Sequence record: NC_061447.1
Strand: one strand, 5' to 3'
DNA length: 64,000 nt
In this document: positions 1 through 64,000 of the stretch, one piece after another
How positions within the stretch are numbered: position 1 is the first letter of the stretch
How the letters are laid out: each line of letters starts with the position of its first letter
Position numbers and translations under genes: made by a program
The notes under the pieces: generated by a model
What the model saw: the letters and a program-made list of their open reading frames with translations, nothing else
Told to the model about the DNA's origin: nothing
The model's database searches: none

Positions 1-1
1 C

Positions 2-760
2 ACGCTCAACCAGCTTGCTCAATATCCAGAGCAGAAAGGCCAGTATGCAGGTCTGCGTGTACCACCTGTGAAAGAACTGAAAGCGAACGTGCCTGATGCG
101 TTTGATGAAGCAAGCCAGCTCGTTAGCAATCTACTTGGCAACGCTGACTTCGTAAGCGTACAACTGCCTCTGGCTGTTGCTGGTGATACCACGTTTGCTG
201 CGAACGTACTGACTACCAATATGATTGGTGATCAGGATGATGTTCACACGTTCTCTTTGTGGGCACGTCACCTACTGTCTATCGGTATCTATGCTTACGC
301 CGATGAAAGCGGTCTGCATATCCCAGGTCTGAACTATCACGAACTGCAAGCGGCTGTAACTCAGGATGAACTCGGTGCATTTGCTGGTATCAGCTTCGAA
401 GCCACCAGCCGTCAACGTCAGACTCAGATGCTGACTGTGATTGCAGACGTGTTCCCTGAACTGACCCGCTACGTGCTGGACTATCAGTTGCAGACAGGCC
501 AGGATAAAATCTATCTGGCGCCAGAGCAGGACTTCGCACAGGCTCTCGACCTGATTCTGCATAAGCAGATTGAAGGTTACGATGACCAGTACGACCTGCT
601 GATGCAGCAACTGGCGTACATCGACGACTGGTATAACTTCGATAACTCTATCGTTCCTGTTCCGTTCACGCTGAAAGCTCTGGTCAATCCTGTGGAGTTC
701 TGGGATGTGAACGTCGAAGAAACGTCTGTTGTGATCACTAACGGTTTCGTTAGTCACAAC
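2..760 (+). mobile_element. Intein (C-terminal part) with probable degenerate LAGLIDADG-type endonuclease region
   Basis: Block F/G-like FWDVNVEETSVVITNGFVSHN is followed by Ser (nt 761). Upstream LLSIGI resembles DOD endonuclease block E/H. Confidence 0.85.
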
Positions 761-1294
761 TCTGACGTGCGTGTTCGTCTGGCTTCTCGTGCTGTGCCTC
801 AGGGCTGGCCGACAATGAAAGACGCACCGGGTATCGTTGGTGAGAAGTCTGTAACTGTTGAAGGTGGTACCGACCGCTACCGTTTCATTGCAGCCAAGAC
901 CATCAAGAACAAGATGGGCGGCATCCCTAACCAGCAGACTTGGTTACGTCTGTGGGAAGCTGACGGCAACGGTGAAGCGCGTGGCTTCGACCCAGTGTTC
1001 GATACGTGGCATTACCTGAAAACTCTCGGCCTGATCAACGGCACTCGTAAGAGCTTCAAGATCAAGGCGCCATGCCCGCTCGCATCTGACGTTAAGATGG
1101 ACTGGGATGACTTCCGTACTCTTATCAACGGCAGCAAAGAGCAAGTTGTTGGCGTGTGTAAGAAACTGAAAGTCAAACCTGCTGGCCTGCGTCTGTGGTG
1201 CTTCAAGTTCGTGCAGTCTACCAAAGGCAACGAGATGTTGAAGAACGCTATCAGTAAGTCTGCGAAGACTTCTGATGACGATGACGACGAGTAA
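2..1294 (+). CDS. recA: RecA/UvsX-like recombinase, 5'-truncated by the window edge, interrupted by an intein (C-extein starts at 761)
   Basis: The frame is open back to nt 2. After the intein end, SDVRVRL...KTIKNKMGGIP...GFDPVFDTWHYLKTLGLI aligns by eye with the RecA C-terminal ASVRLDI...KVVKNK..P...GI...ELVDLGV..LI. Confidence 0.75.
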   Translation, partial: TLNQLAQYPEQKGQYAGLRVPPVKELKANVPDAFDEASQLVSNLLGNADFVSVQLPLAVAGDTTFAANVLTTNMIGDQDDVHTFSLWARHLLSIGIYAYADESGLHIPGLNYHELQAAVTQDELGAFAGISFEATSRQRQTQMLTVIADVFPELTRYVLDYQLQTGQDKIYLAPEQDFAQALDLILHKQIEGYDDQYDLLMQQLAYIDDWYNFDNSIVPVPFTLKALVNPVEFWDVNVEETSVVITNGFVSHNSDVRVRLASRAVPQGWPTMKDAPGIVGEKSVTVEGGTDRYRFIAAKTIKNKMGGIPNQQTWLRLWEADGNGEARGFDPVFDTWHYLKTLGLINGTRKSFKIKAPCPLASDVKMDWDDFRTLINGSKEQVVGVCKKLKVKPAGLRLWCFKFVQSTKGNEMLKNAISKSAKTSDDDDDE

Positions 1295-1299
1295 TAAAC

Positions 1300-1330
1300 G
1301 CGGGAGGGCTTCGGCTCTCCCTTCTTTTGT
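1300..1330 (+). terminator. Rho-independent terminator
   Basis: GGGAGGGC-TTCG-GCTCTCCC then a T-tract. Confidence 0.85.
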
Positions 1331-1343
1331 TTGAGGAGAACAA

Positions 1344-1772
1344 ATGCGTACTCAAATCTATACTGCTGATATCCTTAATCTGGAAACAGTGACAGTCAAC
1401 GAAGAAGACGGTAGTGAGGTTCGTACACCAACTATCGTGCCTAACGTTGAAGGCGAACCTGAGTTCAATGTCGATACAGTCTATTCTCTGTTGCAGTCAG
1501 CACTGCCAGAAGAGTCTGCTCCTGATACACGCCGAATCGTATTGGTAACTCTTGATTTGGTGGCAGGCTTCTCTACCAACGGCCTGGAAAACTTCTTCGA
1601 CCCTATCGCTCGCGTCGAAGATATCACTGCTGGTAACGTCGGCAGCATTCTCGGCCTACAGGTTGTCGTCAATGACAAGTCTGTTGCGCCATGCCTTGCA
1701 GTGGCAAACGTTAGCGATGTTGAAGAGGGTGTCACAATTCTCTCATACAGCGCGGCCCGCGTAAAACTGTAA
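1344..1772 (+). CDS. Hypothetical protein
   Basis: ORF with GAGGAG RBS. Confidence 0.8.
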   Translation: MRTQIYTADILNLETVTVNEEDGSEVRTPTIVPNVEGEPEFNVDTVYSLLQSALPEESAPDTRRIVLVTLDLVAGFSTNGLENFFDPIARVEDITAGNVGSILGLQVVVNDKSVAPCLAVANVSDVEEGVTILSYSAARVKL

Positions 1773-1872
1773 ACCAATAGTGGGAGGCATCCCTCCCACA
1801 TTCTCTCGCTTGATAGGCTATCCGCCACAAGCAAACAACTTAACTCGATAGGCTATGCGCCAGGAGTGTTTT

Positions 1873-2583
1873 ATGAAAAAGATTCAGACTAACATCTTAC
1901 CAACCGAAGCTCTGCACGGACTTATTCACGGATTTTTCCATCAGGCAAAATCTCCTGAACATCCATCTGATAGTTCACGGAGTTTGATCTATATTGATGT
2001 TACCGACACTAGTGCTAGAAACGCATTGTACGCGATACTGAAACGCGAGCCTTCTAGCTATACGCATCCAGTTGCCTATGATCGCGTTGGTGACGTGCGT
2101 GGCTTTACCGCACCTCGCCATCTTCCTGTAGTTCTGTCTGCGAACTTAGCACATGTGGATAAACCAACACTGGCAAGCTCTCTTGCTGGTATTTTTAGCG
2201 CTCTTTCTCACACCGTACATAAATACGATACACAAATAACTATCTACGGTGAACCCCAGATTGAGAAACTTCTGTCTGACGTTCGAAATATTCAGTTTAA
2301 GGACTTCTTGGAAGTATGTACACCAGAACTCGCTTGCGGTGACTTCGATCTAAAATCCAACATCACCGTAGACAACTTTGTGTCTATTGCGATCGATCCA
2401 GAGTTCGCACAGCGTATTCCGGAAAGCCCAGGTACGACCTACACGTTCGGCCGTGACTTCATGTTCATGCACTATGAAGATCTGCACAAAGTCATTCAGA
2501 TCCTGCGTAAATATAAGAAGAACTGCACCTTGCATCCAGACTTGATGCGCTACTACTTCATGAACGTAATCTGTAAATATTGA
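1873..2583 (+). CDS. Hypothetical protein
   Basis: AGGAG RBS before ATG 1873; 236-codon ORF. Confidence 0.75.
   Translation: MKKIQTNILPTEALHGLIHGFFHQAKSPEHPSDSSRSLIYIDVTDTSARNALYAILKREPSSYTHPVAYDRVGDVRGFTAPRHLPVVLSANLAHVDKPTLASSLAGIFSALSHTVHKYDTQITIYGEPQIEKLLSDVRNIQFKDFLEVCTPELACGDFDLKSNITVDNFVSIAIDPEFAQRIPESPGTTYTFGRDFMFMHYEDLHKVIQILRKYKKNCTLHPDLMRYYFMNVICKY
2570..2579 (+). promoter_or_regulatory. TCTGTAAATA motif (putative phage-sigma promoter, class B)
   Basis: Recurs at gene ends and in intergenic positions (9610, 27482, 50769, 52291, 52348, 59395). Confidence 0.5.
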
Positions 2584-2631
2584 TCACCAACCGAACACAA
2601 ATGCTGTGTGTAGTCTAGCCCGACTTGGGCA

Positions 2632-2662
2632 GGGGAGAGCCTGATGGCCTCCCCATTTTTTT
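2632..2662 (+). terminator. Rho-independent terminator or attenuator upstream of the AcrVA2-like gene
   Basis: GGGGAGAGCC-TGAT-GGCCTCCCC then a T7 tract. Confidence 0.7.
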
Positions 2663-2676
2663 GTCTGGGAGTTTCT

Positions 2677-3699
2677 ATGTCTGAAAAAGCAACATTCGTC
2701 CAAGTACATGAGGCATACCTACAGGAGTCCGCCTCTCGTGGTGCAGCACGATCAAAGATAACCGATCACTTCACTAAGTACCTGAAAAACAAGAACGGTA
2801 AACTCCCTTCCCTCGGAATCCCTATGGAAGAGTTTGTTCGTTGGGCTAATATGATTCCAACGGAGATCAATCCTGACATAGCACGTCAGCTAATGTTTAT
2901 TTCGTCAGCGACCTATACGCATTACGTTTGGTCTTTTACGAAAGCATCGTTTGTGATTGAGAAAGAACTGTGGCCGCATCTGATTGAGGGTGATGCACCT
3001 AAAGTGCTGCCGACCTCTACGCTGCGTCAATTACCTCACTGGTCGCAGTGGATCAATTGTGTGTTCACACTCGACTACAAACATGCCGCGACCGGTAACA
3101 AATACGAAATTGATATTGAAGGGTTCTGGGCAACATACGTTAACTACCAAGAGGCAACTCACCTGAGCTTGTCCTGCTTCGGTGTGTATAATGATGGCAC
3201 AGGCAATCAAGTAATGTCGCTCTATATCATATTTGACATTACCAAAGACATGGAACTGTCTGATGGTTTCGATTGGTTCATGCACCTTGTAGGCGCTAAC
3301 GGCGCGACTGGTGTTGACAGTAATTCTGACAACGGCCCTGAGATCACTGGAGCTGTCATGGCTCTCATGAAGCCTGTCGTTAACGTGCTGCTGTTCGTTG
3401 CATCACAGGTAGACAATATCTATAAAGGAGGAATCAAATCACTCAAACCTAGACGTAGCGGTAACAGTTACAAAATCATTCCTGTTCGTGATGTTCGTGA
3501 GTGGAATGTGGGTACAGAGTTGCTTAATGAAATTCGTACCTATGAAAGCGAAGTGAAATCTCATGAATCTAATGGTCGTCGTGCGCATATACGCAGAGGC
3601 CATCATCATAGTTATTGGTACGGACCTTTAAAGGGTGAGCGTGAATTAAAGTCACGCTGGGTACCACCATGTGTTGTTCGTGGCACTATCGCAGAATAA
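2677..3699 (+). CDS. AcrVA2/FinQ-family protein
   Basis: The motifs VW..T...F.I..EL, PTS.L..LP.W, IEGFWATY, VG.EL..E.R.YES and RAHIRRGHHHSYWYG...RW.P...V are colinear with AcrVA2 as I recall it; GGGAG RBS. Confidence 0.75.
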   Translation: MSEKATFVQVHEAYLQESASRGAARSKITDHFTKYLKNKNGKLPSLGIPMEEFVRWANMIPTEINPDIARQLMFISSATYTHYVWSFTKASFVIEKELWPHLIEGDAPKVLPTSTLRQLPHWSQWINCVFTLDYKHAATGNKYEIDIEGFWATYVNYQEATHLSLSCFGVYNDGTGNQVMSLYIIFDITKDMELSDGFDWFMHLVGANGATGVDSNSDNGPEITGAVMALMKPVVNVLLFVASQVDNIYKGGIKSLKPRRSGNSYKIIPVRDVREWNVGTELLNEIRTYESEVKSHESNGRRAHIRRGHHHSYWYGPLKGERELKSRWVPPCVVRGTIAE

Positions 3700-3745
3700 C
3701 TTTTTATCTCAACTCCATGTATGGGCGTTATGCCCGGAGGCTATT

Positions 3746-4513
3746 ATGAAATCTCGTGTACAACATATGTATATCCCTGCTATGGGATCGTTTGACCCTT
3801 ACGTCCGTTCTCTGTGCCATATGGCGCGAGCACTGGAAAACAATGGCTTGAATTACGGCACGTCAAAGCCTGTCGTGATCATCGGCACTTCTAAACGTGT
3901 AGTCGAAGCCTACGTTAAGCAGTTACTGAATACAAACAATCTGCCACACACTCTCATTTGCTTTGGTGTGGACGAACCGCCTATCAGTCATCGTGACTAT
4001 ACTTACGCTGGCGCCCACGTTGTGTTGATGCACGATCTAACGTATGTTTGCAGCGACACAATGAACAAGGTTGCCACACGCGTCCTAGAAATCATAGACA
4101 GCCTGAAACAGAAAGAAGGTGATACTGACCTCAAAAACAGTGAGCTGTCTTTGGTGTATTCAAACCCGGACTTGTGGCAGGCTATTCTTGACTACGGCGC
4201 TGCTTCATTTATGCACATGGGTGGACGTAATATCGAATATCGCAGCGGCTTGGTTTCATCTGTAAGCCTTGATGCACTGATGAAGTGCGAAAGCAACCAA
4301 GAATACCATGAGCTTCGTGCCGAAACTATTACGATCGGCCTGGAGTTCTTCTGTGTGCGCACGGACTACCTGCTGTCCAAAGTGCATAACCTGTTGTGGT
4401 CACTCGCGTGTGATGACTGTGAGTTCAAAGCGAACCATCGTATCATCTTCCACGAAGACTTCCGCCGCTTGTTCTTTGAAGAATACATCCTCAGGGACTT
4501 CAAGGGCTTTTAA
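3746..4513 (+). CDS. Hypothetical protein (weak resemblance to a clamp-loader delta-like inactive AAA+)
   Basis: GGAGG RBS; the fold guess rests only on the PVVIIG and AGAHVVLMHD strands. Confidence 0.7.
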   Translation: MKSRVQHMYIPAMGSFDPYVRSLCHMARALENNGLNYGTSKPVVIIGTSKRVVEAYVKQLLNTNNLPHTLICFGVDEPPISHRDYTYAGAHVVLMHDLTYVCSDTMNKVATRVLEIIDSLKQKEGDTDLKNSELSLVYSNPDLWQAILDYGAASFMHMGGRNIEYRSGLVSSVSLDALMKCESNQEYHELRAETITIGLEFFCVRTDYLLSKVHNLLWSLACDDCEFKANHRIIFHEDFRRLFFEEYILRDFKGF

Positions 4514-4587
4514 GAATATTCTTAGCCTGCTCTCTAATTTCTATATGTTGGCAAGTAGTGCTGACGTAGAGTTATTGGAGAAATAAC

Positions 4588-4848
4588 ATGTGCGGTCGTA
4601 GCCTTATCAGGTTGAAGTACAACGCACGGTCCTCGAACTGGTGCAATAATAAAGTAAACGCTTGTAGTGAGCGGAAGGCGACCAACGTACAATGCGAAGA
4701 TTTTCTGGCAGCAACGAAAAACTGCCGCAGTGTGCAAGAGTCGTCCAGTGTTGTTTCTTTCTTTGATGGCCAAGAGCTGGTTGGTCAGGCTGTATGGCAT
4801 GAGATAGAAGGCGACAATACACTTCAATTCCGGTTGCTACTTGCTTAA
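4588..4848 (+). CDS. Hypothetical protein
   Basis: GGAG RBS, 86 aa ORF, followed by a terminator. Confidence 0.6.
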   Translation: MCGRSLIRLKYNARSSNWCNNKVNACSERKATNVQCEDFLAATKNCRSVQESSSVVSFFDGQELVGQAVWHEIEGDNTLQFRLLLA

Positions 4849-4852
4849 CGAT

Positions 4853-4890
4853 AAAAGGGCTTTCAGAGAGTATCTGATGGCCCTTTTCTT
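4853..4890 (+). terminator. Rho-independent terminator (possibly bidirectional)
   Basis: AAAAGGGC...GCCCTTTTCTT. Confidence 0.7.
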
Positions 4891-4946
4891 ATTCTGACGC
4901 TAATTTTGACCTGTCAATACACACAAACCGAACTCGGGGTAATAAC

Positions 4947-6587
4947 ATGTCTTTGATTAAGATTGAAGGTGTTGCATCCACCTCCGCTCCAACGCGAGCG
5001 CAGAAAGATGCTGCTGAATTTCTGTTTGGCTCTAAGGGCCACGCAATCGTTGCCGTGCTCGACAAATTCAGTCGTGCCAAAGAACTGCGTTCTGCACACC
5101 TTGATGGTCTGCTCAAGCTGATGAAAGAAGGCGAAGATGATGATATCATCAAATTCGGTGCTTCTGCTTTGGGCAAGAAAACCATCCAGAATGCCAAAGC
5201 GTTTGCTGTTGCGAAAACTTTGACTGCTTCTATCAAGGCACTGAAACTGATTCGCGTTCCTGTTAAGTGGATCGAAGGTCACTCTGATGTGGCTGCTGCT
5301 CGCGTACAGGAAACCAAAGAGGTTCGCGCACGTCGTACTGCTGGGAACAAAGTTGAGAAGCCGATTAAGCTCGACAACCCAGGCGCACCTGAAGCTACTA
5401 CCGTAGATAACAAAGTTATTGATCCGAAGAAGGGATCTGCGACGCCAGCCACAGATGAAGTGAGTGTAATTTCAAGCACGTCATACAACAAGTCTATTGG
5501 CGTTAACTCTATTGTAATTCGACGCTTCTTCCGTGGCCATGAAGTCACCAGCTCTCTGATGTTCAGAAAAGGTGTAGGTGAGCAAGCGACTCAACTCGGA
5601 CTTTCCTCTCACGGTAACGGCCATGAGCAAGGTGCTGGTCTGTTGGTTGAAGCGTTCAAAGCAACTGGCGTCAAGCCTGTTTGGTATCTGGCTGATGCTG
5701 GCGATGCTGCGTTCGATCTGGGTTCTGCTGCAAACGTGGCGAAAGTGTTTAAGTGGCTGCGAGCACGAAAAGTCGGTATGACCTTTGACGCAAAAGCGAA
5801 ACTGCCTAAGTCCGGCAAAGTTCCAGCAGGCGCCTCTCGAATTGTTCGAAACGATATCGGTAAGCAGAAGACTGCAACGGCAGACGAAATCAATAAAATG
5901 ACCTTTGAATTTGTTAAGAGCAAAAACACAGGCAAAGATTCCGTAGAGCTAAGTTTCAAACAACCTTCGAACGGTCATGAGTGGTCACTGAACCTGTCAC
6001 GTCAAGGCGATTCTATTGCGAGCGATCATGACGGTACATCTGGCTATCAGACGGCAGAATCATTCCTGCAGCGTGGCGTCACTGCCATTGGTGGTACCCT
6101 TGTTTGGGAGCACCAACAGCCAGGTAGCGCGAGCTTCAAATTCGCAAGCGAAGATCAGGCCAAACAGTTTATGGCCTGGGCCAAGAAGCAGAAAGCCCAA
6201 ACCATCAACTTCAAGACTGAGCCAAAACTCACAGTCGCTAAGAGCGCAGGATATACGCCGTCAGGCAAATCTGATGTGACGCTGGTGGATGAACTGGCAG
6301 AAGTTACCGCACGTAAGATCGCTGCAAAGCCATTGCAGGCGCGTGAAGAATATTTCAATGCGCTGCGTAATACTCTGCACTCTAACCTGCGTAACTCTGT
6401 GGTTAACACAACGTCCGATGGTGTTACCGTTGCACTTGGTAGCAAGCTGTACACGATCCGCCTGTCAGATAACGCGTGGACTATTCAGACTGGCGCTACT
6501 GGTAAGCAGAAAAAAGTCGGTGCAACGTTCGATATCGTTGACCTGCTGGGTATGATGGACAAGAGCATTCTGCGTCCTAAAGCATAA
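4947..6587 (+). CDS. Hypothetical Lys/Ala-rich multidomain protein
   Basis: 546 aa ORF with phage-typical codon usage, closed by a terminator. Confidence 0.85.
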   Translation: MSLIKIEGVASTSAPTRAQKDAAEFLFGSKGHAIVAVLDKFSRAKELRSAHLDGLLKLMKEGEDDDIIKFGASALGKKTIQNAKAFAVAKTLTASIKALKLIRVPVKWIEGHSDVAAARVQETKEVRARRTAGNKVEKPIKLDNPGAPEATTVDNKVIDPKKGSATPATDEVSVISSTSYNKSIGVNSIVIRRFFRGHEVTSSLMFRKGVGEQATQLGLSSHGNGHEQGAGLLVEAFKATGVKPVWYLADAGDAAFDLGSAANVAKVFKWLRARKVGMTFDAKAKLPKSGKVPAGASRIVRNDIGKQKTATADEINKMTFEFVKSKNTGKDSVELSFKQPSNGHEWSLNLSRQGDSIASDHDGTSGYQTAESFLQRGVTAIGGTLVWEHQQPGSASFKFASEDQAKQFMAWAKKQKAQTINFKTEPKLTVAKSAGYTPSGKSDVTLVDELAEVTARKIAAKPLQAREEYFNALRNTLHSNLRNSVVNTTSDGVTVALGSKLYTIRLSDNAWTIQTGATGKQKKVGATFDIVDLLGMMDKSILRPKA

Positions 6588-6590
6588 TCA

Positions 6591-6618
6591 AAAGGGGTGG
6601 CTTCGGCTGCCCCTTTTT
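6591..6618 (+). terminator. Rho-independent terminator
   Basis: AAAAGGGGTGGC-TTCG-GCTGCCCCTTTTT. Confidence 0.9.
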
Positions 6619-6649
6619 GCGTCTATATGCCCTCAGATCTGTGAAGTCT

Positions 6650-6702
6650 GCAAATAATAGGCTGAAATAGCTCTTTATACGCACACGCGCCTGTGATACA
6701 AT
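6650..6702 (+). promoter_or_regulatory. Class A promoter (variant upstream element plus TGnTACAAT)
   Basis: GCAAATAATAGGCTGAAAT ... TGA-TACAAT at 6697, with the same spacing as the other copies. Confidence 0.7.
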
Positions 6703-6755
6703 ATATGCAGACGCTACATGTCGTAGCGCATACAACTCATGCTAAGGGGCATACA

Positions 6756-7460
6756 ATGAAAGCAGCAGATTTTGACAAAGCATTCAACGCGAAAGACGAA
6801 GCAACCTTAAACGCATACGCCGACAAAATTGTTGCGGCGCTTAACGCTCTTGGTCGCTATGACCTGAAACTTCAAATCCTCTTCGGCACCGACCCGTACG
6901 GCGAGTGCCCTGATTTTGTGAATGACCCGAACGGTTTCCGCGTTACACAGAACGGCGAAGAAATTTTCGATATCTACACGCCGACTGAAAAACAAATTGA
7001 AGCCGATTCGTCTGATGCTTTCGTATACGCTTCATTAACTGGCGTTGAAGCCACGAAGTGGGGCAAGATGGTAAGCGAAGATGACGTGACAGAAATCGCC
7101 GCTGACCTGAACGAAGAAATCGAACGTGCCAGCCGCGTGTTTGATGAATCTGATCGTCAGATGCTGCAAAAACTCGCCGACACTTTGAACGCTCGTATGG
7201 ATCGTACCGATGCGCGAGTGATCGTAACGAACGGCGCCGAAGACGATCTGATTCTTATGGTAGTTGGCTATGACGCCGAAGAAGATGAAGTCAGTGATGA
7301 ATACGGCTTCTTCTTATCGCTTCCGTATACTGATGTAGAAGGCACCGACGAGAAATACAGCCTGCACTACGCTGGCTACCCTGGCGTGAATGATCACTCA
7401 TACAGCTCTGCTGACCTCGACGAAATTTCAGAAGAAATCGAGTCACTCGACCTGATGTAA
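6756..7460 (+). CDS. Acidic hypothetical protein
   Basis: AAGGGG RBS; Asp/Glu-rich throughout. Confidence 0.8.
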   Translation: MKAADFDKAFNAKDEATLNAYADKIVAALNALGRYDLKLQILFGTDPYGECPDFVNDPNGFRVTQNGEEIFDIYTPTEKQIEADSSDAFVYASLTGVEATKWGKMVSEDDVTEIAADLNEEIERASRVFDESDRQMLQKLADTLNARMDRTDARVIVTNGAEDDLILMVVGYDAEEDEVSDEYGFFLSLPYTDVEGTDEKYSLHYAGYPGVNDHSYSSADLDEISEEIESLDLM

Positions 7461-7463
7461 TCT

Positions 7464-7516
7464 ACACAAAGCTGGTCAAAAGCGCCATAGCAATGTGGCG
7501 CTCATTATCGTATTAT
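7464..7516 (+). promoter_or_regulatory. Class A promoter
   Basis: CTGGTCAAAA, then TATTAT at 7511 (32 nt after TGGTCA). Confidence 0.55.
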
Positions 7517-7564
7517 GTAATCTCTAGCGCAATGACGCGCTCAACACAGAAAGAGGCAATAACA

Positions 7565-7804
7565 ATGGCTGAGAAACAAGTAGTTCTTGATCTGATCGCA
7601 GACGTAGCATCACCTACAGAAGTTATCTTCGAAGATGGTCAATCGTCTAATGAGTGGCTGGCTCCATACGATCTGCGTCTGACCGTGTCGCAGAACGAAG
7701 GGCCGAACGGCTACCCCGAAGTGAACATCATCGGCGATGAAGACAATCTGAAACGCTTCTTGTCTGAACAAGACCTTGAAGGTTCGGTCGAAGAAGTGAA
7801 GTAA
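7565..7804 (+). CDS. Small acidic hypothetical protein
   Basis: GAGG RBS; 79 aa. Confidence 0.8.
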   Translation: MAEKQVVLDLIADVASPTEVIFEDGQSSNEWLAPYDLRLTVSQNEGPNGYPEVNIIGDEDNLKRFLSEQDLEGSVEEVK

Positions 7805-7812
7805 AGTTGTTT

Positions 7813-7844
7813 GAGCGGGGCTTCGGCCTCGCTTCTTTTTTTTT
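7813..7844 (+). terminator. Rho-independent terminator
   Basis: GAGCGGGGC-TTCG-GCCTCGCTTC then a long T-tract. Confidence 0.9.
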
Positions 7845-7864
7845 ATTCTGCCTGAGATTAAACG

Positions 7865-8368
7865 ATGAAAACATCATACCTGATTATTCGCCTCAACGCC
7901 AAAGATATGTATGACCGTGAATTTTTAATGCGCGGCTTTAACGCAAAACGCATTGAGAAAGTTATCGGCGTTATCGCTATTGTAGGTGAAGGCCTGCTGA
8001 CAGATGATTCTAAGATGTACCACCTGTCGCGTGTCGATATCAACCTGCTTGAGTCAGATACTCAACAAAGCTGGGCGCGTTTCAACTGGTCCTGTGTTGA
8101 CGATAACCTCATTGATTCTGGCATGCGCCGTTTGCCAACTGAGTTGCGCGATAGAATTACGGCGATGCGCACTAATCGCATTTACTGCGAAGTCGATACG
8201 GCTATACCAGAAGCGTTTCGTGACTGTCATACTAAGTTTGTGTACAAGTCACGCCCCGCACGTCTGACCGTTAGTGACGAGAAAACAGGTACGCTCGACG
8301 AGTTCACTGTAGAAGAAATCGTAGCTAACCTGAAAACGCGCATTAAAGGCGTCACTATCGCTTTCTAA
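7865..8368 (+). CDS. Hypothetical protein
   Basis: 167 aa ORF. Confidence 0.75.
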   Translation: MKTSYLIIRLNAKDMYDREFLMRGFNAKRIEKVIGVIAIVGEGLLTDDSKMYHLSRVDINLLESDTQQSWARFNWSCVDDNLIDSGMRRLPTELRDRITAMRTNRIYCEVDTAIPEAFRDCHTKFVYKSRPARLTVSDEKTGTLDEFTVEEIVANLKTRIKGVTIAF

Positions 8369-8430
8369 TCCTTGTCTGACTGTGGCGTTACGGCGCCACT
8401 TACTTCACAATCTAATTGAGAGAACATGCC

Positions 8431-9045
8431 ATGAACCTTATTAAAACTTTCTTCGCCAAACGCTCTTACGCTTCTCTGGCTGCTGGTAACTTTGCAATCG
8501 ACGCCAAACACGTACAAGAGCTGGTGGAATGTGAGTGTATGATCGTACACGTAGACACTGGCCACCGTAATGCGTTCGCGTTAAAGAACATCTCTATCAC
8601 GCCTATCGACGAACACAACGTTCGCATTACGTTCGACCCGCTGACCGACGCACACGCTATGCCTGTGACTGTCATGCCGAAAGATCTGAAAGGCAGTATT
8701 GATGTGTACGACATGTACGCAGAAGACCTGAAAGACGTGCCGCGTTTCAACGTGTCGAATGACGCATCAGGCAACAATCCTAATCTGCTGTCGCTTGACC
8801 TCGAAAGCCGCCAGCGTTTCACTCAATACTTCGGTGGCATGTGTACGCTGACAGACCTGTGCTTGACGCTGCACGACAAAGGCATTCACGTTGTCGATAT
8901 TCACCATAACGTTAAGCAGCACGATCATGGCGTTGGCGTTTTCACTCAGCGCTACCGCACAGCATTCGAACTCAACAAAGACAACGGCATTAAGCGCCAC
9001 AACGACGACTATCCTGTTCTGGCTCGCATGACCGTATTAATGTAA
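8431..9045 (+). CDS. Hypothetical protein
   Basis: GAGAG RBS before ATG 8431. Confidence 0.75.
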   Translation: MNLIKTFFAKRSYASLAAGNFAIDAKHVQELVECECMIVHVDTGHRNAFALKNISITPIDEHNVRITFDPLTDAHAMPVTVMPKDLKGSIDVYDMYAEDLKDVPRFNVSNDASGNNPNLLSLDLESRQRFTQYFGGMCTLTDLCLTLHDKGIHVVDIHHNVKQHDHGVGVFTQRYRTAFELNKDNGIKRHNDDYPVLARMTVLM

Positions 9046-9054
9046 ACACACATT

Positions 9055-9078
9055 GCCTCGCATTGAGCGGGGCTTTTC
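9055..9078 (+). terminator. Rho-independent terminator
   Basis: GCCTCGC-ATTGA-GCGGGGC-TTTT. Confidence 0.65.
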
Positions 9079-9093
9079 TATTTGGAGAATGTT

Positions 9094-9354
9094 ATGGTAT
9101 ACGAACGCGAAGAACTCGAAGACATGCCGCTTGATGTGCTTTATCATTTGGCGAGCGCCAAAGGTCTTCTGGACGATCTGGACGATGATGACGATGTGCC
9201 TGATCGTGAAGTGCTGGTGGGCATGATTCTCGATGCTCAGAATGAAGACGAACAGGCAGAGCAAGATGCTGCCAACAAACAACGCGCCGAAGATGATCGC
9301 GACCCACGTATCAATCGTCGTGATGGTCAAGACGGCTCAGAGGATTATTGCTAA
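9094..9354 (+). CDS. Small acidic protein with a Rho_N/HeH-like helix pair
   Basis: EELEDMPLDVLYHLASAKGL...DREVLVGMILDAQ; GGAG RBS. Confidence 0.7.
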   Translation: MVYEREELEDMPLDVLYHLASAKGLLDDLDDDDDVPDREVLVGMILDAQNEDEQAEQDAANKQRAEDDRDPRINRRDGQDGSEDYC

Positions 9355-9572
9355 TGACACCTACTGAATTGAATGAGTATCTGCATCTGGTACTGACGCC
9401 TGTAGCTATGGCCTGGCGTGAGCAATTCCCTAAGAAGAAGCAAGCGATGGTCTCTATTAAGACTGCGTACTCTTGCCGAATCAAATTCGTTGAGGACCGT
9501 GAAGTTGAAAAACGGTGGCAGGCCTTCTGTCGCACACACGGCCTCAAGAACGAGGAAACACTCGAAAGCTAA
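9354..9572 (+). CDS. Hypothetical protein
   Basis: TAATG overlap with the previous stop. Confidence 0.7.
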   Translation: MTPTELNEYLHLVLTPVAMAWREQFPKKKQAMVSIKTAYSCRIKFVEDREVEKRWQAFCRTHGLKNEETLES

Positions 9573-9576
9573 ATAA

Positions 9577-9606
9577 AAGGGCTGCCATTGCTGGTGGCCC
9601 TTTTTC
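9577..9606 (+). terminator. Rho-independent terminator
   Basis: AAAGGGCTGCC...GGTGGCCCTTTTT. Confidence 0.8.
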
Positions 9607-9651
9607 ATTTCTGTAAATATCTCGTACACAAACAACAATGCGAGATATACA

Positions 9652-10020
9652 ATGCGCCGCTTCGTTATCGTCTTCAACGTCAGTCAGGCAGAGCTTGATG
9701 ACCGCCGCTTCTTTCAATCTAAGTTCAATATCGTTTCGTCACTGCGCCGCGCTCGCTGTGTCTTCCTCGTCGTTCGTGAAACCAAACAGGTGCTGTGTGT
9801 TTCAGAACTGACCTATCAACCGAGCGTCGAGCCAGGCATTCGTCAGGTAGACTTTGATGCGCCGCGTGACGTAACAGCATACGTGCTGCCTTTCGCAGAA
9901 CTCACCGCAGCGATGATCAATAACTCACAAGACCTGAGCATTCGCTACTTTGGCCGCAGCCTTGATATGGACATGGACCAGGCCAAACGCTTTCACACTC
10001 AACTGGAGATTATCCCATGA
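9652..10020 (+). CDS. Hypothetical protein
   Basis: ORF downstream of the class B motif at 9610. Confidence 0.75.
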   Translation: MRRFVIVFNVSQAELDDRRFFQSKFNIVSSLRRARCVFLVVRETKQVLCVSELTYQPSVEPGIRQVDFDAPRDVTAYVLPFAELTAAMINNSQDLSIRYFGRSLDMDMDQAKRFHTQLEIIP

Positions 10021-10262
10021 GTCAATCATTAGGCGCCTCACTTGGCGCTCGCTTCGCTGTCACCTCTCAGGCTAACATTGAGAAGCGTAAGAAGCGCGAC
10101 CCCAAAAACAGAACACTAAGCTGCGCCGCTACCTCAGCGCAGTATGATGCACTTGGTATGCTCGCCAACAAACTCAACGTGTCTCGTTCGCGCGCCGTAG
10201 AGATTGCAGTCGAAGAACTGTTGGCTAAGCACGGCGTTAAGGTGCAGACTGACAATGAGTGA
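10017..10262 (+). CDS. Ribbon-helix-helix (CopG/Arc-like) DNA-binding protein
   Basis: RTLSCAAT...YDALGMLANKLNVSRSRAVEIAVEELL fits a strand-helix-helix with the SRS signature. Confidence 0.7.
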   Translation: MSQSLGASLGARFAVTSQANIEKRKKRDPKNRTLSCAATSAQYDALGMLANKLNVSRSRAVEIAVEELLAKHGVKVQTDNE

Positions 10263-10617
10263 CACGCACATCTACTGCAAGCTGTATGGCGTTCAGCACC
10301 GCTTAAAGATCACGGCCTTCAACTTCATGAAGCAGCCGAACATGATCACGGTTGATTCGTCTGACGTGCTCAAGATGATGCCGCTGATTAATGTCGGTGC
10401 TGCATACGACACGTACACGCCATACAACGTACTCAAAGCGGGACGCGCTGACTTCAAAATCAAATTGATGGAGCGCACTGATGCAAACGTCTGGCGCTAT
10501 GAGTTCGAAGACTATCGTGGCCAACGCTTCGAAACGTACCTGATACGGAGACACTATGAAACGCCTCGGGATTGTAACGGTGTTGTCATTAAAGGACAAA
10601 CAACCCAAATCATGTGA
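10255..10617 (+). CDS. Hypothetical protein
   Basis: Overlaps the preceding stop; 120 aa. Confidence 0.7.
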   Translation: MSDTHIYCKLYGVQHRLKITAFNFMKQPNMITVDSSDVLKMMPLINVGAAYDTYTPYNVLKAGRADFKIKLMERTDANVWRYEFEDYRGQRFETYLIRRHYETPRDCNGVVIKGQTTQIM

Positions 10618-11191
10618 CCTCGATATCACGCCTGTATCGAAAGACGAAGAATGGGGCTCGCTGAGTCCCTTTCATTTAGGTCCATGCAGAACGCCAGATG
10701 GCGTCATGTTCCACAACATGGAAAACTTGTGGCAGTACAGCAAGGTCTATGAAGAACATCTCGTCAATTCGAACGATCTATTTCACGGCGAGATTGCTGC
10801 CGATTGGTGGGCGTGGCATTTGAAAGGCAGTACGACAAAACAGGCGCATCGCTATCCTATGGGGAAAGGCCAAAAGGCTCTGTTCTCCAAATGGGGCGAC
10901 TTGCGCCTTTCTTACGTTGCCGCACGAAAACAAATCTATGTGCCTGAGTATGCAAAGCTGGTGGTGCAGCAAAAGATGTTCAAGCGCCTGCTCAAGGAAT
11001 ATAAGAAAGGTGCCCACATAGTTCTGCGTGACTATGACACCTACGATATTCAGAAGGCCTATCCAGATGCACGTAGTCCCTGGATATCGGCTATCCAAAA
11101 CAACAATGCTAAATTCGGACATGCGTTCGTTATTGCATTGGCCCTGCTCTTTCACGAACGACCACTATGGTACAATCAATGGGTAATCTAA
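10556..11191 (+). CDS. NADAR-superfamily / DUF6939-like protein (putative)
   Basis: DITPVSK..W.SLSPF, NMENLWQYSKV, LSYVAARKQIYVPEY, HA.VI motifs; GGAG RBS. Confidence 0.5.
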   Translation: MKRLGIVTVLSLKDKQPKSCDLDITPVSKDEEWGSLSPFHLGPCRTPDGVMFHNMENLWQYSKVYEEHLVNSNDLFHGEIAADWWAWHLKGSTTKQAHRYPMGKGQKALFSKWGDLRLSYVAARKQIYVPEYAKLVVQQKMFKRLLKEYKKGAHIVLRDYDTYDIQKAYPDARSPWISAIQNNNAKFGHAFVIALALLFHERPLWYNQWVI

Positions 11192-11496
11192 ACGGAAGCT
11201 ACTGGCGATTCGATATAGACGAACGTGCAGGCAACATCAATCTACCTCATCTTCCTGCTGACTATACTGTGGTGATCAAAGACAACCTGACGCTACAGCG
11301 CACTACAGTCAAAATTGATGGCCTGACTATCGTGACCTCTCAGGGAAAGACCTGCGGTAGCCTTCAATTCATTACAGGCGCAAACATGCTTATCTGGTCC
11401 TCGTTCGAAGCATTCAGATTTACGCTGATTGTAGACGAGGTGAAGCATTACAGACTCAAAGCAGTCGACCGTCAATCTGACGAACTCTGCAAATAA
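11167..11496 (+). CDS. Hypothetical protein
   Basis: ORF continuing the operon; start uncertain (11167 or 11179). Confidence 0.6.
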   Translation: MVQSMGNLNGSYWRFDIDERAGNINLPHLPADYTVVIKDNLTLQRTTVKIDGLTIVTSQGKTCGSLQFITGANMLIWSSFEAFRFTLIVDEVKHYRLKAVDRQSDELCK

Positions 11497-11541
11497 CTGG
11501 TCAAAATAGCCATTCTTTTCAGTACCAGCTTATGATATACT
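11489..11541 (+). promoter_or_regulatory. Class A promoter
   Basis: GCAAATAACTGGTCAAAAT ... TGA-TATACT at 11536, spacer 32. Confidence 0.8.
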
Positions 11542-11588
11542 AAGAGCGAGCGCTATTGCTCAAAACAACACAAGCTGAGGAGCTTAAC

Positions 11589-11906
11589 ATGTCATCTTCT
11601 ACTACTCTGACTTTCATCTTCCCAGAACTGACCTCTCTGGAAGTTTCTATCGGTAACGGCGTTGTCCCGCACTATTTGGGAATTGCCGAGAACATGGACA
11701 AGACGTTCAGCGATGTTAAGGCGCTACGTCTGATGCAAGACTCGAACGTCGTAGGCGTTATGAGCCGCTTCGATCAGTCCATGCTTAATATGCTGATCGC
11801 TCGCCACGAAACGCATGAGCATATTCGCTGTCGTGATGCCATTGAGCACGGCACCGAGCACTTCCCATCTACCTGTCTCTACCTGAAGGTAGCGCATCAC
11901 CGCTAA
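11589..11906 (+). CDS. Hypothetical protein
   Basis: GAGGAG RBS. Confidence 0.75.
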   Translation: MSSSTTLTFIFPELTSLEVSIGNGVVPHYLGIAENMDKTFSDVKALRLMQDSNVVGVMSRFDQSMLNMLIARHETHEHIRCRDAIEHGTEHFPSTCLYLKVAHHR

Positions 11907-11970
11907 GATTTGTGAAGGGCCTTCAACGAGGGTCCTTTGAAAATCAAACCATGTTCTGAGGAGAACAACA

Positions 11971-12324
11971 ATGCCAGCAACTGAATTGCCTATCGACGCT
12001 CGCGCTTTCGATGACCTGAGCAATAGCAACTTCCTGCAAGTGTGCAACGCGATCTCTTTCTGTGTGTCTCGTGGCGATCTTGAGTTTCGCCATCATATCA
12101 AAGGACGCCACATCGACGTTGCGTATCGCGCTGGTGGTCACAACGTTTTCGGTATCAGCACTGTTCGCATTCTGATGCCGTCCGAAGTTCTGCGTGAAGA
12201 TATCGTAGAAGACTTCGAAATCATTCACGGCGATGCAGTCATTCAGATCGAACGCCAGAAAGATTCGTTCTCGACGTTGCAGCGTATCGCTGGTGCAGTT
12301 GAAGCGTGTATGCCTAAGAAGTGA
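11971..12324 (+). CDS. Hypothetical protein
   Basis: GAGGAG RBS. Confidence 0.75.
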   Translation: MPATELPIDARAFDDLSNSNFLQVCNAISFCVSRGDLEFRHHIKGRHIDVAYRAGGHNVFGISTVRILMPSEVLREDIVEDFEIIHGDAVIQIERQKDSFSTLQRIAGAVEACMPKK

Positions 12325-12389
12325 TTGTTGCTCGCAGGTTCTTACGAGAGCCTGCTGTCAACATAACACCATGAGCTGAGGAGCTTAAC

Positions 12390-12794
12390 ATGAAACAATT
12401 TCCACTGCGTAATCGCATCTACACGTTGAAAGAAATCGAGCATGACCTCGAACTGCGTGATAGCCCGTTCCTGCGCTTCGTCCCGCAGAAAGTGCGTTAC
12501 GTAGGCATGCCAGCAGGCATTCAGGTTATTCAGCAGTCGCATATTGCTAACCTGTCTGACCTGCCTGGTTGGGCAGATACTGAATGGATATACGTGCGCG
12601 AGACCGAAGAGTGGATTCCACTTTTCCGCGCCGTTGATGATGCGGCTATTGAAGCGCTCTGTGTTATCGAGCCTGACGTGTCTCAGTTCCGCTCTGACAA
12701 CACGTTGTTCATCTACCCGAAAGGTACTGAGTGTAAACAGTACGATGGTTATGACGAAGAAGTTCACGGCGAACTTCTGGAGCGTGATGAATGA
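12390..12794 (+). CDS. Hypothetical protein
   Basis: GAGGAG RBS. Confidence 0.75.
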   Translation: MKQFPLRNRIYTLKEIEHDLELRDSPFLRFVPQKVRYVGMPAGIQVIQQSHIANLSDLPGWADTEWIYVRETEEWIPLFRAVDDAAIEALCVIEPDVSQFRSDNTLFIYPKGTECKQYDGYDEEVHGELLERDE

Positions 12795-12970
12795 CTAAAT
12801 GGCATCGCAAGATGCGGCGGATAATGCGGCAGTACATGGCATGCTGCATAGTTGTCGTGCTACTTCTGGTTCTGACATTCATATTCAGAAGTCTGCCGCT
12901 TGGTTTGTTCACGCTCGCCTTTACTGTGGTTGTTACCGCAATCTACTCGTGGCGAGTGAGTAAGATGTAA
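12791..12970 (+). CDS. Small membrane protein (59 aa, below the ORF-track cutoff)
   Basis: ATGA overlap with the previous stop; basic N-terminus then two hydrophobic segments (MTKWHRKMRR...CIVVVLLLVLTFIF...LFTLAFTVVVTAIY). Confidence 0.6.
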   Translation: MTKWHRKMRRIMRQYMACCIVVVLLLVLTFIFRSLPLGLFTLAFTVVVTAIYSWRVSKM

Positions 12971-12976
12971 CTGTCA

Positions 12977-13007
12977 GGGATGCTCACTTCGGTGGGTGTC
13001 CCGTTTT
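12977..13007 (+). terminator. Rho-independent terminator
   Basis: GGGATGCTCAC-TTCG-GTGGGTGTCCC-GTTTT. Confidence 0.85.
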
Positions 13008-13026
13008 ACATTCAAGGACTAATCCT

Positions 13027-13479
13027 ATGGAAATGTTTGATCGCTCAAACGTGATTAAAGCAATCATGCGTAACCTGAAAGACGCGCGGAGAATAGAAGA
13101 CATACGCACGTTCGACGACAAGGTATACTTCAAAGTTAACGGCGTAGGCTACTTTGTCACTGGCAGCTATCCTAATCTGAAAGTTGTATCTCGCGGTCAG
13201 TATGACCAAGAGATGATGAACCAACTCAACTATGTTTATCGGCGCAAGAAGGGTGTAGAAGAAGATACGCCAATGCGCATAGCACGTACCTCTCGCAATC
13301 TCACACTGACGCAGATAGCTAAAGAGTTGGGACTGGACCCAGGTAACCTGAGTCGAATCGAACGGGGTATGCAGATACCTTCAATGGAGTTGGCGGAACG
13401 TATCGCCGCGTATTTCGATAACACAATAACAGCAATTCAAATTTGTCATCCGACTTATAAGGGGAATCCAAATGCTTGA
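13027..13479 (+). CDS. XRE-family HTH protein with an extra N-terminal domain
   Basis: C-terminal LTLTQIAKELGLDPGNLSRIERGMQIPSMELAERIAAYF. Confidence 0.85.
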   Translation: MEMFDRSNVIKAIMRNLKDARRIEDIRTFDDKVYFKVNGVGYFVTGSYPNLKVVSRGQYDQEMMNQLNYVYRRKKGVEEDTPMRIARTSRNLTLTQIAKELGLDPGNLSRIERGMQIPSMELAERIAAYFDNTITAIQICHPTYKGNPNA

Positions 13480-14011
13480 CCAAATCACTCACATCGTCCA
13501 AGTGATGATGACCAGCCTGAAAGACGTTCGTGAAGTAGATCAGGTTAACTTCATTGGCAATCAGGCTGTGCGCTTTCGTATGAACGGTAAAATCTTTGAC
13601 GTGCGTGGTCACTACCCGCTGTTTTCTGTGCATGAGATCGAAGGCTCTTGCATGTCTGGCTCGAAAGCTGCCTACGAGATCGAGCGTCAGATGAATGGCG
13701 GCCCGATTGAAAGTCAGGACAGCGAAGACTTCGCGCATGATTCGCATGAAGAAGCGGTGAACGATCTGCTGTGCAATCACGTTGACAGCATGTGTGAAGA
13801 ACGTGTACGCGCCTATAATGAAGAATGCGGCGGCCCTGATTTAGACCCAATCAATGCGCAACGCGTTTGGTTGAAAGCGCACTTCATTCATATCAGCGCG
13901 GAAGTCCCAAGCATGTTGGAGACTGTGATGTTCATGGAAGGCAAAGAGCGTTACGAGCAACTGCGCAAGGCAATCAAAGAGATTTACTCTCCTAAACCAA
14001 AAGTAGCCTAA
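13472..14011 (+). CDS. Hypothetical protein; N-terminal domain paralogous to 13027..13479
   Basis: LKDVREVDQV...VRFRMNG.IF.V.GHYP versus LKDARRIEDI...VYFKVNG.GY.V.GSYP. Confidence 0.75.
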   Translation: MLDQITHIVQVMMTSLKDVREVDQVNFIGNQAVRFRMNGKIFDVRGHYPLFSVHEIEGSCMSGSKAAYEIERQMNGGPIESQDSEDFAHDSHEEAVNDLLCNHVDSMCEERVRAYNEECGGPDLDPINAQRVWLKAHFIHISAEVPSMLETVMFMEGKERYEQLRKAIKEIYSPKPKVA

Positions 14012-14023
14012 GAGGAAATAGAA

Positions 14024-14464
14024 ATGAGCGAAATAGATATTCTGATCCGTGAGTTCGAACGGGCGTATCTCAAGTCACTGGCGTCGTCTTGGGGAAACGT
14101 TGCGTATCACGTTCACGACCTTCACCCTGAGATGAAGAATTTCCGAGTGTACTTGCGCTTTCGCACCCAGTTCCAGTGTCTCTGGAATCGCCCTGTGTTA
14201 GTGCTGTCTACTATCGACGTGACTAACCCAGGTCAAGGCGAGTTCTCGAAGTTACTCGCACGTACCAAAGAGCTGTGTCGGCAGCGTGACTGGATTCTCC
14301 AGATTGAAAACGTAATAACGCCGAAGTTCAGAAAGTTTCTACAGCGTGGTGGATTCAAGCCGTTTGGCATTGACGCCGAAATACCGTTCGGTAGTCTCTA
14401 CTGGTTCCACGACGAGACAATCCCAACGCAGTGTGCAATGTACAGACAGGAGCGCTCACTATGA
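14024..14464 (+). CDS. GNAT-fold acetyltransferase-like protein (putative)
   Basis: LVLSTIDV..PGQGEFSKLL (motif A-like) and LQIENV...FRKFLQRGGF (motif B-like). Confidence 0.5.
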   Translation: MSEIDILIREFERAYLKSLASSWGNVAYHVHDLHPEMKNFRVYLRFRTQFQCLWNRPVLVLSTIDVTNPGQGEFSKLLARTKELCRQRDWILQIENVITPKFRKFLQRGGFKPFGIDAEIPFGSLYWFHDETIPTQCAMYRQERSL

Positions 14465-14904
14465 ATATCTGGTGGCCCTCAATTGCTATTGGCTTGCTGC
14501 CTCTAGCTACATGCTACGCTGTGTTTCCGTGGTTTCGTGCTGCCGTGAATCGTCGTCTGACATTCAAAGCGTTTGACTATGACGCTCTCGACGAGATTCT
14601 CGCAGGCAACATGCCTGAGCGTCTGCGCATTAAATGTTTGCAGGCGAGTTACAGTTCGAACGACGGTGAGCACACGCACGTGGACATTTATCCGTATAAA
14701 GAGAATACGGCTGTGATTCGCATTGCGATGGATGATGACTTCCCTGTCGCCCGAATGTTTCGTGATGTGTTGATCAATAACATCACCGCACTGTGCCTGA
14801 AAGGTCGCAAGCTGCCTCTGATTACGATCAACCAATCGACGTATCAGGTGCTGGGCTATCAACACGACAACTACTACCTCCACATTTACGTGGAGCATAA
14901 ATAA
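14461..14904 (+). CDS. Hypothetical protein with an N-terminal TM segment
   Basis: AGGAG RBS; hydrophobic N-terminus. Confidence 0.7.
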   Translation: MNIWWPSIAIGLLPLATCYAVFPWFRAAVNRRLTFKAFDYDALDEILAGNMPERLRIKCLQASYSSNDGEHTHVDIYPYKENTAVIRIAMDDDFPVARMFRDVLINNITALCLKGRKLPLITINQSTYQVLGYQHDNYYLHIYVEHK

Positions 14905-14913
14905 GGGACTATC

Positions 14914-15213
14914 ATGGTCACCCAACAACAACTCAAAGAGTTTTCTGCATTGCCCTCTTTAGACAGGAAAGTGTTTCTGCGTAGTATGCAAGTAGAGATG
15001 TTGGGTGCCCTCCCTGAGGTCGAAGCGATTGTGCGTGAGATGTTGTGTCGCGCTATCGTGGTAGACGTGGTCCAAGCGGAGATGGCACTCCTTGCAGCAC
15101 GTCAAATGTGCGAGAACAAGGACGTAAAGAAAGCCATTGACGATTTACTTTTATTCGCGGCTCGTATTCACGATGCCACCGACGATACCTTATTTCTTGG
15201 AGATATAGCATGA
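14914..15213 (+). CDS. Hypothetical protein
   Basis: ORF with RBS, coupled to the next gene. Confidence 0.7.
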   Translation: MVTQQQLKEFSALPSLDRKVFLRSMQVEMLGALPEVEAIVREMLCRAIVVDVVQAEMALLAARQMCENKDVKKAIDDLLLFAARIHDATDDTLFLGDIA

Positions 15214-16265
15214 ACACAATTTCTGGTTCCGTAATTGACGAAGATGTTCTGGACTGGCTTGATAACTTTAGCTCGCACGACCAGCGTAAGATTGCTGACA
15301 CGATCAACGCGATTGCTTATGTGCACCGTACCGAGCTGTCTATTCCAAACATGCTGCATGACGAAGATATTGCTGCGCTGTCTCATGCTGACCTGTTCAC
15401 CATTCTGTCGCTCGCTGCACCGAATGCGAAGTATGATCTCACGTTGTCTAACGTGCAACTGCTTGGTCTGGCTATGAGTGCTATGGGCATCATCAACTAC
15501 AACATGCCTGAGTTGAATAGTCCGATCATGATCAAACGCACCTTTGCCGACGAGCGCCGCAAAAACATGCTCGGTGGTGATAGCTCTCGTGGTGATGTGA
15601 TCAAAGCACTCAATCAGTGGTTGTGTGGTATGCGCGATATTGACCTGACTCACGCAGGCACCGACTATGCTCCTGATATCCCAGGCATGTATCTGTGTCT
15701 CGACGAGCACGAACAGATTCGCTACGGCCGCCTATTCCGTAACAGCAGTGATGGATGGACCTTCTGCGAATCGCACGAGAACAATGGCGCCACTGTTTGG
15801 TATGATCGTCAGACAACGCATCTCAAAGAAGATGACCTGCCGATGACGCTACTTAGTCATTGGGTGCTGGTGGCTGAATGGTACAGCCCGAACGAACGTG
15901 CTGCACAGAAAGCAATTCCGATCGGTATCGTAAGCGACACCCATCGCATCTTTATGTTCCTGCGTAGCCTCAGCCCCCATGTGAAAGCAGAGCTGGTGGC
16001 ACACTTCAAAGGTGTGCTTGACCATAAAGATCCAACGTCCGTTGACTCTATCGGTCGCTTGACTGAACACGACTGGCGAACGGCAGCAATCGCAGTTGCT
16101 GATGACGCTAAAATGCCTGATGGTGTTAAGAGCTGGTCAGAAGTAAACGCGTGGGTGTGCTTCGTTGCTGTTGCAGAAGCGCTTGGCTTTAACTTTGAAA
16201 CTCGTCAGTTTGACCCGCAGTTTGACTATCAGGCAAACGACGATGCACTGGATGCAGATGAATGA
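15210..16265 (+). CDS. Hypothetical protein
   Basis: 351 aa ORF, GGAG RBS. Confidence 0.8.
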   Translation: MNTISGSVIDEDVLDWLDNFSSHDQRKIADTINAIAYVHRTELSIPNMLHDEDIAALSHADLFTILSLAAPNAKYDLTLSNVQLLGLAMSAMGIINYNMPELNSPIMIKRTFADERRKNMLGGDSSRGDVIKALNQWLCGMRDIDLTHAGTDYAPDIPGMYLCLDEHEQIRYGRLFRNSSDGWTFCESHENNGATVWYDRQTTHLKEDDLPMTLLSHWVLVAEWYSPNERAAQKAIPIGIVSDTHRIFMFLRSLSPHVKAELVAHFKGVLDHKDPTSVDSIGRLTEHDWRTAAIAVADDAKMPDGVKSWSEVNAWVCFVAVAEALGFNFETRQFDPQFDYQANDDALDADE

Positions 16266-16471
16266 ATAGAAAGATGATCGCCTGGTTCGCTTTGGTGATC
16301 TTCTGCGTGGTGGGAGTGGTTGCTTCCACCGTCGCACTCAATCACTACAGCTTCTTGTTGAGCACGTTGCTCACAATCGTATTCGGCGTTGGCCTAGTTA
16401 TCTGCGTGAAGTGCTTAGACGCGGCCACATGGGATTACTGCGTTAAGAAAGGAAAAGAAAAGAATGGCTAA
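16262..16471 (+). CDS. Small membrane protein (2 TM)
   Basis: Two hydrophobic stretches; ATGA overlap. Confidence 0.7.
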   Translation: MNRKMIAWFALVIFCVVGVVASTVALNHYSFLLSTLLTIVFGVGLVICVKCLDAATWDYCVKKGKEKNG

Positions 16472-16997
16472 ATCACTTGGTGTTTACCTGACGTATATCT
16501 TGCGCCATAAGCCACAAGATATCGGCATCGCAATGGACACTCAGGGTTGGGTGTCTGTGCATGATCTGCTTGAGAAGGCTCGTTATGTAAAACCAGTCAC
16601 TCTTGAATCGCTGACAGCCGAAGTGGAGTCAGACAACAAAGGCCGCTTCGAGTTCAACAAAAACAAAACGCGCATCCGTTGTGTTCAGGGTCACTCGGTT
16701 GAGCATGTGCTTTTGAACATGCAGGCGTGGACAGACTGGTCGCCGTTATATCACGGTACGGCAGAAAAGAACATCTCGTCTATTCAACATGACGGCATCC
16801 TCAAGCGCAAACGCAAGCACGTCCATTTGAGCAACGATATCGAAACTGCTCGACGTGTTGGTCAACGTCACGGCGTACCTGTTGTGTTTCAGATCGACAC
16901 GCTGTCCATGATTACTCACGGCTATAAGTTCTACCGTGCTGAGAACGGAGTCATCCTGACCGAGTACGTGCCGTCCCGTTATATCCGACTGGTGTAG
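16464..16997 (+). CDS. kptA: RNA 2'-phosphotransferase (Tpt1/KptA family)
   Basis: YILRH, GWV, NKGRFE, IRCVQGHS, LYHGT, R.HVHLS, G.RHG.PVV, NGV.LT..VP motifs. Confidence 0.95.
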   Translation: MAKSLGVYLTYILRHKPQDIGIAMDTQGWVSVHDLLEKARYVKPVTLESLTAEVESDNKGRFEFNKNKTRIRCVQGHSVEHVLLNMQAWTDWSPLYHGTAEKNISSIQHDGILKRKRKHVHLSNDIETARRVGQRHGVPVVFQIDTLSMITHGYKFYRAENGVILTEYVPSRYIRLV

Positions 16998-16999
16998 TT

Positions 17000-17413
17000 A
17001 TGGAGAAGACGTACATGACACACTGGGGATCTCGGTATGTGAGATCTCCAACGGGCAAATGGTACTCTGTTCATGGTCGCGAAGGTGCCTGGGTGACGAA
17101 TCGCTACGGCACTTCATTCTATCGTAGCGGCACAGAGGTGTGGCGAGACATATCTCCTGCCTCTTGTAGGAATCTGGAGCGTGAGTTTCTCAAACGAACC
17201 CGCAATGACTTCAAGGATAATAAGAACAAGTACAACCACTGGGGTAAGGTAGTGCTGGTGATTGCACGTCAGTCGGAAGAAGAAAAGAACCCGCACACGT
17301 CAGAGCTTGCTGAGATGCTCGAAGCGCTTAGACAGACTTTCTATGGACAGAAGGTACAGCAACTAAGCACAATTCTGGACGAAATAGGTCTTACAGACAG
17401 ATATCGTTCGTGA
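17000..17413 (+). CDS. Hypothetical protein
   Basis: 137 aa ORF in the operon. Confidence 0.65.
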   Translation: MEKTYMTHWGSRYVRSPTGKWYSVHGREGAWVTNRYGTSFYRSGTEVWRDISPASCRNLEREFLKRTRNDFKDNKNKYNHWGKVVLVIARQSEEEKNPHTSELAEMLEALRQTFYGQKVQQLSTILDEIGLTDRYRS

Positions 17414-17419
17414 TATAAT
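17367..17419 (+). promoter_or_regulatory. Class A promoter (overlapping the end of the upstream CDS)
   Basis: GCACAATTCTGGACGAAAT ... TGA-TATAAT at 17414, spacer 32. Confidence 0.8.
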
Positions 17420-17462
17420 AGAGATGAACGCTAGACACTCGTTTAGCTACTTACATGAGGAC

Positions 17463-17792
17463 ATGTATATGAAAAAGAAAACTGCTGCTCAACCTACAAT
17501 CGAAGGTCGCGTTTTTACTCTTTTCAGTGCCGAGCAAATTCCGCCTGAATCGACTACGCCGTTTGCTGATCGTGATTCCTTCCTTCCTCTGTTACGTAGA
17601 GTTCAGGAAAGTTCTAGGCTGGAACGCATTCGTGGTATGTCCTGCTGTCCATACTGCGGTGAGATGATGATGCTTGGTGAATATACCAAAGACAACTGGC
17701 TCTGGTCTTATTCTTACCAGCACATGATCGAACACCACAACGTAAAGCCGTCCGCAGAATTTATTGCCTACGTTGAAACTGCTTCCAACTAA
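17463..17792 (+). CDS. Hypothetical protein with CPYC and H..EHH motifs (metal-binding?)
   Basis: GAGG RBS; CCPYC...W.W..SY.HMIEHH.V.PS.EF. Confidence 0.75.
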   Translation: MYMKKKTAAQPTIEGRVFTLFSAEQIPPESTTPFADRDSFLPLLRRVQESSRLERIRGMSCCPYCGEMMMLGEYTKDNWLWSYSYQHMIEHHNVKPSAEFIAYVETASN

Positions 17793-17813
17793 TCTGAATT
17801 TTACCTGAGGAAC

Positions 17814-19313
17814 ATGTACATGAAAAAGATTAAACACGCTTTCCGTCTGACCGACCTGGTTAATATTGAAAAAGTCGATACCGTTGATTATTCCCAATTG
17901 CATCACGGTAAACGTGCTATCATTGTTGGTCGTGAGCTTGACTGTCAAATGTACGATCTTCACATCGAAGGTGTTGGCGTTCATCACATGCAATACCCAG
18001 AAGAATGTTTGTCGCTCATTAAGCGCAATCAGGGTGAGATGCTCGACAAGTGGGAAGCTGGTAAGTACGGCAAGAAGAAAAAGAAAGAGCGCGAGATCCC
18101 TAACGTGCTGCGTAACTTCACTGCTATTCTGCCTGTGACCTGCAACGCCGATTGTTCGTTCTGTCCTGAGAAGGAGATGGAAAACAAGGCGCCTCAGAAA
18201 GAGTGGCAAGACAAACTGATTGCTGCGATTAAGACGCACGGGCATCGCGTTGACCACGTATCAATCTCAGGCGGCGAACCTACGCTGCGTATGAAGTACC
18301 TGTTCGAAACGATCGACCAGATTCAGACCAAAGCACATATGTATAAAGTCGGTCTGACGTCGAACGGTCAGTTCCTTGAGAAACCTAATCAGTTGCTGAC
18401 GTTCCTCGACCTGAACACCAACGAGATGTTGGAAAGCAAACTGTCGCATCTGAATATCAGTATGCACTCGTTCGACCGCGAAAAAGCAAACAAGATCATG
18501 GGCGTCAACTATACGTGGACTCTCGAAGACCTTGCTCGCTTCCGCCGTCAGTTAGGCCGCAAGCTGAGTTTCCACATCAACTTTGTTATCAACGAACAGA
18601 ACATTGATAACATCGAGTGGGAGTTCCGTCAGGCCAACGAGTTCATGAAAGAGAATCAGTGGATTGACGTTGTGTTCCGTGTTGACTACAACAACAAAAA
18701 GCTGAACAAAGAACTGCGTAAGTATGGTCTGGCTGTACAGGCAGCGCGTGAAGCAAAACGACCACGTGATAAGAGCATCAAATACTTAGCGCCTAAGATC
18801 AAGGAGCCTAAGCTGATCGAGTTGTTTAACTCTATCTTCGACGGTAGCTTCTACGATGATTTGACCGAAGAGACTATGCCTGGACTTGGCGATACGTTTA
18901 CAACCGCATGTCCGTCCTGCTTCACGCATCGTAGCACAGACCTCGGTAACAGCTTCGCATACCTGAAAGCGTCTTCATACGAACCGAACGAAGACGAAGA
19001 AGAATATACCGAGATGGTATTCCACATGGACGGCAACTTGTACTTCGACTGGTCACGCAAAGAGCCTGTGCCGGAAATGAAGGCGAAGACTAAAAAGACG
19101 AAGCGTTTCGACTTCGAGTTCGAGCAAAAAGGCGAACATGATGCACCTAACGGTGCTGCGCTTAAACTTGAACAGGGCAAGAAAGCCAAACCTGTCCGCG
19201 TTAAGAAGGCCAAGAAGACTGAGCCACAGGGCTACCCAGATAGCTGCAACTATTCTTCTCCGTGCAGTTACTCGCGTGGTTCGTCTTGCAATTTCGGCAG
19301 CGGCATGTGCTAA
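17814..19313 (+). CDS. Radical SAM enzyme with a Cys/Ser/Gly-rich C-terminal tail
   Basis: CNADCSFC (CxxxCxxC), SISGGEPTL, LTSNG, HLNIS.H; tail SCNYSSPCSYSRGSSCNFGSGMC. Confidence 0.9.
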   Translation: MYMKKIKHAFRLTDLVNIEKVDTVDYSQLHHGKRAIIVGRELDCQMYDLHIEGVGVHHMQYPEECLSLIKRNQGEMLDKWEAGKYGKKKKKEREIPNVLRNFTAILPVTCNADCSFCPEKEMENKAPQKEWQDKLIAAIKTHGHRVDHVSISGGEPTLRMKYLFETIDQIQTKAHMYKVGLTSNGQFLEKPNQLLTFLDLNTNEMLESKLSHLNISMHSFDREKANKIMGVNYTWTLEDLARFRRQLGRKLSFHINFVINEQNIDNIEWEFRQANEFMKENQWIDVVFRVDYNNKKLNKELRKYGLAVQAAREAKRPRDKSIKYLAPKIKEPKLIELFNSIFDGSFYDDLTEETMPGLGDTFTTACPSCFTHRSTDLGNSFAYLKASSYEPNEDEEEYTEMVFHMDGNLYFDWSRKEPVPEMKAKTKKTKRFDFEFEQKGEHDAPNGAALKLEQGKKAKPVRVKKAKKTEPQGYPDSCNYSSPCSYSRGSSCNFGSGMC

Positions 19314-19327
19314 TAAGGAAAACTAAA

Positions 19328-19945
19328 ATGGCTACTCAAAAAGAAGTAAACGATTTTCTGATCGAGTTCGAAAAGAACTACGGTCTCTCTATTCCTATCA
19401 CGGACGAAGACGAGTTTGGTCTTAACGTCCTTGAGCAAACCAATCGAGGTTCTTTCATCGGCTATCTCGATGAAGATGTGTTTGACATGTACGACCAGGA
19501 AGGTGAGTTTGACGAAGACGAGGATGACGATGTTATCGACGGCGAAGATGAAGAAGCCGTGCTTGATCGCATTGACGCAGAGCTTGATCGCTCGCACGTC
19601 TTCCGCGTCCTGTATCTGGCGCTGAGAGACTGGCAAGGCACCATCAAAGAACTTGAGATGGTAATGTTCGACGTCATGGAAGAGATGGATATTCTCGAAG
19701 AACACCCAGAGGTTATCACGGAGCCTCTGGCCACCATCGTCGTTTCACAAGATGACCTGAAAGCTCTGGCTGACATTGTGCGTGAATGCACAGGTCCAGA
19801 AACGCATCGTTTGTACGGCATGTTAACCGTACGCAAACTGCAACGTCTTGCTGCGGGTCGACCGTTCCCTGAGAAGTTTGCTGGCCTCACTATTACGAGT
19901 AGTGCGTTTGAACTTACCGAAGCGCTGGCCGAGCTTGGAGAATAA
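19328..19945 (+). CDS. Acidic hypothetical protein
   Basis: AAGGA RBS. Confidence 0.75.
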   Translation: MATQKEVNDFLIEFEKNYGLSIPITDEDEFGLNVLEQTNRGSFIGYLDEDVFDMYDQEGEFDEDEDDDVIDGEDEEAVLDRIDAELDRSHVFRVLYLALRDWQGTIKELEMVMFDVMEEMDILEEHPEVITEPLATIVVSQDDLKALADIVRECTGPETHRLYGMLTVRKLQRLAAGRPFPEKFAGLTITSSAFELTEALAELGE

Positions 19946-19946
19946 C

Positions 19947-20303
19947 ATGCGTCGTAACTATTACTATGACAGCCCTTTCTATTACGGGCTTATTGTGTGG
20001 CGTAGACGCCTTGCTGTTGTTTGTGCGATGTTGATTGCTATTCTGATCATGCACGGTCGCTCCGCGCCTGCTGTAGAAGACATGTGGTTCTGGACCGGCA
20101 TTATCTTCGGTGTCGTAGGTGGTGTGTGCTATATTCGTATGTGGTCCTATGAATGCTATCTGCTTGCTGCAATGGGTCCACTAGATAACAGCACTGTTAT
20201 TGGTTCGTTGAACTTCGATAAGATTGAACGGCGCCACGCTGTCTGGTACGAAAAGAAGTTCGGTCACAAGCCACCTAAAACTAACACATGGAGTATTGAC
20301 TGA
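19947..20303 (+). CDS. Membrane protein (2 TM)
   Basis: GGAG RBS; two hydrophobic segments. Confidence 0.7.
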   Translation: MRRNYYYDSPFYYGLIVWRRRLAVVCAMLIAILIMHGRSAPAVEDMWFWTGIIFGVVGGVCYIRMWSYECYLLAAMGPLDNSTVIGSLNFDKIERRHAVWYEKKFGHKPPKTNTWSID

Positions 20304-20770
20304 TGCCGCGCATGTTTACTGAAACTCACCGCACCAAGTATTTCCGTGATCGCAATCATCCTGAGTATCACGGTGATGTGTGCGAGCGCATCCACCTTGA
20401 AGGTATGGAGACGTTGAAAGACCTGAAATACTATCAGGCTGCTATCGCGTTGAAGCGCCGCAGTAGCCCACATCGTGTGCGTCGTCTGGTTGAGCCTAAG
20501 ACGTGGGATCAACTTTGTCAGTCACGTGGCGAGCGTCACGATATGTATTATCTACGCGCTCAATTCAAATTGTCGGCGGCCCGATTGAAGTCACTGCGTA
20601 TTGCATACACCGAAGAGCATTGCCGTAGACATGGCGATCCTATGCGACTCGAAGTGAAAGACGCAGATGGTAATCGCGTTGATTTGTTCGTAACCTATGA
20701 TGCGGCCAATCACTGTAAACTACGTTCAGGGCTTGGCGCTACAATTAATCGCTACGAGGAAAAGAAATAA
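20303..20770 (+). CDS. Hypothetical basic protein
   Basis: TGATG overlap. Confidence 0.7.
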   Translation: MPRMFTETHRTKYFRDRNHPEYHGDVCERIHLEGMETLKDLKYYQAAIALKRRSSPHRVRRLVEPKTWDQLCQSRGERHDMYYLRAQFKLSAARLKSLRIAYTEEHCRRHGDPMRLEVKDADGNRVDLFVTYDAANHCKLRSGLGATINRYEEKK

Positions 20771-20771
20771 A

Positions 20772-21035
20772 ATGGCAGTAGGTTTTGTCAAAGACGATGG
20801 CGTGAACGATACCATCGAAACAAACGTGCTGAACGAGATTGACCGCGCTCGTTCAGAACTTCAAGGCGTAGGTTCCGACTACTGCGTCAACCCTGACTGC
20901 GGTGAAAAGATTCCTGTAATGCGTAAGCTCGCTATGCCGAACGCGCGTTACTGTGTTAACTGTCAGGCAGCGCACGATGGTACTGCTAACGTCGGCTACA
21001 ATCGTCGTGGCTCAAAAGATTCCCAGCTGAGGTAA
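20772..21035 (+). CDS. ybiI: DksA/TraR-family C4 zinc-finger protein (YbiI-like)
   Basis: C.NPDCGEKIP..R..AMP.A.YCV.CQ; the C-terminus GYNRRGSKDSQLR matches enterobacterial YbiI as I recall it. Confidence 0.9.
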   Translation: MAVGFVKDDGVNDTIETNVLNEIDRARSELQGVGSDYCVNPDCGEKIPVMRKLAMPNARYCVNCQAAHDGTANVGYNRRGSKDSQLR

Positions 21036-21037
21036 CT

Positions 21038-21466
21038 ATGGAAACTAAAGTATTGCAGTCTGCCACTGAGTGGCGCGTTAAGGTTACGCAGAAAGATCAG
21101 CCAAGCAACACGTTCACTGATGTGTATCGCTCCGAAGAGGAATATCAGAAGTGGATGGACTTGCATAAGAACGACTACACGGTAGAAGTGAACGTTGTTC
21201 AGACGCTGACTATCGAAGTGAAGAAAGGCACCTACCCTGACGTCCAGCCAGTAGTTGATCCGAACGTGACGTATTCTCTCGAAGCGTTCGTTAAGACTGC
21301 TAACGACTGGGTAGTTATTCGTAGCGGTATCGCAACGCCAGAAGAAGTTACTGGTCTGGTTGATCGCCTTAATCTCAAGTACAACAAGCCAGAGTCTGCT
21401 ACTCATTTCCGTGTTGTGCGTGTTGTGCGCAGCGAAGTAGAAGAACTGTGGGGAGAGATGTGGTGA
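21038..21466 (+). CDS. Hypothetical protein
   Basis: GAGG RBS. Confidence 0.75.
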   Translation: METKVLQSATEWRVKVTQKDQPSNTFTDVYRSEEEYQKWMDLHKNDYTVEVNVVQTLTIEVKKGTYPDVQPVVDPNVTYSLEAFVKTANDWVVIRSGIATPEEVTGLVDRLNLKYNKPESATHFRVVRVVRSEVEELWGEMW

Positions 21467-21648
21467 ACGAAGAAGAACGCAAACAGTTCCTCGAACGCTT
21501 AGGTAAGCGTAGCGAAGAACGCGCCGAACCTTACTCACGTTGCGAAGACTGCCGTACACCTCTAGCAGAAGATGAAGTGTACGGTGAATTTGATGACCTG
21601 TGTGAGAATTGCTGTGCTGATCGTGAAGACTCAGGGGAGCCAACATAA
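21463..21648 (+). CDS. Small CxxC...CxxC zinc-ribbon protein
   Basis: GTG start overlapping the previous stop; CEDC...CENC. Confidence 0.6.
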   Translation: MNEEERKQFLERLGKRSEERAEPYSRCEDCRTPLAEDEVYGEFDDLCENCCADREDSGEPT

Positions 21649-21965
21649 TGCTGCGTAAACTTTGGGTAGCTATTGGATTCAAATTTCCTACTGTGGCTGA
21701 TGCTATGCGTAAACGTCAGGCATGTACACGCGTTGGCTATAAGAGCTACTGCGTTATGAATCGTGCTGGATTCGCAGAGGCATTTACTCACCACCTGCAT
21801 GAGTATCGTGATTCCAGCCCTTCGCTGGCTGTGCTCAATAAACACAAGCATGAAGAAGTAGCGGCCAAGGCACAGCGTATGGACTATCCGTGCGTTGTTG
21901 TTTTTGCTGACGATGGCTTCTCTGCAATTGCAATTGATGCACCTACTATGGATCGCCACGTATGA
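21648..21965 (+). CDS. Hypothetical protein
   Basis: TAATG overlap. Confidence 0.7.
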   Translation: MLRKLWVAIGFKFPTVADAMRKRQACTRVGYKSYCVMNRAGFAEAFTHHLHEYRDSSPSLAVLNKHKHEEVAAKAQRMDYPCVVVFADDGFSAIAIDAPTMDRHV

Positions 21966-22315
21966 AACTCAAAAACACACCACGCGGGCTGTGGTTGTAC
22001 GTTAAACAACTCTACTTAATGTGTCTGTTGCTTAAGGATGAATATGACCTTATCCGACTGGAGCATGAGTCAGAAGTTCTTGACGCTCTGCAAAGATTGA
22101 CCGAACGGGACATGGCTAATAGCACAGATATAGGTGTACGCGTTCTGTTGTTCTTTAAGGAACACAAGAAACCACGTAGCGCAAGATATAACCTGCCTTA
22201 CCTGTGGCCTAAGCGCGACCTAATTCGTTTGCTCAACCAGAACGGTGTTGCAGTAGGTCCCGTGCCGAACTACTTTGTAGCACTCCATCAACTCGTCGAT
22301 AAGGGCTTCAAGTGA
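21962..22315 (+). CDS. Hypothetical protein
   Basis: ATGA overlap. Confidence 0.65.
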   Translation: MKLKNTPRGLWLYVKQLYLMCLLLKDEYDLIRLEHESEVLDALQRLTERDMANSTDIGVRVLLFFKEHKKPRSARYNLPYLWPKRDLIRLLNQNGVAVGPVPNYFVALHQLVDKGFK

Positions 22316-22650
22316 TGAAGACAGTAACCTGTTCTGTAAATGCGCTACACGGTAAACGTGTGCTACCAGTCTTCTTTCAAGAGGAAGAAGAAAAGTTTTA
22401 TATCGGCAGTGACTTCTGGAAAAGTCTGAACCTGCGCGACGACCTGTTCATTGAGCCTCAAACAGAGCAAGTCATCCACAATGACGAGCGCATGAACCGC
22501 ACCGAGTTCATTCGTGTCTCTACCGTGCGCGATGTTATTCATGCGCTGCATCGTTGCCGCAGTTATATCTGCTACTTTGAGTACATCTCCGACGAGGAAA
22601 TTGACAGCCTCGCCGAAGCACTCGAACATTGGGAAAAACCAGAGGACTAA
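22312..22650 (+). CDS. Hypothetical protein
   Basis: Coupled ORF. Confidence 0.7.
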   Translation: MMKTVTCSVNALHGKRVLPVFFQEEEEKFYIGSDFWKSLNLRDDLFIEPQTEQVIHNDERMNRTEFIRVSTVRDVIHALHRCRSYICYFEYISDEEIDSLAEALEHWEKPED

Positions 22651-22652
22651 TC

Positions 22653-23276
22653 ATGAACACCACAATTCAATTTCTCATGGATGAGAACGAGATAGAAGAC
22701 GCACTCACCTCGTATCACACTGACCCTACCGATGAAAACAAACGTCGTGTGATTGAAACGATTTTGAGTGAGTCTAAACACGCACCAAAACCAGACATTG
22801 AACCTGAGGCGCATCGCATTATATTTGTGCCGTCCGTAACTACACTTAGAAGTGAGCCTGCTGTTACGCAATATGCTTCTTTCAGTGGTGAGATCGACAA
22901 GATGCTCGTGGCCACTGCTAAATTGGCTAAGCGTGTTGCAGACAAAATTCATGAGGCAGGCAGCTCCGCTGTGCTTGTTCGCTTCGACCCAGAAGAATGG
23001 TATTCGTATCGCATTCCTATTCTTCTGGGTTTCTACGATCTGGCGTTAGAGTCGAAAACGCTGGACGGGATTGATTCCTCCATGCGCGACCTCATGCGCA
23101 AGGTAGGCAATCTGCCTTTCGATGAAGATGTTGAAGCCTTCTACGAAAGAATAAATCGTTATGTGGCTGAGGGAGAGCATGAAGGCTGTCTGCGCTCCAT
23201 CACTCAAATGGTGGACACTAAGTTCACACGCAACTTACCTCAAACCGAAACCGAAGAAGAAGGTGAAGAAGAATGA
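22653..23276 (+). CDS. Hypothetical protein
   Basis: GAGG RBS before ATG 22653. Confidence 0.75.
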   Translation: MNTTIQFLMDENEIEDALTSYHTDPTDENKRRVIETILSESKHAPKPDIEPEAHRIIFVPSVTTLRSEPAVTQYASFSGEIDKMLVATAKLAKRVADKIHEAGSSAVLVRFDPEEWYSYRIPILLGFYDLALESKTLDGIDSSMRDLMRKVGNLPFDEDVEAFYERINRYVAEGEHEGCLRSITQMVDTKFTRNLPQTETEEEGEEE

Positions 23277-23644
23277 TCAGACAAATGCCGTTGCAGCTTT
23301 TAAGCAAGGACCCAGACGTAACAGCTCAATCGACCGCAGCGCGTCTAGGCCTTGTTAACTACACGATAGTCGTTCGTGGTGACTGGCAACTGATCTGCGG
23401 CACTGGCGTAGATCGTAAACCGCGCATCGCACTTATCGGTCCTTATAAAATCAATCCTGATTTGACCGGTGTGCATATTCTGACTCATGCTGGCTTCTCT
23501 GATATTGACGCACTGTTGGCTCTCGGTCTGCATCGCAATGACTTACGCCGTATGCAGAAAGAACACCGTGCTCGCGTCAAAGCTGTAAAAGAACAGAAAC
23601 GCATGGGCAACACTACCGCACTCGACGATATCAAGGGGAAGTAA
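23273..23644 (+). CDS. Hypothetical protein
   Basis: ATGA overlap. Confidence 0.7.
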   Translation: MIRQMPLQLLSKDPDVTAQSTAARLGLVNYTIVVRGDWQLICGTGVDRKPRIALIGPYKINPDLTGVHILTHAGFSDIDALLALGLHRNDLRRMQKEHRARVKAVKEQKRMGNTTALDDIKGK

Positions 23645-23645
23645 G

Positions 23646-24404
23646 ATGAAACAGTTATTCGTAGGCAGCCACCCAAACACCGTTCGCTTTTCTGATCTCG
23701 ACAGCCGTGACCGCATCTGTGAGATTCGCGCGATGATCGCTGACGCGTATCGCATGTTGCGTGATTCAATTGGCGAACAGGCCAAGAACGAAACGAATAC
23801 CTTCCACGGCCCGTGGCTTGTGTTTCGCAATCTCATGAACGATCACCCTGCCGCCTGTCTGGAAGAGTTTCGTCATGCGTCTATCTACTTCGATGCAGAC
23901 ACCGAAGGCAAGGTAACTGAGATTGCTGATCTGATTGAACAGCACATCGAACTCTCCCGTGAAGCCCTGAGCCTGAAAGGTGTGCACCAACATCAGGCTG
24001 ACGCGATGATCAGTATTCAACCTGACACAGCTACGCGTGAAGTAACGTTGCGTGTTGGTCTTGGCAAAACGCGTAGCAATAACCCGCATCTCATTTTGGC
24101 TGATAGTGTTCGTCACTACATCGACCTGGCCTCCACTGCTGCATCGACGTTCGAGTTCTGCGTACTGCTCACCAAGAAGCTGGACTCTGACGCCCACGAT
24201 AACTACGGCGAGATGACGCACGACGAGATGGTAGACTGTGTACACGGCCTAATTCTCGGCTCGTCTAAAAGCATAAAGAACCTCCGTGAACTGATCATGG
24301 ACAGCATTAACGAATTGTCTATGCCGTATTCTCAATTCGTTTCTGGTCCTAAGTTCGACGACGAACAGGCGGCTGACGATGAAAACTTTGCGCTGCGTGG
24401 CTAA
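23646..24404 (+). CDS. Hypothetical protein
   Basis: 252 aa ORF with RBS. Confidence 0.8.
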   Translation: MKQLFVGSHPNTVRFSDLDSRDRICEIRAMIADAYRMLRDSIGEQAKNETNTFHGPWLVFRNLMNDHPAACLEEFRHASIYFDADTEGKVTEIADLIEQHIELSREALSLKGVHQHQADAMISIQPDTATREVTLRVGLGKTRSNNPHLILADSVRHYIDLASTAASTFEFCVLLTKKLDSDAHDNYGEMTHDEMVDCVHGLILGSSKSIKNLRELIMDSINELSMPYSQFVSGPKFDDEQAADDENFALRG

Positions 24405-24582
24405 ACGTTATTGGCGCGAGGTGGTGATACTGATCGTGTTAGTTGTCATCGCCTTCGCTTTACCTTATTTTGAAGTGCGCAACCCTAAGCTGACTATGCT
24501 GGTGGCTGTTATTGTGGCTGTGTACTTCTTCGCTACTTGGGCATGTAAGCCCAGTTACGGAAAAGACAATGAGAAAAAATGA
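24379..24582 (+). CDS. Small membrane protein (2 TM)
   Basis: Two hydrophobic segments. Confidence 0.6.
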   Translation: MKTLRCVAKRYWREVVILIVLVVIAFALPYFEVRNPKLTMLVAVIVAVYFFATWACKPSYGKDNEKK

Positions 24583-25120
24583 AATCGTACTGAGTGCCGA
24601 AGAGATTGCAGACGGCATTGAGAAGATCAATCACGCATTGCTGCAAGTTGGTCTGCGTTGTAATGAAGGTGATGTTGGTTACGAAACTGTGTACACCGAT
24701 GACCGTGGTGAAACGCAGGGTGGCTGGTACGCCGAGTTCGATAAGAAGTCCCGCGACAAACTGCGCGAATCAAAGAAAGTGTCATGGCGTAACTGCGGCA
24801 TGATTAGCGGCGACACGCTCGACAGCATTCTGCGTACTGCTGCCAGTCTGAAATTCCGTAACTACGGCAAAGAGCCTAATCCTACTCAGATTAAAAAGGT
24901 GGTGCACATGATGACCAAAGAAGGTGCCACGCAGAAAGCGCTTGAGACCTACAACTCGGCCAAGCCTTTGTCCGATGGTGACCTCAAGCTGTGTATCGAA
25001 CACTTCCGCACTCTGGAAAACTTAATCAAAGTTGACCCGATGTTGAAGCTGGCGCAGCCGTATGTTGTAAACAACCTGTATCAACTCGAAAACTATTTGC
25101 AAGCACGTAAGAGCAAGTAA
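24569..25120 (+). CDS. Hypothetical protein
   Basis: ATG 24569 overlapping the previous gene. Confidence 0.7.
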   Translation: MRKNEIVLSAEEIADGIEKINHALLQVGLRCNEGDVGYETVYTDDRGETQGGWYAEFDKKSRDKLRESKKVSWRNCGMISGDTLDSILRTAASLKFRNYGKEPNPTQIKKVVHMMTKEGATQKALETYNSAKPLSDGDLKLCIEHFRTLENLIKVDPMLKLAQPYVVNNLYQLENYLQARKSK

Positions 25121-25126
25121 CAATCA

Positions 25127-25153
25127 TGGGAGGCCCTTAACAGGGTTTCCCAT
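25127..25153 (+). terminator. Stem-loop or weak terminator
   Basis: TGGGAGGCCC-TTAACA-GGGTTTCCCA; similar to 33550..33578. Confidence 0.55.
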
Positions 25154-25178
25154 TAGTCATTTCTGGAGCAAATTTCGC

Positions 25179-26159
25179 ATGAGATTCGGATTCGCCTGTA
25201 AGCTGCTTGACGCAAACGACAAACAACCATACACCAACAAGAGCCTTAGCTATAAACATTTCTCGGCGCTATCCGCACCTGACCAGCATGAAAAACTTTT
25301 GGCCGTTGTCGCACACAACCTGACTTCGTTACTCGACATGATAAAGCACGTTGGTCGTCTGCGTACCGACCTGCGTATGTTTCGAATCACAAGTGAGTTA
25401 CTTCCGTTGTACACTCACCCGAAAGTGTTCCACATGTACATGCGCCATGACGTCGCAGCCTTAACAGAAAAGATGTTAGCACTCTGTGGTGCAGCGGCAC
25501 GTCGGCTTGATGTGCGACTATCTTTTCACCCAGGTCAGTTCACGGTACTTGCATCTGATCGTCCTGACGTGGTTGAGAACTCCATTCGTGAACTTGAGTA
25601 CCATGCGTACTGTGCCTACCACATGGGATATGGCCGACGCTTTCAAGACTTCAAGATCAACATTCACCTCAGCGGTAAACTTGGTGCAAAAGGCTTTCGT
25701 GCCGCACACCAGAAACTTTCTGACCACTGCCGCAAGATGTTGACCGTTGAGAACGACGAGATCACTTCCAGCCTCGAAGACTGTTTAGAGCTGGCAGACA
25801 TATGCCCGATCGTCCTCGACATTCATCATCACTGGGTTATGACTAACGAGTACATACAGCCGACCGATGATCGTGTTAAGCGTGTCATTGACTCTTGGCG
25901 TGGCGTTCGACCGACTGCTCACTACTCTGTGTCGAAGCCTGAGTTCGTGCCGTCACGTGGTCTGCCTGATCAGAACAAGCTGTCCGCTAATCGTATGCAG
26001 TTACGCGCACACTCTGACTACTATCACAATGACGATGTAAACGACTGGGCCCTCAGCTTCACTGATTTTGACCTGATGTGTGAGTCAAAAGCTAAAAACA
26101 GGGCTAGAGTCAAACTGGCGTGTTTTAGCGTCAACTCTGCAAATAAATGGACAAAATGA
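25179..26159 (+). CDS. uvsE: UV DNA damage endonuclease (UVDE/UvsE family)
   Basis: MRFGFACK, FRITSELLP..THP, RLSFHPGQF.VL, ELEYH, LTVENDE, VLDIHHH, AHSDY, M.E.K.K. Confidence 0.95.
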   Translation: MRFGFACKLLDANDKQPYTNKSLSYKHFSALSAPDQHEKLLAVVAHNLTSLLDMIKHVGRLRTDLRMFRITSELLPLYTHPKVFHMYMRHDVAALTEKMLALCGAAARRLDVRLSFHPGQFTVLASDRPDVVENSIRELEYHAYCAYHMGYGRRFQDFKINIHLSGKLGAKGFRAAHQKLSDHCRKMLTVENDEITSSLEDCLELADICPIVLDIHHHWVMTNEYIQPTDDRVKRVIDSWRGVRPTAHYSVSKPEFVPSRGLPDQNKLSANRMQLRAHSDYYHNDDVNDWALSFTDFDLMCESKAKNRARVKLACFSVNSANKWTK

Positions 26160-26192
26160 GGCTTGTTTGCGATATTCGACCTGTGATACACT
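26139..26192 (+). promoter_or_regulatory. Class A promoter
   Basis: GCAAATAAATGGACAAAAT ... TGA-TACACT at 26187, spacer 33. Confidence 0.75.
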
Positions 26193-26248
26193 GTTTATGA
26201 GCACTATCGCTCGTTTTTCTCATATAACTAGACAGAGGAAATAAGACA

Positions 26249-26551
26249 ATGTTCACAACAACCACTATCGCAAAGAAAGCACCTGTTGTTCAGTCCGCCA
26301 ACCATTCATTCGGTATTACTGGTATCACACCAACTAACCGTATCTCCTGCATTTGGCCTGGCGCTCTGGAAGTTCCTGCGAATATTAAACGTTGGTGCCG
26401 TGTAAACGAAATCACCAACGACCTTGATGCTTACATGCGTGTTCGCTTTAAAGGTCGCCGCGCAGATATTCTGAACCTGGTGACTAAACACCTTGCTCCG
26501 AATAATCCTGAGCTGGCAGTTCGTATTCTCGCAACTATCACTGAGGCGTAA
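26249..26551 (+). CDS. Hypothetical protein
   Basis: GAGG RBS. Confidence 0.8.
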   Translation: MFTTTTIAKKAPVVQSANHSFGITGITPTNRISCIWPGALEVPANIKRWCRVNEITNDLDAYMRVRFKGRRADILNLVTKHLAPNNPELAVRILATITEA

Positions 26552-26552
26552 A

Positions 26553-26816
26553 ATGAAAGTCCAATGTTTGGAAGCCGTATACGGTACTACGAATACCAAT
26601 ACTCCGCTTGTGGAGAAACGTGGCTTCCGTCCTGTCGAATCAAAATATCTCGATGGTACGGAGGTTAGATTACAACGGTTATCACACGATATACATGAAC
26701 GTGTGGTTGTGGGTTACGACCGTTTTGGCCGTGCTGTGTATGGAACACAAGTACCACAATCAACGTTCGAAGTGCGTGACAGCAAGGAAAGCGAACCGAA
26801 TAAAACGGCGCCCTAG
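26553..26816 (+). CDS. Hypothetical protein
   Basis: GAGG RBS before ATG 26553. Confidence 0.6.
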   Translation: MKVQCLEAVYGTTNTNTPLVEKRGFRPVESKYLDGTEVRLQRLSHDIHERVVVGYDRFGRAVYGTQVPQSTFEVRDSKESEPNKTAP

Positions 26817-26889
26817 CAAGCTCACAACCAGAAGCCATAGAATAACCAACAATAAATTCATGTGCTGACCTATCGTGGGGTGTCTTAAA

Positions 26890-27267
26890 ATGATCGTCAT
26901 TTGTAACAGTTCAAAACAGTTTTGTGCTGATCGTCTGGCACACGGGGATGCTTTTGTTTTTGGTAAAACTCGCATGTTGCTACGTGCGGACTTTATCGTC
27001 CTGACCGACAAAAACAATTGCTTCTATGTAGTACGCAAATCTGATGTTGTTTGGGCTCCCGAGCTTACGGGTGCGACGCATGTGATTAAAATCCGGGCGT
27101 TCGCCCAGATTAAGCCATTTGAACTCAACGCAGCATGTCCTCAGTTCAATAGCCGCGTATTCGGAACAATCGCGTTCCGCAATCCGCACTTCGAACACAG
27201 ACTCTCTGGTCTGAAATACGTAGAGACAAACTTCGGAGGTTTACATGGCACGTTATCATGTGTTTAG
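26890..27267 (+). CDS. Hypothetical protein
   Basis: ORF fills the gap; weak RBS, start uncertain. Confidence 0.55.
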   Translation: MIVICNSSKQFCADRLAHGDAFVFGKTRMLLRADFIVLTDKNNCFYVVRKSDVVWAPELTGATHVIKIRAFAQIKPFELNAACPQFNSRVFGTIAFRNPHFEHRLSGLKYVETNFGGLHGTLSCV

Positions 27268-27496
27268 CGCAACCCATAAATACTACGGCGAAGCATACGA
27301 AGGTACGTGGCTGAAAGAGATTACACTCAACGGCCATCAAGTTACCTCAGCCGAGTTTAAAGACTTCGAGAGCGCAAAGGAATGCGCGGACAAGCTGCAT
27401 GAGGTTTGCGATATAGGGTGGATCGTATACAACGCCTTCTCTGAAAGAGCGATGTACGATACCCGCACAGAGCAAGGCGAGTCTGTAAATACATAG
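27245..27496 (+). CDS. Hypothetical protein
   Basis: GGAGG RBS. Confidence 0.7.
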   Translation: MARYHVFSATHKYYGEAYEGTWLKEITLNGHQVTSAEFKDFESAKECADKLHEVCDIGWIVYNAFSERAMYDTRTEQGESVNT

Positions 27497-27570
27497 CAGC
27501 CTCGCCTGCACCTATTCTTAATGTGGCGCTTACGGGCAACACACAAATTCACTATCTAATGAGGTTCAGA

Positions 27571-28083
27571 ATGAAATTCACTTCCATCGCTATCGCACTG
27601 GTTATGGCCGCTTCTTCCGCTAACGCTGCAAACTACAAAGCGCCAGCACCTGCTGCGGGCATGGAGTCTTCTGGCATGTCTATCTCTGACAAACTGGACG
27701 ACTCCTGCCAAACTAAGCTGGCTCAGGCCATTGACCTGCGTGGTGCCGTTGTTGACTTTGCCGTGTCGCGTGACGCTATCGACACTGTGCCGCTCTGGCC
27801 TCTGGTCTGTGCGCCGACTGTTGAAACCAAATCAATCAACGTTGAGCGTACCGGCGCTGACCTGACGATCACCTACATCAACAACGATGTGAAGATGCCA
27901 AAACTTACTTTGGTGTTGCAGCGCGTTAAGTCTGAGAACGACGATGATGCACCTGCGTATCAGATCGTTCAGGTTGGAGATATGAATGCGATGGGCTACG
28001 AAGAACAGTCCGCCGTTAAAGACTGGTTGCTTGATTGCTACGCGGCCACTATTCAAGATGACATGGTGGCGGTGCTGAACTAA
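27571..28083 (+). CDS. Exported (Sec signal peptide) hypothetical protein
   Basis: MKFTSIAIALVMAASSANA-A signal with an A-N-A cleavage site; GAGG RBS; class B motif upstream at 27482. Confidence 0.8.
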   Translation: MKFTSIAIALVMAASSANAANYKAPAPAAGMESSGMSISDKLDDSCQTKLAQAIDLRGAVVDFAVSRDAIDTVPLWPLVCAPTVETKSINVERTGADLTITYINNDVKMPKLTLVLQRVKSENDDDAPAYQIVQVGDMNAMGYEEQSAVKDWLLDCYAATIQDDMVAVLN

Positions 28084-28388
28084 TGAAAGGAAAGAAGTTA
28101 GACGTATTCCTGCAACAACGCACGGCAATAAACAAGGTCGCCTCAAGTCCACAAGACTGGCAGACTTATAAAGAAATGCTGTTGAACATACGGCTTGCCG
28201 TTGCTGTTGAACCACGACCCGATGCTGCGGTGCGACACTTAGCTCGCACTTGGCACGCGGAAAAGAAATATGCGCTCCCTGTCTGTCAGGCCACGCTTTT
28301 AAAACTGATGACGTTGAAGAAAGCGAACCAAACGCTTGAAGAAATGATCGCGCTCTACATTGACCTTGAGGAAGGACCAATCAAATGA
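28083..28388 (+). CDS. Hypothetical protein
   Basis: TAATG overlap. Confidence 0.65.
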   Translation: MKGKKLDVFLQQRTAINKVASSPQDWQTYKEMLLNIRLAVAVEPRPDAAVRHLARTWHAEKKYALPVCQATLLKLMTLKKANQTLEEMIALYIDLEEGPIK

Positions 28389-29587
28389 CCGAAGCTGAGA
28401 TGAACATCGACCAAGTAACAAACGCCGCTAAAACCATTTTTCGTTCTGGTACCGCTGAACAGCGTGATGCACTTCGTGCTGTAGCCAACACGGTGCTTGC
28501 TGGTTCTGCTGCGCTGGCTTACGAAGGCACCGAGCCTGATGTTGAAACTACCTATCGTCTGCTGTCTAAGATTCAATTCTCTGGCGATGGCCAACAAATG
28601 CTACCTGCCGATGAAATCTACGCACTCGACACGTTGCTGCGTAAAGGCAAGAAAGCCACGTTCATGCGCGCCGTAGAAAACATAGCACTGACTATGTACT
28701 GCACTGACCCACGTACTGCTGGTCGCGGTTATTGGCCAAAGAACAACAACGATCTGAATCTGCTATTGACCCGCGCTTTTATCTGGCTGGTTGCTCAGGA
28801 AGGTCTGGAGAACATTCTGGTCAAAGACACTTCTGTAGTGAGCCATACGCGTCTGGCGCAGTTCCTGATCGCAACGCAGGTTGCAGGTAAAGACGAAGGT
28901 GCGCTGCGTCACTTCACGCTTTATCATCCGCATCAAGATACAGGCAACATCTATTCCTGCAACGTGCTACCTGATGAATATATCGCTTCATTGAAAGCGG
29001 CGCGTCGTGCGAATCGTCCTGAAGAATACGATCAGGTTCGTGGAATGTCGTTCAATCAACTCGCAGATCTGTGTGAGCGCCTGAATGTTATTGGTCCTAA
29101 CTCTGTGCCAAAACACTCATGTAGCTGTGATGATGAAGATTGCGAATGTGAGGACGATGATTACCGCAGCCGAGAAGATTACGAAGGCGACACCGAAGAA
29201 CTGCTTGAAGATTTTTACGGTAAGTTCGGTGACCCTGACGACGACGAAGAACCAGAACAAGATATCTGGCAGCCTGACGTATCGCTCATGGAAGTCGAAA
29301 TCGATCTGCCTGCCGTAACGTTACCGCGTCCTGCGCCGGATGCTTATGTAGGCCGAGCGCCTTCTCGCTACAAGAAGCCAGTTCAGAAAACATCGCGTAC
29401 TAAATTGCTCCTTACCCGTGAGCAACAAATCTGGCACACGATTGATACTGATAACAAAGAGTTCGGTGATCGTCGTTTTGCTATTACGCTCGTATCACGC
29501 CACACGTGCGGCGTAAGTCATGCAATCGCCACAGCCCGTGAAGCACTCGCAGTTGCTGCCGTGCTTATGGACGAAAGTAGCAAATAA
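28385..29587 (+). CDS. Hypothetical protein with a Cys/acidic linker
   Basis: 400 aa ORF, GAGGAAGG RBS. Confidence 0.8.
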   Translation: MTEAEMNIDQVTNAAKTIFRSGTAEQRDALRAVANTVLAGSAALAYEGTEPDVETTYRLLSKIQFSGDGQQMLPADEIYALDTLLRKGKKATFMRAVENIALTMYCTDPRTAGRGYWPKNNNDLNLLLTRAFIWLVAQEGLENILVKDTSVVSHTRLAQFLIATQVAGKDEGALRHFTLYHPHQDTGNIYSCNVLPDEYIASLKAARRANRPEEYDQVRGMSFNQLADLCERLNVIGPNSVPKHSCSCDDEDCECEDDDYRSREDYEGDTEELLEDFYGKFGDPDDDEEPEQDIWQPDVSLMEVEIDLPAVTLPRPAPDAYVGRAPSRYKKPVQKTSRTKLLLTREQQIWHTIDTDNKEFGDRRFAITLVSRHTCGVSHAIATAREALAVAAVLMDESSK

Positions 29588-29632
29588 CTGGTCAAACTAG
29601 CGCTTCGATTCGAGGCGCTTTTCTGCTATAAT
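29580..29632 (+). promoter_or_regulatory. Class A promoter
   Basis: GCAAATAACTGGTCAAACT ... TGC-TATAAT at 29627, spacer 32. Confidence 0.8.
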
Positions 29633-29700
29633 CATAGCTAGAGCAATATTGCTCTCAACGTCATTTTTTAACCATACGTTTATAACGGGAATTGTCATTT

Positions 29701-30003
29701 ATGTCACGCACTATTTCACGCAAGAAAGCAGTTAACCTCATGTCCACCACTTACAACGCGAAACACCCTGAGTACCTGCCACGCCTGTTGGCAGAAGATA
29801 TGGACTCGACTCACCTGTTTGAGTTTCGTGAAATGGTAATCGCCAAGATTCAATCTGGTGAAGACCCAACTAAAGTGGTCGATGACATGATCGATACTGC
29901 AATCCGCGTCACTCAGGTTCGTCGTCGCACCAGCAATGACTATAATCCGAAAATCGCTGACGTGCTGACTGATGAAATGCGTGAGATGCTCCGTAACCTT
30001 TAA
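29701..30003 (+). CDS. Hypothetical protein
   Basis: First ORF after the promoter; start uncertain. Confidence 0.7.
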   Translation: MSRTISRKKAVNLMSTTYNAKHPEYLPRLLAEDMDSTHLFEFREMVIAKIQSGEDPTKVVDDMIDTAIRVTQVRRRTSNDYNPKIADVLTDEMREMLRNL

Positions 30004-30011
30004 GGATTAAA

Positions 30012-30566
30012 ATGAAAAGCTACGGTTACTTCTTTATTCTGAATCACATCGCTATGGCCGTAGATGCACCCGACAAGGACGTCGGGTTTAAAGCTATGGT
30101 TGAACTGGATATGCTCAATCGCGCATCTATTTTTGCTCGACCTGACGCAGAGCCTCGCGCTGCTAAACTTGTGCGTGACTTAACTCAGGCAATCTACCCA
30201 CCGGCATCCGATATTCATCCGACTGTTGCGCAGCGTATGATGTTGGTGAAAGCTCTGCACGATGAAGAACTCGAATCTATCGTTGGTGGTATTCGCTTCT
30301 TCGTGCCGTTTGCGTACACGAAAGAACAACTGACCGAGCAGTTCGGTTTCTTTGATAGTGGTGAAGCGCTTAACGTGCCGTACTATCTACGGCACATGCT
30401 CATGGAAGATCAAGCTGTCTTCCTTGACGGTAAGCTGACCAGCTTCGCGCATTCGTGCGCACACGGCGAAGTGACGCAGACAGCCAGAACTTACGGTCTG
30501 CTTCCTGCTCAGGCTTATGGCAAAAACGATATTCCTGAGCAATTCAAACATCTGCCTCTGTTTTAG
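30012..30566 (+). CDS. Hypothetical protein
   Basis: AAGGA RBS. Confidence 0.75.
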   Translation: MKSYGYFFILNHIAMAVDAPDKDVGFKAMVELDMLNRASIFARPDAEPRAAKLVRDLTQAIYPPASDIHPTVAQRMMLVKALHDEELESIVGGIRFFVPFAYTKEQLTEQFGFFDSGEALNVPYYLRHMLMEDQAVFLDGKLTSFAHSCAHGEVTQTARTYGLLPAQAYGKNDIPEQFKHLPLF

Positions 30567-30578
30567 GAGACAACGCTC

Positions 30579-31037
30579 ATGGGAGTTGTTAAAGGCATAA
30601 CCGCTACCACGTTCCCTTCACGGGGACGTGACGAGGGCCAGAAGATTGCTCTCAAGACTCGCTGGGGAATTTATCCAGCGGTCATTGTGCGACAAGATAA
30701 CGACCAGCCGTACAATGAGATATGGAAGATCGATGCAAAGAATCTTCCTCGCCGTTACTTCGCTGAAAGCGATGACCTGTTCGTGTCTCGCCACTACATT
30801 GAGAACTACGCGAAGCATTCACCTATCTGTGCTAAAGGTGAGTACGAAGGTCAGTTCGTCGATGTTGTGTTTGACTACGACACGCAAAATAAATGCGAAG
30901 GCGTTGTTGTGACGCATCGTGATTTGCTTTTGGTAATTCTTATTACCACAGGCCCACATTCAGGTCGCTACGTCACTGGCAAAGAATGTCAGTATGCACC
31001 GCGACCTCGTTCCACCAAAGAACTAATCGACAACTAA
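30579..31037 (+). CDS. Hypothetical protein
   Basis: AGGAG RBS. Confidence 0.75.
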   Translation: MGVVKGITATTFPSRGRDEGQKIALKTRWGIYPAVIVRQDNDQPYNEIWKIDAKNLPRRYFAESDDLFVSRHYIENYAKHSPICAKGEYEGQFVDVVFDYDTQNKCEGVVVTHRDLLLVILITTGPHSGRYVTGKECQYAPRPRSTKELIDN

Positions 31038-31047
31038 GGACGTACTA

Positions 31048-31542
31048 ATGCAATTCAAAGTAATGCCAGACCTCAATCGCTACCCTGACTTCATCATGCC
31101 TAAACGCGCCTCCGGTCAGGCTGCTGGTGTTGACCTGTTTGCTCAGGAAGACATGGAGATCACAAACAATACCGAACTGTTTGAGCTGGGCTTTAAAGCA
31201 GCGGTCCCTGAAGGTTACGTTGGCATCATCTTCCCTCGCAGCGGCCTGGGTGCTAAGTTCAACTGTCAATTGTCTAACACGCTTGGTGTGATTGATAGTG
31301 ACTATCGTGGAGAGTGGATGGCAGCTCTGCATCTCGGCGGTAAAGGCACTAAGGTTCAGATCGTCGAAACGCATCGACCGAGCCACGATCAAACACATCG
31401 CCTTGTGGTTAAGAAAGGCGAAGCGTATGCACAAGTGCTGTTCTTCGAAGTGCCTCTGATGGAGATCGTGCAGGTCTCCGAGCTGGACGACACTGAACGT
31501 GGTGAGGGTGGTTTCGGTTCCACCACACCTGCCCGTGGATGA
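31048..31542 (+). CDS. dut: dUTP diphosphatase (trimeric dUTPase)
   Basis: AAGVDL, PEGY.G.IFPRSGLG, NT.GVIDSDYRGE, AQVLF, TERGEGGFGST motifs. Confidence 0.97.
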   Translation: MQFKVMPDLNRYPDFIMPKRASGQAAGVDLFAQEDMEITNNTELFELGFKAAVPEGYVGIIFPRSGLGAKFNCQLSNTLGVIDSDYRGEWMAALHLGGKGTKVQIVETHRPSHDQTHRLVVKKGEAYAQVLFFEVPLMEIVQVSELDDTERGEGGFGSTTPARG

Positions 31543-31750
31543 TCTGCTGATAGTGCTTATCGCCTACTATATTGTGGGCGTTATCATATTCATTCGCGAT
31601 CTATACGATGCCGCAGAAGACACGGTGCTCCGCAAACAGTTCGATGCAGAACTCGAACAGACCTCTAATACAGGTCTGGCGATTGAACTTATCCGTGTTG
31701 TGCTATTCGTTGTGTTTATCCACATCCCTTGCTGGATATTCCGCGTATAG
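31535..31750 (+). CDS. Small membrane protein (2 TM)
   Basis: Hydrophobic N- and C-terminal segments; GTG start uncertain. Confidence 0.55.
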   Translation: MDDLLIVLIAYYIVGVIIFIRDLYDAAEDTVLRKQFDAELEQTSNTGLAIELIRVVLFVVFIHIPCWIFRV

Positions 31751-31808
31751 TGACGCTACTCACACGAGGAGCCTTACGTGGGCTCCTCATTATCGTAATA
31801 TAAACACT

Positions 31809-32123
31809 ATGGCAAAGAAAACTTATCTGCTACCTCGTGAGCGCCCAAGCCCGTTGCCTAATCTACGAGCCTATCTCGCGTTTCTCGCCCGGAAGCCTAA
31901 TGCTAATCGCGCAGTATTAGAATCGTATTGCAAAGCAAGTGTGGCACAAATGGCGCGCGGCCGTTTCTTTGTAGGTAAGCTCTTTGGCTACAAGGTGTAT
32001 ACGAAATCGAACAAGCTCGCATACACGGTTGTCTGGATTGACCCATACAACTACGATTGTCTTGTTCTAAACCATCAAAGGAGAGAAGTAGAGTTTAAAA
32101 ACCTTTATGGCCTGCTTTTATAG
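31809..32123 (+). CDS. Hypothetical basic protein
   Basis: ORF after the hairpin at about 31768-31788. Confidence 0.6.
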   Translation: MAKKTYLLPRERPSPLPNLRAYLAFLARKPNANRAVLESYCKASVAQMARGRFFVGKLFGYKVYTKSNKLAYTVVWIDPYNYDCLVLNHQRREVEFKNLYGLLL

Positions 32124-32160
32124 TTGGGTCCTAGCGCCTTCACACTAGGGGAATCTTCCG

Positions 32161-32841
32161 ATGATAACTGTTCTTAACAATCGTACCGACGAGGTAATTA
32201 ACCGCCTGAACGTAGCAGTATGGATTTGCGTAGCGTTTGCATCGGCAATCTTTGCCGCATTGCTCTTAACGCCAGCATCTGCCAGTATGTCTACAGGCCC
32301 TGACAACGCCATTGATATTTCATCTTCCGTGTCACTCGATCCCTCCAATCGCGTGGCAACCAAATACAAGGAGATAGAAAAGGCAGTAGCTGCAAAAGAG
32401 GAACGAAGGCCAAAACGCTATGTAACACGCGAGCGCCTCCGACAACTCTATGCTCACTTGCCTCATCCTTCTGACTTAGGCAAGCAGATTGATTTGGCCG
32501 CAGAGAAGTACAACGTAGATGCAAAACTGCTTCTATCGATCTGCGTCTCCGAGTCGCATCTTCGTGCAAAGGTCAGAAATAAATCCGGCGCTACGGGCCT
32601 GTGTCAAATCATGCCTAACATGCACGGACGTACTGTTAAGGAACTGCAAGATTATCGCATCAACGTTGATCAGGCAGCCCAGATTGTTGCGTTACTAAAC
32701 AAGCAGTGTAAAGGACGACGCGCCTGCGTTATCCAAAGTTACAACACTGGTTGGGGAGCATATTTGAAGGGGGTACGTGCCCCGCAATATTTAGCGAAAG
32801 TTCAGACTGAGTATCGCCGCAAGCATACTCCATCTTCATAA
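32161..32841 (+). CDS. Lytic transglycosylase (SLT domain) with an N-terminal signal or anchor
   Basis: YNVD..LL.SI...ES (catalytic Glu), SGATGLCQIMP, NV..AA..V, YNTG; hydrophobic VAVWICVAFASAIFAALLL..ASA. Confidence 0.85.
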   Translation: MITVLNNRTDEVINRLNVAVWICVAFASAIFAALLLTPASASMSTGPDNAIDISSSVSLDPSNRVATKYKEIEKAVAAKEERRPKRYVTRERLRQLYAHLPHPSDLGKQIDLAAEKYNVDAKLLLSICVSESHLRAKVRNKSGATGLCQIMPNMHGRTVKELQDYRINVDQAAQIVALLNKQCKGRRACVIQSYNTGWGAYLKGVRAPQYLAKVQTEYRRKHTPSS

Positions 32842-32855
32842 TAGAGGACATAATA

Positions 32856-33542
32856 ATGAACATCAATATCACCACGCTGTACAAAATGCAATTCCAGTTA
32901 CTGAAACCTCTGTCACCTCGTCAGGAGTATGCGCTTGTTGTGCTGCTCTGTGACAACGTGCAAGATGGGGATGTGGCTGCACTGGCTCAAGTAATCGTTC
33001 GTGACTATCCGCACGTTGCGCGTCTGTATGATGCGTTCGCTGCCGCCAACCAGTATGAGAATGCCGTGCCGTTCATCGTACCTGTGTTGAACTCGGATGA
33101 AGTCACCGAAGAGATCTTCTGCATTCGTAATCACGCTCTGGTTGTTGCACCTGACCTGCGCGATTCTCTGTATCAGGCTCTGACTCGCGTTGTAATGATG
33201 CGTGAAACTCCTGATGAATTGCTGATGCGTGAAGGCGCTGAATTGATTCTGGTCCATGACGCTCTGCCGTTCTTGCTTGGCCAGTTCGTTGACAGTATGC
33301 TCGACGCGTACAACTGTGGTGTGCTGCCTGTGGTTATTCGTCCTACGAAAGACCAGCAGGCTATGCGTGATGATCGCCTGTTGTCGTTTGAGATGTTGCG
33401 CGACAACAATATGTTCTCTGGAAGTCTGGACTTCACTAAAGCTCTACAGCCGAGCGAGAAAGCGAAAGCAATTGCTGCCCAGCTTATCTCTCGTCTGCGT
33501 GGTGTCAAGTCGGCACACGGCTTCGATGCAGTAACACAATAA
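32856..33542 (+). CDS. Hypothetical protein
   Basis: GAGG RBS. Confidence 0.8.
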   Translation: MNINITTLYKMQFQLLKPLSPRQEYALVVLLCDNVQDGDVAALAQVIVRDYPHVARLYDAFAAANQYENAVPFIVPVLNSDEVTEEIFCIRNHALVVAPDLRDSLYQALTRVVMMRETPDELLMREGAELILVHDALPFLLGQFVDSMLDAYNCGVLPVVIRPTKDQQAMRDDRLLSFEMLRDNNMFSGSLDFTKALQPSEKAKAIAAQLISRLRGVKSAHGFDAVTQ

Positions 33543-33549
33543 AACACAA

Positions 33550-33578
33550 CGGGAGACCTTAACTGGTTTCCCGTTTTT
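33550..33578 (+). terminator. Rho-independent terminator
   Basis: CGGGAGACC-TTAACT-GGTTTCCCG-TTTTT. Confidence 0.8.
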
Positions 33579-33609
33579 CATTTCTGCGCAAATTTTTGAG
33601 ACTACGACG

Positions 33610-34578
33610 ATGACTAATCAATTCCAACAAATCCCTGCAGGTAAAACCCTTCTGCCATTCTATTCTTCTGTTGCACTTAACGTCTACTTCAACGAGCGTA
33701 TCAAACGTCTTGGCCTGACTAAGGTGTGGGAATACGTAGAGCGCAACAACTGTCCTGCGTTCGGCGACGATCAGATAATGGAAGCTCTGCACTATCATTC
33801 GACCGTACACATGAAGCACGTAACGGCTCTTGCGCTTTGGTTGCTTGACTGCGAAGCTATTCACGATTGGCAATACAGAAACGGCGCAGTCCCATTAGCT
33901 ATTGCCTGTATGTTCCACGACATGAATCATACTCTCGGTCAGAAAGACGATGCGTACAATGTCCAGCAAGCTGTTGCCGCATTGGAGAAAGCTGCTCACC
34001 ATGAACTGGCCGACGCTGTGCTGATCGATAACTGCGATATTGCGGCCGACCTGATTCGTGTTACGCAATTCCCCTACTCGGAAGACCGCGTGCCGAAGAA
34101 TATGATTGAGCGTTGTATTCGTGACGCGGATATTCTCTACGGCATGCAGCCGTTTGTTATCGACCACGTTATGTTTGGTTTACGTGAAGAAGTGAATAGC
34201 AATCCTGATATGCCTTATACCTTCACACAGAAAGAGTGGGCTGCTGGTCGTGTTGACTTCCTGCGTAGCGTTGAGATGTTTACGCAGACCGGCAAAGACG
34301 CTATGGACTGGTTGCTTGATGCAGAAAACGATCACAACCATCAGGCGAAGATTGAAAGCTGGATGACAGACAACATTGATTTTATTGTTACCAGTGCTCG
34401 CCGCGTCAAAGCGAACGATGTTCTGTTTATCGACACACCAGAAGATACGTTGAAAGCTCGTCGCTTGATTGAGCGTGTTGCTGACATGGGTGTGGGTTTC
34501 AACGTCTATTTCAATGACGGCACTTCGGTTCATCTGCGTAATGGCGAGAGTTGTGTGGTCTGCGAAAGACGCAAATAA
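33610..34578 (+). CDS. HD-superfamily metal-dependent phosphohydrolase
   Basis: YHSTVH, ACMFHDMNH, IRDADIL. Confidence 0.8.
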   Translation: MTNQFQQIPAGKTLLPFYSSVALNVYFNERIKRLGLTKVWEYVERNNCPAFGDDQIMEALHYHSTVHMKHVTALALWLLDCEAIHDWQYRNGAVPLAIACMFHDMNHTLGQKDDAYNVQQAVAALEKAAHHELADAVLIDNCDIAADLIRVTQFPYSEDRVPKNMIERCIRDADILYGMQPFVIDHVMFGLREEVNSNPDMPYTFTQKEWAAGRVDFLRSVEMFTQTGKDAMDWLLDAENDHNHQAKIESWMTDNIDFIVTSARRVKANDVLFIDTPEDTLKARRLIERVADMGVGFNVYFNDGTSVHLRNGESCVVCERRK

Positions 34579-34623
34579 TAGGATGAAATAGGCGGTATAC
34601 GAACCACGTGCCTGTGATATAAT
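34571..34623 (+). promoter_or_regulatory. Class A promoter (variant)
   Basis: GCAAATAATAGGATGAAAT ... TGA-TATAAT at 34618. Confidence 0.75.
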
Positions 34624-34655
34624 ACGCATAGACACACATAATAGAGAGAACTCGA

Positions 34656-35360
34656 ATGAAATACTTGAAGCGCATTCATCCAAACGTAGACGCCAGCTTA
34701 TTTGCGGTTAATGGAATCGTAATGCCGATGGCCTTCTTCTACATGGACGTCACCGTTCACGATCAGGAACGCGGCGACAAAGAAATAAAAATCGGTGTGC
34801 GTATGAATCCTAACGTTTCTCGTGAATCTTATTTGCCTGGCGTGGATTACAGAACGTTTATTCCAGTGTTAGCCTGCGACCCGTCCTCCGACGAAGGGTT
34901 CCACACCGAGCTGGGATTCATCGACATTAACAGTCGCTATGTTGACATGCACCACCAGAAGCGAACGTATATTGCTTATCTTGGTTCGTTGCCTGATGTT
35001 GCTGAGTCCGATGTACGCGACAAACGTTATGTATGTCCAGTAGACATACGCCAAGTACCGCCACATCCTGACATGCCTCAACGTTTCCGCAACGTGCCAC
35101 GCTACGGAGCAACGATACGCACTGACTATCTGCGCACTTCTGTGCTCGACCAGATAGATGATGAAACGTGGGAAGCGCTGCGCACCATCGACCACGCTAA
35201 AGGCACCACGTGGTCGCAGTTCTTAGATGCCGCAACGTCAGGGCGCTTCACTCCGCACGATGATCTGTCAGACTGCTTGGAGAGTCTGGAAGAAGAATAC
35301 ATGCCCGAACATATCTTCAAGCGTATTCGTATTTCTCAATTCGAGAAAAGAAGGGGCTAA
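34656..35360 (+). CDS. Hypothetical protein
   Basis: 234 aa ORF after the promoter. Confidence 0.75.
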   Translation: MKYLKRIHPNVDASLFAVNGIVMPMAFFYMDVTVHDQERGDKEIKIGVRMNPNVSRESYLPGVDYRTFIPVLACDPSSDEGFHTELGFIDINSRYVDMHHQKRTYIAYLGSLPDVAESDVRDKRYVCPVDIRQVPPHPDMPQRFRNVPRYGATIRTDYLRTSVLDQIDDETWEALRTIDHAKGTTWSQFLDAATSGRFTPHDDLSDCLESLEEEYMPEHIFKRIRISQFEKRRG

Positions 35361-35362
35361 TC

Positions 35363-35593
35363 ATGATGCACGATATATACAAGGTAAGTGCTGTCTTGTT
35401 CTACCTGCTTGGCGCTATGGCTTTCCTTGCACATATCGTTGGCTTCGTGAAGAACTGGATGAAGATAAAAGAGATGCGGCAGAAAGCACAGGCGAAGATC
35501 GCCAAAGTGAAAACGCCGCATGAACTGATTAAACGCCGTTTGCGAAAAGCAGAAGAACGCGCACGGCACCGCCCACGTAAACTGAGAGATTGA
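35363..35593 (+). CDS. Small membrane-anchored basic protein
   Basis: One TM segment plus an Arg/Lys-rich tail. Confidence 0.7.
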   Translation: MMHDIYKVSAVLFYLLGAMAFLAHIVGFVKNWMKIKEMRQKAQAKIAKVKTPHELIKRRLRKAEERARHRPRKLRD

Positions 35594-35595
35594 TT

Positions 35596-35904
35596 ATGGC
35601 TGAGATAACTATCGAACCCAAATTGACAAACAAAGTACGCAAGGCTCTTGAGACTTGCTGGGATGAAACAACCAATAGAAACGAAGGCCCGATAGCATTC
35701 TCGTTTCTCGCCTCATCTTTTGCCAAAGATGGTAAGCGCCTGTTCGAAGGTGAGTTGCGCCTGATCAATGCGATTCTGCGCGAAGCCATAAACATCAACC
35801 TGTATGGCTGGTACGTAGCAACTGTCCATAACAGTAAAAAGGGTGACATGCTGATATTCCAGCCTGTTGCTGACCTCGAAGATATCGTTGAACTGGAGCT
35901 GTGA
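35596..35904 (+). CDS. Hypothetical protein
   Basis: GAGAG RBS. Confidence 0.7.
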   Translation: MAEITIEPKLTNKVRKALETCWDETTNRNEGPIAFSFLASSFAKDGKRLFEGELRLINAILREAININLYGWYVATVHNSKKGDMLIFQPVADLEDIVELEL

Positions 35905-35905
35905 C

Positions 35906-36214
35906 ATGAAAGAAAAATCAAAAGTTAATCTGCACCATATCCAAACAGTAACGCTGCGTACTCTGGATGATATTCTGCAACGTAAGAGCGAACACGATCT
36001 GCCTAATACGTCGTTCTCTGTTAAACAGTCTCACCTATTTCCTGATACGGAGATGACGATTAAACACGCGAGCGATATGGCGATCTTTCTTTCATCGCCT
36101 TCCGTATGTGAGAAGTACGGTCGATGGGCAATAGCGCCTGAGCGAAATGCAAACAACGAACTTGTTGTTGTGTTTGTTCCCGTTCCTGCCATTTCAAATG
36201 TCGTGGAGCTGTAG
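35906..36214 (+). CDS. Hypothetical protein
   Basis: GGAG RBS inside the previous gene end. Confidence 0.7.
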   Translation: MKEKSKVNLHHIQTVTLRTLDDILQRKSEHDLPNTSFSVKQSHLFPDTEMTIKHASDMAIFLSSPSVCEKYGRWAIAPERNANNELVVVFVPVPAISNVVEL

Positions 36215-36215
36215 C

Positions 36216-36791
36216 ATGGAACAGATTGATATGTTTGATACGCAGGGTGCTCATGAAATCTCCGAGTACACTGAACTTGATTCAGATCGTTTGCATCCGT
36301 CTGTGGTTACGCGCAATGACCGTCGCGTGATTGCTGCGTTCGGCCAGCCTGTACTTAGTGACGAATATCTTGCTAAGTACCCAAGTATGCGTCCTGGTAA
36401 ATTGAAGTTTCGCAAGAAGCTGGTTGTGATTCATGAGTTCGTGCTCGTCACGCATGATAAACTGAAAGCCAGTTTGTTGAAAAATCAGGGCGACGTGCGC
36501 CGTATGAGCAACGCCGACCCGCAGTACCTGATCAATGTGTACAACCACACAGAGAAGGTAGCGTTGTTCATGCGTGACTTTGAAGACTTCATGAGCCACT
36601 TCATGAATGCCCTTCATTTGTTTACTGTGGCAACTGTGTATGATGGCCGACTGCTGGTATTTGCAGAGAACGGCGATCCGCTTGTTACCTCAGAAGAAAC
36701 GTTGGCGATGCTCACCGAGATTGAGCACTTCATCAACAAGAGCAAAGTGTATCGCGTACACTCACAACACGCTATCTACCGTACAATCTAA
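36216..36791 (+). CDS. Hypothetical protein
   Basis: GGAG RBS inside the previous gene end. Confidence 0.75.
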   Translation: MEQIDMFDTQGAHEISEYTELDSDRLHPSVVTRNDRRVIAAFGQPVLSDEYLAKYPSMRPGKLKFRKKLVVIHEFVLVTHDKLKASLLKNQGDVRRMSNADPQYLINVYNHTEKVALFMRDFEDFMSHFMNALHLFTVATVYDGRLLVFAENGDPLVTSEETLAMLTEIEHFINKSKVYRVHSQHAIYRTI

Positions 36792-36827
36792 CCTGAGCGC
36801 TTACGGGCGCTCTACTGGAGAAACATT

Positions 36828-38363
36828 ATGTCATTCGATCTTCGTCAAAACTTACTGCTTGTTCGTGACGCTGCCCTGACAGGCAAGCCGCTGTTTTATT
36901 TCTACAACGCCATGGGACGTGAGATGGTTCTTACTGGCGATGTGCTGCGTGAAATCATTGAGCGCCAGAAAGAAGGTACGCTCTGCACTAACACTTACTG
37001 GGGTTTCGCTACTGACCCTACGCTGGAAGTTTGGTCGTTCGACGATAACAATGACCTAATGCTTCACCATCACGTAGGTAGGTCCTGCAAAACGTTCCTG
37101 CCGTATGAGATGCTTGAGAGTGCGCACGAAGGCTTCAAGCCAATCAATGGTCTGTTCATTGAAGACAGTCTGCGCCGCATAATCAAGATTCATCTCAAGG
37201 CAACCTGTCGTGAAGAACAAAAGATCACTTGGTTCGCTGATCTGCCAGAGCCTGAAATGCGTAGCATGTTACTGTCGTTTGGTGTAGGCCCAATGCGCGT
37301 GTCGCGTGAAGATAAAGAAGGTCTGATCAAACTACATGATCGCTGGCTCGAAGACTTCGACGATAAATACAAGTACACGCATAACGCAATCGGCTTGGAC
37401 GACAACGAAAAAATTCCTGCTGACTATCGCCCTGACCGCATTCGTGATCTTACGAAGCGTATGATGGCTAACGGTAAGACGCAGGATATGATGGACCAAA
37501 CTCTGAATGACTTGTTGCGTCAGTGCCGTATTCGCGGCGATATCCCGCATCCTGGTCGTAACTTCAATCGTTATCAATTGACTTGCTACTATGCAACGCA
37601 TTTGATCTTTGCGCACGACGCGAAAGATAAAATGGCTGAACTGATTGATAATCCGCAATTCGTGGTCAACTTTATTTATGGTTGGTACCCGGACTATACG
37701 TGGATTACGATCAACGAAGAAACGTTTGAGTACCAGCAATCGTTGGTACGTGCCGCGCTGATTAGCTTGCAGCGTCATGTACAAAATGAAGTTGGCGTAT
37801 ACAAGATCGATCGTGGCATGGTTACGTGTGCAGATAACTTCGACCCACATGCAGACGAAGAATCAGAAGATGGTGATGTTGATCTGGATAAACTGGACAG
37901 AGAAGGTCTGTTAGATCTGGTCATCCAGTATAAGCTGGCCTCAGCCAAGAAAGCCGCATCACTTGATATCTCTGAGTTACGTGAGCTTTGTGAAGATCAT
38001 TTCGGGTATGATGAAGTTGAGGAGGACGAGCCGGAACAGGAGCGTGAGCCTCGTAAATTCCCAGCAGTCAGTGATGACCGCAATATCAGCTACGAAACGA
38101 TTCGTAAGACTCTGATGAAAGCTAAAGTTCCTCGCGCTACATATGCTGGGGACCTGTACTCAAACAAGAAAACCGTCGTGCGTGATGTGCGTAAAAGCAT
38201 AATAAGTGCTCTGACAAATGCAGTCGAAGCTGGTCTGCTGGATAAACTGCCTCAAATTTCATTGGAGGCTATCGCTTACGCTCTGACAAAAATGAAAGAT
38301 GGTGATCGCTATCCTCGTGATGCAGAATACCTGAAAGAACTAATTAAACACGCACTGCGTTAA
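36828..38363 (+). CDS. Hypothetical protein carrying one copy of the repeated HeH-like module
   Basis: DLDKLDREGLLDLVIQYKLASAKKAASLDISELRELCEDHFG at about 37881-38007. Confidence 0.85.
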   Translation: MSFDLRQNLLLVRDAALTGKPLFYFYNAMGREMVLTGDVLREIIERQKEGTLCTNTYWGFATDPTLEVWSFDDNNDLMLHHHVGRSCKTFLPYEMLESAHEGFKPINGLFIEDSLRRIIKIHLKATCREEQKITWFADLPEPEMRSMLLSFGVGPMRVSREDKEGLIKLHDRWLEDFDDKYKYTHNAIGLDDNEKIPADYRPDRIRDLTKRMMANGKTQDMMDQTLNDLLRQCRIRGDIPHPGRNFNRYQLTCYYATHLIFAHDAKDKMAELIDNPQFVVNFIYGWYPDYTWITINEETFEYQQSLVRAALISLQRHVQNEVGVYKIDRGMVTCADNFDPHADEESEDGDVDLDKLDREGLLDLVIQYKLASAKKAASLDISELRELCEDHFGYDEVEEDEPEQEREPRKFPAVSDDRNISYETIRKTLMKAKVPRATYAGDLYSNKKTVVRDVRKSIISALTNAVEAGLLDKLPQISLEAIAYALTKMKDGDRYPRDAEYLKELIKHALR

Positions 38364-38398
38364 TTGTCCAACCATACCTAACATTGTAGGGAACAAAA

Positions 38399-38833
38399 AT
38401 GAAATTCGAACAAAACATTCTGGTAGTAAATCGTATTCAACTGGCTATGAACGACGAGCTGGTCAAGAAGCTGACTGATGCTGCGCGTGATGATCGTGGC
38501 GCATCGGCTATGTCACTGGCTTATGCGACCGCAATCGTTATGGCTAAACTTCAACATAAGATTACCTTCGCTTTGGCTGAGGAGAATCCTGAGGCCTGTG
38601 TTCGTGCTGAACTACTCTGGACTGATCATGGCTCAGTCACCACAAGTGCGCTATTCCTCATAGCGTCCGCAGCCGACGAAGAAGTATTAAACCACGTCGA
38701 AGACCACGACTACCTGAACCATCTGCACACAATCAAACGTGTAGCAGAGGAGAACGGATTTAACCTCCATGTCTTCCCCGTGGCTGCTAACTTCCCGTTC
38801 AAGCGTACTGAAATCCCGGCTAATATGCAGTGA
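38399..38833 (+). CDS. Hypothetical protein
   Basis: AGGGA RBS. Confidence 0.75.
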   Translation: MKFEQNILVVNRIQLAMNDELVKKLTDAARDDRGASAMSLAYATAIVMAKLQHKITFALAEENPEACVRAELLWTDHGSVTTSALFLIASAADEEVLNHVEDHDYLNHLHTIKRVAEENGFNLHVFPVAANFPFKRTEIPANMQ

Positions 38834-38841
38834 GGTGATCT

Positions 38842-39141
38842 ATGACTGATAAACTGACATTGGTACCGAATGTCGCTATCGTCCTGAAGATGAACGAACG
38901 CCGCGCATTCTTAGGGCCGAAAGAAGATGGGTTTGTCTATCTGGCAAGCAAGGAAGCACTCGATAAATTCGAGGCGCATATCCTGCGCTACCGCAGCCGC
39001 GAAGAATACTCTGAGATAGAGGAACGTGAATTACGCGCTCTGACAGACGAGGGTGTTCTGGCTCTGAGTCATGAAGTCAAAACAGACCCAGACAGACCGT
39101 GGCTGTGGACAAAGACAGACTTCCGCAAGAAGCTCTGGTAA
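38842..39141 (+). CDS. Hypothetical protein
   Basis: GAGG RBS. Confidence 0.7.
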   Translation: MTDKLTLVPNVAIVLKMNERRAFLGPKEDGFVYLASKEALDKFEAHILRYRSREEYSEIEERELRALTDEGVLALSHEVKTDPDRPWLWTKTDFRKKLW

Positions 39142-39194
39142 GCATAAAACTGGACAAAACAGCGGTAGTATCTGAAAGCGTCCTATGATACAAT
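39142..39194 (+). promoter_or_regulatory. Class A promoter
   Basis: GCATAAAACTGGACAAAAC ... TGA-TACAAT at 39189, spacer 32. Confidence 0.85.
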
Positions 39195-39247
39195 AGAAGC
39201 GTAGCTTGTGCTGCGCTTTTATAACATATGTCTGAGGAGACAACGAA

Positions 39248-39712
39248 ATGATGAACGAAACTCAAGCAACCCCATCTGATATCGAATTGCAGGACCGCAT
39301 GATGGACGCCGCTGTCCAGAAAGTTATTGAACTGACCCCTGAGTGGATTGACGTGGCAGCCGCAGGCCTTCGCCTGTACCTGACCGTGTGTGACCAGCTT
39401 GGTGGTCCGATTCCTGAAATGCGTTTCGTACACAACAACCGTCCATGCAAACTCCAGTTCAATTTGAACGAAGTTGCCGAAGGTTCTGAGTTTGTTGCGA
39501 ACGATATCGATCATGCCAAGCAGATGGAAATCTGTGAGGCGATTCTCGCTACAGCCGAAGCGAACGAAGATGGTCACTCGCTAATGGACCTTGCGATTTG
39601 TTCTGGCCGCCTGTTTATGATCGGCTACGATGGTCTTGCTGGCACGGTTAGCAAAGTTTGCTTCCGCTTCGCCAAAAAGAACTACGTCATGAATCTGGTT
39701 GAGGCTAAATAA
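39248..39712 (+). CDS. Hypothetical protein
   Basis: GAGGAG RBS. Confidence 0.8.
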   Translation: MMNETQATPSDIELQDRMMDAAVQKVIELTPEWIDVAAAGLRLYLTVCDQLGGPIPEMRFVHNNRPCKLQFNLNEVAEGSEFVANDIDHAKQMEICEAILATAEANEDGHSLMDLAICSGRLFMIGYDGLAGTVSKVCFRFAKKNYVMNLVEAK

Positions 39713-39713
39713 C

Positions 39714-40409
39714 ATGAAACTCTCACCGTTTATGTTGAAACGCAGTAAGCTGGCTCCTGAAGTATTTGCACTCGTTCGTGAAAACGAAGTGCTCGCCTCA
39801 TTCAGACCTAGAAAGTTTCTGGAAGCTCTCCAGGCAGTTGTTAAAGAGCACGGTCTGAAAGAAGTCGATGTTGTATGGCGTGACGGCTCCCGTACCGTAG
39901 AGCACTTAGTTGTCTCGCTCACCCGTGAGCTGGTATCAACTGATACTATCATGAACCGATACAACATGTGCCTGATGCTTCGCTCGCAGGGTATTGCGGC
40001 CAGTCTTGCCGTACCTGTCGATATTCGCACGATGTATGATGAACACGGTCCGATGATCAGTGAGATTCACATTGACCCTGAAATCGCAGACAAGCTGGCT
40101 GTGGCCCTCGCACCAAAACATCCCCTGTATGCGGATGCTCATAACGGGTATGAGGAGGATGATGACGCCATCGACGACGAGGACGACTTTAACGACGATG
40201 AATGTATCGACGATGAAGAAGACTTCGACATGGAAGATGCTAACCCTGAAATCGAGCGTATGATGATTTGCAGTTGGGGATATCGCGCCGAAGACTGGGC
40301 AATCACTCTGAACGATGATCAGGTTCAGGAAGTACACAGCCTTGAGGTTGGTGTTGACCCTGACATTGAACTGCCACTCGCACCTGATGCGAAGGACAAA
40401 TACTTCTAA
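39714..40409 (+). CDS. Hypothetical protein with an acidic tract
   Basis: GAGG RBS before ATG 39714. Confidence 0.8.
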   Translation: MKLSPFMLKRSKLAPEVFALVRENEVLASFRPRKFLEALQAVVKEHGLKEVDVVWRDGSRTVEHLVVSLTRELVSTDTIMNRYNMCLMLRSQGIAASLAVPVDIRTMYDEHGPMISEIHIDPEIADKLAVALAPKHPLYADAHNGYEEDDDAIDDEDDFNDDECIDDEEDFDMEDANPEIERMMICSWGYRAEDWAITLNDDQVQEVHSLEVGVDPDIELPLAPDAKDKYF

Positions 40410-40600
40410 TGAAAACCACTAACGAAATGATCAAAGAGTTGCGACAACGCGGCGAGCTTGTTATTGAAGAACGCCAGAAAGACGCAGTGCCCGACTTAAC
40501 GTTCACGCTTGATTGTCTGTGTCTCACATACAAGAAGCGGGAAGTGGAAACAACCAAGCGCGGCCGCGTTATCACAATCAAGTTGACGAACATGCACTAA
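40409..40600 (+). CDS. Small hypothetical protein
   Basis: TAATG overlap. Confidence 0.65.
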   Translation: MKTTNEMIKELRQRGELVIEERQKDAVPDLTFTLDCLCLTYKKREVETTKRGRVITIKLTNMH

Positions 40601-40741
40601 CAATCAGTTTGGCTCGCCCGTCCAGAAATGCTCACCCCCAATGAGGCGCCCCATCGCAGAGGCGTGACGACGCGGGTCCTTTTTGAAGCGTACTGAGTAG
40701 TGCGCTGCATAAAGTACCTAAAACCAAACAGGAGGCTGTTA

Positions 40742-41155
40742 ATGAAGTTCAACGAAGCAAGTAAAGATGCACAGGTCATTCTCATGGGTGGTGCACTCGC
40801 TGGTGTGATTGAAGTCTTCGGACGCGACGAAGAAGACGAAGGCAAAAAGCTGATCGAAACGGCATTAAGCCAGATAGGTCTGACGTTCGACGAGTTCTGT
40901 GTGCTGATGACAGATATGGCGCCTGAGGTAGAAGTTGAGGTCGAAGCGATTCTCGGTGAGCATAAAGCTGTACGTGTTGCTGATGCAGACGATGACTTCG
41001 ATGATGAAGACCTCGACACTGCGGAAGAACGACCAGGCAATCTCAACGATGACGGCCGTACCGATGAAAACGGTTGGCAGAACCTCGACGAAGGTGAAGA
41101 TGAAGTCTGCTTCTCCTGCCATAAAGAGCATTGCGAATGCAATCGTGTGGGGTAA
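40742..41155 (+). CDS. Acidic hypothetical protein with a C-terminal CxxC..CxC
   Basis: AGGAGG RBS. Confidence 0.75.
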   Translation: MKFNEASKDAQVILMGGALAGVIEVFGRDEEDEGKKLIETALSQIGLTFDEFCVLMTDMAPEVEVEVEAILGEHKAVRVADADDDFDDEDLDTAEERPGNLNDDGRTDENGWQNLDEGEDEVCFSCHKEHCECNRVG

Positions 41156-41159
41156 TCAA

Positions 41160-41375
41160 ATGAGCCGACGTCCTACACAAGATGAAGTGAGCGGCCAGAT
41201 AGCTGCCGCCGAAGAACAACGCTATAATGAGCAAATCGCTCAGTACGACGACTGGACAGACGACGAGCTGGCCGACGCTGTAGAAGCTAACGAGCTTGTG
41301 GACGAAGATGACGACGCAAGCAACTACAGCCGCGAAGCGCTGATTCGAATGCTTCTGGCAGATCGTCGCTTCTAA
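41160..41375 (+). CDS. Small acidic protein with an HeH-like module
   Basis: YDDWTDDELADAVEANEL...YSREALIRMLLADR. Confidence 0.7.
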   Translation: MSRRPTQDEVSGQIAAAEEQRYNEQIAQYDDWTDDELADAVEANELVDEDDDASNYSREALIRMLLADRRF

Positions 41376-41428
41376 GCATAAATCTGGACAAAATGAGGAT
41401 TGTCTCAAAACAGCGTCCGTGATACAAT
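41376..41428 (+). promoter_or_regulatory. Class A promoter
   Basis: GCATAAATCTGGACAAAAT ... TGA-TACAAT at 41423, spacer 32. Confidence 0.85.
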
Positions 41429-41430
41429 AT

Positions 41431-41620
41431 AGAGACAGCGAGACATGTTCTCTCTGTGATGTGCCTATAACGTCTTGACCGTGTGTTTATTTTTTCCCGG
41501 GCACACGGTCCTTTTTAAAGCTGCTTCCTGTGAGGCTGTTTTAAAAAGGGTTCGATACCCTTTGAGCGCGTCGGGCTTTACGCGGTTTCCGCCTGCCGTG
41601 CTCTCATGCTAAACCGCAAA
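41431..41620 (+). ncRNA. Structured RNA or 5' leader with a T-arm mimic and an H-type pseudoknot
   Basis: 9-bp stem 41477-85/41502-10; 10-bp stem 41510-19/41540-49; AAAGGG-TTCGATA-CCCTTT; stem 41564-76/41591-603 whose loop GCGGTTT pairs with AAACCGC at 41611-17. Confidence 0.55.
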
Positions 41621-41630
41621 GGAAATAGAT

Positions 41631-42461
41631 ATGCCTAATACTTCACGCCCTAAGACAGAAGACAAATTCTCCCGCGCTCGCGCCGCTAAGAACTCGCCAA
41701 AGCGCGTTAAAGGCAAAAAGCCTAGCGAGCGTCCTGAGAACGAAGGTGAGAAGAAACGCCCAACACCACGCGGGCCGTCTTCCGCTAAACCACGTCAACT
41801 GCCTCCTGGCTACGGTTACAAATCGAAAGCTACGGGCGAACGTCTCCCGGACACGCAGACGAAAATTCGTGACGAGGAACGCGTGTTCAATCTGGTTCAC
41901 GCAATCTTATCAGCATGGAAGGTTACGACTGACGCGGAAGCGGTTGCTACGGGTATCATCAAAGTGTCTCGTCGTAAGATTGAAGGCGCCTTGCGTGACC
42001 TCAAGAATACGCGCTTCACTAAAATCCCGTCGCTGGTTAACGATATTCTGACCGATATGGACCTCTACAAAGAGTTCGGTCAGTGGGTGTATGTCGAACA
42101 CGATTCTCCTGATTGGATTTTCGTTCGACTGCCTGAAAACAGTACGCAAGTGATTCGTGCTGATATCAGTTCTGATCGTATTGGCGAAACGTCTGCTGCC
42201 GTGACAACCAGAACAGAAGTTCTGCTTGACGGTGCGCACCTCGAAGAAGATGAAGAGGAGATTCCTGAGAACGTCGAGTATGGCGACGAAGAAGAAGAAT
42301 CTGACGAAGAAGAAGAATCTGACGAAGAAGAAGATGATAACGCCGCTGCTGTTGCTAAGATGCGCAAGTATCTGGTAGCTGCGCAAATCATCAAGCCAGA
42401 AGCTGCCGTCAAGCTGTCTGACAATGACGTAGTGAGGTTGTATAGCTACTACCGAGCGTAA
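41631..42461 (+). CDS. Protein with a basic disordered N-terminus, an acidic tract and a C-terminal HeH-like module
   Basis: Lys/Arg/Pro-rich N-terminus; EEEESDEEEESDEEED; MRKYLVAAQIIKPEAAVKLSDNDVVRLY. Confidence 0.85.
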   Translation: MPNTSRPKTEDKFSRARAAKNSPKRVKGKKPSERPENEGEKKRPTPRGPSSAKPRQLPPGYGYKSKATGERLPDTQTKIRDEERVFNLVHAILSAWKVTTDAEAVATGIIKVSRRKIEGALRDLKNTRFTKIPSLVNDILTDMDLYKEFGQWVYVEHDSPDWIFVRLPENSTQVIRADISSDRIGETSAAVTTRTEVLLDGAHLEEDEEEIPENVEYGDEEEESDEEEESDEEEDDNAAAVAKMRKYLVAAQIIKPEAAVKLSDNDVVRLYSYYRA

Positions 42462-42472
42462 GCACTAACGAG

Positions 42473-42499
42473 CGGGGCAGTGAAATATAGCTGCCCTGC
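42473..42499 (+). terminator. Stem-loop (terminator-like)
   Basis: GCGGGGCAG-TGAAATATAG-CTGCCCTGC; no clear U-tract. Confidence 0.5.
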
Positions 42500-42513
42500 T
42501 ATCTGCGAAGTAT

Positions 42514-42567
42514 GCAGAAAACTGGACAAAATCGTGGTTGTTATCTGCCGGCCACCTATGCTATAAT
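42514..42567 (+). promoter_or_regulatory. Class A promoter
   Basis: GCAGAAAACTGGACAAAAT ... TGC-TATAAT at 42562, spacer 33. Confidence 0.85.
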
Positions 42568-42623
42568 AGATTCAGACGCAATAGTGCGTCACACACAAAA
42601 ACATATACTGAGGAGTATTAATC

Positions 42624-44255
42624 ATGGCACGTATCGAAACTAACACTAACCTGGTTGGCAAAACTATCGTCCTGCTGAACGGCACCAAATCTAAAATCGA
42701 AGATGCAATCGCGTCTGGTTATAAAGTGAAGGGCCTGACCAAGCGCATCGCCACCCGCTGCATCATCAAAGAAGGCTCTCACTTCCGCGAAATCGAACGC
42801 ATGAACATGAGCCAGCTGGAAGATACAGGCGAAGGTTATGTTAAGCTGAAAGATGCGAAAGCGTCTGGCAAGAAAACTGCCAAGAAAGAAACTGCCGCGC
42901 CGAAAGCGTCTGGCAAGAAAGCTGGCTCTAAGAAAACTTCTGGCAAGAAAGACGCCAAGCCGACGAAAGACAAAGAGCCTAAAGTTCGTCGTAAATCTTC
43001 CGAAGAGCAATCCGAAGATTACCAGAATCTGGCTCACGCTATCATCAAAGGCGGCAAAGCCAAGCCTGCTGTTGAGATCGAAGCTGTAGACGAGTCGCTG
43101 ACTGATGCAGTTGCTCAACGTCTGGCCCATTACGTGCTTAACTCTGACGTTGCAAAAGTGTGCGCTGATAACAAAACGCCGATCGCTAACGCACTGGACG
43201 TTACTTACGGTGCTGAGTATGCGCCTGAAGGTAACGTGCTCCAGATTACGCTGAATCTGCAATACGCTGCGCCTGTGAAAACTGTTGCTGCTGCGCCTGA
43301 GCTGGACGAAGCTGTGGCGAAACGTGCTGCCAAGCTCGCTGCTAAGAAGATTGGCAAAGTGCTGGCGAAAGCAATCAAAGCGGCCTTCGACCTTGAAGAC
43401 GCGAACGACCTGCTGCCTGGTACCGTGTTGACCAGCGAAGGTACTGAGTTCGTGTTCGTCGGTGAGTCTGCGAAACATGCAGGCAAAGCGCTGATGTATA
43501 GCGCCGACACTGACGGCTTCAAATCATTCGGTGCCGACAAACTGGCCGACTTCGAAATCGTCGCTGATGAAAGCGAAGAAGAGGAAGAAGATGAAATTGA
43601 AGATGAAGATGAAATCGAGGAGGAAGAAGAAGAGGAAGAATCCTCCGAAGACGAAGAAGACGGTGAAGAAGACGATGGCGAAGAAGAAGACGGCGAACCG
43701 CAAGATGCCGAATACGAGTTCGTCGCAGTCGATGCTGATCAACTCGAACTGGTCAACAAGAAAGTAACCGCCAAGTATCACGCTTCACTGGCTGAACGCT
43801 TCGGTGTTGACGAAGAAGCTCTGGCCCCAGGCCTGATGTTAACTGACGGCGAAACTACTTTCGCTTACCTCGGCTGCGATAGCAAAGGCGGTCTGCTGGT
43901 TATCGACCTGTCTGATGATGCAGACGAAGATGATAACGTGCTGGTGTATAGCAAAGCCGATATCAAAACTCTGACCGACTTTAGCCCTGTGATCGATAGC
44001 GGTGAAGCTGACGATTCAGAAGAAGAAGACGGTGAAGAAGAAGACGGTGAAGAAAACGACTTCGAAGATGAAGAAGATGGCGAAGAGGAAGACGGCGAAG
44101 AAGAAGACGACTTCGAGTTTAACGACCTGCCGTCCGAAGATCTGGAAGACCTGTCCGAAGACGAACTGCGTGACCGCGTTGTTGAAGCCGGCCTGACCAC
44201 TGTGCGTAAAGCTGAGAACATGAAAGCCGCACAACTGCGCAAGCTGCTGAAATAA
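42624..44255 (+). CDS. Multidomain protein with long acidic tracts, a duplicated beta domain and a C-terminal HeH-like module
   Basis: 543 aa; internal repeat LLPGTVLT..G.EF.F.G / LAPGLMLT.G.T.FAYLG; SEDELRDRVVEAGLTTVRKAENMKAAQLRKLL. Confidence 0.9.
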   Translation: MARIETNTNLVGKTIVLLNGTKSKIEDAIASGYKVKGLTKRIATRCIIKEGSHFREIERMNMSQLEDTGEGYVKLKDAKASGKKTAKKETAAPKASGKKAGSKKTSGKKDAKPTKDKEPKVRRKSSEEQSEDYQNLAHAIIKGGKAKPAVEIEAVDESLTDAVAQRLAHYVLNSDVAKVCADNKTPIANALDVTYGAEYAPEGNVLQITLNLQYAAPVKTVAAAPELDEAVAKRAAKLAAKKIGKVLAKAIKAAFDLEDANDLLPGTVLTSEGTEFVFVGESAKHAGKALMYSADTDGFKSFGADKLADFEIVADESEEEEEDEIEDEDEIEEEEEEEESSEDEEDGEEDDGEEEDGEPQDAEYEFVAVDADQLELVNKKVTAKYHASLAERFGVDEEALAPGLMLTDGETTFAYLGCDSKGGLLVIDLSDDADEDDNVLVYSKADIKTLTDFSPVIDSGEADDSEEEDGEEEDGEENDFEDEEDGEEEDGEEEDDFEFNDLPSEDLEDLSEDELRDRVVEAGLTTVRKAENMKAAQLRKLLK

Positions 44256-44286
44256 GATCGACCTGTAATACGAAAACTTGAAGTAA

Positions 44287-44311
44287 GATGCGGTTCAGAC
44301 AGAGCCGCATC
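44287..44311 (+). terminator. Stem-loop between the paralogous genes
   Basis: GATGCGG-TTCAGACAGAG-CCGCATC. Confidence 0.5.
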
Positions 44312-44343
44312 TCTGACAACTAAGCTGATTGAGGAATCACACT

Positions 44344-45576
44344 ATGTCAAACGCAAATGCAAACCTGTTGAATGCCCGTGTACGTCGTCTGGACGGCACC
44401 ACCACTTTCATCAACAAAGTAAACGCTAACGGTTATAGCACCGACGCGAAAGGTCCGCAGATTCCGGTGAAGCGTATCGTGCTTGCTGGTAAAACTCTGA
44501 AAGAGATCGAACAGCCGTATGCGAAAGCCGAGCACGTTCTGATTGACGGCATCACCGTTAAGCTGAACAAGCCCCAGCAGAAAGATCTGCGCAACGACGA
44601 AATCGACGTTGACACTATCAAGCCTGACTTCGGCAATTTGGTCTACATCGACCCTGAGACAGGCAAGCCTGCTGTGAAAACTGCGAAAGTGAAAGGCGGC
44701 GTGAAAGCTACCCGCGAACGTAACAAAGACAAGCGCACCAAGAAAGAGCGTAAAGCAGAAGTCGCCGCGTCGAAAGACGAAATCGACATGCTGCCGTCTG
44801 CTAAAGTTGATCGTAAAGCTGAACTGGCTGGCATCATCGACGCAACCATCGCCGACGCGAATACGAAAGACCGTCGCAAGATGTTGAGCGAAGCGTTTGA
44901 CATGGACTGGAAAGATGTGAAGAAACACGGCGGTGCTGGTGTTATCAAACACATGGGCCGCAAAGCTGCACAGACCGCAGTGAATCGCCTGAACGCCAGC
45001 GTAACGCAAGACACGTTCATCAAGCAGATGCCTGTCGCGTTGAAACGTCTGATTCAAGACGGCGCCCTGACGTTGAATCGTTCGCAGATTGAGCGCGTAC
45101 TTAGTGCGCTTGACCTCGACGTGAAATTCTACGATGTTGCCATTCAAACTCTGATGGGCAACCTCAAGCTGTCTCTCGATAAGTCCATCGAGAACCCGAA
45201 AGTGAAATCAAAGAAGGCAAAGCATAAACTTGCCGTGCCTACATACGCTTCGGAAAAAGAAATCACCAAGCGTATTCGCAAGATGACGATCAAGCTCATT
45301 AAGCCAAGCAAGAAAGATATGCCAGCGCTGAAAGAGCACTCGAAAGCATCGAAAGCGGTTATCGCTAAAAAGCTGGGTATCAAATCTTCTGACGTGAAGC
45401 GCGGCCTGATCGTCTACAAGCCGAATGGCGTTGAGTTGATGTTCCTGACTTGCGATATGACGGGTCCTGTCTTCATCGACAAAGACGGTGCTGAATGTGT
45501 GATGGCCCATGCTAATGTTGACAGCACGTTCAACCTGACCCTGGGCAAAACCTCTGAACTGGATGCCAGCGTATGA
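44344..45576 (+). CDS. Lys-rich protein, paralogous to 42624..44255
   Basis: GAGGA RBS; shares N-terminal (GY....I..K.I...G...EIE) and C-terminal beta domains with the upstream acidic protein. Confidence 0.85.
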   Translation: MSNANANLLNARVRRLDGTTTFINKVNANGYSTDAKGPQIPVKRIVLAGKTLKEIEQPYAKAEHVLIDGITVKLNKPQQKDLRNDEIDVDTIKPDFGNLVYIDPETGKPAVKTAKVKGGVKATRERNKDKRTKKERKAEVAASKDEIDMLPSAKVDRKAELAGIIDATIADANTKDRRKMLSEAFDMDWKDVKKHGGAGVIKHMGRKAAQTAVNRLNASVTQDTFIKQMPVALKRLIQDGALTLNRSQIERVLSALDLDVKFYDVAIQTLMGNLKLSLDKSIENPKVKSKKAKHKLAVPTYASEKEITKRIRKMTIKLIKPSKKDMPALKEHSKASKAVIAKKLGIKSSDVKRGLIVYKPNGVELMFLTCDMTGPVFIDKDGAECVMAHANVDSTFNLTLGKTSELDASV

Positions 45577-45953
45577 CAAACAACGAAATCGTTTTGTCTG
45601 GTGTATTCGCTCAAATCTATTCGCGGCTGACAACGGCCGCGATACTCAAAACCTACGTGTACTACTCTGACCTGTCACCTGCGGTGTTTGGTCTCCAGCT
45701 TAACGTGAGCACGGCACAGTATCACGCGCTGTGGGAATTTGTAGTGAAGACCATGCGTCTTGATATTGCTAACGGCCGCCCACCGTTAGCTGCTCTTTAT
45801 GTGTCGCGGGCAAACGACGAGAAGGCTCCTGCGAAGAAGTTCTTCTCTGAATACTACAAGCTCACTGGGAAGCGCCTGACACTTGATGAATGGCAAGCAC
45901 TCGTTGAACATGTGTGGAAATCATATGAGCCAGATCTTCGGGAGCCATCATGA
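45573..45953 (+). CDS. Hypothetical protein
   Basis: ATGA overlap. Confidence 0.75.
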   Translation: MTNNEIVLSGVFAQIYSRLTTAAILKTYVYYSDLSPAVFGLQLNVSTAQYHALWEFVVKTMRLDIANGRPPLAALYVSRANDEKAPAKKFFSEYYKLTGKRLTLDEWQALVEHVWKSYEPDLREPS

Positions 45954-46411
45954 AAAAGTCGAAAGTTGTAATTAGTCGTGGCGGCTACAGGCCGTCTTCA
46001 CCAGAAGAAGCTCAGAAGCTGGTAGCTGAGTTTATTCTGGGTACCATCGGAGTTAACCCTACTGTTATCAGCCAGCAAATGTTATTGAACGTTGCGAACT
46101 ACAATTACCTGACGTCTATTGCTGACACGGGTAAGGCAAATCAAGCGAACCAGAGCGCATTGCATAAAACTGTAAAAGAACTTAATGCGTTCTGTAGATT
46201 GCACAAGATTCCACTGGGATTACTAATTATGCCGCATACGTCGGCCAGTGATTATGCTGGTGACGAGGTTGTAGCGATTCCTTGGGAGCATGTGCGCACA
46301 AACGCATTGAGCCAGTCTGCCATCGAATCTCTGTTTGAAGTAGTTGTAGCCGATGGTTATCCGCAGTTTGTGACTGATGCGAAAACAGTAGAGGGATACA
46401 ATGTTTTATGA
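45950..46411 (+). CDS. Hypothetical protein
   Basis: ATGA overlap, GGGAG RBS. Confidence 0.75.
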   Translation: MKKSKVVISRGGYRPSSPEEAQKLVAEFILGTIGVNPTVISQQMLLNVANYNYLTSIADTGKANQANQSALHKTVKELNAFCRLHKIPLGLLIMPHTSASDYAGDEVVAIPWEHVRTNALSQSAIESLFEVVVADGYPQFVTDAKTVEGYNVL

Positions 46412-47681
46412 CCACGTATTCAACCACGACCAGAGACAGTTGCTCTTGTCTGTGGCTGAATCTAAATATCTGGTGCGGCTTGACTGCCCCGACTATTTGA
46501 AAAAGTCGAAACATGCAATTGAAGTTCGGCACACAGTAACCAACCGCGGCGAGCAACGCCGTAGCGGTACAATCACAACTGCATTCGTACCTCGCATTCA
46601 TTCCGCAACCGTACAGCGGCTTGTGCGTGAAGTACGTGACACCCAAAGCAAGAGCGCGTCGTCCAGTCTGGCTGCGCTGTTTGAGCTAGGGCTTGGTGTA
46701 CCGAAGCAACATGACATTGCGGTGTACCTGAAAGACTACTGCCAGGAAAACGATAAGAAGGGTGTGGGTATCAAGTATATCCGCAAACTGATTAACGAAT
46801 ACCACCGCAAGCATCGTCATAGCTTCGCGGGAAGTCGCTGGTTGATGCCTGCCGCTTACACGGCGAACATGCTCAACATGCAGTCCTTCATTCATCTGAA
46901 AGAAGACGGCTATGCGAACAAGGTGAAAGTGCCTGATGGTATTCCTGTCGTGTTCATCTACCAGAACACGAATCATGAGCAAGCCACATTTACTTTGTGT
47001 GACGCATTCACGATAAGCCCGCTTGGTTATCCGATGCCGTTCGCACAGATAGCGTTACGACCTGAGTTCAAAGCTGCACCGAAAGAGTTCAAGTCGAAAG
47101 CGCTGCGTGGCAAGAGCATGTATGCGATGGTCATGGGCATGGTTTACTGGACAGAAGGTGATTCTGTTTCTAACTTCCGCGAACTGCAAGATATCGACGA
47201 CGACCCGTACCTGACGTTGCTGTCAAACGACAAGTATGCTGATCGCCGCAGCCCTGAATATCAGGCACTGCTGGACGAACGTGTTGCGTTGAACGAGCAG
47301 GCGCCGAAGTGGAACGCAGTGATTGCCAAGTACGGTAGCACGACTCGAACGCTCAAGCCTGAGCAAGCCGAGAAGCTCCAGAAAGCTAACGACTTCTTCC
47401 AGAAGCGTAAAGAGTTCATGGATGCTTTCGACAAGTTCGAGAAGAAAGAGAACCACCATGCAGCGAAGAAGTTCGCCGCAGCCCGTGCTCTGTTTGCCGC
47501 CGTAGATTGTGGTACTATCATGGACCGCAGTACGTACATGTCGGTATCGTCTGGTCTTGACGATGTGAATAAAATTCTCACTCGGTGGGGATTCACTACA
47601 GTCAACACTGTTAATAGTAGTTTGAAGAAGTCTATCCTTACTTATGACCGCAAAGGCGCAAGTCGCGTCTGGTCACTGTAG
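46401..47681 (+). CDS. Hypothetical protein
   Basis: 426 aa ORF, GAGG RBS. Confidence 0.8.
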   Translation: MFYDHVFNHDQRQLLLSVAESKYLVRLDCPDYLKKSKHAIEVRHTVTNRGEQRRSGTITTAFVPRIHSATVQRLVREVRDTQSKSASSSLAALFELGLGVPKQHDIAVYLKDYCQENDKKGVGIKYIRKLINEYHRKHRHSFAGSRWLMPAAYTANMLNMQSFIHLKEDGYANKVKVPDGIPVVFIYQNTNHEQATFTLCDAFTISPLGYPMPFAQIALRPEFKAAPKEFKSKALRGKSMYAMVMGMVYWTEGDSVSNFRELQDIDDDPYLTLLSNDKYADRRSPEYQALLDERVALNEQAPKWNAVIAKYGSTTRTLKPEQAEKLQKANDFFQKRKEFMDAFDKFEKKENHHAAKKFAAARALFAAVDCGTIMDRSTYMSVSSGLDDVNKILTRWGFTTVNTVNSSLKKSILTYDRKGASRVWSL

Positions 47682-47708
47682 ACAACCTTATCTGAGGAGA
47701 TAACACAA

Positions 47709-50700
47709 ATGTCTAATAATAACCTGGGCGCTGCTGCAACATTCGGTTCTGAGACTCAACGCCAGATCGCTGATGAACAACGTCGCGCTAACTCGTCCGA
47801 GTCGGGCCACATCAACAAATGTACCATCGTTGTTTTGACTTCGCTTAACGCACACGGCCGCTTCTCTTATATGAGCGCCAGTGAGCAACTGCACGAAAAG
47901 CAGATCGAAGGCAAAGTGATGGACCGTCTGCCAAACCTGATCGAACGCGCATCTGGTCCTTCGACTGACCAAAACAGCGCGTACTACATCCTGCATCCAA
48001 ACAACGGTGTGCCTACTCGTATCGACGAGCGCATCAAAGTGGGTGAAGGCGATGCAGTCATCGTTTCGTATACTGTAAATAAAGCAGTGTCGGAGATGCA
48101 CGGCAGTCTGTCGCTTGCTCTGTTCAGTGCTGGCGAAACAGATCTCGCGGACCTCGCAGCCGAGTTTGGCGTTCACTCCATCTCGATTGTCGAAGAAAGC
48201 AAAGCTGGTCCGTACATCCGCGCATTGGCCGCGCAGGTGGAAAATCTGCAAACTGTAAATATCACAAGCATTGATGAAACTGACGGCGCTTTCGATAAAG
48301 CAGTAATCGACTACAGCGCGTTGCCGGCCAATCCTGTTACTGTGCTGTCCGGCGCTGTGCGTACTTTCATCATGCAAACCATTGGCGGCGAGATCGTTGC
48401 TGCAATTCCAAATAACGGAGAACTGAACGTGAAACAACCTACTAACGCAACGCCGGTTAATCTGAACGAAGACTTCGATGCCGAAGACGAAGTTGTAGAT
48501 CAGAACGAAGGCAGCGAAGAAGAAGTCGCGGCCGGCACGGACCTGTTTGGCTACAAGGCTGAAACCCTGAGCGTCGAACAAATGTCCGAAGCGCTTGAAG
48601 CTATAGGCTACACGCTGGACGCTATGAACGAAGACGGCATCCGCGAATCGTTCGAAACTGAGCAGGCCATCTGGCTGGAAAAAAGCGAAAGCGGTGACGA
48701 CTCCGCTGATGACTCTGCGGAAGACGAAGAAGAAGAGGAAGAAGATGGCGAAGAAGAAGACTTCGATGCTGTTCAGTTCCTCGCTTCTGTGCTGGTCGCC
48801 GAAGAGCTTGATCGCGCCGGTCTGAAAGTTCTGATCCGCACTCAGGATATTCCGGTGATGAAGAAAGACACCGTTGAAACTCTGACTGCGAAACTGCTGG
48901 AAGTTGTTGAAGGTGCAACCGAGCAGGAAATGATTGAACTGCTGAACACCTTCGTCGGCGCTCTGCAAGAGCACGAAATCGCCTGCCCTAACATGCTGGC
49001 CGCTCTGTCTTCTGACGAAGAAGACGAAGAAGACGAAGAAGAATCCGATGAAGAAGAATCGGAAGAAGACGAGTCCGAAGACAGCGAAGAAGAAGACGAA
49101 GACGAAGACGAAGTGCAGCACCAGATCGACGCTGTTACCGATCCTCTCGACTACTTCCAGTTTGCTGGCGGTATGCTGACTGCCGAACAACGCGCTGCCG
49201 CTGTTACTGCTATGGGCGAAGACGCCTCAACGATGACCATCGTTCAGGTAATGAAAGCGTTCACCCGCATCCAGGGTCAGGCCAACGAAGAAGTTGAAGC
49301 CGAAGAAGTTGAAACCTCTAACGCCGAGCAAGTTGTTGAGCTGCTGCGCCAGTACGACGACGCTACAATTCAGCACGTAGCAGAAAGCCTGGGCATTCTG
49401 GTCGATGAATGCGAAACTGCTGACGAAATGATCGAAGCGATCATTAACGGCGGTAGCGAAGATGACTTCGCGGCTGTTGAAGAAATCGCAACCAACTACG
49501 GTGTTGACCTGTCAGAGATTGCTGACGAAGACGGTCTGTCGTTTGTTGACGCGCTGCTGGCTGTGCTGCCTGAGTTCCTGGCCGATGACGAATCTGCCGA
49601 TCAGGAAGACGAAGGCGAAAGCGACGAAGAAGCCGAAGATGAAGAAGGCGACTTCGTGGATGACGAAGAAGAAGACGAAGAAGACAGCGCCGAGCAGGCT
49701 GCCGAGTCTGAAACTAACGATCATCTGAAATTCGTTAAAGACGTTGACACCACCAACTCCGTCGGCCCGATGCTGTCTGTCGATATGGACCAGACGCTGA
49801 TCATCAACTTCACTCTGACTGACGGTAACACCTACGGTCCGATTGAAAGCGAACTGTCTGACGTTGGCGGCTTTAACTACCGCTACCCGTTCAATCTGGG
49901 TAAACCTGGTAAAGCGCCTGGCTCTATGCACCTGCCAGCTCAGTCTATTCTGGATATTCTGGAGCGCGTCGGTACTACTCGCTTCCTCGCTAACCCTAAA
50001 ACGTTTGATATTGAAACGTGGGCGGAAAGCCTGGAGCAGACCATCAAGCAGGACCTCGATGCGAACCTGTACGCCGGCCGCATTGAAGACGGCATGGACC
50101 CTACCGAAGCGGGTCTGATTGTTGGTGACTTCATCGACGAAGAAGAAATGGCTCAGGCTGCTGAGATGGGCTATCTCGACGAAGACGGTCTGGACGAAAT
50201 GCAGGGTGATCATCTGCCGCTGGCTAGCCTGTACAGTGCTAAGTCTCGCGTTCGTCCTGTTCAGGTTGACACCGCACACGTTGCGCTGCACACCACCGTG
50301 ATGAACGTAGCTGTCCCAGGCTTCTGGGGTGACTCCGAAGTTTCACGTCTGGTGCAGGCTGCTGTTAACCGCGTTATCTCTCTGGCTGAAACAGTCGAAG
50401 GTATCAAAGTGTACGCTGGCTTCACTATGGAGTCTGCTGCTCTGCTGAACAACGACCGCCTGTTCGAAGCGCTGACCGCACTGCGCGCCATGGAAAACGT
50501 ACAGTCCTACTCTGCTGCTGACGCTGCGAACTTCGACGATGCCGAAGACGTGATCGAAGTAGCAAGTGCGCTGGACTCTCGTGACCTGCCGCTGGCTGTG
50601 CTGTCTGGTGGTCTGGCTGCTGCAACGTTCGACAACGGCGGTGACCTGACCGTGCTGGTGCTGTGCTCTCCTGAGGACGAAGAAGACGAGTCCGCAGAAG

Positions 50701-50720
50701 ACGAAGGCGACGACGAGTAA
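47709..50720 (+). CDS. Very large, highly acidic multidomain protein with HeH-like modules
   Basis: 1003 aa; several poly-D/E tracts; ELDRAGLKVLIRTQDI..MKKDTVETLTAKLL and YDDATIQHVAESLGI...ETADEMIEAII. Confidence 0.9.
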   Translation: MSNNNLGAAATFGSETQRQIADEQRRANSSESGHINKCTIVVLTSLNAHGRFSYMSASEQLHEKQIEGKVMDRLPNLIERASGPSTDQNSAYYILHPNNGVPTRIDERIKVGEGDAVIVSYTVNKAVSEMHGSLSLALFSAGETDLADLAAEFGVHSISIVEESKAGPYIRALAAQVENLQTVNITSIDETDGAFDKAVIDYSALPANPVTVLSGAVRTFIMQTIGGEIVAAIPNNGELNVKQPTNATPVNLNEDFDAEDEVVDQNEGSEEEVAAGTDLFGYKAETLSVEQMSEALEAIGYTLDAMNEDGIRESFETEQAIWLEKSESGDDSADDSAEDEEEEEEDGEEEDFDAVQFLASVLVAEELDRAGLKVLIRTQDIPVMKKDTVETLTAKLLEVVEGATEQEMIELLNTFVGALQEHEIACPNMLAALSSDEEDEEDEEESDEEESEEDESEDSEEEDEDEDEVQHQIDAVTDPLDYFQFAGGMLTAEQRAAAVTAMGEDASTMTIVQVMKAFTRIQGQANEEVEAEEVETSNAEQVVELLRQYDDATIQHVAESLGILVDECETADEMIEAIINGGSEDDFAAVEEIATNYGVDLSEIADEDGLSFVDALLAVLPEFLADDESADQEDEGESDEEAEDEEGDFVDDEEEDEEDSAEQAAESETNDHLKFVKDVDTTNSVGPMLSVDMDQTLIINFTLTDGNTYGPIESELSDVGGFNYRYPFNLGKPGKAPGSMHLPAQSILDILERVGTTRFLANPKTFDIETWAESLEQTIKQDLDANLYAGRIEDGMDPTEAGLIVGDFIDEEEMAQAAEMGYLDEDGLDEMQGDHLPLASLYSAKSRVRPVQVDTAHVALHTTVMNVAVPGFWGDSEVSRLVQAAVNRVISLAETVEGIKVYAGFTMESAALLNNDRLFEALTALRAMENVQSYSAADAANFDDAEDVIEVASALDSRDLPLAVLSGGLAAATFDNGGDLTVLVLCSPEDEEDESAEDEGDDE

Positions 50721-50733
50721 TATCGTCTGATTG

Positions 50734-50760
50734 AGCGGCTCGAAAGGGCCGCTTACTTTT
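50734..50760 (+). terminator. Rho-independent terminator
   Basis: AGCGGCTC-GAAA-GGGCCGCT-TACTTTT. Confidence 0.8.
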
Positions 50761-50777
50761 CTTGGGGATCTGTAAAC

Positions 50778-51608
50778 ATGACACAAGAAGTAGACCACGA
50801 AGCTAACATCGTACAGATGATTAGTACCCGTGACGAGAAAATCCGCGAACTGACCAACGAGCTTGAAGAAGCTATTGGTGATAAGAAAGATGTGGAGAAC
50901 GTCTTAGAGGATGAAGTAAGCCGCAGCACTGTGCTGCGTGTCGCACTCAGACGTAAAGTACGCCAACACGCCGTTGAAATCGCACTGCGCGATGAACGCA
51001 TTAAAGAAGTGGTTGGCTTCTGCAACGAACAAACAGCCGAGCTTAAAAAGCTGCAAGCTGAAAACGAATCTGTAAAGAGTAAACAGAAGCAAGCGAATCC
51101 GCTGCCGTTTGCTCTGCATATGATAATGTGTGCTGGCATTAGCCACTATCACAATGTCGTACAGCAACTCGCACACGGTTCTGTAAACCGTGAAACGAAC
51201 AAAGTGGCCAGAGCGCTTGCTGATTTGAACCGCACCGACGTGGTAGTCAAACAGCCTTCTCTGTATCGCTCTGTCGCAATGTATTGTTCTGCTGTTGGTG
51301 CCGACGCTCCTGCAAGCGCTGCGCTGCTGGGGGAACTCAATAATTACATCCGAGCGAACATCGACCTGTTCCTCAAAGACACCCAGTATGAACAGTCACG
51401 TAAGATGTTACATTGGGTGTGGGAGGCGAAGAATAACTCTGCCCACATGGGCTTCGCCGCACGTAACATTTGTCAGGCCTTCGACTGGTTGCCTATCGCA
51501 TTTGAAAGCGATGCTATTGACCATCTCGAAGATGACGATGATTACGAAGAATTGTTCTGCGAAACACTTCTGAAAATTTGTACGCATCTGATTCGTGATA
51601 GCTTTTAA
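50778..51608 (+). CDS. Hypothetical protein with an N-terminal coiled coil
   Basis: Heptad-like IRELTNELEEAIGDKKDVENVLEDEV; class B motif directly upstream. Confidence 0.8.
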   Translation: MTQEVDHEANIVQMISTRDEKIRELTNELEEAIGDKKDVENVLEDEVSRSTVLRVALRRKVRQHAVEIALRDERIKEVVGFCNEQTAELKKLQAENESVKSKQKQANPLPFALHMIMCAGISHYHNVVQQLAHGSVNRETNKVARALADLNRTDVVVKQPSLYRSVAMYCSAVGADAPASAALLGELNNYIRANIDLFLKDTQYEQSRKMLHWVWEAKNNSAHMGFAARNICQAFDWLPIAFESDAIDHLEDDDDYEELFCETLLKICTHLIRDSF

Positions 51609-51707
51609 TAATCTGTAAAAGTTACCTGCAATCGAAACTGTAAACACTAATTGAAGTTCGAACCGAGCGATACGCTCACACTTTATAAATCCCGGAGCAT
51701 TAAACAA

Positions 51708-52253
51708 ATGGCTAAAGTAACTAAAGGCACTTCACTGGCACCTACCCTGGCTTCTCGCATCGCTAAAAAATCTGGTTCCATTAGCACCTCTAAAGTGAAG
51801 CCTGCTGAACTGCCGCACGACATTCTGATCGAAACAGTTCAGGCTGTTGAGCTGATTGGTTTCATTACTGACCGCACCGATAACAGCGTGACCATCCGCC
51901 ATAAAAAAGGCCACGGTTCTTCTGCGCAGATCATCTCAACCTTCGGTCCGAACCAAATCCTGTCTATCCTGGGCGACGCCGGTCAGCACGGTAGCGTTAC
52001 TGCTCTGGTTAACGCGCCGGTTCGTGAGTACAAAGGCTTCACCGTTAAATACGTCGGCGCCATGATTCACGCAACCTCTGTCGAAACCGGCGAAGTGATT
52101 CACATCAACACTGCTCTGCCTGGCTTCAACGTTCGTCCTACTGTAAACGAAAACGCGGCCGCTAAGAAGTACGGCACCGCTGCTCCAACCAAAGCTAAGA
52201 AAGGCGACAAAGCAGACAAGCCTGCGAAGCTGGTGAAGAAAGTAAAAAAGTAA
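51708..52253 (+). CDS. Beta-rich protein with Lys-rich termini (possible Sm/Hfq-like fold)
   Basis: GGAG RBS; VELIGFITDRTDNSVTI...QILSI pattern; PAKLVKKVKK tail. Confidence 0.8.
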   Translation: MAKVTKGTSLAPTLASRIAKKSGSISTSKVKPAELPHDILIETVQAVELIGFITDRTDNSVTIRHKKGHGSSAQIISTFGPNQILSILGDAGQHGSVTALVNAPVREYKGFTVKYVGAMIHATSVETGEVIHINTALPGFNVRPTVNENAAAKKYGTAAPTKAKKGDKADKPAKLVKKVKK

Positions 52254-52285
52254 TAAAGTCTGACGAAGACTTTTAACTGACTTTC

Positions 52286-52357
52286 TGAAATCTGTAAACA
52301 TTAAGTATGCAGCGAGATAAAATGTTCTCGCTGCCTGTCTCTCGAAATCTGTAAATC
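52286..52357 (+). promoter_or_regulatory. Tandem GAAATCTGTAAA motifs (class B) upstream of the polyacidic gene
   Basis: GAAATCTGTAAACA (52287) and GAAATCTGTAAATC (52344); a third GAAATCTGTAAATA at 59391. Confidence 0.6.
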
Positions 52358-52402
52358 TTAATTGAAGCAACATCGCTTCTAATCAAACAGGAAATAAATA
52401 TC

Positions 52403-53212
52403 ATGGCTAAAGCTGCTAAAGCAACCGTTAACACCGCATCTCTGGTTCTGGCTAAAATGCTGGGTGTTGTAGTGGAAAACGCGACCGACAAAGAAATCGC
52501 CGCGCTGCTCACCTCTGCCGGCCTGACCGTGTCTGGTGGCAAAGTTGTTAAAGCTGACAAAGGCGGTAAAGCTGCTAAAGGCAAAAAGCCTAAGGCACCA
52601 ACCGTCGCTGAAATCGTCGCTGCTGTGAAAGAAGAAGACGAACTGGATATCTCCGGCGTCGATGAAGACACTCTGCGCGAAGCAGTTGTCAAAGCCAAGC
52701 TGTCCACCGCTAAGAAAGCGAAAGCGCTGGACGAAGATGAACTGCGCGAACTGCTGAACGATAACCTGGGTGGCGAGTCCGAAGAGGACGAAGACGAAGA
52801 AGAAGAGGACGAAGACGAGGACGAAGACGACTCGGACGACGAAGATGAAGACGGCGACGACGAAGACGAAGACGACGAAGACTCTGATGAAGAGGACGAC
52901 GAAGACGACGACGAAGACGGCGACGACGAAGATGAAGATGAAGAGGACGACGAAGACGAAGAAGAAGACGACGAAGATGAAGACGAGGACGAAGATGACG
53001 AACTCGACCTCGACTCCCTCGACGAAGACGAACTTCGCGCCCTGGTAATCGAACACAAGCTGGCCACCGCCAAAAAGGCGAAGAAGATGGACGAAGATGA
53101 ACTGCGCGAACTCTGCGAAAGTCACTTCGGTGGTGAAGACGACGAAGACGAAGATGAAGACGAAGACGACGAAGACTTCGACGATGAAGACGAAGACGAA
53201 GACGACGAGTAA
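52403..53212 (+). CDS. Polyacidic disordered protein with two HeH-like modules
   Basis: A near-pure D/E tract of tens of residues flanked by DEDTLREAVVKAKLSTAKKAKALDEDELRELL and DEDELRALVIEHKLATAKKAKKMDEDELRELC. Confidence 0.9.
   Translation: MAKAAKATVNTASLVLAKMLGVVVENATDKEIAALLTSAGLTVSGGKVVKADKGGKAAKGKKPKAPTVAEIVAAVKEEDELDISGVDEDTLREAVVKAKLSTAKKAKALDEDELRELLNDNLGGESEEDEDEEEEDEDEDEDDSDDEDEDGDDEDEDDEDSDEEDDEDDDEDGDDEDEDEEDDEDEEEDDEDEDEDEDDELDLDSLDEDELRALVIEHKLATAKKAKKMDEDELRELCESHFGGEDDEDEDEDEDDEDFDDEDEDEDDE
52780..53000 (+). repeat. Low-complexity (GAC/GAA/GAT)n repeat encoding poly-Asp/Glu
   Basis: Directly visible GACGAAGAC-type triplet runs. Confidence 0.9.
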
Positions 53213-53261
53213 TATCTTCTGACCGGCGCGCCCCTCTAGTTCTCTGTGAATGAGCGAGGGG

Positions 53262-53352
53262 CAAATATTCGAGAAAACTTTTCGAATATTTTTGTAAAAA
53301 GTTTCAAAATTCCTTGCAGACGTATGTTGAATATAATAATGTACGTCTACAG
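53262..53352 (+). promoter_or_regulatory. Promoter region with two inverted repeats upstream of the H1-like gene
   Basis: AAATATTCGA-N9-TCGAATATTT (about 53262-53290); TGCAGACGTA...TACGTCTACA flanking TATAAT at 53332. Confidence 0.6.
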
Positions 53353-53428
53353 GGAAACAAACCTGAACAAATTTATCTTTTCATCCAGCGGTGAAAACGC
53401 CGCATCAAAAACAAAGTAAGGAAATCGT

Positions 53429-53947
53429 ATGTCTAAGAAAGCAATCAGCGGCCTGAACAAAGAAATCCGTGCCCTGGACAAATCTGAAAAAAATCTGGTT
53501 AAAACTGCTGCCAGCCTGACTAAAGAAGCCGAAGCGATCGCACAGCGCCGCGCCGGTCTGACCGCTCAGGTTGAAGCTCTGTCTGCTGACGGCGCTGCTC
53601 CAGCTAAAGCTGCTAAACCAGCGAAAGCTGAGAAAGCCGCTAAGCCTGCTAAAGCAGAAAAAGCTGCTAAGAAAGCAAAAGCTGAGAAGCCTGCTAAAGC
53701 TGAAAAAGCTGGCAAGAAAGCTAAAGCAGAAAAACCTGCTAAAGCTGAGAAAGCCGCTAAGCCTGCTAAAGCAGACAAAAAAGCGAAAGCTGAAAAGCCA
53801 GCCAAAGCTGATAAAAAAGCTAAAGCTGAAAAATCCGCTAAGCCTGCTAAAGCAGACAAAGCTGCCAAGAAAGTGAAAGGCGATAAAAAAGCCAAAGGCG
53901 GCAAGCAGAAAAAACAAGAAGAAGACTTCGACTTCGAAATGGAATAA
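53429..53947 (+). CDS. Histone H1-like (AlgP/Hc1-type) Lys/Ala-rich protein with an N-terminal coiled coil
   Basis: Many PAKA(E/D)K(A/K)AK repeats; N-terminal heptads; short acidic C-terminus EEDFDFEME; AAGGA RBS. Confidence 0.85.
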   Translation: MSKKAISGLNKEIRALDKSEKNLVKTAASLTKEAEAIAQRRAGLTAQVEALSADGAAPAKAAKPAKAEKAAKPAKAEKAAKKAKAEKPAKAEKAGKKAKAEKPAKAEKAAKPAKADKKAKAEKPAKADKKAKAEKSAKPAKADKAAKKVKGDKKAKGGKQKKQEEDFDFEME

Positions 53948-53980
53948 GCAAGTAATCGCGCACTAGCGGTCACTTGATCG

Positions 53981-54012
53981 AAAGGGCAGCGCTGACGAGC
54001 GTTTGCCCTTTT
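53981..54012 (+). terminator. Rho-independent terminator
   Basis: AAAGGGCAGCGCT-GACG-AGCGTTTGCCCTTTT. Confidence 0.85.
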
Positions 54013-54044
54013 GTCTTATCTGCACGAATTTTTGAGGTAATGCC

Positions 54045-54530
54045 ATGTCTGCCGAACATCTGCTTAACGACGACCTGCCTGACGATACTCGACCGTCAAA
54101 ACAAACTCCAGAAAAACCTTCCTATTACGACCTGATGACGCTACGCCTTGAAGCTGGTGCTCGTCTTGCTCGCTCTCTCAAAACCCTGTGTGATGCTAAC
54201 GTGATCTCAAATGCCGTCAATGAACCTCTGCTGAAACAAGCTCTCGATAAGGCAGAGAAGTATTGGGCTGAAATTTGCATGGGTCAAATACCTGCATCCG
54301 ATAACGGCCTGCTGAATGACGTCAAGCTCAGGGACGACCTACCTGCCTGTGTCGAAGCGTTCCGCATTGTTGTGATGGAACATGCTCAACGTGAAGCATT
54401 GGAGCGTGAGTGCCGTAATATGATTGACCACGTTGGTGGCTTCAAACTTCTCACTCAGCCTCAAGTGCTGCATATCGAAACCAAACACGTCTGCAATGGG
54501 GATTGCGATCATGACTCAGAAACTGTCTGA
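54045..54530 (+). CDS. Hypothetical protein
   Basis: GAGG RBS. Confidence 0.75.
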   Translation: MSAEHLLNDDLPDDTRPSKQTPEKPSYYDLMTLRLEAGARLARSLKTLCDANVISNAVNEPLLKQALDKAEKYWAEICMGQIPASDNGLLNDVKLRDDLPACVEAFRIVVMEHAQREALERECRNMIDHVGGFKLLTQPQVLHIETKHVCNGDCDHDSETV

Positions 54531-55251
54531 ACAAATCAACCGCTATTTTAATCTCATGGAAAAAATCCGTGAGCAAATGTACCGCGTCCTGCCTGTCAGT
54601 GACCGCTACTTGTGTGTCGTAAGTTTCAGCACACAACTCCAGGCACTCCAGTGTGTACTGGTAAGCAAAGCATCTTTGATGGAAGCAAAGCTGATCGAAG
54701 GTCTGACTGGTCAGGAGCTGGTAACGTATGGCCAGTATCTGCAAACTGCCGAGCAGTGGGTTGCTAATGGTATGCAGGACGATTATCCGTTCACCCAGGA
54801 TAAAGACGTGTATGCCGAATACCGCAGCCTGACGCGTGACGAATCCCAGCCTGTGCCTGAAATGGATGACGAAGAAGACCTCGACATACAGGAGCTGGAT
54901 AATCTGCGCACCTCAATTCTTTGTGCGGACAAAGCCACTCTGGTGCAGATGTACGTAGATGAAAATCTCGGCACAAAAGGGAAAGCTGCCGACATGGATG
55001 CGGAGCAATTGCAAGAAGCTCTGTGTGAGCACTACGGTCTTAACCCTGATGTTCCTGTCAGACTCGTCGATGTTGTTGGCGAAATGGTTAAACGCTTCGA
55101 AAGCCTTCCGAATCATGCTGCCCTCAAAGAAGTTGACCTCTTGACAAAGGAAGAACTGCTTAGTCTTGCAGGCGCGTGGGGTATTGAAAAGACCGCACAC
55201 GAGCACACCATGCGCTCTCTTATCAAGGGCTATCTGCTGCGCCGTACCTAA
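54511..55251 (+). CDS. Hypothetical protein with two HeH-like modules
   Basis: DKATLVQMYVDENLGTKGKAADMDAEQLQEALCEHYG and LTKEELLSLAGAWGIE...MRSLIKGYL. Confidence 0.8.
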   Translation: MTQKLSEQINRYFNLMEKIREQMYRVLPVSDRYLCVVSFSTQLQALQCVLVSKASLMEAKLIEGLTGQELVTYGQYLQTAEQWVANGMQDDYPFTQDKDVYAEYRSLTRDESQPVPEMDDEEDLDIQELDNLRTSILCADKATLVQMYVDENLGTKGKAADMDAEQLQEALCEHYGLNPDVPVRLVDVVGEMVKRFESLPNHAALKEVDLLTKEELLSLAGAWGIEKTAHEHTMRSLIKGYLLRRT

Positions 55252-55261
55252 TTCAAACTCT

Positions 55262-55314
55262 GCAAATAACTGGACAGATTGCGGGTATATAAGAATAGTC
55301 TTATGTGATATAAT
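55262..55314 (+). promoter_or_regulatory. Class A promoter driving the topoisomerase operon
   Basis: GCAAATAACTGGACAGATT ... TGA-TATAAT at 55309, spacer 32. Confidence 0.85.
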
Positions 55315-55388
55315 AGCGTCAGACAAGCAGTGTCTGAAATTGCTAATATCGAGTAGTCCACACGATACTCACTCAGGAGAATACGAAA

Positions 55389-57419
55389 ATGGCCAAAGCG
55401 CCTAAAGCTGCCAAAGTTAAAAAGAAAACGGGAGATGGGTCCGAACAAGAAGGATTCATGATTGCCGAAGGCCTTGATGGTATTCGTCTAAATCCCGGGA
55501 TGTACATGGGGGAACGCGGTGCCGATATGGCTTACCGTGCGGTTAAAGAGCCAGTCGATAACGATTACGATGAATACATCGCAGGTCGAAACAAACTTAT
55601 CGAAGTGGTCATCGACTACGATAACGACCTGAACGTTGTTGCCGATATGGCGAAAGGTATTCCGACTGACTTCAAGAAACTGAAAGACGGTTCGAAAGAA
55701 ACGATCATGACCGCAGCATTTAGCCGAGCACACGCTGGTGGTAAGTTCGATGATAAAGCATATAAGACCTCTGCTGGTACTCACGGCGTAGGCGTTGCAG
55801 CACTGAACGCAATCTCAAGTCGCCTGCGCGTATGGTCAATGTACAAAGGCGGTTGTGCGTATCAGATGTGGGAGTGCGGTGTCGCCAAGTCTGGCAAAGA
55901 CCCGAAACAGGTTAAAGCAGTAGACAAAGATGTTATGAGTCTGCTGCGTGAAAAGAAACACAGCAAGTACGGTACGATTGTCGCATGGACCCTCGACCAG
56001 ACTGTTGTGTCTGCTGACGTACAGCGTGGTAAAAAGCTGCCGAAGAACTATCGTCACGCTGCCCCAGACCCAGCACAGCTTGGCTCATGGCTGCGTAACA
56101 TGTCTATGCTCAACCCGGGCCTTGAAGTGCGCCTGACGTTGATCAAGAAAGGCAAGCGCAAAGAGTTCACCTTCCTCAACAAGAAAGACTTGGTGCACGT
56201 TGTCAAGACGATGGTTGAAGAACGCGAGCTTGGCTCAGTTGGTAAGCCGTTCATCTTCAAGAACGACAACATCACCGCTGCGCTGACGTGGACCGACCAT
56301 GCAGACACAGACAACTTCTTGTCCTTCGTTAACACCAGCCCGACAATTGACGGCGGCTGGCACGTTGTTGGTTTCCGTGACGCGCTGTTCGAAGCGATCA
56401 AACCTTTCATGAAAGAGCAGAAAGGTAAGAGCAAGAAGAAGCAGGGCTTCAAACAAGAAGACTTGCTTATTGGTCTGACTGGTATGTTCGACTGGCGTAT
56501 GCACGGTGCTCAGTACACCTCGCAGGTTAAAGACAAGCTGGCGAGCCGTGTCGAAAAAGAAGTGTACGAAATGCTGAAAGATGCTTTCGTGAAATACTTC
56601 AAAGAGAATAAGAAGGTCGCAACGACGATCATCAAACGCGCCGAAGCGATGAACAAGGGACGTGAAGAACTCAGCGCCGTCGTGAAGTCTATGGCTGACA
56701 CGAAGAAGAAGCTGAAAGGTAACTCACTACCCGCTGACCTGATCTCTGCGCTCAAGTGTAAGCCGCATGAGCGTGAGCTTATCGTTGTAGAAGGTGACTC
56801 TGCTGGTGGTACTGCGAAACACGCACGTAACCCTGACTATCAGGAAGTTATGCTTGCTGGTGGTAAGCCGCTCAACGGTCTGAAAGCCTCACTGGCTGAC
56901 GTGCTCAAGCACAAAGAAGTGCAGGGCATGTTAGTGTCTGTCGGTGCTGACCTGAAATCGTTAGACCCGAAAGCAGAAGCGCCGAAGTTAAGCACGAAGA
57001 ATCTGCGTGTCGGCAACCTGCTGTTCCTGATGGATGCTGACCCAGACGGCTTCCACATCGCAACGTTGTTCCTCGGCGTTATCTATCGTCTGCTGCCTGA
57101 CCTGATGAAAGAGGGCCGCGTGTGGATCGTAGATGCTCCGCTGTATAACGTGATGCACAAAGGCATTCACTACGGCGGCATGACGTTTGAAGAATGCCGA
57201 GCGAAAGCACCGTCTGCTGTAAAAGATAAAGAAATCGTTCGTGCAAAAGGTTGGGGTGAAGTTGAACCTGACGTGCTCGAAGCGATCTCATTCAATCCGA
57301 AGACTCGTCGCTTGATTCGTGTGAACCCGTTCACTAGCGTTGAGCAAGAACGTTTCTTCCGTGGTGTGCTGGCAGAAGATGCTGTCCATCGTCGCCGTCT
57401 GTTGGGTCTGGAGGAATAG
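55389..57419 (+). CDS. gyrB: Type IIA DNA topoisomerase subunit B (GyrB/ParE-like)
   Basis: IRLNPGMYMG, E..DN, HAGGKF, GTHGVG, EGDSAGG, GKPLN, DADPDG.HI, KG.GE. Confidence 0.95.
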   Translation: MAKAPKAAKVKKKTGDGSEQEGFMIAEGLDGIRLNPGMYMGERGADMAYRAVKEPVDNDYDEYIAGRNKLIEVVIDYDNDLNVVADMAKGIPTDFKKLKDGSKETIMTAAFSRAHAGGKFDDKAYKTSAGTHGVGVAALNAISSRLRVWSMYKGGCAYQMWECGVAKSGKDPKQVKAVDKDVMSLLREKKHSKYGTIVAWTLDQTVVSADVQRGKKLPKNYRHAAPDPAQLGSWLRNMSMLNPGLEVRLTLIKKGKRKEFTFLNKKDLVHVVKTMVEERELGSVGKPFIFKNDNITAALTWTDHADTDNFLSFVNTSPTIDGGWHVVGFRDALFEAIKPFMKEQKGKSKKKQGFKQEDLLIGLTGMFDWRMHGAQYTSQVKDKLASRVEKEVYEMLKDAFVKYFKENKKVATTIIKRAEAMNKGREELSAVVKSMADTKKKLKGNSLPADLISALKCKPHERELIVVEGDSAGGTAKHARNPDYQEVMLAGGKPLNGLKASLADVLKHKEVQGMLVSVGADLKSLDPKAEAPKLSTKNLRVGNLLFLMDADPDGFHIATLFLGVIYRLLPDLMKEGRVWIVDAPLYNVMHKGIHYGGMTFEECRAKAPSAVKDKEIVRAKGWGEVEPDVLEAISFNPKTRRLIRVNPFTSVEQERFFRGVLAEDAVHRRRLLGLEE

Positions 57420-57420
57420 C

Positions 57421-57741
57421 ATGTTCACGAAAGAGAACTTGTCGAACGGCACCGAAGTTCGCTTCATCGATCTGGGCGCTATTGAGCCGCGATTCGAAAA
57501 CAGACTCAAGAATCTGCGTACCAGTTATGTGCCACCAGAGACCGTGTCCGTTAAAGATAAAGACGGCAACGAGTTGGATCCGGAACTTGTCGGCAAAGAG
57601 ATTTGCGCCAAGTACGGATGCACTGGTCATACGGTGTCTGCGCATCGTATTGTTGACGACAAGCCTGTTGAGCGTGTGCAACTGCATATACCTCAATCAA
57701 TGCTCAGTAAGATTAACGCGATTGCCAAAGGGGAACAGTAA
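57421..57741 (+). CDS. Small hypothetical protein between the topoisomerase subunits
   Basis: GGAGG RBS; TAATG-coupled to gyrA. Confidence 0.75.
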   Translation: MFTKENLSNGTEVRFIDLGAIEPRFENRLKNLRTSYVPPETVSVKDKDGNELDPELVGKEICAKYGCTGHTVSAHRIVDDKPVERVQLHIPQSMLSKINAIAKGEQ

Positions 57742-59390
57742 TGGCAGTTAAGCCAAAGAAAGTAAAAGTCGAAAAGAAATCGACTGCGGTAGCGAAGCCT
57801 GCAAAGGTCAAGTTGAAATCGAAAGCTGTTGCTGTCGATGACATGCCGAAAAAGAAAAAGAAGAAAGGCGAAGTAGCAACAACCAGCACAGGCGCTTCAT
57901 TGTACCCGATGCTGGGTCAAGATGAATCTCTCATTCGTGACGAGAACCTCGCTGACTACACACGACGCGCTCTCTTCCAGTACGGCTCTTACGTTGTTGA
58001 AGACCGTGCTATCGCTGACTATCGTGACGGTCTCAAGCCTGTGCACCGTGCGTTACTTTGGTCGTTGTGTGACTTGGGCTTACGTCCAGGCGGAGCATTC
58101 AAGAAGTCTGCGCGTACCGTTGGTGATGCGTTAGGTAAGTATCACCCGCACGGCGATGCAGCCTGTTACGGTGCAATGGTAACGATTGCAAACACAGTGC
58201 CTCCTGCTGTAGCTGGTCAAGGTAACTGGGGCGACCCTGTAGCACCTGCCGCTGCGATGCGTTATACCGAAGCGAAAATGAGTAAGTTCGCAGGTAGCTT
58301 CTTGCTTGACCCTGACTACCTCGAAGTAACGCCGATGGTAGACAACTTCTCGAACGATATGAAGATACCTTTGTATCTGCCAGCGCTGCTGCCGTACATG
58401 TTGTTCAACGGTAGTGTGCCTGCACCAGCATACGGCGTTAAGTGCGGTAACCCATCGTTCAGCTTTACGTCTGTTGCGAAAGTCGTGTGCGATATGCTCA
58501 ACGGCAAAGAGTACAGCGCGAAGAAACTGGCAGACACGCTCAAAGTTAACCACGAGTACGGTTGCTTGGACATAAGCTCAGACGAAGACTATCTGGCGCT
58601 CATGTCTACTGGGCGAGGTAAAGTCACATACGAACCGCAGATGAAGATCGACGAGAAGGCGAAGACGATCACGATTCAAACGTATGTGCCCGGCGGTATG
58701 TCAAACAACTCCACCATCACTAAGAAGCTGGAGAAGATTGCTGAATGGCCTGGTGTTGTATCTGCATCAAACGCCAGCTCGAAGAAGAACAAAGATGCAG
58801 GCCCGTGGGGCGCCGCGTTTGCGATCAAGTGTCGTGGTAGCGAAGACCAATTGTATGAACTCGCCACCAAGATTCAGCGTGAAGTAACGTCGGCCATCAA
58901 CTACTCGCTCGGTGTGACAGTTCGACGTGCTGATGCCTCAAACAAGTTCATGTATCTGTCTTATGTGAACTACTTCAAAGCATGGGTTGCGTATCGCGTT
59001 AAGCTGGAAACTGCGATGCTCAAAAACAAGCTGGCCAAAGCAGAACGGCAGTTGTATCTCAATGAGGTATATTTGTGGGCTGTGGATAACATGGACAAGT
59101 TGCTCAAAGCTCTGCCTAAAGTTCTTATGGCTAAAGACCCTGATGAAATGCTGGCGAAGATTTTCAAGATTAAACTTGAAAGCGCCAAGATCATACTCGA
59201 CCGTCAGGTTCGTAAGTTGGCAAGACTCGAACGTGCAGCATTAGCCCAAAAAGTTAAAGAGCTGAAGGCCGAGATTGCAGAGTACAAAGGCGGTCTGAAA
59301 GAACCAGGCAAATATGCCGCTGCTGGTACTGCTGCGAAAGTTAAGGCTTATCTCAAGTCTCCAGACGACAAGCTGCCTGTAAGTCTTTGA
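57741..59390 (+). CDS. gyrA: Type IIA DNA topoisomerase subunit A (GyrA/ParC-like, no C-terminal pinwheel)
   Basis: DGLKPVHR, KKSAR.VG...GKYHPHGD, AAMRYTE (catalytic Tyr); only 549 aa. Confidence 0.95.
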   Translation: MAVKPKKVKVEKKSTAVAKPAKVKLKSKAVAVDDMPKKKKKKGEVATTSTGASLYPMLGQDESLIRDENLADYTRRALFQYGSYVVEDRAIADYRDGLKPVHRALLWSLCDLGLRPGGAFKKSARTVGDALGKYHPHGDAACYGAMVTIANTVPPAVAGQGNWGDPVAPAAAMRYTEAKMSKFAGSFLLDPDYLEVTPMVDNFSNDMKIPLYLPALLPYMLFNGSVPAPAYGVKCGNPSFSFTSVAKVVCDMLNGKEYSAKKLADTLKVNHEYGCLDISSDEDYLALMSTGRGKVTYEPQMKIDEKAKTITIQTYVPGGMSNNSTITKKLEKIAEWPGVVSASNASSKKNKDAGPWGAAFAIKCRGSEDQLYELATKIQREVTSAINYSLGVTVRRADASNKFMYLSYVNYFKAWVAYRVKLETAMLKNKLAKAERQLYLNEVYLWAVDNMDKLLKALPKVLMAKDPDEMLAKIFKIKLESAKIILDRQVRKLARLERAALAQKVKELKAEIAEYKGGLKEPGKYAAAGTAAKVKAYLKSPDDKLPVSL

Positions 59391-59411
59391 GAAATCTGTA
59401 AATACAACTAA

Positions 59412-59464
59412 GCATATTCCTGGACGAAATGCGGTTGTATCAGAATAGTCTTATATGATATAAT
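59412..59464 (+). promoter_or_regulatory. Class A promoter, preceded by a class B motif at 59391-59404
   Basis: GCATATTCCTGGACGAAAT ... TGA-TATAAT at 59459, spacer 32. Confidence 0.85.
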
Positions 59465-59470
59465 GGTACT

Positions 59471-59725
59471 GTTGAGTAGTGCTGTCTATGGGGAAGTAGG
59501 CAGCCTGCTCCTAACTTAAACTGGAGGAAAGTAGCGTCACAGCAAAATCACAACTCAGGCATTAAAAATAAACCGAGCTTAAAAAGCCGAACCGCCTGAC
59601 CTCGGACATATAAACTGAGGCAGAGCAATACTATAATCGACCCAAGTAATGCTAATATGATATCGTATCGGCATTCGAAGTGTCGCTAGGACTGGCAACA
59701 ATGGTCCTCAACTCTTAATGAAGTT
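59471..59725 (+). ncRNA. Candidate structured non-coding RNA or long leader (about 250 nt)
   Basis: No plausible ORF; consecutive hairpins; 5' GTTGAG (59471) is complementary to CTCAAC (59707); TCAGGC/GCCTGA stem. Confidence 0.5.
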
Positions 59726-59738
59726 TGGAAATCCATAG

Positions 59739-61013
59739 ATGAAAAATCAGGTAAGCAACCTTAAAGCTGGTTTAGAGAAGGTTAATGGAACATTGGCCTC
59801 ACTCCGTTCAGGCACCAATTTGAAACGCCAGCACGTTGTTGATTCATTGGGTCAGCCGACCTCTGTATTGGCAGACCTGACCAAGGCATTAAAGAGTAAT
59901 ACTTATAAGTCGTACCCCGATGTACTGCAATTGCGTGATTCTGTACGCGCAACCTGCACCACCTGCCTAAGCCTGTCAGAACAAGTGGCCGCTAAACGCA
60001 TTAAGCCACGCGAACTGATGGAAAAGCTCGGTGAGATTGTGAAGTCGTTTGAAGCCGACGTGTCGTTGGCGAAGTCTTGTCTAGGTTATCTGCCTGAGTC
60101 TCGCAAAGTCGTAACGCTCGACGATGTGAAGATGAACGCAGACGGTAGCACCGATCTGGATTCATTCCAGAAAGTTGCGGAAGAGATCTACGAACAGGAA
60201 TCGAATGACAAAGCTGTACGCCGTGAGCAACGCGAAGATGCTGCGACTGCTAAAACAAGTCGTGTGCTCAAGCGCCTCAAGGACACGTACGGACACAAAG
60301 TCCCGAGAACGTTCAAGAACGCTATTCAGATAGTCCAACTTCCTGTGATGGCTCGATTCGGTACACTCGCCATGAGTCCTGAGTCGTTATCGCGTATGGG
60401 TTTCAAAATCGAAACTGCTGGTCTGCACTCAACCCCAAGTTCAGACTTAGGTATCATCTTTGAAAACCAGCTCCTGCTTTTCTTCCGCATGTCTGACGCG
60501 AAAGGTATGGCAGAAGAAGCCGCGAAGGATCACAAGATGCTCGATGGTACCCTCGTAGAACGCAAACGTCTCCAGAAAGAACGCAACGCAGAACGCCGTG
60601 ATCTCAAGAAGCTCAATCAGCTTTTGGAGCAGGCGAAGTCGCTGAAAGCTCGTCGTGCTCTCCGTGAACAAATCACAGAGACACAAGAGAACATCGACGA
60701 TATTACTGCGAAGCTGGACTCTATGGAAACGAAAGTCCGTGCGAGTAACTCCAAAGAGCGCGTGTATCGCCAGATGAAGACCTCAAACGATCACGCGATG
60801 TTAGACTACCTTAACCCTATTGTCGATATGCTCAATGAAAAAAGCAGTTCCACGCTCGGTCTGTTCACCACCATGCCGTTACGCGGCGTGATGAAAGACA
60901 GCGATGTGCATTGTGCTTGGCTTATGGAGAAATCAGCTATCAACTTGTTGCTGCGCCACACTGGCGGCGACGTGAAGTTGCAGAACTGGTTCCTGCCGTG
61001 GACAAATGGCTAA
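59739..61013 (+). CDS. Hypothetical coiled-coil protein
   Basis: 424 aa; long charged heptad region in the C-terminal half. Confidence 0.8.
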   Translation: MKNQVSNLKAGLEKVNGTLASLRSGTNLKRQHVVDSLGQPTSVLADLTKALKSNTYKSYPDVLQLRDSVRATCTTCLSLSEQVAAKRIKPRELMEKLGEIVKSFEADVSLAKSCLGYLPESRKVVTLDDVKMNADGSTDLDSFQKVAEEIYEQESNDKAVRREQREDAATAKTSRVLKRLKDTYGHKVPRTFKNAIQIVQLPVMARFGTLAMSPESLSRMGFKIETAGLHSTPSSDLGIIFENQLLLFFRMSDAKGMAEEAAKDHKMLDGTLVERKRLQKERNAERRDLKKLNQLLEQAKSLKARRALREQITETQENIDDITAKLDSMETKVRASNSKERVYRQMKTSNDHAMLDYLNPIVDMLNEKSSSTLGLFTTMPLRGVMKDSDVHCAWLMEKSAINLLLRHTGGDVKLQNWFLPWTNG

Positions 61014-61548
61014 CAACGATAACCGACTACCAGCGGTAACGAAAGGTGATTTATCGCAGTGTATCATCTGCATGAAGTTCAGTAGATCGATTCACTATCA
61101 CCATACCGTTCCCCGCTCACTGGGAGGCGAGCTTTCGCTACAAATCCCAATAGACGGTGACTGCCACACAACGCTTCACGCAAAAGCAGAAGCTGTGGTA
61201 GCGAAGTTAGCAGGTAACCGTAAGCAACCTATCGGTACGTTCTGGGATGACCCAGACGCCGAACGTAGAGCACAAACGTGGCTAGACATTCTGGTAGATG
61301 CTATGCTCAACCCACCGGTACAGCCTGGACAGAAAGAAGTCCTGCTGCCGATGATTAAGGTCGACATGGAAACCAGACATGCGCTAGAACTTCTAAAGCG
61401 CGACACGCCTGGCATTACTAATATGAGCCAAGTGTTGCGGTACTGCATTGAGACAACATTGAAATCAAAGGGGTTAAAAAATGGCGAATCCAAAAGTACG
61501 CACTCTGGACATCAAGGCACTCGTAAAAAGCGAACTCACTTGTGGTGA
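61006..61548 (+). CDS. HNH-like zinc-binding domain fused to an RHH-like domain
   Basis: CIIC...HYHHTVPRSLGG...IPIDGDCHTTLH; C-terminal MIKVD..TRHALELLK...TNMSQVLRYCIE. Confidence 0.6.
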   Translation: MANNDNRLPAVTKGDLSQCIICMKFSRSIHYHHTVPRSLGGELSLQIPIDGDCHTTLHAKAEAVVAKLAGNRKQPIGTFWDDPDAERRAQTWLDILVDAMLNPPVQPGQKEVLLPMIKVDMETRHALELLKRDTPGITNMSQVLRYCIETTLKSKGLKNGESKSTHSGHQGTRKKRTHLW

Positions 61549-62353
61549 CTGCCGCGGGCTGACTCGTGATGCCTTGTTACCGACTGCCGAAAAGCCGTGT
61601 GCTACACAAGGTCAGTTAGCAGATTCTAAGATCTGCAAACACTATCGCTCTGACAGCCAATCACTGACCGAGCTGATGACCGAGCACGGCGATACGCTGG
61701 TGGCTCTTTTCAACACGTTCCGTAAGATGTCGGACAAAGACCTGCGCGTTGTCGCTGGTATGCTGCTGTCTGAATCTAAAACTCGTCGTCATGGCGTGAA
61801 GATGGGACAAGCTGTATTTGTTCGTTATCGTGGTCGTGAGACACGCAACTACCTGAACAACTTCATGGCAGCGCGTGTGCTGGACGTTGACGATGATTCG
61901 ATTCGCCTTATTTCCGAGAAAGGTGATATCGTTCTGACTTACGCCAATAACGGCTTCAATGGTCCGTCCGTATATACGAAGAAGCAATTTGCTAAACTGC
62001 GCACAGAGATGATCAAAGCTGGTAAGCTGATCGACCCTGAGCAGGAGATCAAAACCGCTAAACGTAATCTTCCACAAGAAGACAACGTTAACTTCTCCGC
62101 ACCAAGTTCACTCGATGGCTTCGCTATTCCTCTTATGGAAGATGTGGCGAAAGGCCGTGGCGGTAAGCGTAAGGGTAAGAAGACTCAGACGCTGGTGGAC
62201 ATTGTGTCTATGATCGAGAACGGTCACGACATGGGTGCAGAGCAGGACGAGTCAGGTGTAATGACTCTTGGTGGCAACTCCTACAAGTCTAAAGAGAAGA
62301 AAAAGAAACTCCGTGTCGGTAAGAACGGTGTTGTCGAACTCGGCGACCTGTAA
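61481..62353 (+). CDS. Hypothetical protein with an N-terminal Cys cluster
   Basis: CGDC...PC...ICKHY; 290 aa. Confidence 0.8.
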   Translation: MANPKVRTLDIKALVKSELTCGDCRGLTRDALLPTAEKPCATQGQLADSKICKHYRSDSQSLTELMTEHGDTLVALFNTFRKMSDKDLRVVAGMLLSESKTRRHGVKMGQAVFVRYRGRETRNYLNNFMAARVLDVDDDSIRLISEKGDIVLTYANNGFNGPSVYTKKQFAKLRTEMIKAGKLIDPEQEIKTAKRNLPQEDNVNFSAPSSLDGFAIPLMEDVAKGRGGKRKGKKTQTLVDIVSMIENGHDMGAEQDESGVMTLGGNSYKSKEKKKKLRVGKNGVVELGDL

Positions 62354-62409
62354 TTTAAGATCTAAGCAAAGCATACCTTCAAAACTATACGAACAGGATC
62401 TCGGAAAAC

Positions 62410-63549
62410 ATGATCACAGAAGAATTAGGTCTTAATGCTTATCTGGCACAGCGTCTGGGAATTGAGGAATCCTCAGAGGCGTTCCAACGAGTATACGCTG
62501 CAACGATTCGTTATATTGGCAGCGGTTATAATTCCATCGCGGGCTATCACCGCGACTTGCAAGCAGCCGTTGATTTTAAGCAGTACGAATTTACTGCTCC
62601 TGACTTGCGTATTGAGATATCTTCCATTTGTCGTTTCACGTTGAAGATGCGTTTCTTCGTGCTGGCTGTATGCTTGCACAAGAATCCGAAAGAAACAGTT
62701 TTGAAATACGCCTCGTATGGCCTGTCGAAGCGCGAAGCCGTGTTAGCATGGAACTTGGTGCTGAAAGACGATGCGAAGCGTACACAGATTCGTCGTTGTG
62801 CGAAAGCGCGAGCGAAGTCCAAAGGTGGTCTTGATATCACTATGGTCAGTAGCAATGAATTGCGCTTGCGCCTTGAGCAGTCTGCTAGCCTGTTCGGTGA
62901 GATTCACCGCAGCGCCAAGCGTCTGTGCAGAAAGAAATTGCAGTGGGTGTCAGTAAGCCACAACATTCCTATCGCGGACCTTACCTGCGATATCATGTGT
63001 AAGGTCTTGCTGTCGTATTATCAGTCTCTGCCTAATCGTTTTAGTGAGGGCCACCAGCTTAACTACTTACGTGCGTCACTGACGAACCGCATTAACAACA
63101 TGAACAACTACTACGGCGCTGAGAAGCGCAAGCGTATGAAGAAAGTGGGCGAAGACAAATATGAGATCGTGGTTATGTCTGACAATCAGATGTGGCACAA
63201 TCCAGAAGATGATTCGTCTAACTCTTACGAAGACATGTTGGGTGAGGATGCTCGCGTACACACCGAGCAGATGGAAAACAATCTGACCATCAATCGTCTG
63301 CTGGAAGATTCAGAAGGAACGAAACGCCACAAGCTGTATCAAACGGTACTCGGCCGTGATTGTGCTGAGTTCACCGAATATCTGCGTGAGAACGGAATGC
63401 TTAAACAGACCATGACATGTGCCACTCAGTGGATAATGTCAAAGCCTACGAAGTTCATACGCAAGACTCTGGCCAAATGGTTAGAGGTTAGCGTTGACGC
63501 CATAACAGGTGGTCTGGAAACATTACGTGGTTCATTACAGGTAGCATGA
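62410..63549 (+). CDS. Divergent RNA polymerase sigma-factor-like protein (putative)
   Basis: ADLTCDIMCKVLLSYY...NYLRASLTNRINNM...AEKRKR resembles sigma region 2.1-2.4; C-terminal helices end in ...AKWLEVSVDAI (region 4-like). Confidence 0.45.
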   Translation: MITEELGLNAYLAQRLGIEESSEAFQRVYAATIRYIGSGYNSIAGYHRDLQAAVDFKQYEFTAPDLRIEISSICRFTLKMRFFVLAVCLHKNPKETVLKYASYGLSKREAVLAWNLVLKDDAKRTQIRRCAKARAKSKGGLDITMVSSNELRLRLEQSASLFGEIHRSAKRLCRKKLQWVSVSHNIPIADLTCDIMCKVLLSYYQSLPNRFSEGHQLNYLRASLTNRINNMNNYYGAEKRKRMKKVGEDKYEIVVMSDNQMWHNPEDDSSNSYEDMLGEDARVHTEQMENNLTINRLLEDSEGTKRHKLYQTVLGRDCAEFTEYLRENGMLKQTMTCATQWIMSKPTKFIRKTLAKWLEVSVDAITGGLETLRGSLQVA

Positions 63550-63938
63550 GGGGTCACCATATAGTTATGCAAGCATCAATCATTAACACTGACGTAGAGC
63601 GTTGCGCTCTCGCCCTGTTCACTCGTCCGCAGCTGGACGAGGACTATAAGCGTACCGTGTTGTACCTCGTGTATAAGACTGTAAATCGTAATGGCATGAT
63701 GCAAGTCAATCGTCTGGTGTTTGAACTCAGCCAGAAGTATGGCCTGAACAAAGAAGATGTGAAGTCTGCTATCAGTGCGCTCAAAGCGCCTGCGGCATTC
63801 AACTCGCTTTCTGTGTTCGTGCCTCGTGCAGATCTGAAAGCTAACCGTGTATGTCGTGTTAATTCAAACGAAGCGATTGATAACTGGATCGCAGAAGTAG
63901 AATCGACTCGACCTCATATCACCCGCTTGTTGCAGTAG
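63546..63938 (+). CDS. Hypothetical protein (possible winged helix)
   Basis: ATGA overlap; start may be a downstream ATG. Confidence 0.7.
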   Translation: MRGHHIVMQASIINTDVERCALALFTRPQLDEDYKRTVLYLVYKTVNRNGMMQVNRLVFELSQKYGLNKEDVKSAISALKAPAAFNSLSVFVPRADLKANRVCRVNSNEAIDNWIAEVESTRPHITRLLQ

Positions 63939-63946
63939 GGGCGTAA

Positions 63947-64000
63947 ATGGAAATGTTTTCGCTTGGCCTGGAAGTTCGGGCCATTCGAACAGTAACGAAC
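63947..64000 (+). CDS. Start of the next CDS, truncated by the window edge
   Basis: AGGGG RBS, ATG, open to the end (MEMFSLGLEVRAIRTVTN). Confidence 0.5.
   Translation, partial: MEMFSLGLEVRAIRTVTN

Follow-up and report, generated by a model that had tools for sequence, protein, structure and literature searches.

PI-PfuI, together with TliVMA, PhoVMA and PI-SceI, exemplifies those inteins in which the Hint fold is interrupted by an inserted domain, and the group relies on a catalytic set composed of Cys1, the block B (S/T)xxH motif, a block F Asp, a terminal His-Asn pair and Ser, Thr or Cys at position +1. Inteins also reside in RecA-family proteins. The Mycobacterium tuberculosis RecA intein (RecA-a, PI-MtuI) follows VVKNK, ~32 residues downstream of the phage site described below, and has Cys as its +1 residue, while the ~364-aa M. 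leprae-type actinobacterial RecA intein is the one that we take to have been named RecA-b. LAGLIDADG folds, moreover, occur outside inteins: WhiA, a stand-alone transcription factor that combines two LAGLIDADG domains with an HTH, is a non-catalytic, DNA-binding LAGLIDADG derivative that is not known to cut DNA. The Pyrococcus horikoshii RadA intein, an archaeal mini-intein that sits at a P-loop site in a RecA-family ATPase core and lacks an insert domain, is the recombinase intein whose conditional splicing has been examined most thoroughly (PMC4513877, through PMC4760082), and splicing of the M. leprae RecA intein depends on the host (PMC5874633).

The window analysed here, a stretch of 64,000 nucleotides, is the final 64 kb of the 263-kb genome of Erwinia phage pEa_SNUABM_33 (G000:C1:199238-263237). 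It opens with a frame on the + strand (2-1294) whose 5' end is open and which is the 3' part of an 839-aa recombinase gene starting 1226 bases upstream of the window; on the locus extending upstream (L001), the full ORF occupies L001:275-2794, and its last 1294 bases open the window. This gene very probably encodes the precursor of a RecA-like recombinase carrying a self-excising 344-aa class 1 intein, the nuclease of which is probably dead. The predicted 93.5-kDa product comprises a 318-aa RecA-like N-extein, the 344-aa intein and a 177-aa C-extein, and the GenBank record of the gene contains no intein annotation.

With the exteins searched separately, the N-extein matches PF00154 RecA (82.7 bits vs a 27-bit cut-off) in an alignment that ends at ALKFY, and the UvsX-like recombinase family phrog_97 covers both exteins (1.9e-78 for the host protein, 1e-18 for the C-extein). 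The host protein possesses a RecA-family ATPase core, with Walker A, Walker B and L2 through ALKFY; the Walker motifs were found in the upstream N-extein, residues 241-318 of which align to E. coli RecA 140-218 and span VVDS...NQIR...GGNALKFY. The cut-off of the bacterial RecA equivalog TIGR02012 is not reached (81 vs 325 bits), and the NCBIfam model of intein-containing RecA, NF007072, aligns to the extein part only (54 bits vs a 1024-bit cut-off). The host protein is a member of a separate phage RecA-like family common to the JA11, PaBG, Lu11 and phiRSL1 jumbo phages.

The intein extends over L001:1229-2260, equivalent to window positions -271..760 (344 aa, CFDRDTLI...GFVSHN). Upstream of the window, the N-junction reads ...GGDALKFY/CFDRDTLIRTDHG... 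(a slash marks a splice junction or insertion point); at the C-terminal junction, the Asn codon ends at window position 760 and Ser+1 begins at 761, giving ...FWDVNVEETSVVITNGFVSHN/SDVRVRL... in translation. Alignment of nine proteins, eight of them intein-less, opens a single exact 344-aa gap between ALKFY and SDVR, and ALKFY/SDVR is the sequence found in the intein-less homologues, among them that of Dickeya phage JA11, whose RecA has 501 aa. A C...HN insert is present at the ALKFY/S point in 101 of the 121 recombinase family members, an exactness of shared insertion that lies far beyond chance. The insertion follows the Tyr matching E. coli RecA Tyr218, within the ATPase core and just past loop L2. 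More broadly, inteins of the phage RecA family use three separate points in a span of 14 residues, MFG/S (site 1), EYEP/C and KFY/S (site 3), which are filled in varied combinations. A sequence-only reading of the window had already proposed that an intein splits a phage RecA/UvsX-like recombinase at 760/761, and had pointed to an upstream KFY/C junction, Walker A/B motifs, an intein block A and intein-less alleles in related phages as points to be checked; the split is upheld by the exact gap, the PF00154 and phrog_97 matches and the Hint fold described below, the junction and its quoted translation of frame 2-1294 were reproduced, and all of the upstream elements and the intein-less alleles (the eight aligned proteins, including JA11 RecA) were found. 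The coordinates of the individual features are collected in Table 1.

Table 1. Features of the recombinase gene and its intein; positions are those of the window unless a locus is named.
Feature	Position	Strand	Basis or content
Intein residues 1-91, upstream of the window	L001:1229-1501 (G000 198966-199238)		Cys1; block B S66-x-x-H69
Intein, in-window part (residues 92-344)	1..760	+	344-aa gap, AF2, Hint fold match
End of N-terminal Hint lobe (residues ~92-110)	1..58	+	Model strands E84-92, E105-110
LAGLIDADG-like half-domain (residues ~114-222)	68..394	+	Secondary structure, weak fold matches
Four-helix domain (residues ~223-305)	395..643	+	H223-238, 243-256, 269-277, 285-304
C-terminal Hint lobe, blocks F and G (residues 306-344)	644..760	+	...EFWDVNVEETSVVITNGFVSHN; Asp326, His343, Asn344
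C-extein, 177 aa	761..1291	+	phrog_97 1e-18; collinear with intein-less homologues
Ser+1 nucleophile of C-extein	761-763		Followed by DVRVRL, KNKMGG and an acidic DDDDDE tail
Stop codon of recombinase gene	1292..1294	+	

Conserved residues and the modelled fold together confirm the insert as a class 1 intein of the Hint superfamily that splits a phage RecA-like recombinase. Across 58 distinct relatives, C1, H69 (block B), D326 (block F), H343 and N344 are invariant and T6 (57/58) and S66 (56/58) nearly so; a set of 40 diverse site-3 inteins likewise shows no change at C1, H69, H343 or N344, and Ser+1 is present in every one of the 40 aligned full-length proteins. The predicted structure (AF2; pLDDT 93.1, pTM 0.91) superposes in VIA-align on many mini-inteins, VidaL, NrdJ-1, DnaB and Mtu RecA among them, with Z scores of 16-17 and rmsd values of 1.8-2.3 Å across 127-134 residues, the aligned range being intein residues 1..344. 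The M. tuberculosis intein, which likewise interrupts a RecA, accounts for a splicing-domain superposition of Z 16.4 (rmsd 2.3 Å, 130 residues), and the P. horikoshii RadA intein (4e2t) for Z 14.7. Foldseek retrieves the inteins with interrupted Hint folds, namely PI-PfuI (3e-6), TliVMA, PhoVMA and PI-SceI (up to 4e-5), on which the model aligns over 211-264 residues in VIA-align (Z 14-16) at ~12-17% identity. The phage intein nevertheless departs from the PI-PfuI type in its middle part, where one LAGLIDADG-like half is found rather than two, with neither a LAGLIDADG motif nor a conserved catalytic acid, and a four-helix domain replaces the second half.

Curated profiles do not recover this intein. 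The Pfam Hint/intein models PF14890 and PF07591 give no match to it at E up to 1, the NCBIfam intein_Cterm model TIGR01443 scores 14.7 bits (narrowly below its 15.6 cut-off), Pfam, PHROGs and NCBIfam scans of the intein alone returned nothing usable, and a PDB sequence search with the intein alone found no intein match, a profile search being dominated by the RecA exteins. A CUE match in the profile scan of the intein alone (E 0.014) was dismissed as chance. This failure is a limit of profile sensitivity and not the lack of a defining feature. The Hint and LAGLIDADG profile check suggested by the sequence-only reading gave no Pfam match, and the AF2 model has a Hint fold. A group I/II intron or a gene fusion is ruled out because the frame is continuous, the fold is Hint and the boundaries are exact at the protein level. 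An Rfam scan found no intron at the recombinase locus, its CrcZ-like match (21 bits vs a 95-bit gathering score) being dismissed as chance. Of four public runs, all of them contigs, two contributed nothing and one covered the 3' part only; in one metatranscriptome short contigs cross both junctions directly and none skips the insert, an observation that speaks, weakly, to continuity only.

The exact insertion, the predicted fold, the conservation of residues, selection and the allele swaps described below are direct findings, whereas splicing and loss of nuclease activity are inferred, the case for splicing drawing on conservation and a predicted structure. On the strength of the conserved chemistry, the intein would excise itself after translation by the standard route, in which the Cys1 thioester is attacked by Ser+1 to give a branched ester, Asn344 cyclises with the aid of His343 and Asp326, and an O-N shift joins Tyr318 to Ser663. 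Expected from this are a recombinase of 495 aa and 55.1 kDa and, released from it, an intein of 38.4 kDa.

The middle part combines two domains of different character. In the AF2 model, the first adopts an alpha-beta-beta-alpha-beta-beta-alpha topology that is present once, and the chain holds no second half-domain of this type, the remainder of the insert consisting of four helices. Its equivalent of the motif helix is LVSNLLGNAD, at the end of which lies D140 (window 146-148); the position is Asp in 24 of the 58 relatives and V, A, S, N or Q in the others, flanking glycines are missing, and no G-D/E-G signature marks the C-terminal end of the helix. Neither the Pfam families LAGLIDADG_1/2/3 and Hom_end nor the PHROG nuclease families match the intein. 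Fold matches of the isolated half are weak, the best being WhiA (8dy9_I, Z 6.6 over 86 residues), a protein whose likeness includes the missing catalytic signature, and the others including I-DmoI (Z 4.9), I-CreI and I-MsoI; of the 50 best-scoring chains among 48,161, more than 10 are LAGLIDADG proteins, with Z scores of just 3.8-6.6. With Foldseek, the isolated middle domain is likewise matched best, and weakly, by I-CreI, I-MsoI and I-CeuI (E 0.05-0.3), the ESM Atlas lead for the half-domain is LAGLIDADG_3 at 0.86 (under the tool's 0.9 trust level), and a BFVD fold search with the middle domain returned its own relatives only.

The second domain carries the motif FPEL...YD....Q.AY.ED and is strongly conserved (D289 in 55/58 relatives, Y297 in 56/58, E/D299 in 57/58 and D/E300 in 58/58), a conservation of polar residues that, in this alignment, is greater than a passive linker would need. 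It is retained in site-3 inteins of 239-301 aa from which the LAGLIDADG-like half is absent (hhalign 99.6%), and fold searches with it gave nothing above Z 5.5. Median dN/dS is 0.08 in the exteins and rises from 0.11 in the helical domain through 0.12 in the N-terminal Hint lobe to 0.21 in the LAGLIDADG-like half. Selection maintains both the LAGLIDADG-like half and the family-specific four-helix domain, the simplest reason being that the precursor must fold well enough for splicing.

The LAGLIDADG-like half most likely no longer cuts DNA, to judge from its sequence and model. The sequence-only reading had seen no clean LAGLIDADG motif, and the poorly conserved acid bears this out; the LLSIGI stretch that it took for a motif remnant, however, falls in the turn between alpha2 and beta3 of this fold, outside the motif helix. 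Its word "decayed" for the homing is too strong in view of the purifying selection acting on the middle part. That selection also lends some substance to the alternative that the intein is still mobile and that its middle part is a working single-motif LAGLIDADG homodimer like I-CreI, cutting ALKFY/SDVR alleles. In pEa_SNUABM_33 an Asp (D140) occupies the place where the LAGLIDADG catalytic acid would sit, and the best fold matches include the homodimeric single-motif I-CreI and I-MsoI, as well as I-CeuI; the purifying selection (dN/dS 0.11-0.21) could therefore reflect a working nuclease. We regard continued homing as unlikely, as the acid and its signature are not maintained among the relatives, nuclease families are not matched, and the fold scores are weak (Z 6.6 at most) with WhiA on top.

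The distribution of the intein bears on the same alternative. On an extein tree built from natural proteins with insert residues removed, presence of the site-3 intein switches at least 6 times, and the exteins of P0084, which has the intein, are almost the same as those of P0102, which lacks it; both observations favour homing. Every one of the 53 phages that represent the clade in GenBank carries the intein, however, and because of this fixation few empty target sites are left. Recombination within the exteins on either side occasionally moves an entire intein allele from one phage to another: P0038 and P0022 have exteins that are 97% and 92% identical and inteins that share just 35%, whereas P0038 and P0041 have inteins 87.5% identical and exteins 79%. 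The AU test rejects vertical grouping (p = 2e-6, for a group picked after inspection of the tree). In such swaps one intein takes the place of another where the site is already filled and hence closed to cutting by a homing nuclease. The intein has a GC content of 0.51, against 0.50-0.53 in the exteins. When 1.84 billion representatives were searched exhaustively with phmmer, relatives of the intein came from phage RecA site-3 hosts only, and in IMG/VR the single intein as query brought up no more than six close relatives. The intein is old and fixed in the phage lineage, diverging broadly with its host gene, yet faster.

The intein may alternatively have been recruited as a post-translational switch, such that splicing is tied to ssDNA, redox or infection stage and times the recombinase, with the four-helix domain, and perhaps also the nuclease-dead LAGLIDADG-like half, making splicing signal-dependent. 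The near-invariant polar residues of the helical domain (D289, Q294, Y297, E299, D300), retention of that domain in even the shortest site-3 inteins and fixation over a wide phage clade are consistent with this, and the recombinase inteins of P. horikoshii (RadA; PMC4513877, through PMC4760082) and M. leprae (RecA; PMC5874633) set a precedent. The folding needs of splicing explain the conservation equally well, however, and any switch would be dispensable because intein-less alleles are carried by related phages (JA11), making such a role quite improbable. Domestication of the whole site-3 family from selfish element to regulatory module, in which the four-helix domain and a nuclease-dead, DNA-binding half would sense infection or DNA damage and only then release the active recombinase, is a long shot; were it true, no earlier case would exist of a phage controlling recombination through conditional protein splicing. 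In either event, the conserved four-helix insert is the feature that could lift the case above the routine.

That the insert is instead an integral Hint domain, non-splicing or cleaving only, in a functional 839-aa protein would agree with the silence of standard intein HMMs; it is nevertheless very unlikely, for the strand of the RecA core that the insert interrupts is unbroken in every intein-less homologue, the residues for all four splicing steps are invariant, the +1 nucleophile included, and the predicted fold is that of splicing inteins.

A self-excising site-3 intein of this kind must also be set against the actinobacterial RecA intein, which, as measured from the genomes of at least 120 species, including Mycobacterium intermedium and M. 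interjectum, is ~364 aa long and reads ...KIGVMFG/C...HN/SPETTTGGKALKFYASVR, at a site 14 residues upstream of FY/(A/S)SVR. The RecA-b type resembles the phage intein in its RecA-family host, Cys1, His-Asn, Ser+1, size (~350-365 aa) and location between L2 and the ALKFY strand. It differs in its site (MFG/SPETTTGG, as opposed to ALKFY/S) and is without detectable sequence similarity: phmmer of the phage site-3 intein against 99 actinobacterial inteins gave 0 matches at E up to 0.01, hhalign gave a probability of 1.9%, and none of the 120 actinobacterial loci has an insert at FY/AS, ALKFYASVR being contiguous in all. The RecA-b-like site named by the sequence-only reading is thereby misplaced by 14 residues, and its notion of an invasion of the same site as in mycobacteria falls with the unrelatedness of the inteins. 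Accordingly, a horizontally moved mycobacterial RecA-b (M. leprae-type) intein is scarcely credible in spite of the shared residues, length (~350 aa) and L2-to-ALKFY region, the more so as the 1.84 billion representatives disclosed phage hosts only. True counterparts of the actinobacterial RecA inteins are, by sequence, the site-1 phage inteins: some sister phages carry a second intein at MFG/S, and those of pEa_SNUABM_17 (L007) and P0007 match the actinobacterial inteins with phmmer E values of 1e-30 to 1e-65. pEa_SNUABM_33 itself has no site-1 intein.

Full-text searches of the literature found no description of an intein in the recombinase of these phages. The 53 GenBank phage genomes label the 830-850-aa gene (~1190 aa with the second intein) only as "hypothetical", "RecA" or "UvsX-like", although the actual recombinase would be the predicted spliced product of ~495 aa; the intein escapes standard profiles. 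The clade covers the Erwinia/Dickeya Alexandravirus, Y3 and Yoloswag groups, and some of these phages go into cocktails for the biocontrol of fire blight. Natural Cys1/Ser+1 inteins 240-470 aa in length number in the dozens in the site-3 family, and a few might be developed for use in protein splicing. Finally, the MFG/S site is common to the phage family and actinobacterial RecA and bears homologous inteins in both; with three nearby sites, mixed occupancy and one site shared, these recombinases therefore offer a compact system for the study of site preference, co-occupancy and phage-to-cell intein traffic.

The window makes up the final 64 kb (G000:C1:199238-263237) of a viral record of 263,237 bp, for which tblastn gives a 100% match to Erwinia phage pEa_SNUABM_33 (MZ443779 / NC_061447). 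At locus L001 (G000 197738-202037), an interval of the same record reaching upstream of the window, the frame at window 2-1294, whose 5' end is open, is completed to an ORF of 839 aa, labelled "hypothetical protein" in GenBank; sister-phage counterparts are labelled "putative RecA protein" or "UvsX-like recombinase", and an intein is mentioned in none of these records. When the exteins (the flanking recombinase parts) were searched one by one, each as its own query and not as the joined product, the N-extein matched Pfam RecA (84 bits vs a 27-bit cut-off) to model position 211, stopping at ALKFY, and both parts matched phrog_97, "UvsX-like recombinase" (N-extein 2e-52, C-extein 1e-18). N-extein residues 241-318 align with E. 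coli RecA 140-218 (chain 1n03_A; ...VVDS...NQIR.K.GVMFG.PE...GG.ALKFY), so the insertion point comes after the equivalent of Tyr218. The recombinase scores 81 bits with the bacterial RecA equivalog model, far under its cut-off of 325, and is a member of the RecA-like family common to jumbo phages such as JA11, PaBG, Lu11, phiRSL1, and BcepSauron. Its P-loop is UvsX-style, with Cys replacing Gly ahead of Lys, a family-specific insertion of ~100 aa separates Walker A from Walker B, and an acidic DDDDDE tail closes the C-terminus. A CrcZ-like Rfam match 5' of the start codon (L001:195-253, + strand; 21 bits vs a gathering score of 95 bits, E 0.009) is almost certainly due to chance.

The insert is, on four independent lines of support, an intein, as the sequence-only reading had proposed: an exact gap in homologues, the catalytic residues, the fold, and the lack of an RNA-level alternative. 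The C-terminal intein string reported in that reading was found, with its junction exactly at window 760/761, and the upstream sequence supplies what had been forecast for it, namely a KFY|C junction (...PEYEPGGDALKFY|CFDRDTLIRTDHG...), a Walker A-like GGEQSCKST, a Walker B-like VIVDS, and the block A Cys. Intein-less alleles, a suggested comparison, occur in eight proteins of 489-503 aa (e.g., Dickeya phage JA11 RecA, 501 aa), which have an uninterrupted ALKFY|SDVR and a single gap of 344 columns in the alignment. Only C1, H69, H343, and N344 are invariant among 40 diverse aligned site-3 inteins; in a set of 58 distinct relatives, close and middle-distance, conservation is complete for C1, H69, D326, H343, and N344 (58/58 each), with T6 and S342 at 57/58 and S66 at 56/58. 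Ser+1 is likewise invariant in the aligned site-3 proteins, and together these residues make up the complete class 1 splicing set: Cys in block A, SxxH in block B, Asp in block F, His-Asn in block G, plus the +1 nucleophile. An AlphaFold2 model made with the 40-intein alignment (pLDDT 93.1, pTM 0.91) gave significant Foldseek matches in the PDB to inteins only (PI-PfuI 3e-6, TliVMA, PhoVMA), with PI-SceI just short of the threshold (1.9e-3), and VIA-align superposed ~130 residues, drawn from both ends of the model, on the VidaL, NrdJ-1, Ssp/Npu DnaB, Mtu RecA, and gp41-1 mini-inteins (Z 16-17, rmsd ~2 A). No RNA intron was detected by Rfam, and the reading frame is unbroken through the insert; short contigs from a wastewater metatranscriptome span both junctions and none omits the insert, a weak indication, since relatives are their source and the material could be DNA. 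The intein is real and previously unannotated, the missing annotation being explained by profile libraries that miss it: with the E threshold set at 1, Pfam gave no match to Hint (the splicing fold) or LAGLIDADG, while the TIGR01443 score of 14.7 bits fell under the cut-off of 15.6.

Features of the recombinase gene and insertion points in the 121-protein phage recombinase family (window position = L001 position minus 1500)
Feature	Location	Strand	Length or occurrence	Remarks
Complete ORF	L001:275-2794		839 aa	
N-extein	L001:275-1228		318 aa	upstream of window
Intein	L001:1229-2260; window -271..760	+	Cys319-Asn662, 344 aa	then Ser663-DVRVRL
D140 of intein	window 146-148			end of motif-equivalent helix
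Four-helix domain	intein residues 223-305; window 395-643	+		AlphaFold2 model
Acidic tail	window 1274-1291			DDDDDE
Site 1	MFG|SPEYEP		9/121 proteins	~350 aa, C...HN|S
Site-1 region, empty in pEa_SNUABM_33	L001:1187-1228			just upstream of window
Site 2	EYEP|CG(D/N)ALKFY		16/121 proteins	138-398 aa, C...SN|C, Hint_2 +/- LAGLIDADG_2
Site 3	ALKFY|SDVR		101/121 proteins	

The best-conserved part of the intein insert is a four-helix domain, for which no family was matched and fold comparison gave nothing convincing (Z at most 5.5). Its motif, FPEL...YD....Q.AY.ED, contains D289 (55/58), Y297 (56/58), E/D299 (57/58), and D/E300 (58/58), the polar residues of YD....Q.AY.ED being near-invariant. Site-3 inteins with lengths of 239-301 aa are made up solely of Hint plus this helical unit (hhalign 99.6%, E 2.6e-24), which is retained down to the shortest members of the family. 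Intein residues 114-222 form an alpha-beta-beta-alpha-beta-beta-alpha unit in the AlphaFold2 model (pLDDT 88.7 when folded alone), and the isolated unit shows weak but recurrent LAGLIDADG fold matches: WhiA (Z 6.6), I-DmoI (Z 4.9), and, at Z 4-4.5, PI-TkoII, E-DreI, I-Vdi141I, I-CreI, I-CvuI, I-Tsp061I, and I-MsoI. Foldseek returned I-CreI and I-MsoI (E 0.05-0.1), and the ESM Atlas leads to LAGLIDADG at 0.86. A variant of this sub-domain, 7 residues shorter (...IKELIESAVIVN...), is present in the inteins of family proteins P0008, P0023, and P0032, in contrast to P0002 and P0012; the carriers' exteins belong to three different sub-clades.

Given that the intein has a single LAGLIDADG-like half, that D140, closing the motif-equivalent helix LVSNLLGNAD, is Asp in 24/58 relatives only, and that the G-D/E-G signature is absent from this helix among the 58, the nuclease is judged probably inactive. 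The sequence-only reading was right in seeing no clean LAGLIDADG motif; the "LLSIGI" that it took for a remnant falls at the alpha2/beta3 turn (G186, 57/58), outside the motif helix. Its description of homing as decayed goes too far, since median dN/dS across seven Alexandravirus loci (0.08 in both exteins, 0.12 in the N-terminal Hint lobe, 0.21 in the LAGLIDADG-like half, and 0.11 in the helical domain) indicates that the whole intein is under constraint, not decaying.

The intein, equal to its exteins in GC content, occurs in 53 GenBank phage records, covering all Erwinia and Dickeya Alexandravirus, Y3-like, and Yoloswag-like phages, as well as pEa_SNUABM_5, Yersinia fHe-Yen9-02, Alcaligenes Afa-NA1, and Salmonella Sen-NF. 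It diverges much faster than the host gene (identity to Yoloswag is 85% for the N-extein vs 34% for the intein), and the family is private to site 3: when 1.84 billion representative proteins were searched exhaustively with phmmer, four hits only came back, all phage RecA with an intein at this site. Site-3 presence or absence changed at least 6 times on the 121-protein tree, with almost identical exteins in P0084 (intein present) and P0102 (absent). Major groups agree between the intein tree and an extein tree built after insert residues were excised from the natural proteins by script. Nevertheless, whole intein alleles have been exchanged between phages: P0038 matches P0022 at 97% and 92% identity in the exteins but at only 35% in the intein, P0038 and P0041 share 87.5% in the intein vs 79% in the exteins, and similar mosaics are seen in P0026 and P0033 and in the trio P0008, P0023, and P0032. 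An AU test rejected vertical grouping at p = 2e-6, for a group picked after the tree was seen. The shorter variant of the LAGLIDADG-like sub-domain, shared across sub-clades, further suggests shuffling of modules within the intein. The exchanges replace an intein at an already occupied site and point to ordinary recombination in conserved flanks over nuclease-driven homing. An active homing nuclease, which could take the form of a homodimeric I-CreI-like enzyme, is unlikely.

Sequence and model together make a splicing-competent class 1 intein very probable; splicing itself, which we infer, would convert a 93.5-kDa precursor into a 495-aa recombinase (55.1 kDa) and a free 38.4-kDa intein (masses computed from the parts). 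That the intein has a regulatory role through conditional splicing is decidedly improbable.

The insertion point had been called RecA-b-like, a description that does not hold. The M. leprae-type site, measured from genomes with the back-translated pattern His-Asn|Ser-Pro-Glu-Thr-Thr-Thr-Gly-Gly, was matched in at least 120 species, mostly Actinomycetota (including Mycobacterium intermedium, M. interjectum, Rhodococcus, Nocardia, and Micromonospora). Among the matches listed, translated loci read ...INQLREKIGVMFG|CMNYSTRVTL...(median 364 aa)...HN|SPETTTGGKALKFYASVR..., and ALKFYASVR is unbroken in every actinobacterial locus; this places the M. leprae-type site at MFG|S, which lies 14 residues before ALKFY|S, the site of the phage intein. 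The ~364-aa actinobacterial intein is presumably the type named RecA-b. With insertion points 14 residues apart and no similarity between the site-3 intein and actinobacterial RecA inteins by phmmer or hhalign, descent of the former as a copy of a mycobacterial RecA intein is extremely unlikely.

A site and intein shared by phage and mycobacterial RecA, as the sequence-only reading had supposed, do exist at site 1, which is empty in pEa_SNUABM_33, as is site 2 (...AVMFGSPEYEPGGDALKFY|C...). Three insertion points lie within 14 residues in the phage recombinase family, and both site-1 (phmmer 1e-30 to 1e-65) and site-2 inteins (1e-38) are homologous to actinobacterial RecA inteins. Actinobacterial counterparts of ~364 aa, from Mycobacterium and others, occupy the same site as the phage site-1 intein. 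The latter is found in sister phages such as pEa_SNUABM_17 (L007:3001-4032 and the region upstream) and in P0007 (96% overall identity to the 839-aa protein), P0019, P0020, P0035, P0061, and P0106; because its presence varies among proteins with identical exteins, it looks recently mobile. Site-2 inteins, all in relatives outside the window (P0066, P0071, P0076, P0085, and P0091-P0101), occur with or without an endonuclease in proteins of identical exteins, always alongside the site-3 intein. Three features give this system its interest: an intein hot spot with three sites, the connection between phages and actinobacteria at site 1, and the conserved helical insert.

What the first reader, a model, noticed from the sequence alone, without database searches (positions are those of the whole stretch)
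41431..41620. Promoter-driven RNA with a tRNA T-arm mimic, mutually exclusive stems and an H-type pseudoknot touching the RBS
Seen directly after a class A -10: a perfect 9-bp stem (41477-85/41502-10); a 10-bp stem CCTTTTTAAA/TTTAAAAAGG (41510-19/41540-49) that competes with the T-arm-like AAAGGG-TTCGATA-CCCTTT (41545-63); and stem 41564-76/41591-603, whose loop GCGGTTT pairs perfectly with AAACCGC (41611-17), ending 2 nt before the AAGGA RBS. There is no canonical cloverleaf or CCA end, so it is not a tRNA. Inference: a novel riboswitch-like or tRNA-mimic leader (or sRNA) controlling the first gene of the acidic/basic cluster, whose product has an Arg/Lys-rich tail suited to autoregulatory RNA binding.
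Basis: partly seen in the sequence, partly recalled or inferred. Interest (0 to 1): 0.75.

Follow-up and report, generated by a model that had tools for sequence, protein, structure and literature searches.

The report
Pseudoknotted mRNA leader in jumbo phage

Summary
The window is Erwinia phage pEa_SNUABM_33, a 263-kb Alexandravirus. Bases 41376-41630 are the intergenic region before hypothetical gene 00320 (41631-42461).

All the described stems are present at the stated coordinates. They are supported by compensatory changes in about 30 distinct related leaders.

The region has two modules.

- **Module A (41473-41552):** hairpin P1 plus a U5 run, then a long hairpin P2/P3. It is one copy of a terminator-type cassette. 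Relatives carry further copies at the 3' ends of genes. Here it lies between a sigma-70-type promoter and the gene, so it most likely attenuates transcription.
- **Module B (41545-41630):** hairpin P4, stem P5 and an H-type pseudoknot (41583-89 with 41611-17). This is the ancestral 5' UTR of the gene. It occurs in every phage that has the gene, once per genome stretch examined. The pseudoknot is paired in 99.5% of cells and exists in seven complementary versions. It ends 1 nt before AAGGA.

The tRNA T-loop in P4 is present in only 20 of 30 distinct leaders. A cloverleaf is not supported. There is no Rfam match.

The most likely function is a translational operator or enhancer, which is inferred and not shown. 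Riboswitch and autoregulation readings remain untested.

The parts
41384..41428 (+). Sigma-70-type promoter. It has the upstream word CTGGACAAAAT (41384-94), -35 TTGTCT (41400-05), a 17-nt spacer ending in TG, and -10 TACAAT (41423-28). The predicted start is near 41435.
   Evidence: Consensus scan. The word recurs at 42522 and, with one change, at 39150. The full pattern occurs 6 times on the + strand, 0 on the - strand, and 0.34 times in shuffles. It is conserved in relatives. No transcript mapping exists.
41435..41457 (+). P0, a hairpin at the predicted 5' end of the transcript (9 positions, one mismatch).
   Evidence: MFE. Predicted in most Alexandra-type relatives. A second sequence class of 5' hairpin occurs in the SNUABM_13, SNUABM_5 and phB78 types, seen by eye.
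41473..41552 (+). Module A, a terminator-type cassette: P1 (41477-85/41502-10; 12 pairs if three G.U are counted), U-run 41512-16, P2 (41510-21/41538-49) and the enclosed P3 (41523-27/41532-36).
   Evidence: In one search, P1 shows double changes in 9 of 9 pairs with 96.8% paired, and P2+P3 is 95.6% paired with 5 double changes. Isolated dG is -16.2 (P1) and -18.5 (P2/P3). The covariance model scores 98 bits here and finds non-orthologous copies after genes in relatives.
41545..41563 (+). P4, a 6-bp hairpin whose 7-nt loop TTCGATA (41551-57) has the form of a tRNA T-loop. Its 5' strand shares 41545-49 with P2.
   Evidence: All 6 pairs show double changes. The T-loop form is present in 20 of 30 distinct leaders. 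In relatives without module A this hairpin sits about 8-10 nt after a promoter-like motif.
41564..41603 (+). P5, a 13-position stem (41564-76/41591-603) with a central mismatch and a 14-nt loop (41577-90).
   Evidence: 8 of 13 pairs show double changes. It is also predicted by RNAalifold. Pair probability is about 0.9. G.U at one pair in 25 of 30 sequences shows selection on the + strand RNA.
41583..41617 (+). Pseudoknot: loop bases 41583-89 (GCGGTTT) pair with 41611-17 (AAACCGC). Loop 1 is 41577-82 and the connecting strand is 41604-10.
   Evidence: 99.5% of cells are paired in 30 distinct sequences. 3 of 7 pairs have double changes, on an alignment made by a model that did not contain the pseudoknot. 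Seven complementary versions were read. Duplex energy is -8.5 kcal/mol.
41619..41633 (+). Shine-Dalgarno AAGGA (41619-23) and start codon ATG (41631-33).
   Evidence: GGA lies 2-3 nt after the pseudoknot strand in 29 of 30 distinct leaders and 5 nt after it in one.
41631..42461 (+). Gene pEaSNUABM33_00320, a 276-aa hypothetical protein. It has a disordered basic N-terminal part (about residues 1-75), a folded core (about 81-200), an acidic tract (about 203-231) and C-terminal helices.
   Evidence: No Pfam or PHROG family. No PDB match by sequence or by fold at E < 0.2. BFVD matches only uncharacterised proteins of the same phage group.

Best explanation
The finding is the 5' leader of phage gene 00320. 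It is transcribed from a host-type promoter at 41384-41428 and is built of two RNA modules of separate origin.

Module A is a copy of a two-hairpin terminator-type cassette. P1 plus its U-run stops part of the transcripts about 80 nt after the start, which is attenuation. In transcripts that read through, P2/P3 folds and covers the U-run.

Module B is the ancestral untranslated leader of this gene. It consists of a hairpin (P4), then stem P5, whose loop pairs with the 7 bases lying just before the ribosome binding site. This compact pseudoknot, held at a fixed distance of 1-3 nt from the Shine-Dalgarno sequence, most likely sets how well ribosomes start on the gene. It could do so as a docking or anti-misfolding structure, or as the binding site of a factor that blocks the ribosome.

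Shown: the stems, their conservation, their strand, their link to this one gene, and the repeated nature of module A. Inferred: termination at P1, the direction of the effect on translation, and any trans-acting partner.
For: The leader is more conserved than its flanking genes: 98.1% against 88.3% in AD1, and 92.0% against 79.9% in SNUABM_3. For + strand RNA structure. The pseudoknot has compensated versions in the window, SNUABM_13, JA13, L059, L063, L065 and L066. Module B lies upstream of the same orthologous gene in Alexandravirus, Rivsvirus, Yoloswagvirus, Salmondvirus and metagenomic contigs whose proteins are only 30-36% identical. Model R1 finds it exactly once in the 64-kb window. 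The spacing to GGA is fixed. Extra copies of module A lie between a stop codon and the next promoter in L002, L005 and L064, and five copies occur in Yoloswag. phB78 and SNUABM_30 lack the gene and the P5/pseudoknot part but keep the promoter and module A. JA11-type leaders lack module A altogether. This phage group has no multisubunit RNA polymerase of its own and encodes a sigma-70-like factor (PMC10299810, PMC7412058), which fits host-type promoters and intrinsic terminators.
Against: No transcript ends, structure probing or expression data exist for any of these phages. A terminator placed after a promoter is unusual, and the U-run is short (5 U followed by A). P1 has a 16-nt loop (10 nt if three G.U pairs are counted), and the simple terminator scan did not list it. 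The Shine-Dalgarno sequence and the start codon lie outside the pseudoknot, so no occlusion mechanism can be read from the sequence. The connecting strand (7 nt) is short for crossing a 13-position stem, so the pseudoknot may need a bent P5 or a partly open one. The sequences are related, so the number of independent compensatory events is smaller than the cell counts. In JA11-type phages the promoter is inferred by likeness only, and the scan tool lists none there.
Confidence: 0.55

Rival explanations
1. A tRNA mimic or tRNA-derived element. P4, with or without P5, imitates the T-arm/acceptor part of a tRNA and works by recruiting tRNA-binding host factors such as modification enzymes, RNase P or EF-Tu. 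Alternatively, the whole region is a decayed tRNA gene.
For: P4 has an exact T-loop form with a G-C closing pair. P4 abuts P5 with no spacer, so the two could stack like a T-arm on an acceptor stem. At the homologous site of pEa_SNUABM_13, GenBank and ARAGORN call a 95-nt tRNA-Glu. The T-loop form is kept in 20 of 30 distinct leaders across three genera.
Against: The window has no tRNA by ARAGORN and no Rfam tRNA match at E <= 10. The acceptor-like helix is 82% paired, mostly through invariant weak pairs. Its outer two pairs fail in 10-15 of 24 sequences and it has only 1 double change. It also clashes with P1 and P5, which covary strongly. The loop is replaced in the SNUABM_34 group and in all leaders without module A, while the hairpin and pseudoknot persist. 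The far end of P5 is closed by a loop, so there is no free 3' end.
Confidence: 0.07
2. A riboswitch. The pseudoknot with its invariant loop bases is a pocket for a small molecule or ion, and ligand binding changes translation of the gene.
For: The element is an H-type pseudoknot directly before the ribosome binding site. Unpaired bases are invariant: loop 1 is TTTAC in 30 of 30 distinct leaders. The UUU/AAA end of the pseudoknot is also invariant, which would allow base triples. There is no known family match, so it would be a new class.
Against: The controlled gene is a phage protein of unknown function and not a metabolic or transport gene. The Shine-Dalgarno sequence is not part of any conserved alternative pairing. 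No alternative 'off' fold is conserved. The element is confined to one gene of one phage group.
Confidence: 0.1
3. Two independent units. The promoter, P0, a single-stranded spacer and the P1 terminator make a separate small RNA of about 80 nt that acts in trans. The P4-P5-pseudoknot leader is only a constitutive stabiliser of the read-through or processed mRNA, perhaps cut at the long P2/P3 hairpin so that P4 becomes the 5'-terminal hairpin, as it is in JA11-type phages.
For: The layout of 5' hairpin, spacer and terminator with a U-run is typical of small RNAs. phB78 and SNUABM_30 keep this unit although the gene is gone. P2/P3 is a 17-18-bp hairpin. In JA11-type leaders P4 lies about 8-10 nt after the promoter-like motif.
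Against: The spacer is only moderately conserved and falls into at least two sequence classes. No target or antisense partner was found in the window. A simple stabiliser would not need an invariant loop or a covarying pseudoknot at a fixed distance from the Shine-Dalgarno sequence.
Confidence: 0.2
4. A DNA-level element: palindromes that bind a protein or form cruciforms, for example an operator or an origin, and not an RNA.
For: P2 is an almost perfect AT-rich inverted repeat. Its sequence is nearly invariant even among non-orthologous cassette copies. The cassette model also scores about 22 bits on the - strand.
Against: Many conserved G.U pairs would be A.C mismatches on the other strand. 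Examples are P3 with U.G in 21 of 24, P5 with G.U in 25 of 30, and P2 with G.U in 7-10 of 24. The - strand folds no better than shuffles do. Spacing between the P2 arms varies from 14 to 21 nt. The pseudoknot has no DNA-level meaning.
Confidence: 0.03

Closest known systems
Bacteriophage T4 gene 32 mRNA leader pseudoknot (autogenous translational operator)
   Same: Both are phage 5' leaders with an H-type pseudoknot kept among related phages, lying upstream of an unstructured A-rich ribosome binding region. In both, the gene product has a basic N-terminal part and an acidic part. In T4 the pseudoknot nucleates binding of the gene's own product, which then covers the ribosome binding site (PMC3014915).
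   Different: There is no sequence or Rfam relation. The T4 pseudoknot lies about 67 nt upstream of the start codon (PMC3014915), whereas here the pseudoknot strand ends 13 nt before ATG and 1 nt before AAGGA. The protein here shows no likeness to single-strand binding proteins. Binding of the product to the RNA is untested.
ColIb-P9 repZ / IncB-IncL/M repA mRNA pseudoknot (translational activator)
   Same: A hairpin loop pairs with a short G+C-rich stretch lying immediately upstream of the Shine-Dalgarno sequence. In the plasmids this pairing keeps the initiation region open and raises translation strongly (PMC4705826).
   Different: The plasmid system needs translation of a leader peptide, a masked weak Shine-Dalgarno sequence with a GUG start, and an antisense RNA that competes for the loop. 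Here there is no conserved upstream reading frame, because indels break the 45-codon ORF at 41475-41612. The start codon is AUG with an exposed A-rich site. No antisense partner was found in the window.
E. coli rpsO (S15) pseudoknot operator and other ribosomal-protein leaders
   Same: A pseudoknot at the translation start region serves as a protein-binding operator (mentioned in PMC3014915; details are my own knowledge).
   Different: In rpsO the Shine-Dalgarno sequence and the start codon lie inside the pseudoknot. Here they lie outside it.
Pseudoknot riboswitches (SAM-II, preQ1 classes)
   Same: A compact H-type pseudoknot next to the ribosome binding site, with a U-rich loop 1 and A-U pairs that could form base triples (my own knowledge of those classes; the invariance here is).
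   Different: No Rfam match. The Shine-Dalgarno sequence is not sequestered. The gene context is not metabolic.
Intrinsic (Rho-independent) terminators used as promoter-proximal attenuators, as in lambdoid late and early operons
   Same: The order is promoter, then a short structured RNA, then a hairpin with a U-run, then the genes. Such terminators are read through only partly or after antitermination (my own knowledge).
   Different: No antiterminator or recognition site has been identified. The cassette carries a second hairpin (P2/P3) that pairs with the U-run, which is not a standard terminator feature.
tRNA T-arm / T-loop motif
   Same: P4 has a loop of 7 nt of T-loop form closed by G-C on a stem of 5-6 pairs.
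   Different: There is no acceptor stem, D arm, anticodon arm or CCA end. The loop is not conserved across the family.

Membership tests
tRNA / tRNA-like structure | Detected as a tRNA by a dedicated finder or by the Rfam tRNA model | tested here: not met
   ARAGORN finds 0 genes in the window. Rfam gives no tRNA match at E <= 10 over 40800-42300. Only the SNUABM_13 homologue is called, as an atypical 95-nt tRNA-Glu.
tRNA / tRNA-like structure | An acceptor stem that closes a cloverleaf and is kept by covariation | tested here: not met
   The helix at A4 columns 19-25/121-127 is 82% paired. Its outer two pairs are broken in 10 and 15 of 24 sequences, including the window. It has 1 double change and clashes with P1 and P5.
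tRNA / tRNA-like structure | A T-arm with a T-loop, conserved in the family | tested here: inconclusive
   Present in the window (41545-63) and in 20 of 30 distinct leaders, and replaced in 10. The classification used a T-loop pattern recalled from memory.
Intrinsic terminator (P1) | A G+C-rich hairpin followed at once by a U-run | tested here: met
   P1 has 9-12 pairs and dG -16.2, followed by C and UUUUU. The U-run is invariant in the relatives except for AD1, which has four U. The simple scan missed it because its loop is longer than 8 nt.
Intrinsic terminator (P1) | Located at the ends of transcription units | tested here: inconclusive
   Non-orthologous cassette copies lie between a stop codon and the next promoter (L002 2528-2600, L005 2529-2601, L064 1600-1675). 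This copy lies after a promoter.
Intrinsic terminator (P1) | RNA 3' ends map to the U-run | not testable with these tools
   No transcript data are available.
H-type pseudoknot translational operator | Two stems, with a hairpin loop paired to a downstream strand, kept by covariation | tested here: met
   P5 has 8 of 13 pairs with double changes. The pseudoknot is 99.5% paired and has 3 of 7 pairs with double changes, in seven complementary versions.
H-type pseudoknot translational operator | Lies in the 5' UTR at the ribosome binding site of the regulated gene | tested here: met
   It ends 1 nt before AAGGA. The spacing is kept in 29 of 30 distinct leaders, and it always precedes the same orthologous gene.
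H-type pseudoknot translational operator | Bound by a protein, often the gene's own product, with an effect on translation | not testable with these tools
   The protein has a disordered basic N-terminal part but no recognisable RNA-binding family or fold.
Riboswitch | Matches a described riboswitch family | tested here: not met
   There is no riboswitch match in the window region at E <= 10, where the three matches listed are unrelated small RNAs far below their thresholds. Four divergent homologous loci give no match at gathering score.
Riboswitch | Controls genes for making, taking up or using a ligand | tested here: not met
   It is linked to a single gene family of unknown function and is found only in this phage group.
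Riboswitch | A conserved alternative fold that hides or frees the ribosome binding site | tested here: not met
   No conserved pairing of the Shine-Dalgarno sequence was found. RNAalifold gives only a 2-bp contact. The competition between P2 and P4 does not reach the ribosome binding site.
ColIb-P9-type activator pseudoknot | A loop pairs with a strand just 5' of the Shine-Dalgarno sequence | tested here: met
   the plasmid feature is described in PMC4705826.
ColIb-P9-type activator pseudoknot | Coupling to a leader peptide, and an antisense RNA that competes for the loop | tested here: not met
   There is no conserved upstream reading frame. No complement of the loop beyond chance occurs in the 64-kb window. 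The rest of the genome was not searched.

The most novel reading that the evidence does not exclude
Module B is a new class of ligand- or protein-sensing RNA in giant phages. In this reading it is a pseudoknot stiffened by three U.A-U base triples, formed by the invariant UUU of loop 1 at 41577-79 and the invariant UUU/AAA pairs at 41587-89/41611-13. It would be coupled in most lineages to a T-loop hairpin that host tRNA-modifying enzymes recognise. Together these would time the synthesis of an early DNA-binding-like protein, while the upstream terminator cassette makes expression depend on a phage antitermination step.
Probability: 0.12. Interest if true: 0.8.

Novelty: new variant of a known kind. 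Interest (0 to 1): 0.58.

Why it matters
Very few regulatory RNAs are known in giant phages, and none is described for the PaBG/Lu11/Alexandra group. This is a leader with unusually strong comparative support. It has about 30 distinct sequences and a pseudoknot in seven compensated versions. It is tied to a single gene across at least four genera. That makes it a well-defined object for structure determination, and it may give a way into the timing of early gene expression in these phages.

The work also shows that a terminator-type cassette is reused as a module in these genomes. It corrects a likely false tRNA-Glu annotation in pEa_SNUABM_13. The function of the gene and the direction of control remain unknown, which limits the immediate impact.

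Tried and rejected
- **tRNA cloverleaf.** Tested with ARAGORN, Rfam and pair counts on an acceptor-like helix. Rejected.
- **Known RNA family.** Rfam at E <= 10 on the window region and at gathering score on four divergent homologues gave nothing relevant.
- **Small protein.** The 45-codon ORF at 41475-41612 and the annotated Yoloswag gp311 over the leader were rejected. Single-base indels and paired compensatory changes do not fit coding.
- **Minus-strand RNA or DNA palindrome.** Rejected on G.U pairs and fold statistics.
- **A 'chain' of concerted changes in SNUABM_35** (41477, 41510, 41549, 41559) as proof of a P1/P2/P4 switch. Weakened, because L058 has the P4 change without the change at 41510.
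- **Antisense partner of the P5 loop in the window.** Only chance-level matches.
- **A second promoter between module A and P4.** No conserved -10-like word was seen when reading.
- **Function of the protein.** Pfam, PHROGs, a PDB sequence profile, an AlphaFold2 model with Foldseek against PDB and BFVD, and a profile search of 1.8 billion representatives found only uncharacterised relatives. The weak top PDB fold matches (E 0.2-0.8) are winged-helix DNA binders.
- **Pattern scans of metagenome and genome collections** with a 15-base core.
- **Extra copies of module B in the window.** None were found.
Full report
**Identity and context.** The 2.4 kb around the finding is 100% identical to Erwinia phage pEa_SNUABM_33, a 263,237-bp Alexandravirus. 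Fifty-seven phage records hold related DNA, nearly all from Erwinia and Dickeya jumbo phages. In the record, the finding lies in the intergenic region between hypothetical genes 00319 (ends at window 41375) and 00320 (window 41631-42461). All genes nearby are on the + strand. This phage group (PaBG/Lu11/Alexandra) encodes a sigma-70-like factor (PMC7412058). In the study of phages with multisubunit RNA polymerases and phage nuclei, Alexandra served only as a comparison phage (PMC10299810). Host-type promoters and terminators are therefore plausible.

**Check of the observation.**
- P1 is 41477-85/41502-10, 9 perfect pairs, followed by C and UUUUU.
- P2 is 41510-19/41540-49.
- P4 is 41545-63, with loop TTCGATA.
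- P5 is 41564-76/41591-603, with one mismatch.
- The pseudoknot is 41583-89 with 41611-17. It ends 1 nt before AAGGA.

The + strand from 41435 to 41640 folds at -71.5 kcal/mol with z -4.24. The - strand reaches only z -1.89. A sigma-70-type promoter, TTGTCT-17-TACAAT preceded by TG, ends at 41428. Together with the upstream word CTGGACAAAAT it belongs to a class found 6 times on the + strand of the window (7473, 26148, 39151, 41385, 42523, 59421). The class never occurs on the - strand, and shuffles give 0.34 copies.

**Comparative evidence.** The 265-nt intergenic region is more conserved than the flanking genes: 98.1% against 88.3% in AD1, 92.0% against 79.9% in SNUABM_3, and 85.9% against 80.3% in Alexandra. 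I collected homologous leaders from GenBank phages and from IMG/VR. I found more through homologues of the downstream protein in metagenomic assemblies.

On a plain MAFFT alignment of 24 module-A sequences, 96.0% of cells are paired, against 33-62% for slid partners. All 9 pairs of P1 show changes on both sides, and P2+P3 has 5 such pairs. Examples of P1 as it stands:

| Source | 5' strand / 3' strand |
|---|---|
| window | GACCGTGTG/CACACGGTC |
| Alexandra | GACCATGTG/CACATGGTC |
| SNUABM_35 | AGTCGTGTG/CACACGGCT |
| SNUABM_13 | GACTGTAAG/CTTACAGTC |
| L054 | GACCACATG/CATGTGGTC |

These were read.

For module B I built a covariance model from P4 and P5 only. I used it to align 33 leaders, 30 of them distinct. 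On that alignment 90.5% of cells are paired, against 36-51% when slid. P4 has double changes in 6 of 6 pairs and P5 in 8 of 13. The pseudoknot was not part of the model, yet it is paired in 99.5% of cells and has double changes in 3 of 7 pairs.

The pseudoknot exists in seven complementary versions, each with 7 of 7 standard pairs:

| Source | Loop strand / downstream strand |
|---|---|
| window | GCGGTTT/AAACCGC |
| SNUABM_13 | GCGGTTT/AAATCGC |
| JA13 | GGGGTTT/AAATCCC |
| L063 | AGGGTTT/AAACCCT |
| L065 | CGGGTTT/AAACCCG |
| L066 | CTGGTTT/AAACCAG |
| L059 | CGGATTT/AAATCCG |

Many conserved G.U pairs show that selection acts on the + strand RNA: P3 in 21 of 24, P5 in 25 of 30. The sequences are related, so cell counts overstate the number of independent events. 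The pseudoknot alone still needs at least four separate compensated changes.

**Two modules.**

*Module B* (P4, P5, pseudoknot, Shine-Dalgarno) occurs upstream of the same orthologous gene in Alexandravirus, Rivsvirus, Yoloswagvirus, Salmondvirus and several metagenomic contigs. The proteins of the most distant ones are only 30-36% identical to the window's. It occurs exactly once in the 64-kb window. The spacer from the pseudoknot strand to GGA is 2-3 nt in 29 of 30 distinct leaders. Loop 1 (TTTAC) and the three U-A pairs at the junction end of the pseudoknot never vary. By their positions and strand polarity, the three U of loop 1 could form base triples with those pairs, as in some known pseudoknots. 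This is an inference.

In JA11-type, L063, L065 and L066 leaders there is no module A. P4 follows about 8-10 nt after a motif that resembles the Alexandra promoter, so there P4 would be the 5'-terminal hairpin of the mRNA. The scan tool does not list a promoter there, so that point rests on likeness.

*Module A* behaves differently. A covariance model of P1-P2-P3 finds further, non-orthologous copies.
- Copies lie between the stop codon of the 00320 orthologue and the next promoter in L002, L005 and L064.
- Yoloswag has five copies: three in tandem ahead of the leader, one of them before the promoter.
- One copy lies in L061.
- The window has only a partial match at 11909-11943.

Module A is therefore a reused terminator-type cassette. 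phB78 and SNUABM_30 have lost the gene together with P5 and the pseudoknot. They keep the promoter, module A and a P4 whose loop and stem have begun to change.

**The tRNA question.** P4 has an exact T-loop form. However, ARAGORN finds no tRNA in the window, and Rfam's tRNA model does not match. The acceptor-like helix implied by the 95-nt tRNA-Glu call in pEa_SNUABM_13 is not kept. Its two outer pairs are broken in 10 and 15 of 24 sequences, including the window, and it clashes with P1 and P5. The T-loop form is present in 20 of 30 distinct leaders. It is replaced in the SNUABM_34 group, where the stem keeps pairing through a G-C to U-A change. It is absent from all leaders without module A. 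The hairpin is therefore conserved and the tRNA likeness is not. The T-loop may still matter in the lineages that have it, for example as a substrate of host T-arm modifying enzymes (my own knowledge). It cannot be the core mechanism.

**'Mutually exclusive stems.'** In the partition function P1 is formed at 0.85-0.98. The inner 7 pairs of P2 and P3 are at >= 0.9, P4 at 0.39-0.88 and P5 at about 0.9. Only the outer 5 pairs of P2 (0.03-0.54) trade places with P4. In SNUABM_35 four positions (41477, 41510, 41549, 41559) changed together, which at first suggested a linked P1/P2/P4 chain. L058 has the P4 change without the change at 41510, so the link is not required.

**The gene.** The 276-aa product has no Pfam or PHROG family and no relative among solved structures by sequence. 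An AlphaFold2 model (mean pLDDT 71) shows four regions:
- a disordered basic N-terminal part (about residues 1-75);
- a confident core (about 81-200);
- a disordered acidic tract (about 203-231);
- C-terminal helices.

Foldseek against the PDB gives nothing below E 0.2. The weak top hits are winged-helix DNA binders. Against BFVD the model finds only uncharacterised proteins of the same phage group, including shorter paralogues. A profile search of 1.8 billion representatives finds 20 relatives, all unnamed.

**Most likely mechanism.**
- *Shown:* a promoter-like site, a strand-specific set of conserved stems, a covarying pseudoknot at a fixed distance from the Shine-Dalgarno sequence of one gene family, and a reused terminator-type cassette placed between promoter and leader.
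- *Inferred:* P1 with its U-run ends part of the transcripts (attenuation, possibly relieved by a phage factor). In read-through RNA, P2/P3 covers the U-run. The pseudoknot sets translation initiation.

The pseudoknot could act in two ways. It could hold the A-rich initiation region open or dock on the ribosome, as in ColIb-P9 repZ, where a loop pairs with the bases just upstream of the Shine-Dalgarno sequence and activates translation (PMC4705826). Alternatively it could be the binding site of a repressor, as in T4 gene 32 (PMC3014915). I put 0.55 on this overall picture and about 0.85 on the narrower claim that module B is a real, functional, cis-acting RNA structure of the 5' UTR.

**Novelty.** There is no Rfam match. 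The papers that mention these phages do not describe it. It is a new RNA motif of a known general kind, a pseudoknotted leader at a ribosome binding site, combined with a terminator cassette.

Noticed in passing
window 7473, 26148, 39151, 41385, 42523, 59421 (+ strand): A class of six sigma-70-type promoters shares an upstream word like CTGGACAAAAT, followed by a -35 and an extended -10. All six are on the + strand. Each is followed within a few bases by a hairpin, and two of them (39151, 26148) by a hairpin plus a U-run.
   Followed up: partly
L002 1474-1568 (pEa_SNUABM_13, MZ475891.1 241695-241789): GenBank annotates a 95-nt tRNA-Glu(ttc) here, and ARAGORN reproduces the call. It covers P1-P4 of the homologous leader and is most likely a false positive. 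The near-identical SNUABM_34 leader is not called, and the acceptor helix is not conserved.
   Followed up: yes
L002 2528-2600; L005 2529-2601; L064 1600-1675; L004 1093-1182, 1324-1411, 1453-1543, 2729-2804, 2809-2910; L061 516-590; window 11909-11943 (partial) and about 40640-40730: A repeated intergenic cassette consists of a hairpin, then CC-U5-AAAG, then a short hairpin, then CUUUAAAAAG. The outer hairpin and the inner hairpin vary freely, but the A/U helix is almost invariant in sequence.
   Followed up: partly
L018 (phB78) and L019 (pEa_SNUABM_30), about 1001-1370: These two Alexandraviruses lack the 00320 gene together with P5 and the pseudoknot. The promoter, module A and an altered P4 are followed directly by the next promoter, which suggests the gene is dispensable.
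   Followed up: partly
L058 (GCA_007314735.1, contig AAHPOS010000001.1, 266,303 bp): A contig of about 266 kb in a Salmonella enterica serovar Infantis assembly carries the same locus with the full leader. An Alexandra-like jumbo phage genome is therefore present in a Salmonella isolate assembly. Whether that reflects an infecting phage, carriage or contamination is unknown.
   Followed up: no
window 41631-42461 and relatives (alignment A3): The orthologues share an invariant Pro, preceded by a nearly invariant Arg-Gly, inside the disordered basic N-terminal part, and a well-conserved core. The C-terminal helical part is present in some lineages and absent or replaced in others. BFVD shows several shorter paralogues of the core in the same phages.
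   Followed up: partly
window 41475-41612 (+); L004 1458-1655 (Yoloswag gp311): An ORF of 45 codons, and in Yoloswag an annotated CDS, overlap the structured leader. Indels and paired compensatory changes argue that they are not genes.
   Followed up: partly
window 42461-42521: The 00320 gene of this phage is followed by a hairpin (GGGCAG...CTGCCC) without a U-run, and not by the cassette that follows the orthologue in the SNUABM_13, SNUABM_34 and L064 types.
   Followed up: no

Follow-up and report, generated by a model that had tools for sequence, protein, structure and literature searches.

A conserved cluster of strongly acidic and strongly basic proteins beside the topoisomerase genes of an Erwinia jumbo phage: a candidate charge-driven organiser of replicating phage DNA

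The window analysed here comprises the last 64 kb of the genome of Erwinia phage pEa_SNUABM_33 (Alexandravirus), a jumbo phage (record NC_061447.1). Positions 41631-55251 of this window hold a cluster of genes encoding very acidic and very basic, mostly disordered proteins, and the topoisomerase genes lie next to it. The cluster is best explained as a module of non-structural genes that is conserved within one lineage of jumbo myoviruses, the 'Lupandier' group (Alexandravirus, Sasquatchvirus, Salmondvirus, Baikalvirus and NCTB). As to its function, our best reading, to which we assign a probability of about 0.35, is that these proteins may act as a charge-driven organiser of the replicating phage DNA; it draws on the near-constant net charges of the proteins in distant relatives, which suggest such a role. 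The sequence-only reading of this DNA had proposed a phage chromatin or condensate system, in which a DNA-compacting polycation is accompanied by acidic chaperones and scaffolds, and that interpretation is partly supported by our analysis.

Composition and members of the cluster

The acidic, basic and repeat features on which that proposal was built were all found where it had placed them, by composition, charge and Pfam. In the window, 56 runs of eight or more successive Asp/Glu codons were counted, against none in 100 shuffles, an excess far above chance; all 56 are confined to 43617-53208. Nine of the 13 acid tracts of the window fall inside the cluster, and the proteins with the highest charged-residue fraction and charge segregation in the window are cluster proteins. 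The members other than the central polyanion/polycation pair are as follows, each gene being named below by the coordinate of its start.

36828..38363, plus strand: 511-aa protein, net charge -20, upstream of the cluster range; one helix-linker-helix module at aa 356-396, then an acidic stretch; orthologues in AD1 and Y3
41631..42461, plus strand: 276-aa protein with a basic K/R/P-rich N-terminus, a folded middle and an acid tract (aa 216-238); orthologues in AD1 and JA29
42624..44255, plus strand: 543-aa acidic multidomain protein, net charge -75
44329..45576, plus strand: 415-aa basic protein, net charge +28; the annotated AD1 start corresponds to 44344
45573..45953, plus strand: 126-aa conserved protein; orthologues in AD1, Y3 and JA29
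45950..46411, plus strand: 153-aa conserved protein (phrog_33033)
46401..47681, plus strand: 426-aa basic folded protein, net charge +16, of an orphan family
47709..50720, plus strand: 1003-aa acidic protein, net charge -190; folded segments separated by acid tracts, four in all
50778..51608, plus strand: 276-aa protein with a coiled-coil-like N-terminus
51651..52253, plus strand: 200-aa basic protein, net charge +16 (181 aa if translated from 51708); beta-rich core, C-terminal tail rich in Lys
54045..54530, plus strand: 161-aa acidic protein; AD1 has an annotated gene at the matching position
54424..55251, plus strand: 275-aa open reading frame (246 aa from the AD1-equivalent start at 54511) with one module at aa 169-206 of the long form

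Scans of all members against Pfam, PHROGs and NCBIfam gave only families of unknown function or sub-threshold matches; neither these scans nor the PDB and Foldseek searches described below linked any member to a DNA-binding protein, chaperone or scaffold that has been characterised. The 42624 product, for which 35 homologues were found, begins with a small domain and a K-rich linker (aa 79-129), continues with folded segments at aa 150-310 and 365-450, each followed by an acid tract (aa 313-359 and 461-499), and ends in a helix-linker-helix module (aa 505-543); in its AlphaFold2 model, the folded domains are small and the long charged stretches that join them are predicted to be disordered. 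A Foldseek search of this model against the PDB returned small PWWP, Tudor, Agenet and SH3 barrels with a best E-value of 0.59, and we do not read these matches as kinship to chromatin readers. The N-terminal domain of this acidic protein is related to that of the basic 44329 product (hhalign E-value 7e-5).

The 46401 product gave an AlphaFold2 model with a mean pLDDT of 79.7, whose best PDB match by Foldseek (7k72_A, E-value 0.017, TM 0.22-0.29) is a marginal likeness to a ligase adenylation domain; comparison with phage ligases gave E-values above 1, and the family profile found nothing meaningful in the PDB. The same profile recovered 22 relatives among 1.84 billion representative proteins, and the ten distant relatives that were scanned had no informative Pfam domain. 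Against BFVD the model matched only uncharacterised proteins, one of Dickeya phage JA13 and two others taken as the NCTB and Lu11 counterparts. Searches of PDB sequences gave nothing meaningful for the 51708 product, and for the 1003-aa protein the sole match was the acid tract of RanGAP1. The cluster also encodes several basic proteins with small beta domains, and the 51651 product is its best-conserved small member, found by tblastn in 60 phage records including PaBG and NCTB.

The polyanion/polycation pair, the repeated module and their conservation

At the centre of the proposed organiser stand two neighbouring genes.

52403..53212, plus strand: 269-aa polyanion, 48% Asp/Glu, net charge -101
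53429..53947, plus strand: 172-aa polycation, net charge +27, pI 10, 30% Lys/Arg and 28% Ala

In the polyanion, a K-rich linker is accompanied by one helix-linker-helix module at aa 86-126, another at aa 206-246 and two acid tracts (aa 123-205 and 242-269); its acidic C-terminal end includes one Phe. The polycation, whose gene directly follows, has a helical or coiled-coil N-terminal part of about 55 aa, imperfect A/K/P/E repeats, visible in the DNA at 53601-53865 as tandem arrays with periods of 18-81, and at its C-terminus an acidic-aromatic tip that is conserved. Such acidic tips with an aromatic residue are kept on both proteins from the Erwinia phages to PaBG and NCTB. The description of the 53429 product as histone H1-like holds for its composition, but not for its domains or for any PDB sequence: no match to Linker_histone, Hc1 or HC2 in Pfam, nor to PDB sequences, was obtained at E-values up to 0.1, and membership of the histone H1 or Hc1 families was ruled out because no such domain is present. 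Its first 58 residues, used as query in a word-indexed search for homologues, gave no match. The arrangement of the two genes, with the H1-like gene right after the poly-Asp/Glu gene, was borne out here and in every relative examined.

The module of about 40 aa present twice in the polyanion was found by HMM once each in the 42624, 54424 and 36828-38363 products (i-E-value 9e-18 in the last), 23 copies in total when orthologues are included. The HMM found zero copies in 50 kb of other genome sequence and none in the 47709 or 41631 products. In the AlphaFold2 model of the 42624 product the C-terminal module forms helices at residues 512-521, 527-531 and 535-542 with a pLDDT of about 94. SAP matched two of 11 module copies (best E-value 0.015) and Ish1 matched one (E-value 0.026), all below the curated Pfam cut-offs, and the module profile found nothing relevant in the PDB. 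Of the shared HeH modules described earlier, the repeated module is confirmed, while its HeH identity is plausible but stays below threshold; since the module reaches SAP and Ish1 only at that level, it is a candidate DNA-binding element.

Both the order and the charge of the cluster are conserved. Gene order is kept in AD1, Y3, JA29, fHe-Yen9-02, NCTB and PaBG, and the co-occurrence and synteny of the cluster proteins, put forward as a check on the original idea, were observed in every relative examined; in NCTB, a 129-aa protein was taken as counterpart of the 45573 product on the grounds of position and size alone. The 57 phage records that have a member of the 47709 family are precisely those that have one of the 46401 family. 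The net charges of the pair stay steady even where BLAST similarity is lost: polyanion orthologues have values of -105, -90, -97, -100 and -93, with lengths from 150 to 294 aa, and polycation orthologues have +28, +30, +27, +28 and +31. Orthologues of the 1003-aa protein have -193, -190 and -183 at 27-55% identity, those of the 44329 product +28, +31 and +32, and those of the 42624 product -78, -56, -59, -118 and -60.

The genes that follow the cluster encode a type IIA topoisomerase.

55389..57419, plus strand: GyrB-like ATPase/Toprim subunit (Pfam DNA_gyraseB 1e-27, Toprim 1e-9 and DNA_gyraseB_C)
57741..59390, plus strand: ParC/GyrA-like breakage-reunion subunit (Pfam DNA_topoisoIV 4e-58)

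The gyrB-gyrA genes had been placed directly after the cluster, which is correct for this phage; the cluster is likewise upstream of the topoisomerase genes in Dickeya phages AD1 and JA29, Erwinia phage Y3, a Yersinia phage and NCTB, but the adjacency is not fixed, as in Pseudomonas phage PaBG the topoisomerase genes come first and the cluster follows about 10-16 kb downstream. Both subunits carry K-rich N-terminal tails, of about 48 aa in the ParC/GyrA-like protein and present also in the NCTB counterpart of the GyrB-like protein. The terminase and the ParB-like protein have K-rich N-termini, and the C-terminus of SSB consists of alternating poly-D/poly-K blocks here and in Lu11.

Acid tracts or K-rich tails occur outside the cluster in the 19262, 28385 and 39699 products, SSB, gp008 and gp143; charged low-complexity tails are a general habit of the lineage and could serve solubility or DNA affinity without higher-order assembly. 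This habit, together with the fact that most cluster members have no detectable relation to one another, favours the view that the cluster holds unrelated accessory or replication-linked proteins whose charged tails serve, for example, solubility or spacing, and that the charge pairing is incidental. We consider this unlikely, given that the polyanion and the polycation remain adjacent in all six lineages, including PaBG with its moved cluster, that net charge is held within narrow limits despite a twofold variation in length, that four protein families share a module confined to the cluster, and that one acidic and one basic member have an N-terminal domain in common.

Genomic position, promoter-like motifs and virion content

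The cluster genes belong to a plus-strand block with those of SSB, the sigma factor, topoisomerase II and DnaB, while the minus strand carries the structural block. A promoter-like motif, ATCTGTAAA / CTGTAAAT, surveyed by DNA pattern counts over genome loci, occurs on the coding strand only, located 24-86 nt upstream of the genes for DNA polymerase, the clamp loader, NAD ligase, the ParB-like protein and the sigma factor and of 51651 and 52403; it was not found upstream of capsid or sheath genes. The signals in the cluster are listed below.

42538..42567, plus strand: sigma-70-like promoter candidate upstream of 42624, 10/12 matches, with TG before the second hexamer
50732..50755, plus strand: terminator-like stem-loop after the 1003-aa gene, 10 pairs (6 G-C) followed by a T-rich tail
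50768..50776, plus strand: promoter-like motif ATCTGTAAA, 10 nt before 50778
51611..51644, plus strand: two copies of the promoter-like motif upstream of 51651, at 51611 (exact) and 51636 (one mismatch), with position kept in Y3 and JA29
52290..52355, plus strand: promoter-like motif in tandem, at 52290 and 52347, before the polyanion gene; kept in Y3 and JA29

We infer that the cluster proteins are made in the DNA-replication phase. The promoter class of the cluster rests on this motif, and the Lu11 record labels the same motif as a putative middle/late promoter, so late expression is possible. The sigma factor encoded by the phage points to the use of host RNA polymerase. As sigma-70-like sites in the region were no more numerous than in shuffles, the single candidate at 42538 is used here as a weak one.

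That candidate promoter, the location of the genes among non-structural ones and an extreme acidity with conserved net charge would all suit a role in host take-over, where the polyanions would be DNA-like lures for host nucleoid proteins or DNA-targeting defence proteins and the polycation would bring about compaction or silencing of the host chromosome. DNA mimicry is established for a class of acidic phage proteins. Known DNA mimics are, however, compact, folded proteins with patterned surface charge and not poly-D/E tracts of 80 residues, and the fact that DNA enzymes of the phage bear charged tails, like the conserved polycation partner, points to the phage's own DNA transactions; we regard decoys as rather improbable.

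The cluster proteins could also belong to the particle, with the polycation packaged as an internal charge-neutraliser and the acidic proteins forming a scaffold, a core or the virion 'hairs'. The lineage has a 'hairy' myovirus morphology whose hair proteins have not been assigned (PMC6143709), the genes for terminase and portal follow on the strand of the cluster, about 10-15 kb further downstream, and the middle/late label of Lu11 would fit such a role. The acid tract of the 42624 product gave in addition a weak PHROG match (E-value 0.004) to a head scaffolding family; because this match lies on low-complexity sequence, the head scaffold role was rejected. The cluster is set apart from the head and tail modules, and a candidate scaffold, the protease-adjacent gp143/gp144, is encoded elsewhere, next to the capsid gene. 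In PaBG the cluster counterparts gp124-131 were not among the 14 abundant virion proteins identified, a set limited to Coomassie-visible bands (PMC7412058), and as polyacidic proteins stain poorly and yield few tryptic peptides, that proteome could have missed them. Our literature search found no proteome for AD1, the JA phages, fHe-Yen9-02 or this phage. Taken together, the position of the genes, the class of their promoters and the virion proteome of PaBG speak against structural fibre or decoration proteins, the outcome named beforehand as fatal to the chromatin idea, and a place in the particle seems to us very unlikely.

The expected absence of chimallin was confirmed for AD1 and the JA phages: tblastn with phiKZ gp54 (ChmA) matched 102 records, none of them from Dickeya or Yersinia phages. 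Erwinia records numbered 18 and, among the matches listed, were 271-275 kb phages of another lineage; pEa_SNUABM_33 was absent among the matches listed, and its annotation has no such gene.

A possible charge-driven organiser and its relation to known systems

If the cluster is a charge-driven organiser of replicating DNA, its proteins would act jointly on the phage DNA through multivalent electrostatic contacts. The polycation would coat or bridge DNA, and the polyanion would buffer or chaperone the polycation, while its modules may attach to DNA and the two large acidic multidomain proteins may be scaffolds. Topoisomerase II, SSB, the ParB-like protein and the terminase, whose tails are Lys-rich or block-charged, would be concentrated at the same place. 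A stronger form, which on the present sequences appears quite doubtful, is that this chimallin-free lineage builds a membraneless replication compartment, in which the polycation and DNA would form a coacervate with polyanionic scaffolds, charged tails would gate the entry of enzymes, and access of host nucleoid proteins or nucleases would be restricted.

The C-terminal domain of linker histone H1 and prothymosin-alpha form a high-affinity disordered complex of a polycation with a polyanion. The phage pair resembles it in opposite charge and low complexity, here in adjacent genes, with a Lys/Ala/Pro-rich polycation and a polyanion made mostly of Asp/Glu. It differs in that the phage polycation lacks a globular domain and homology and has instead a coiled-coil-like N-terminus and an acidic-aromatic tip, and in that the polyanion bears helix-linker-helix modules; the phage pair, moreover, is known from sequence alone. 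Acidic C-terminal tails of SSB proteins serve partner docking, and the short acidic, aromatic-containing tips on the phage polycation and polyanion may be compared with them as a resemblance of kind only. SAP, HeH, LEM and Ish1 domains may resemble the phage module in its predicted build, two helices and a short linker in about 35-40 aa (AlphaFold2, high confidence), and in the sub-threshold SAP and Ish1 matches; unlike them, the phage modules fall below curated cut-offs and are embedded in acid tracts, and their fold is a predicted one.

Large aquatic 'moraphages' are reported to encode Hc1-type proteins, which like chlamydial Hc1/Hc2 are Lys/Ala-rich, of prokaryotic or phage origin and thought to compact DNA, properties that recall the 53429 product; the accessible part of that report mentions no acidic partner gene for them (PMC12619734). 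The difference from Hc1/Hc2 lies in the missing Pfam domains of the 53429 product. The transcription condensate formed by SPO1 Gp27 (PMC13401047) and the chimallin nucleus of Chimalliviridae share with the proposed organiser a phage-encoded concentration of DNA transactions and a modular architecture of folded and disordered parts, but they have no homology to the cluster, AD1 and the JA phages lack chimallin, and the cluster is known from its genes.

Large phages that lack a protein shell must still organise and protect 260 kb of DNA while it replicates. For this task the cluster gives concrete candidate genes, and the enzymes with charged tails give a ready list of possible clients. The evolutionary signature is unusual, as net charges of about -100 and about +28 have been held while sequence was lost. 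Should the proteins have no joint action, the region would still be a well-defined marker of the lineage and would illustrate how extreme low-complexity proteins are kept under constraint. If they do act jointly on DNA, they would represent a chromatin-like or condensate-like organisation in a prokaryotic virus, made from oppositely charged disordered proteins, and would lend themselves naturally to testing whether charge conservation is a selected trait; and a charge-driven compartment, if it exists, would solve in a second and independent way the problem solved elsewhere by the chimallin shell.

Composition of the cluster and conservation of its charge

The cluster of oppositely charged proteins at 41631-55251, whose genes are named here by their start coordinates, matched positions 240868-254488 of Erwinia phage pEa_SNUABM_33 with 100% identity in a megablast search, and the window forms the final 64 kb of that record. 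This phage is a jumbo myovirus of 263,237 bp in the genus Alexandravirus; by megablast it is close to vB_Ea_2910A (98.8%) and to Dickeya phage AD1 (93%), and identities of 79-84% were found with many further pEa_SNUABM phages. It falls among the 'hairy' myoviruses known as the 'Lupandier' group, whose other members include Lu11, PaBG, NCTB, the Dickeya JA phages, Y3, Yoloswag and Alexandra (PMC7412058, PMC6143709). A minus-strand block at ~45-184 kb of the genome carries head and tail genes plus some replication genes, while the plus-strand block carries genes for a Holliday-junction resolvase, an RNA ligase, a sigma factor and SSB, many small genes, the cluster, and topoisomerase II, DnaB, terminase and portal genes. 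All 13 genes of the cluster are annotated as hypothetical proteins. Recomputation confirmed the open reading frames and compositions that the sequence-only reading had assigned to them.

Charged proteins of the cluster (plus-strand block, window positions)
41631-42461: protein with a basic N-terminus
42624-44255: acidic protein, 543 aa, net charge -75
44329-45576: basic protein, 415 aa, net charge +28
47709-50720: acidic protein, 1003 aa, net charge -190
51651-52253: basic protein, net charge +16
52403-53212: polyanion, 269 aa, 48% Asp/Glu, net charge -101
53429-53947: polycation, directly after the polyanion, 172 aa, 30% Lys/Arg, 28% Ala, pI 10, net charge +27

The most striking result of the analysis is the conservation of charge in these proteins among the relatives.

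Net charge of the polyanion and the polycation
Window: -101, +27
AD1: -105, +28
Y3: -90, +30
JA29: -97, +27
NCTB: -100, +28
PaBG: -93, +31

The length of the polyanion varies from 150 to 294 residues among the relatives, and BLAST detected no similarity between it and its PaBG counterpart. The 1003-aa protein and its orthologues, with identities of 27-55%, have net charges of -190, -193, -190 and -183, and those of the basic 415-aa protein and its orthologues are +28, +28, +31 and +32. In addition, a short acidic C-terminal tip with an aromatic residue is kept in both the polyanion and the polycation. That net charge is kept despite this drift in length and sequence indicates selection on the charge itself.

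The window contained 56 runs of at least eight consecutive Asp/Glu codons vs none in shuffles, every one of them within 43617-53208, and the top ranks in the window for charged-residue fraction and charge segregation were held by cluster proteins. Such runs are rare outside the window: a small gene that follows the portal gene contains three, a gene adjoining the head protease contains one, and the SSB gene holds 19. As a separate observation, gp143 (L010 5479-7482, record 105479-107482), a 667-aa product annotated as 'ATPase' and encoded between the head protease and major capsid genes, has an acid run, as does gp008, the small gene after the portal gene (L008 7849-8235); both may be candidates for head scaffold or core proteins.

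Gene order and the topoisomerase neighbourhood

AD1, Y3 (Sasquatchvirus), JA29 (Salmondvirus) and Yersinia phage fHe-Yen9-02 all keep the same order of cluster genes ahead of their topoisomerase genes: 543-aa acidic, ~415-aa basic, 126-, 153- and 426-aa, ~1000-aa acidic, 276-aa, ~190-aa basic, polyanion, polycation and finally one or two small genes. Searches by tblastn with the 1003-aa and with the 426-aa protein returned an identical set of 57 phage records; the 200-aa basic protein is better conserved, and tblastn with it also reached NCTB and PaBG. Upstream of gyrB in NCTB the order is likewise kept (acidic 632-aa, 129-, 455-, 420-aa (acidic), 171-aa basic, polyanion, polycation), and no counterpart of the 415-aa basic protein was identified at that locus. 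In PaBG, counterparts can be recognised and their internal order is unchanged, but they lie ~10-16 kb downstream of the topoisomerase genes.

The synteny and co-conservation expected in relatives were therefore found in AD1, Y3, JA29, fHe-Yen9-02 and NCTB, and internally in PaBG. The proposed association with topoisomerase II fared differently: the cluster lies upstream of it in the window and in the first five of these phages, but not in PaBG. Because of the PaBG arrangement, the linkage of the cluster to topoisomerase II is loose, and the polyanion-polycation adjacency is strict. That the cluster proteins are devoid of a joint function is an unlikely reading. Composition, conservation and genomic context are direct observations on the cluster.

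The GyrB-like and ParC/GyrA-like genes reported after the cluster were confirmed by Pfam. The A-type subunit appears to be split into a 549-aa piece (57741-59390) and a 290-aa piece (61481-62353), the latter annotated in AD1 as topoisomerase IV subunit A; a conserved 424-aa gene (59739-61013) and ~0.8 kb of spacers lie between the two. The gyrB-like and parC-like genes are 321 nt apart, and Y3 has a 100-aa gene annotated in this interval.

Several DNA enzymes carry charged tails. The C-terminal ~150 residues of SSB (L011 46710-47954, record 196710-197954, ~1.3 kb upstream of window base 1) are alternating poly-Asp and poly-Lys blocks, and the Lu11 SSB (L014 1186-2469) has a tail of the same block-charged kind. 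Lys-rich N-terminal tails are present in the topoisomerase II subunits (window 55389-55440 and 57741-57885), the large terminase (L008 2483-2545) and the ParB-like protein (L008 30146-30205), and the N-termini of the NCTB topoisomerase subunits are similarly Lys-rich or basic. The cluster is therefore found together with DNA enzymes that bear charged appendages.

Predicted folds and the repeated module

AlphaFold2 models the 543-aa protein as small folded domains at residues 150-310 and 365-450 and a C-terminal module, with a Lys-rich linker and two low-confidence acid tracts between them; Foldseek gave no significant PDB match for this model. By hhalign, the domain at the N-terminus of the protein is related to the corresponding ends of the basic 415-aa protein and PaBG gp131 (E ~7e-5), so that acidic and basic cluster members share ancestry. 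The 426-aa protein (46401-47681) is predicted to have a confident fold (pLDDT 79.7, pTM 0.73), and its best PDB match in Foldseek, the adenylation domain of a bacterial NAD-dependent ligase, is marginal (E 0.017, low TM-score), so that this possible likeness serves as a lead only. It belongs to a tiny orphan family, with 22 matches among 1.84 billion representative proteins, and Pfam found no informative domain in the 10 distant relatives scanned. The polycation, which had been called histone-H1-like, resembles histone H1 in composition only: according to Pfam it lacks a linker-histone, Hc1 or HC2 domain, and it has no PDB match.

A repeated module of ~40 residues emerged when an all-against-all comparison was followed up with an iterated HMM. 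The polyanion has two copies, and the 543-aa protein (at its C-terminus), 54424-55251 and 36828-38363 have one each, the last of these lying upstream of the range originally proposed for the cluster. Orthologues also carry the module (the NCTB polyanion has four copies), and window proteins and orthologues together have 23 copies, vs none by HMM in 50 kb of other sequence from the same genome. In the 543-aa model the module is a helix, a short linker and a helix (pLDDT ~94). Pfam matches were sub-threshold (SAP in 2 of 11 copies, best E 0.015; Ish1 in 1 of 11), and a profile search of the PDB yielded nothing relevant. The earlier designation 'HeH' is hence fair as 'HeH-like' for the shape of a repeated element, while family membership is not established. 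Resembling stretches were noticed by eye in the 1003-aa protein and in 41631, where the module HMM gave no match. Outside the cluster, the proteins at 19262-19945 (net -32), 28385-29587 (net -23) and 39699-40409 (net -30) are acidic with a short acid tract, and that at 6693-7460 (net -35) is acidic but has no tract by the criterion applied; the module is absent from all four.

Promoter-like motif and the likely role of the cluster

The motif ATCTGTAAA, with the core CTGTAAAT, occurs on the coding strand only throughout the genome. It stands 24-86 nt ahead of the start codons of many non-structural genes, among them those for DNA polymerase, clamp loader, NAD ligase, ParB-like protein and sigma factor and several of unknown function; it was not found upstream of capsid or sheath genes. 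Within the cluster, two copies precede 51651, two precede the polyanion gene and one is 10 nt before 50778.

Exact ATCTGTAAA in the window
2569, 50768, 51068, 51611, 52290, 52347, 59394

The motif is also found in stretches L008-L011, L002 and L006. The site positions are conserved in Y3 and JA29, and the motif was not found in the NCTB locus. The Lu11 GenBank record labels the CTGTAAAT core upstream of its SSB gene a 'putative middle/late promoter'. Ahead of 42624 there is a sigma-70-like candidate, but such matches are no commoner than in shuffles.

The most likely reading, to which we assign a probability of about 0.35, is that these oppositely charged, multivalent proteins form a replication-phase module that would organise phage DNA and in which the polyanion would buffer the polycation; its timing, binding and any condensate are what we infer. 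Host take-over, in which polyanions would serve as decoys and the polycation would compact, is unlikely. Packaged, scaffold or 'hair' proteins would suit a 'hairy' myovirus; gel bands of PaBG virions gave 14 identified proteins, the cluster counterparts gp124-131 not being among them, and such a role is improbable.

The proposal that the phage encodes its own DNA-compacting polycation with acidic chaperones or scaffolds, perhaps in a membraneless compartment, also predicted that relatives lack chimallin. In agreement, tblastn with the phiKZ chimallin matched no Dickeya or Yersinia phage, and the Erwinia matches among those listed are all phages of 271-275 kb from a separate lineage. The proposal is thus supported in part: its comparative predictions were borne out, and its mechanism is hypothetical.

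The occurrence of Hc1-type H1-like proteins in further large phages has been noted with no functional data attached (PMC12619734), and phase separation during phage infection was shown only recently, for SPO1 Gp27 (PMC13401047). Our literature search found no paper describing the cluster, which we therefore place, pending evidence, among charged DNA-organising or condensate-forming proteins.
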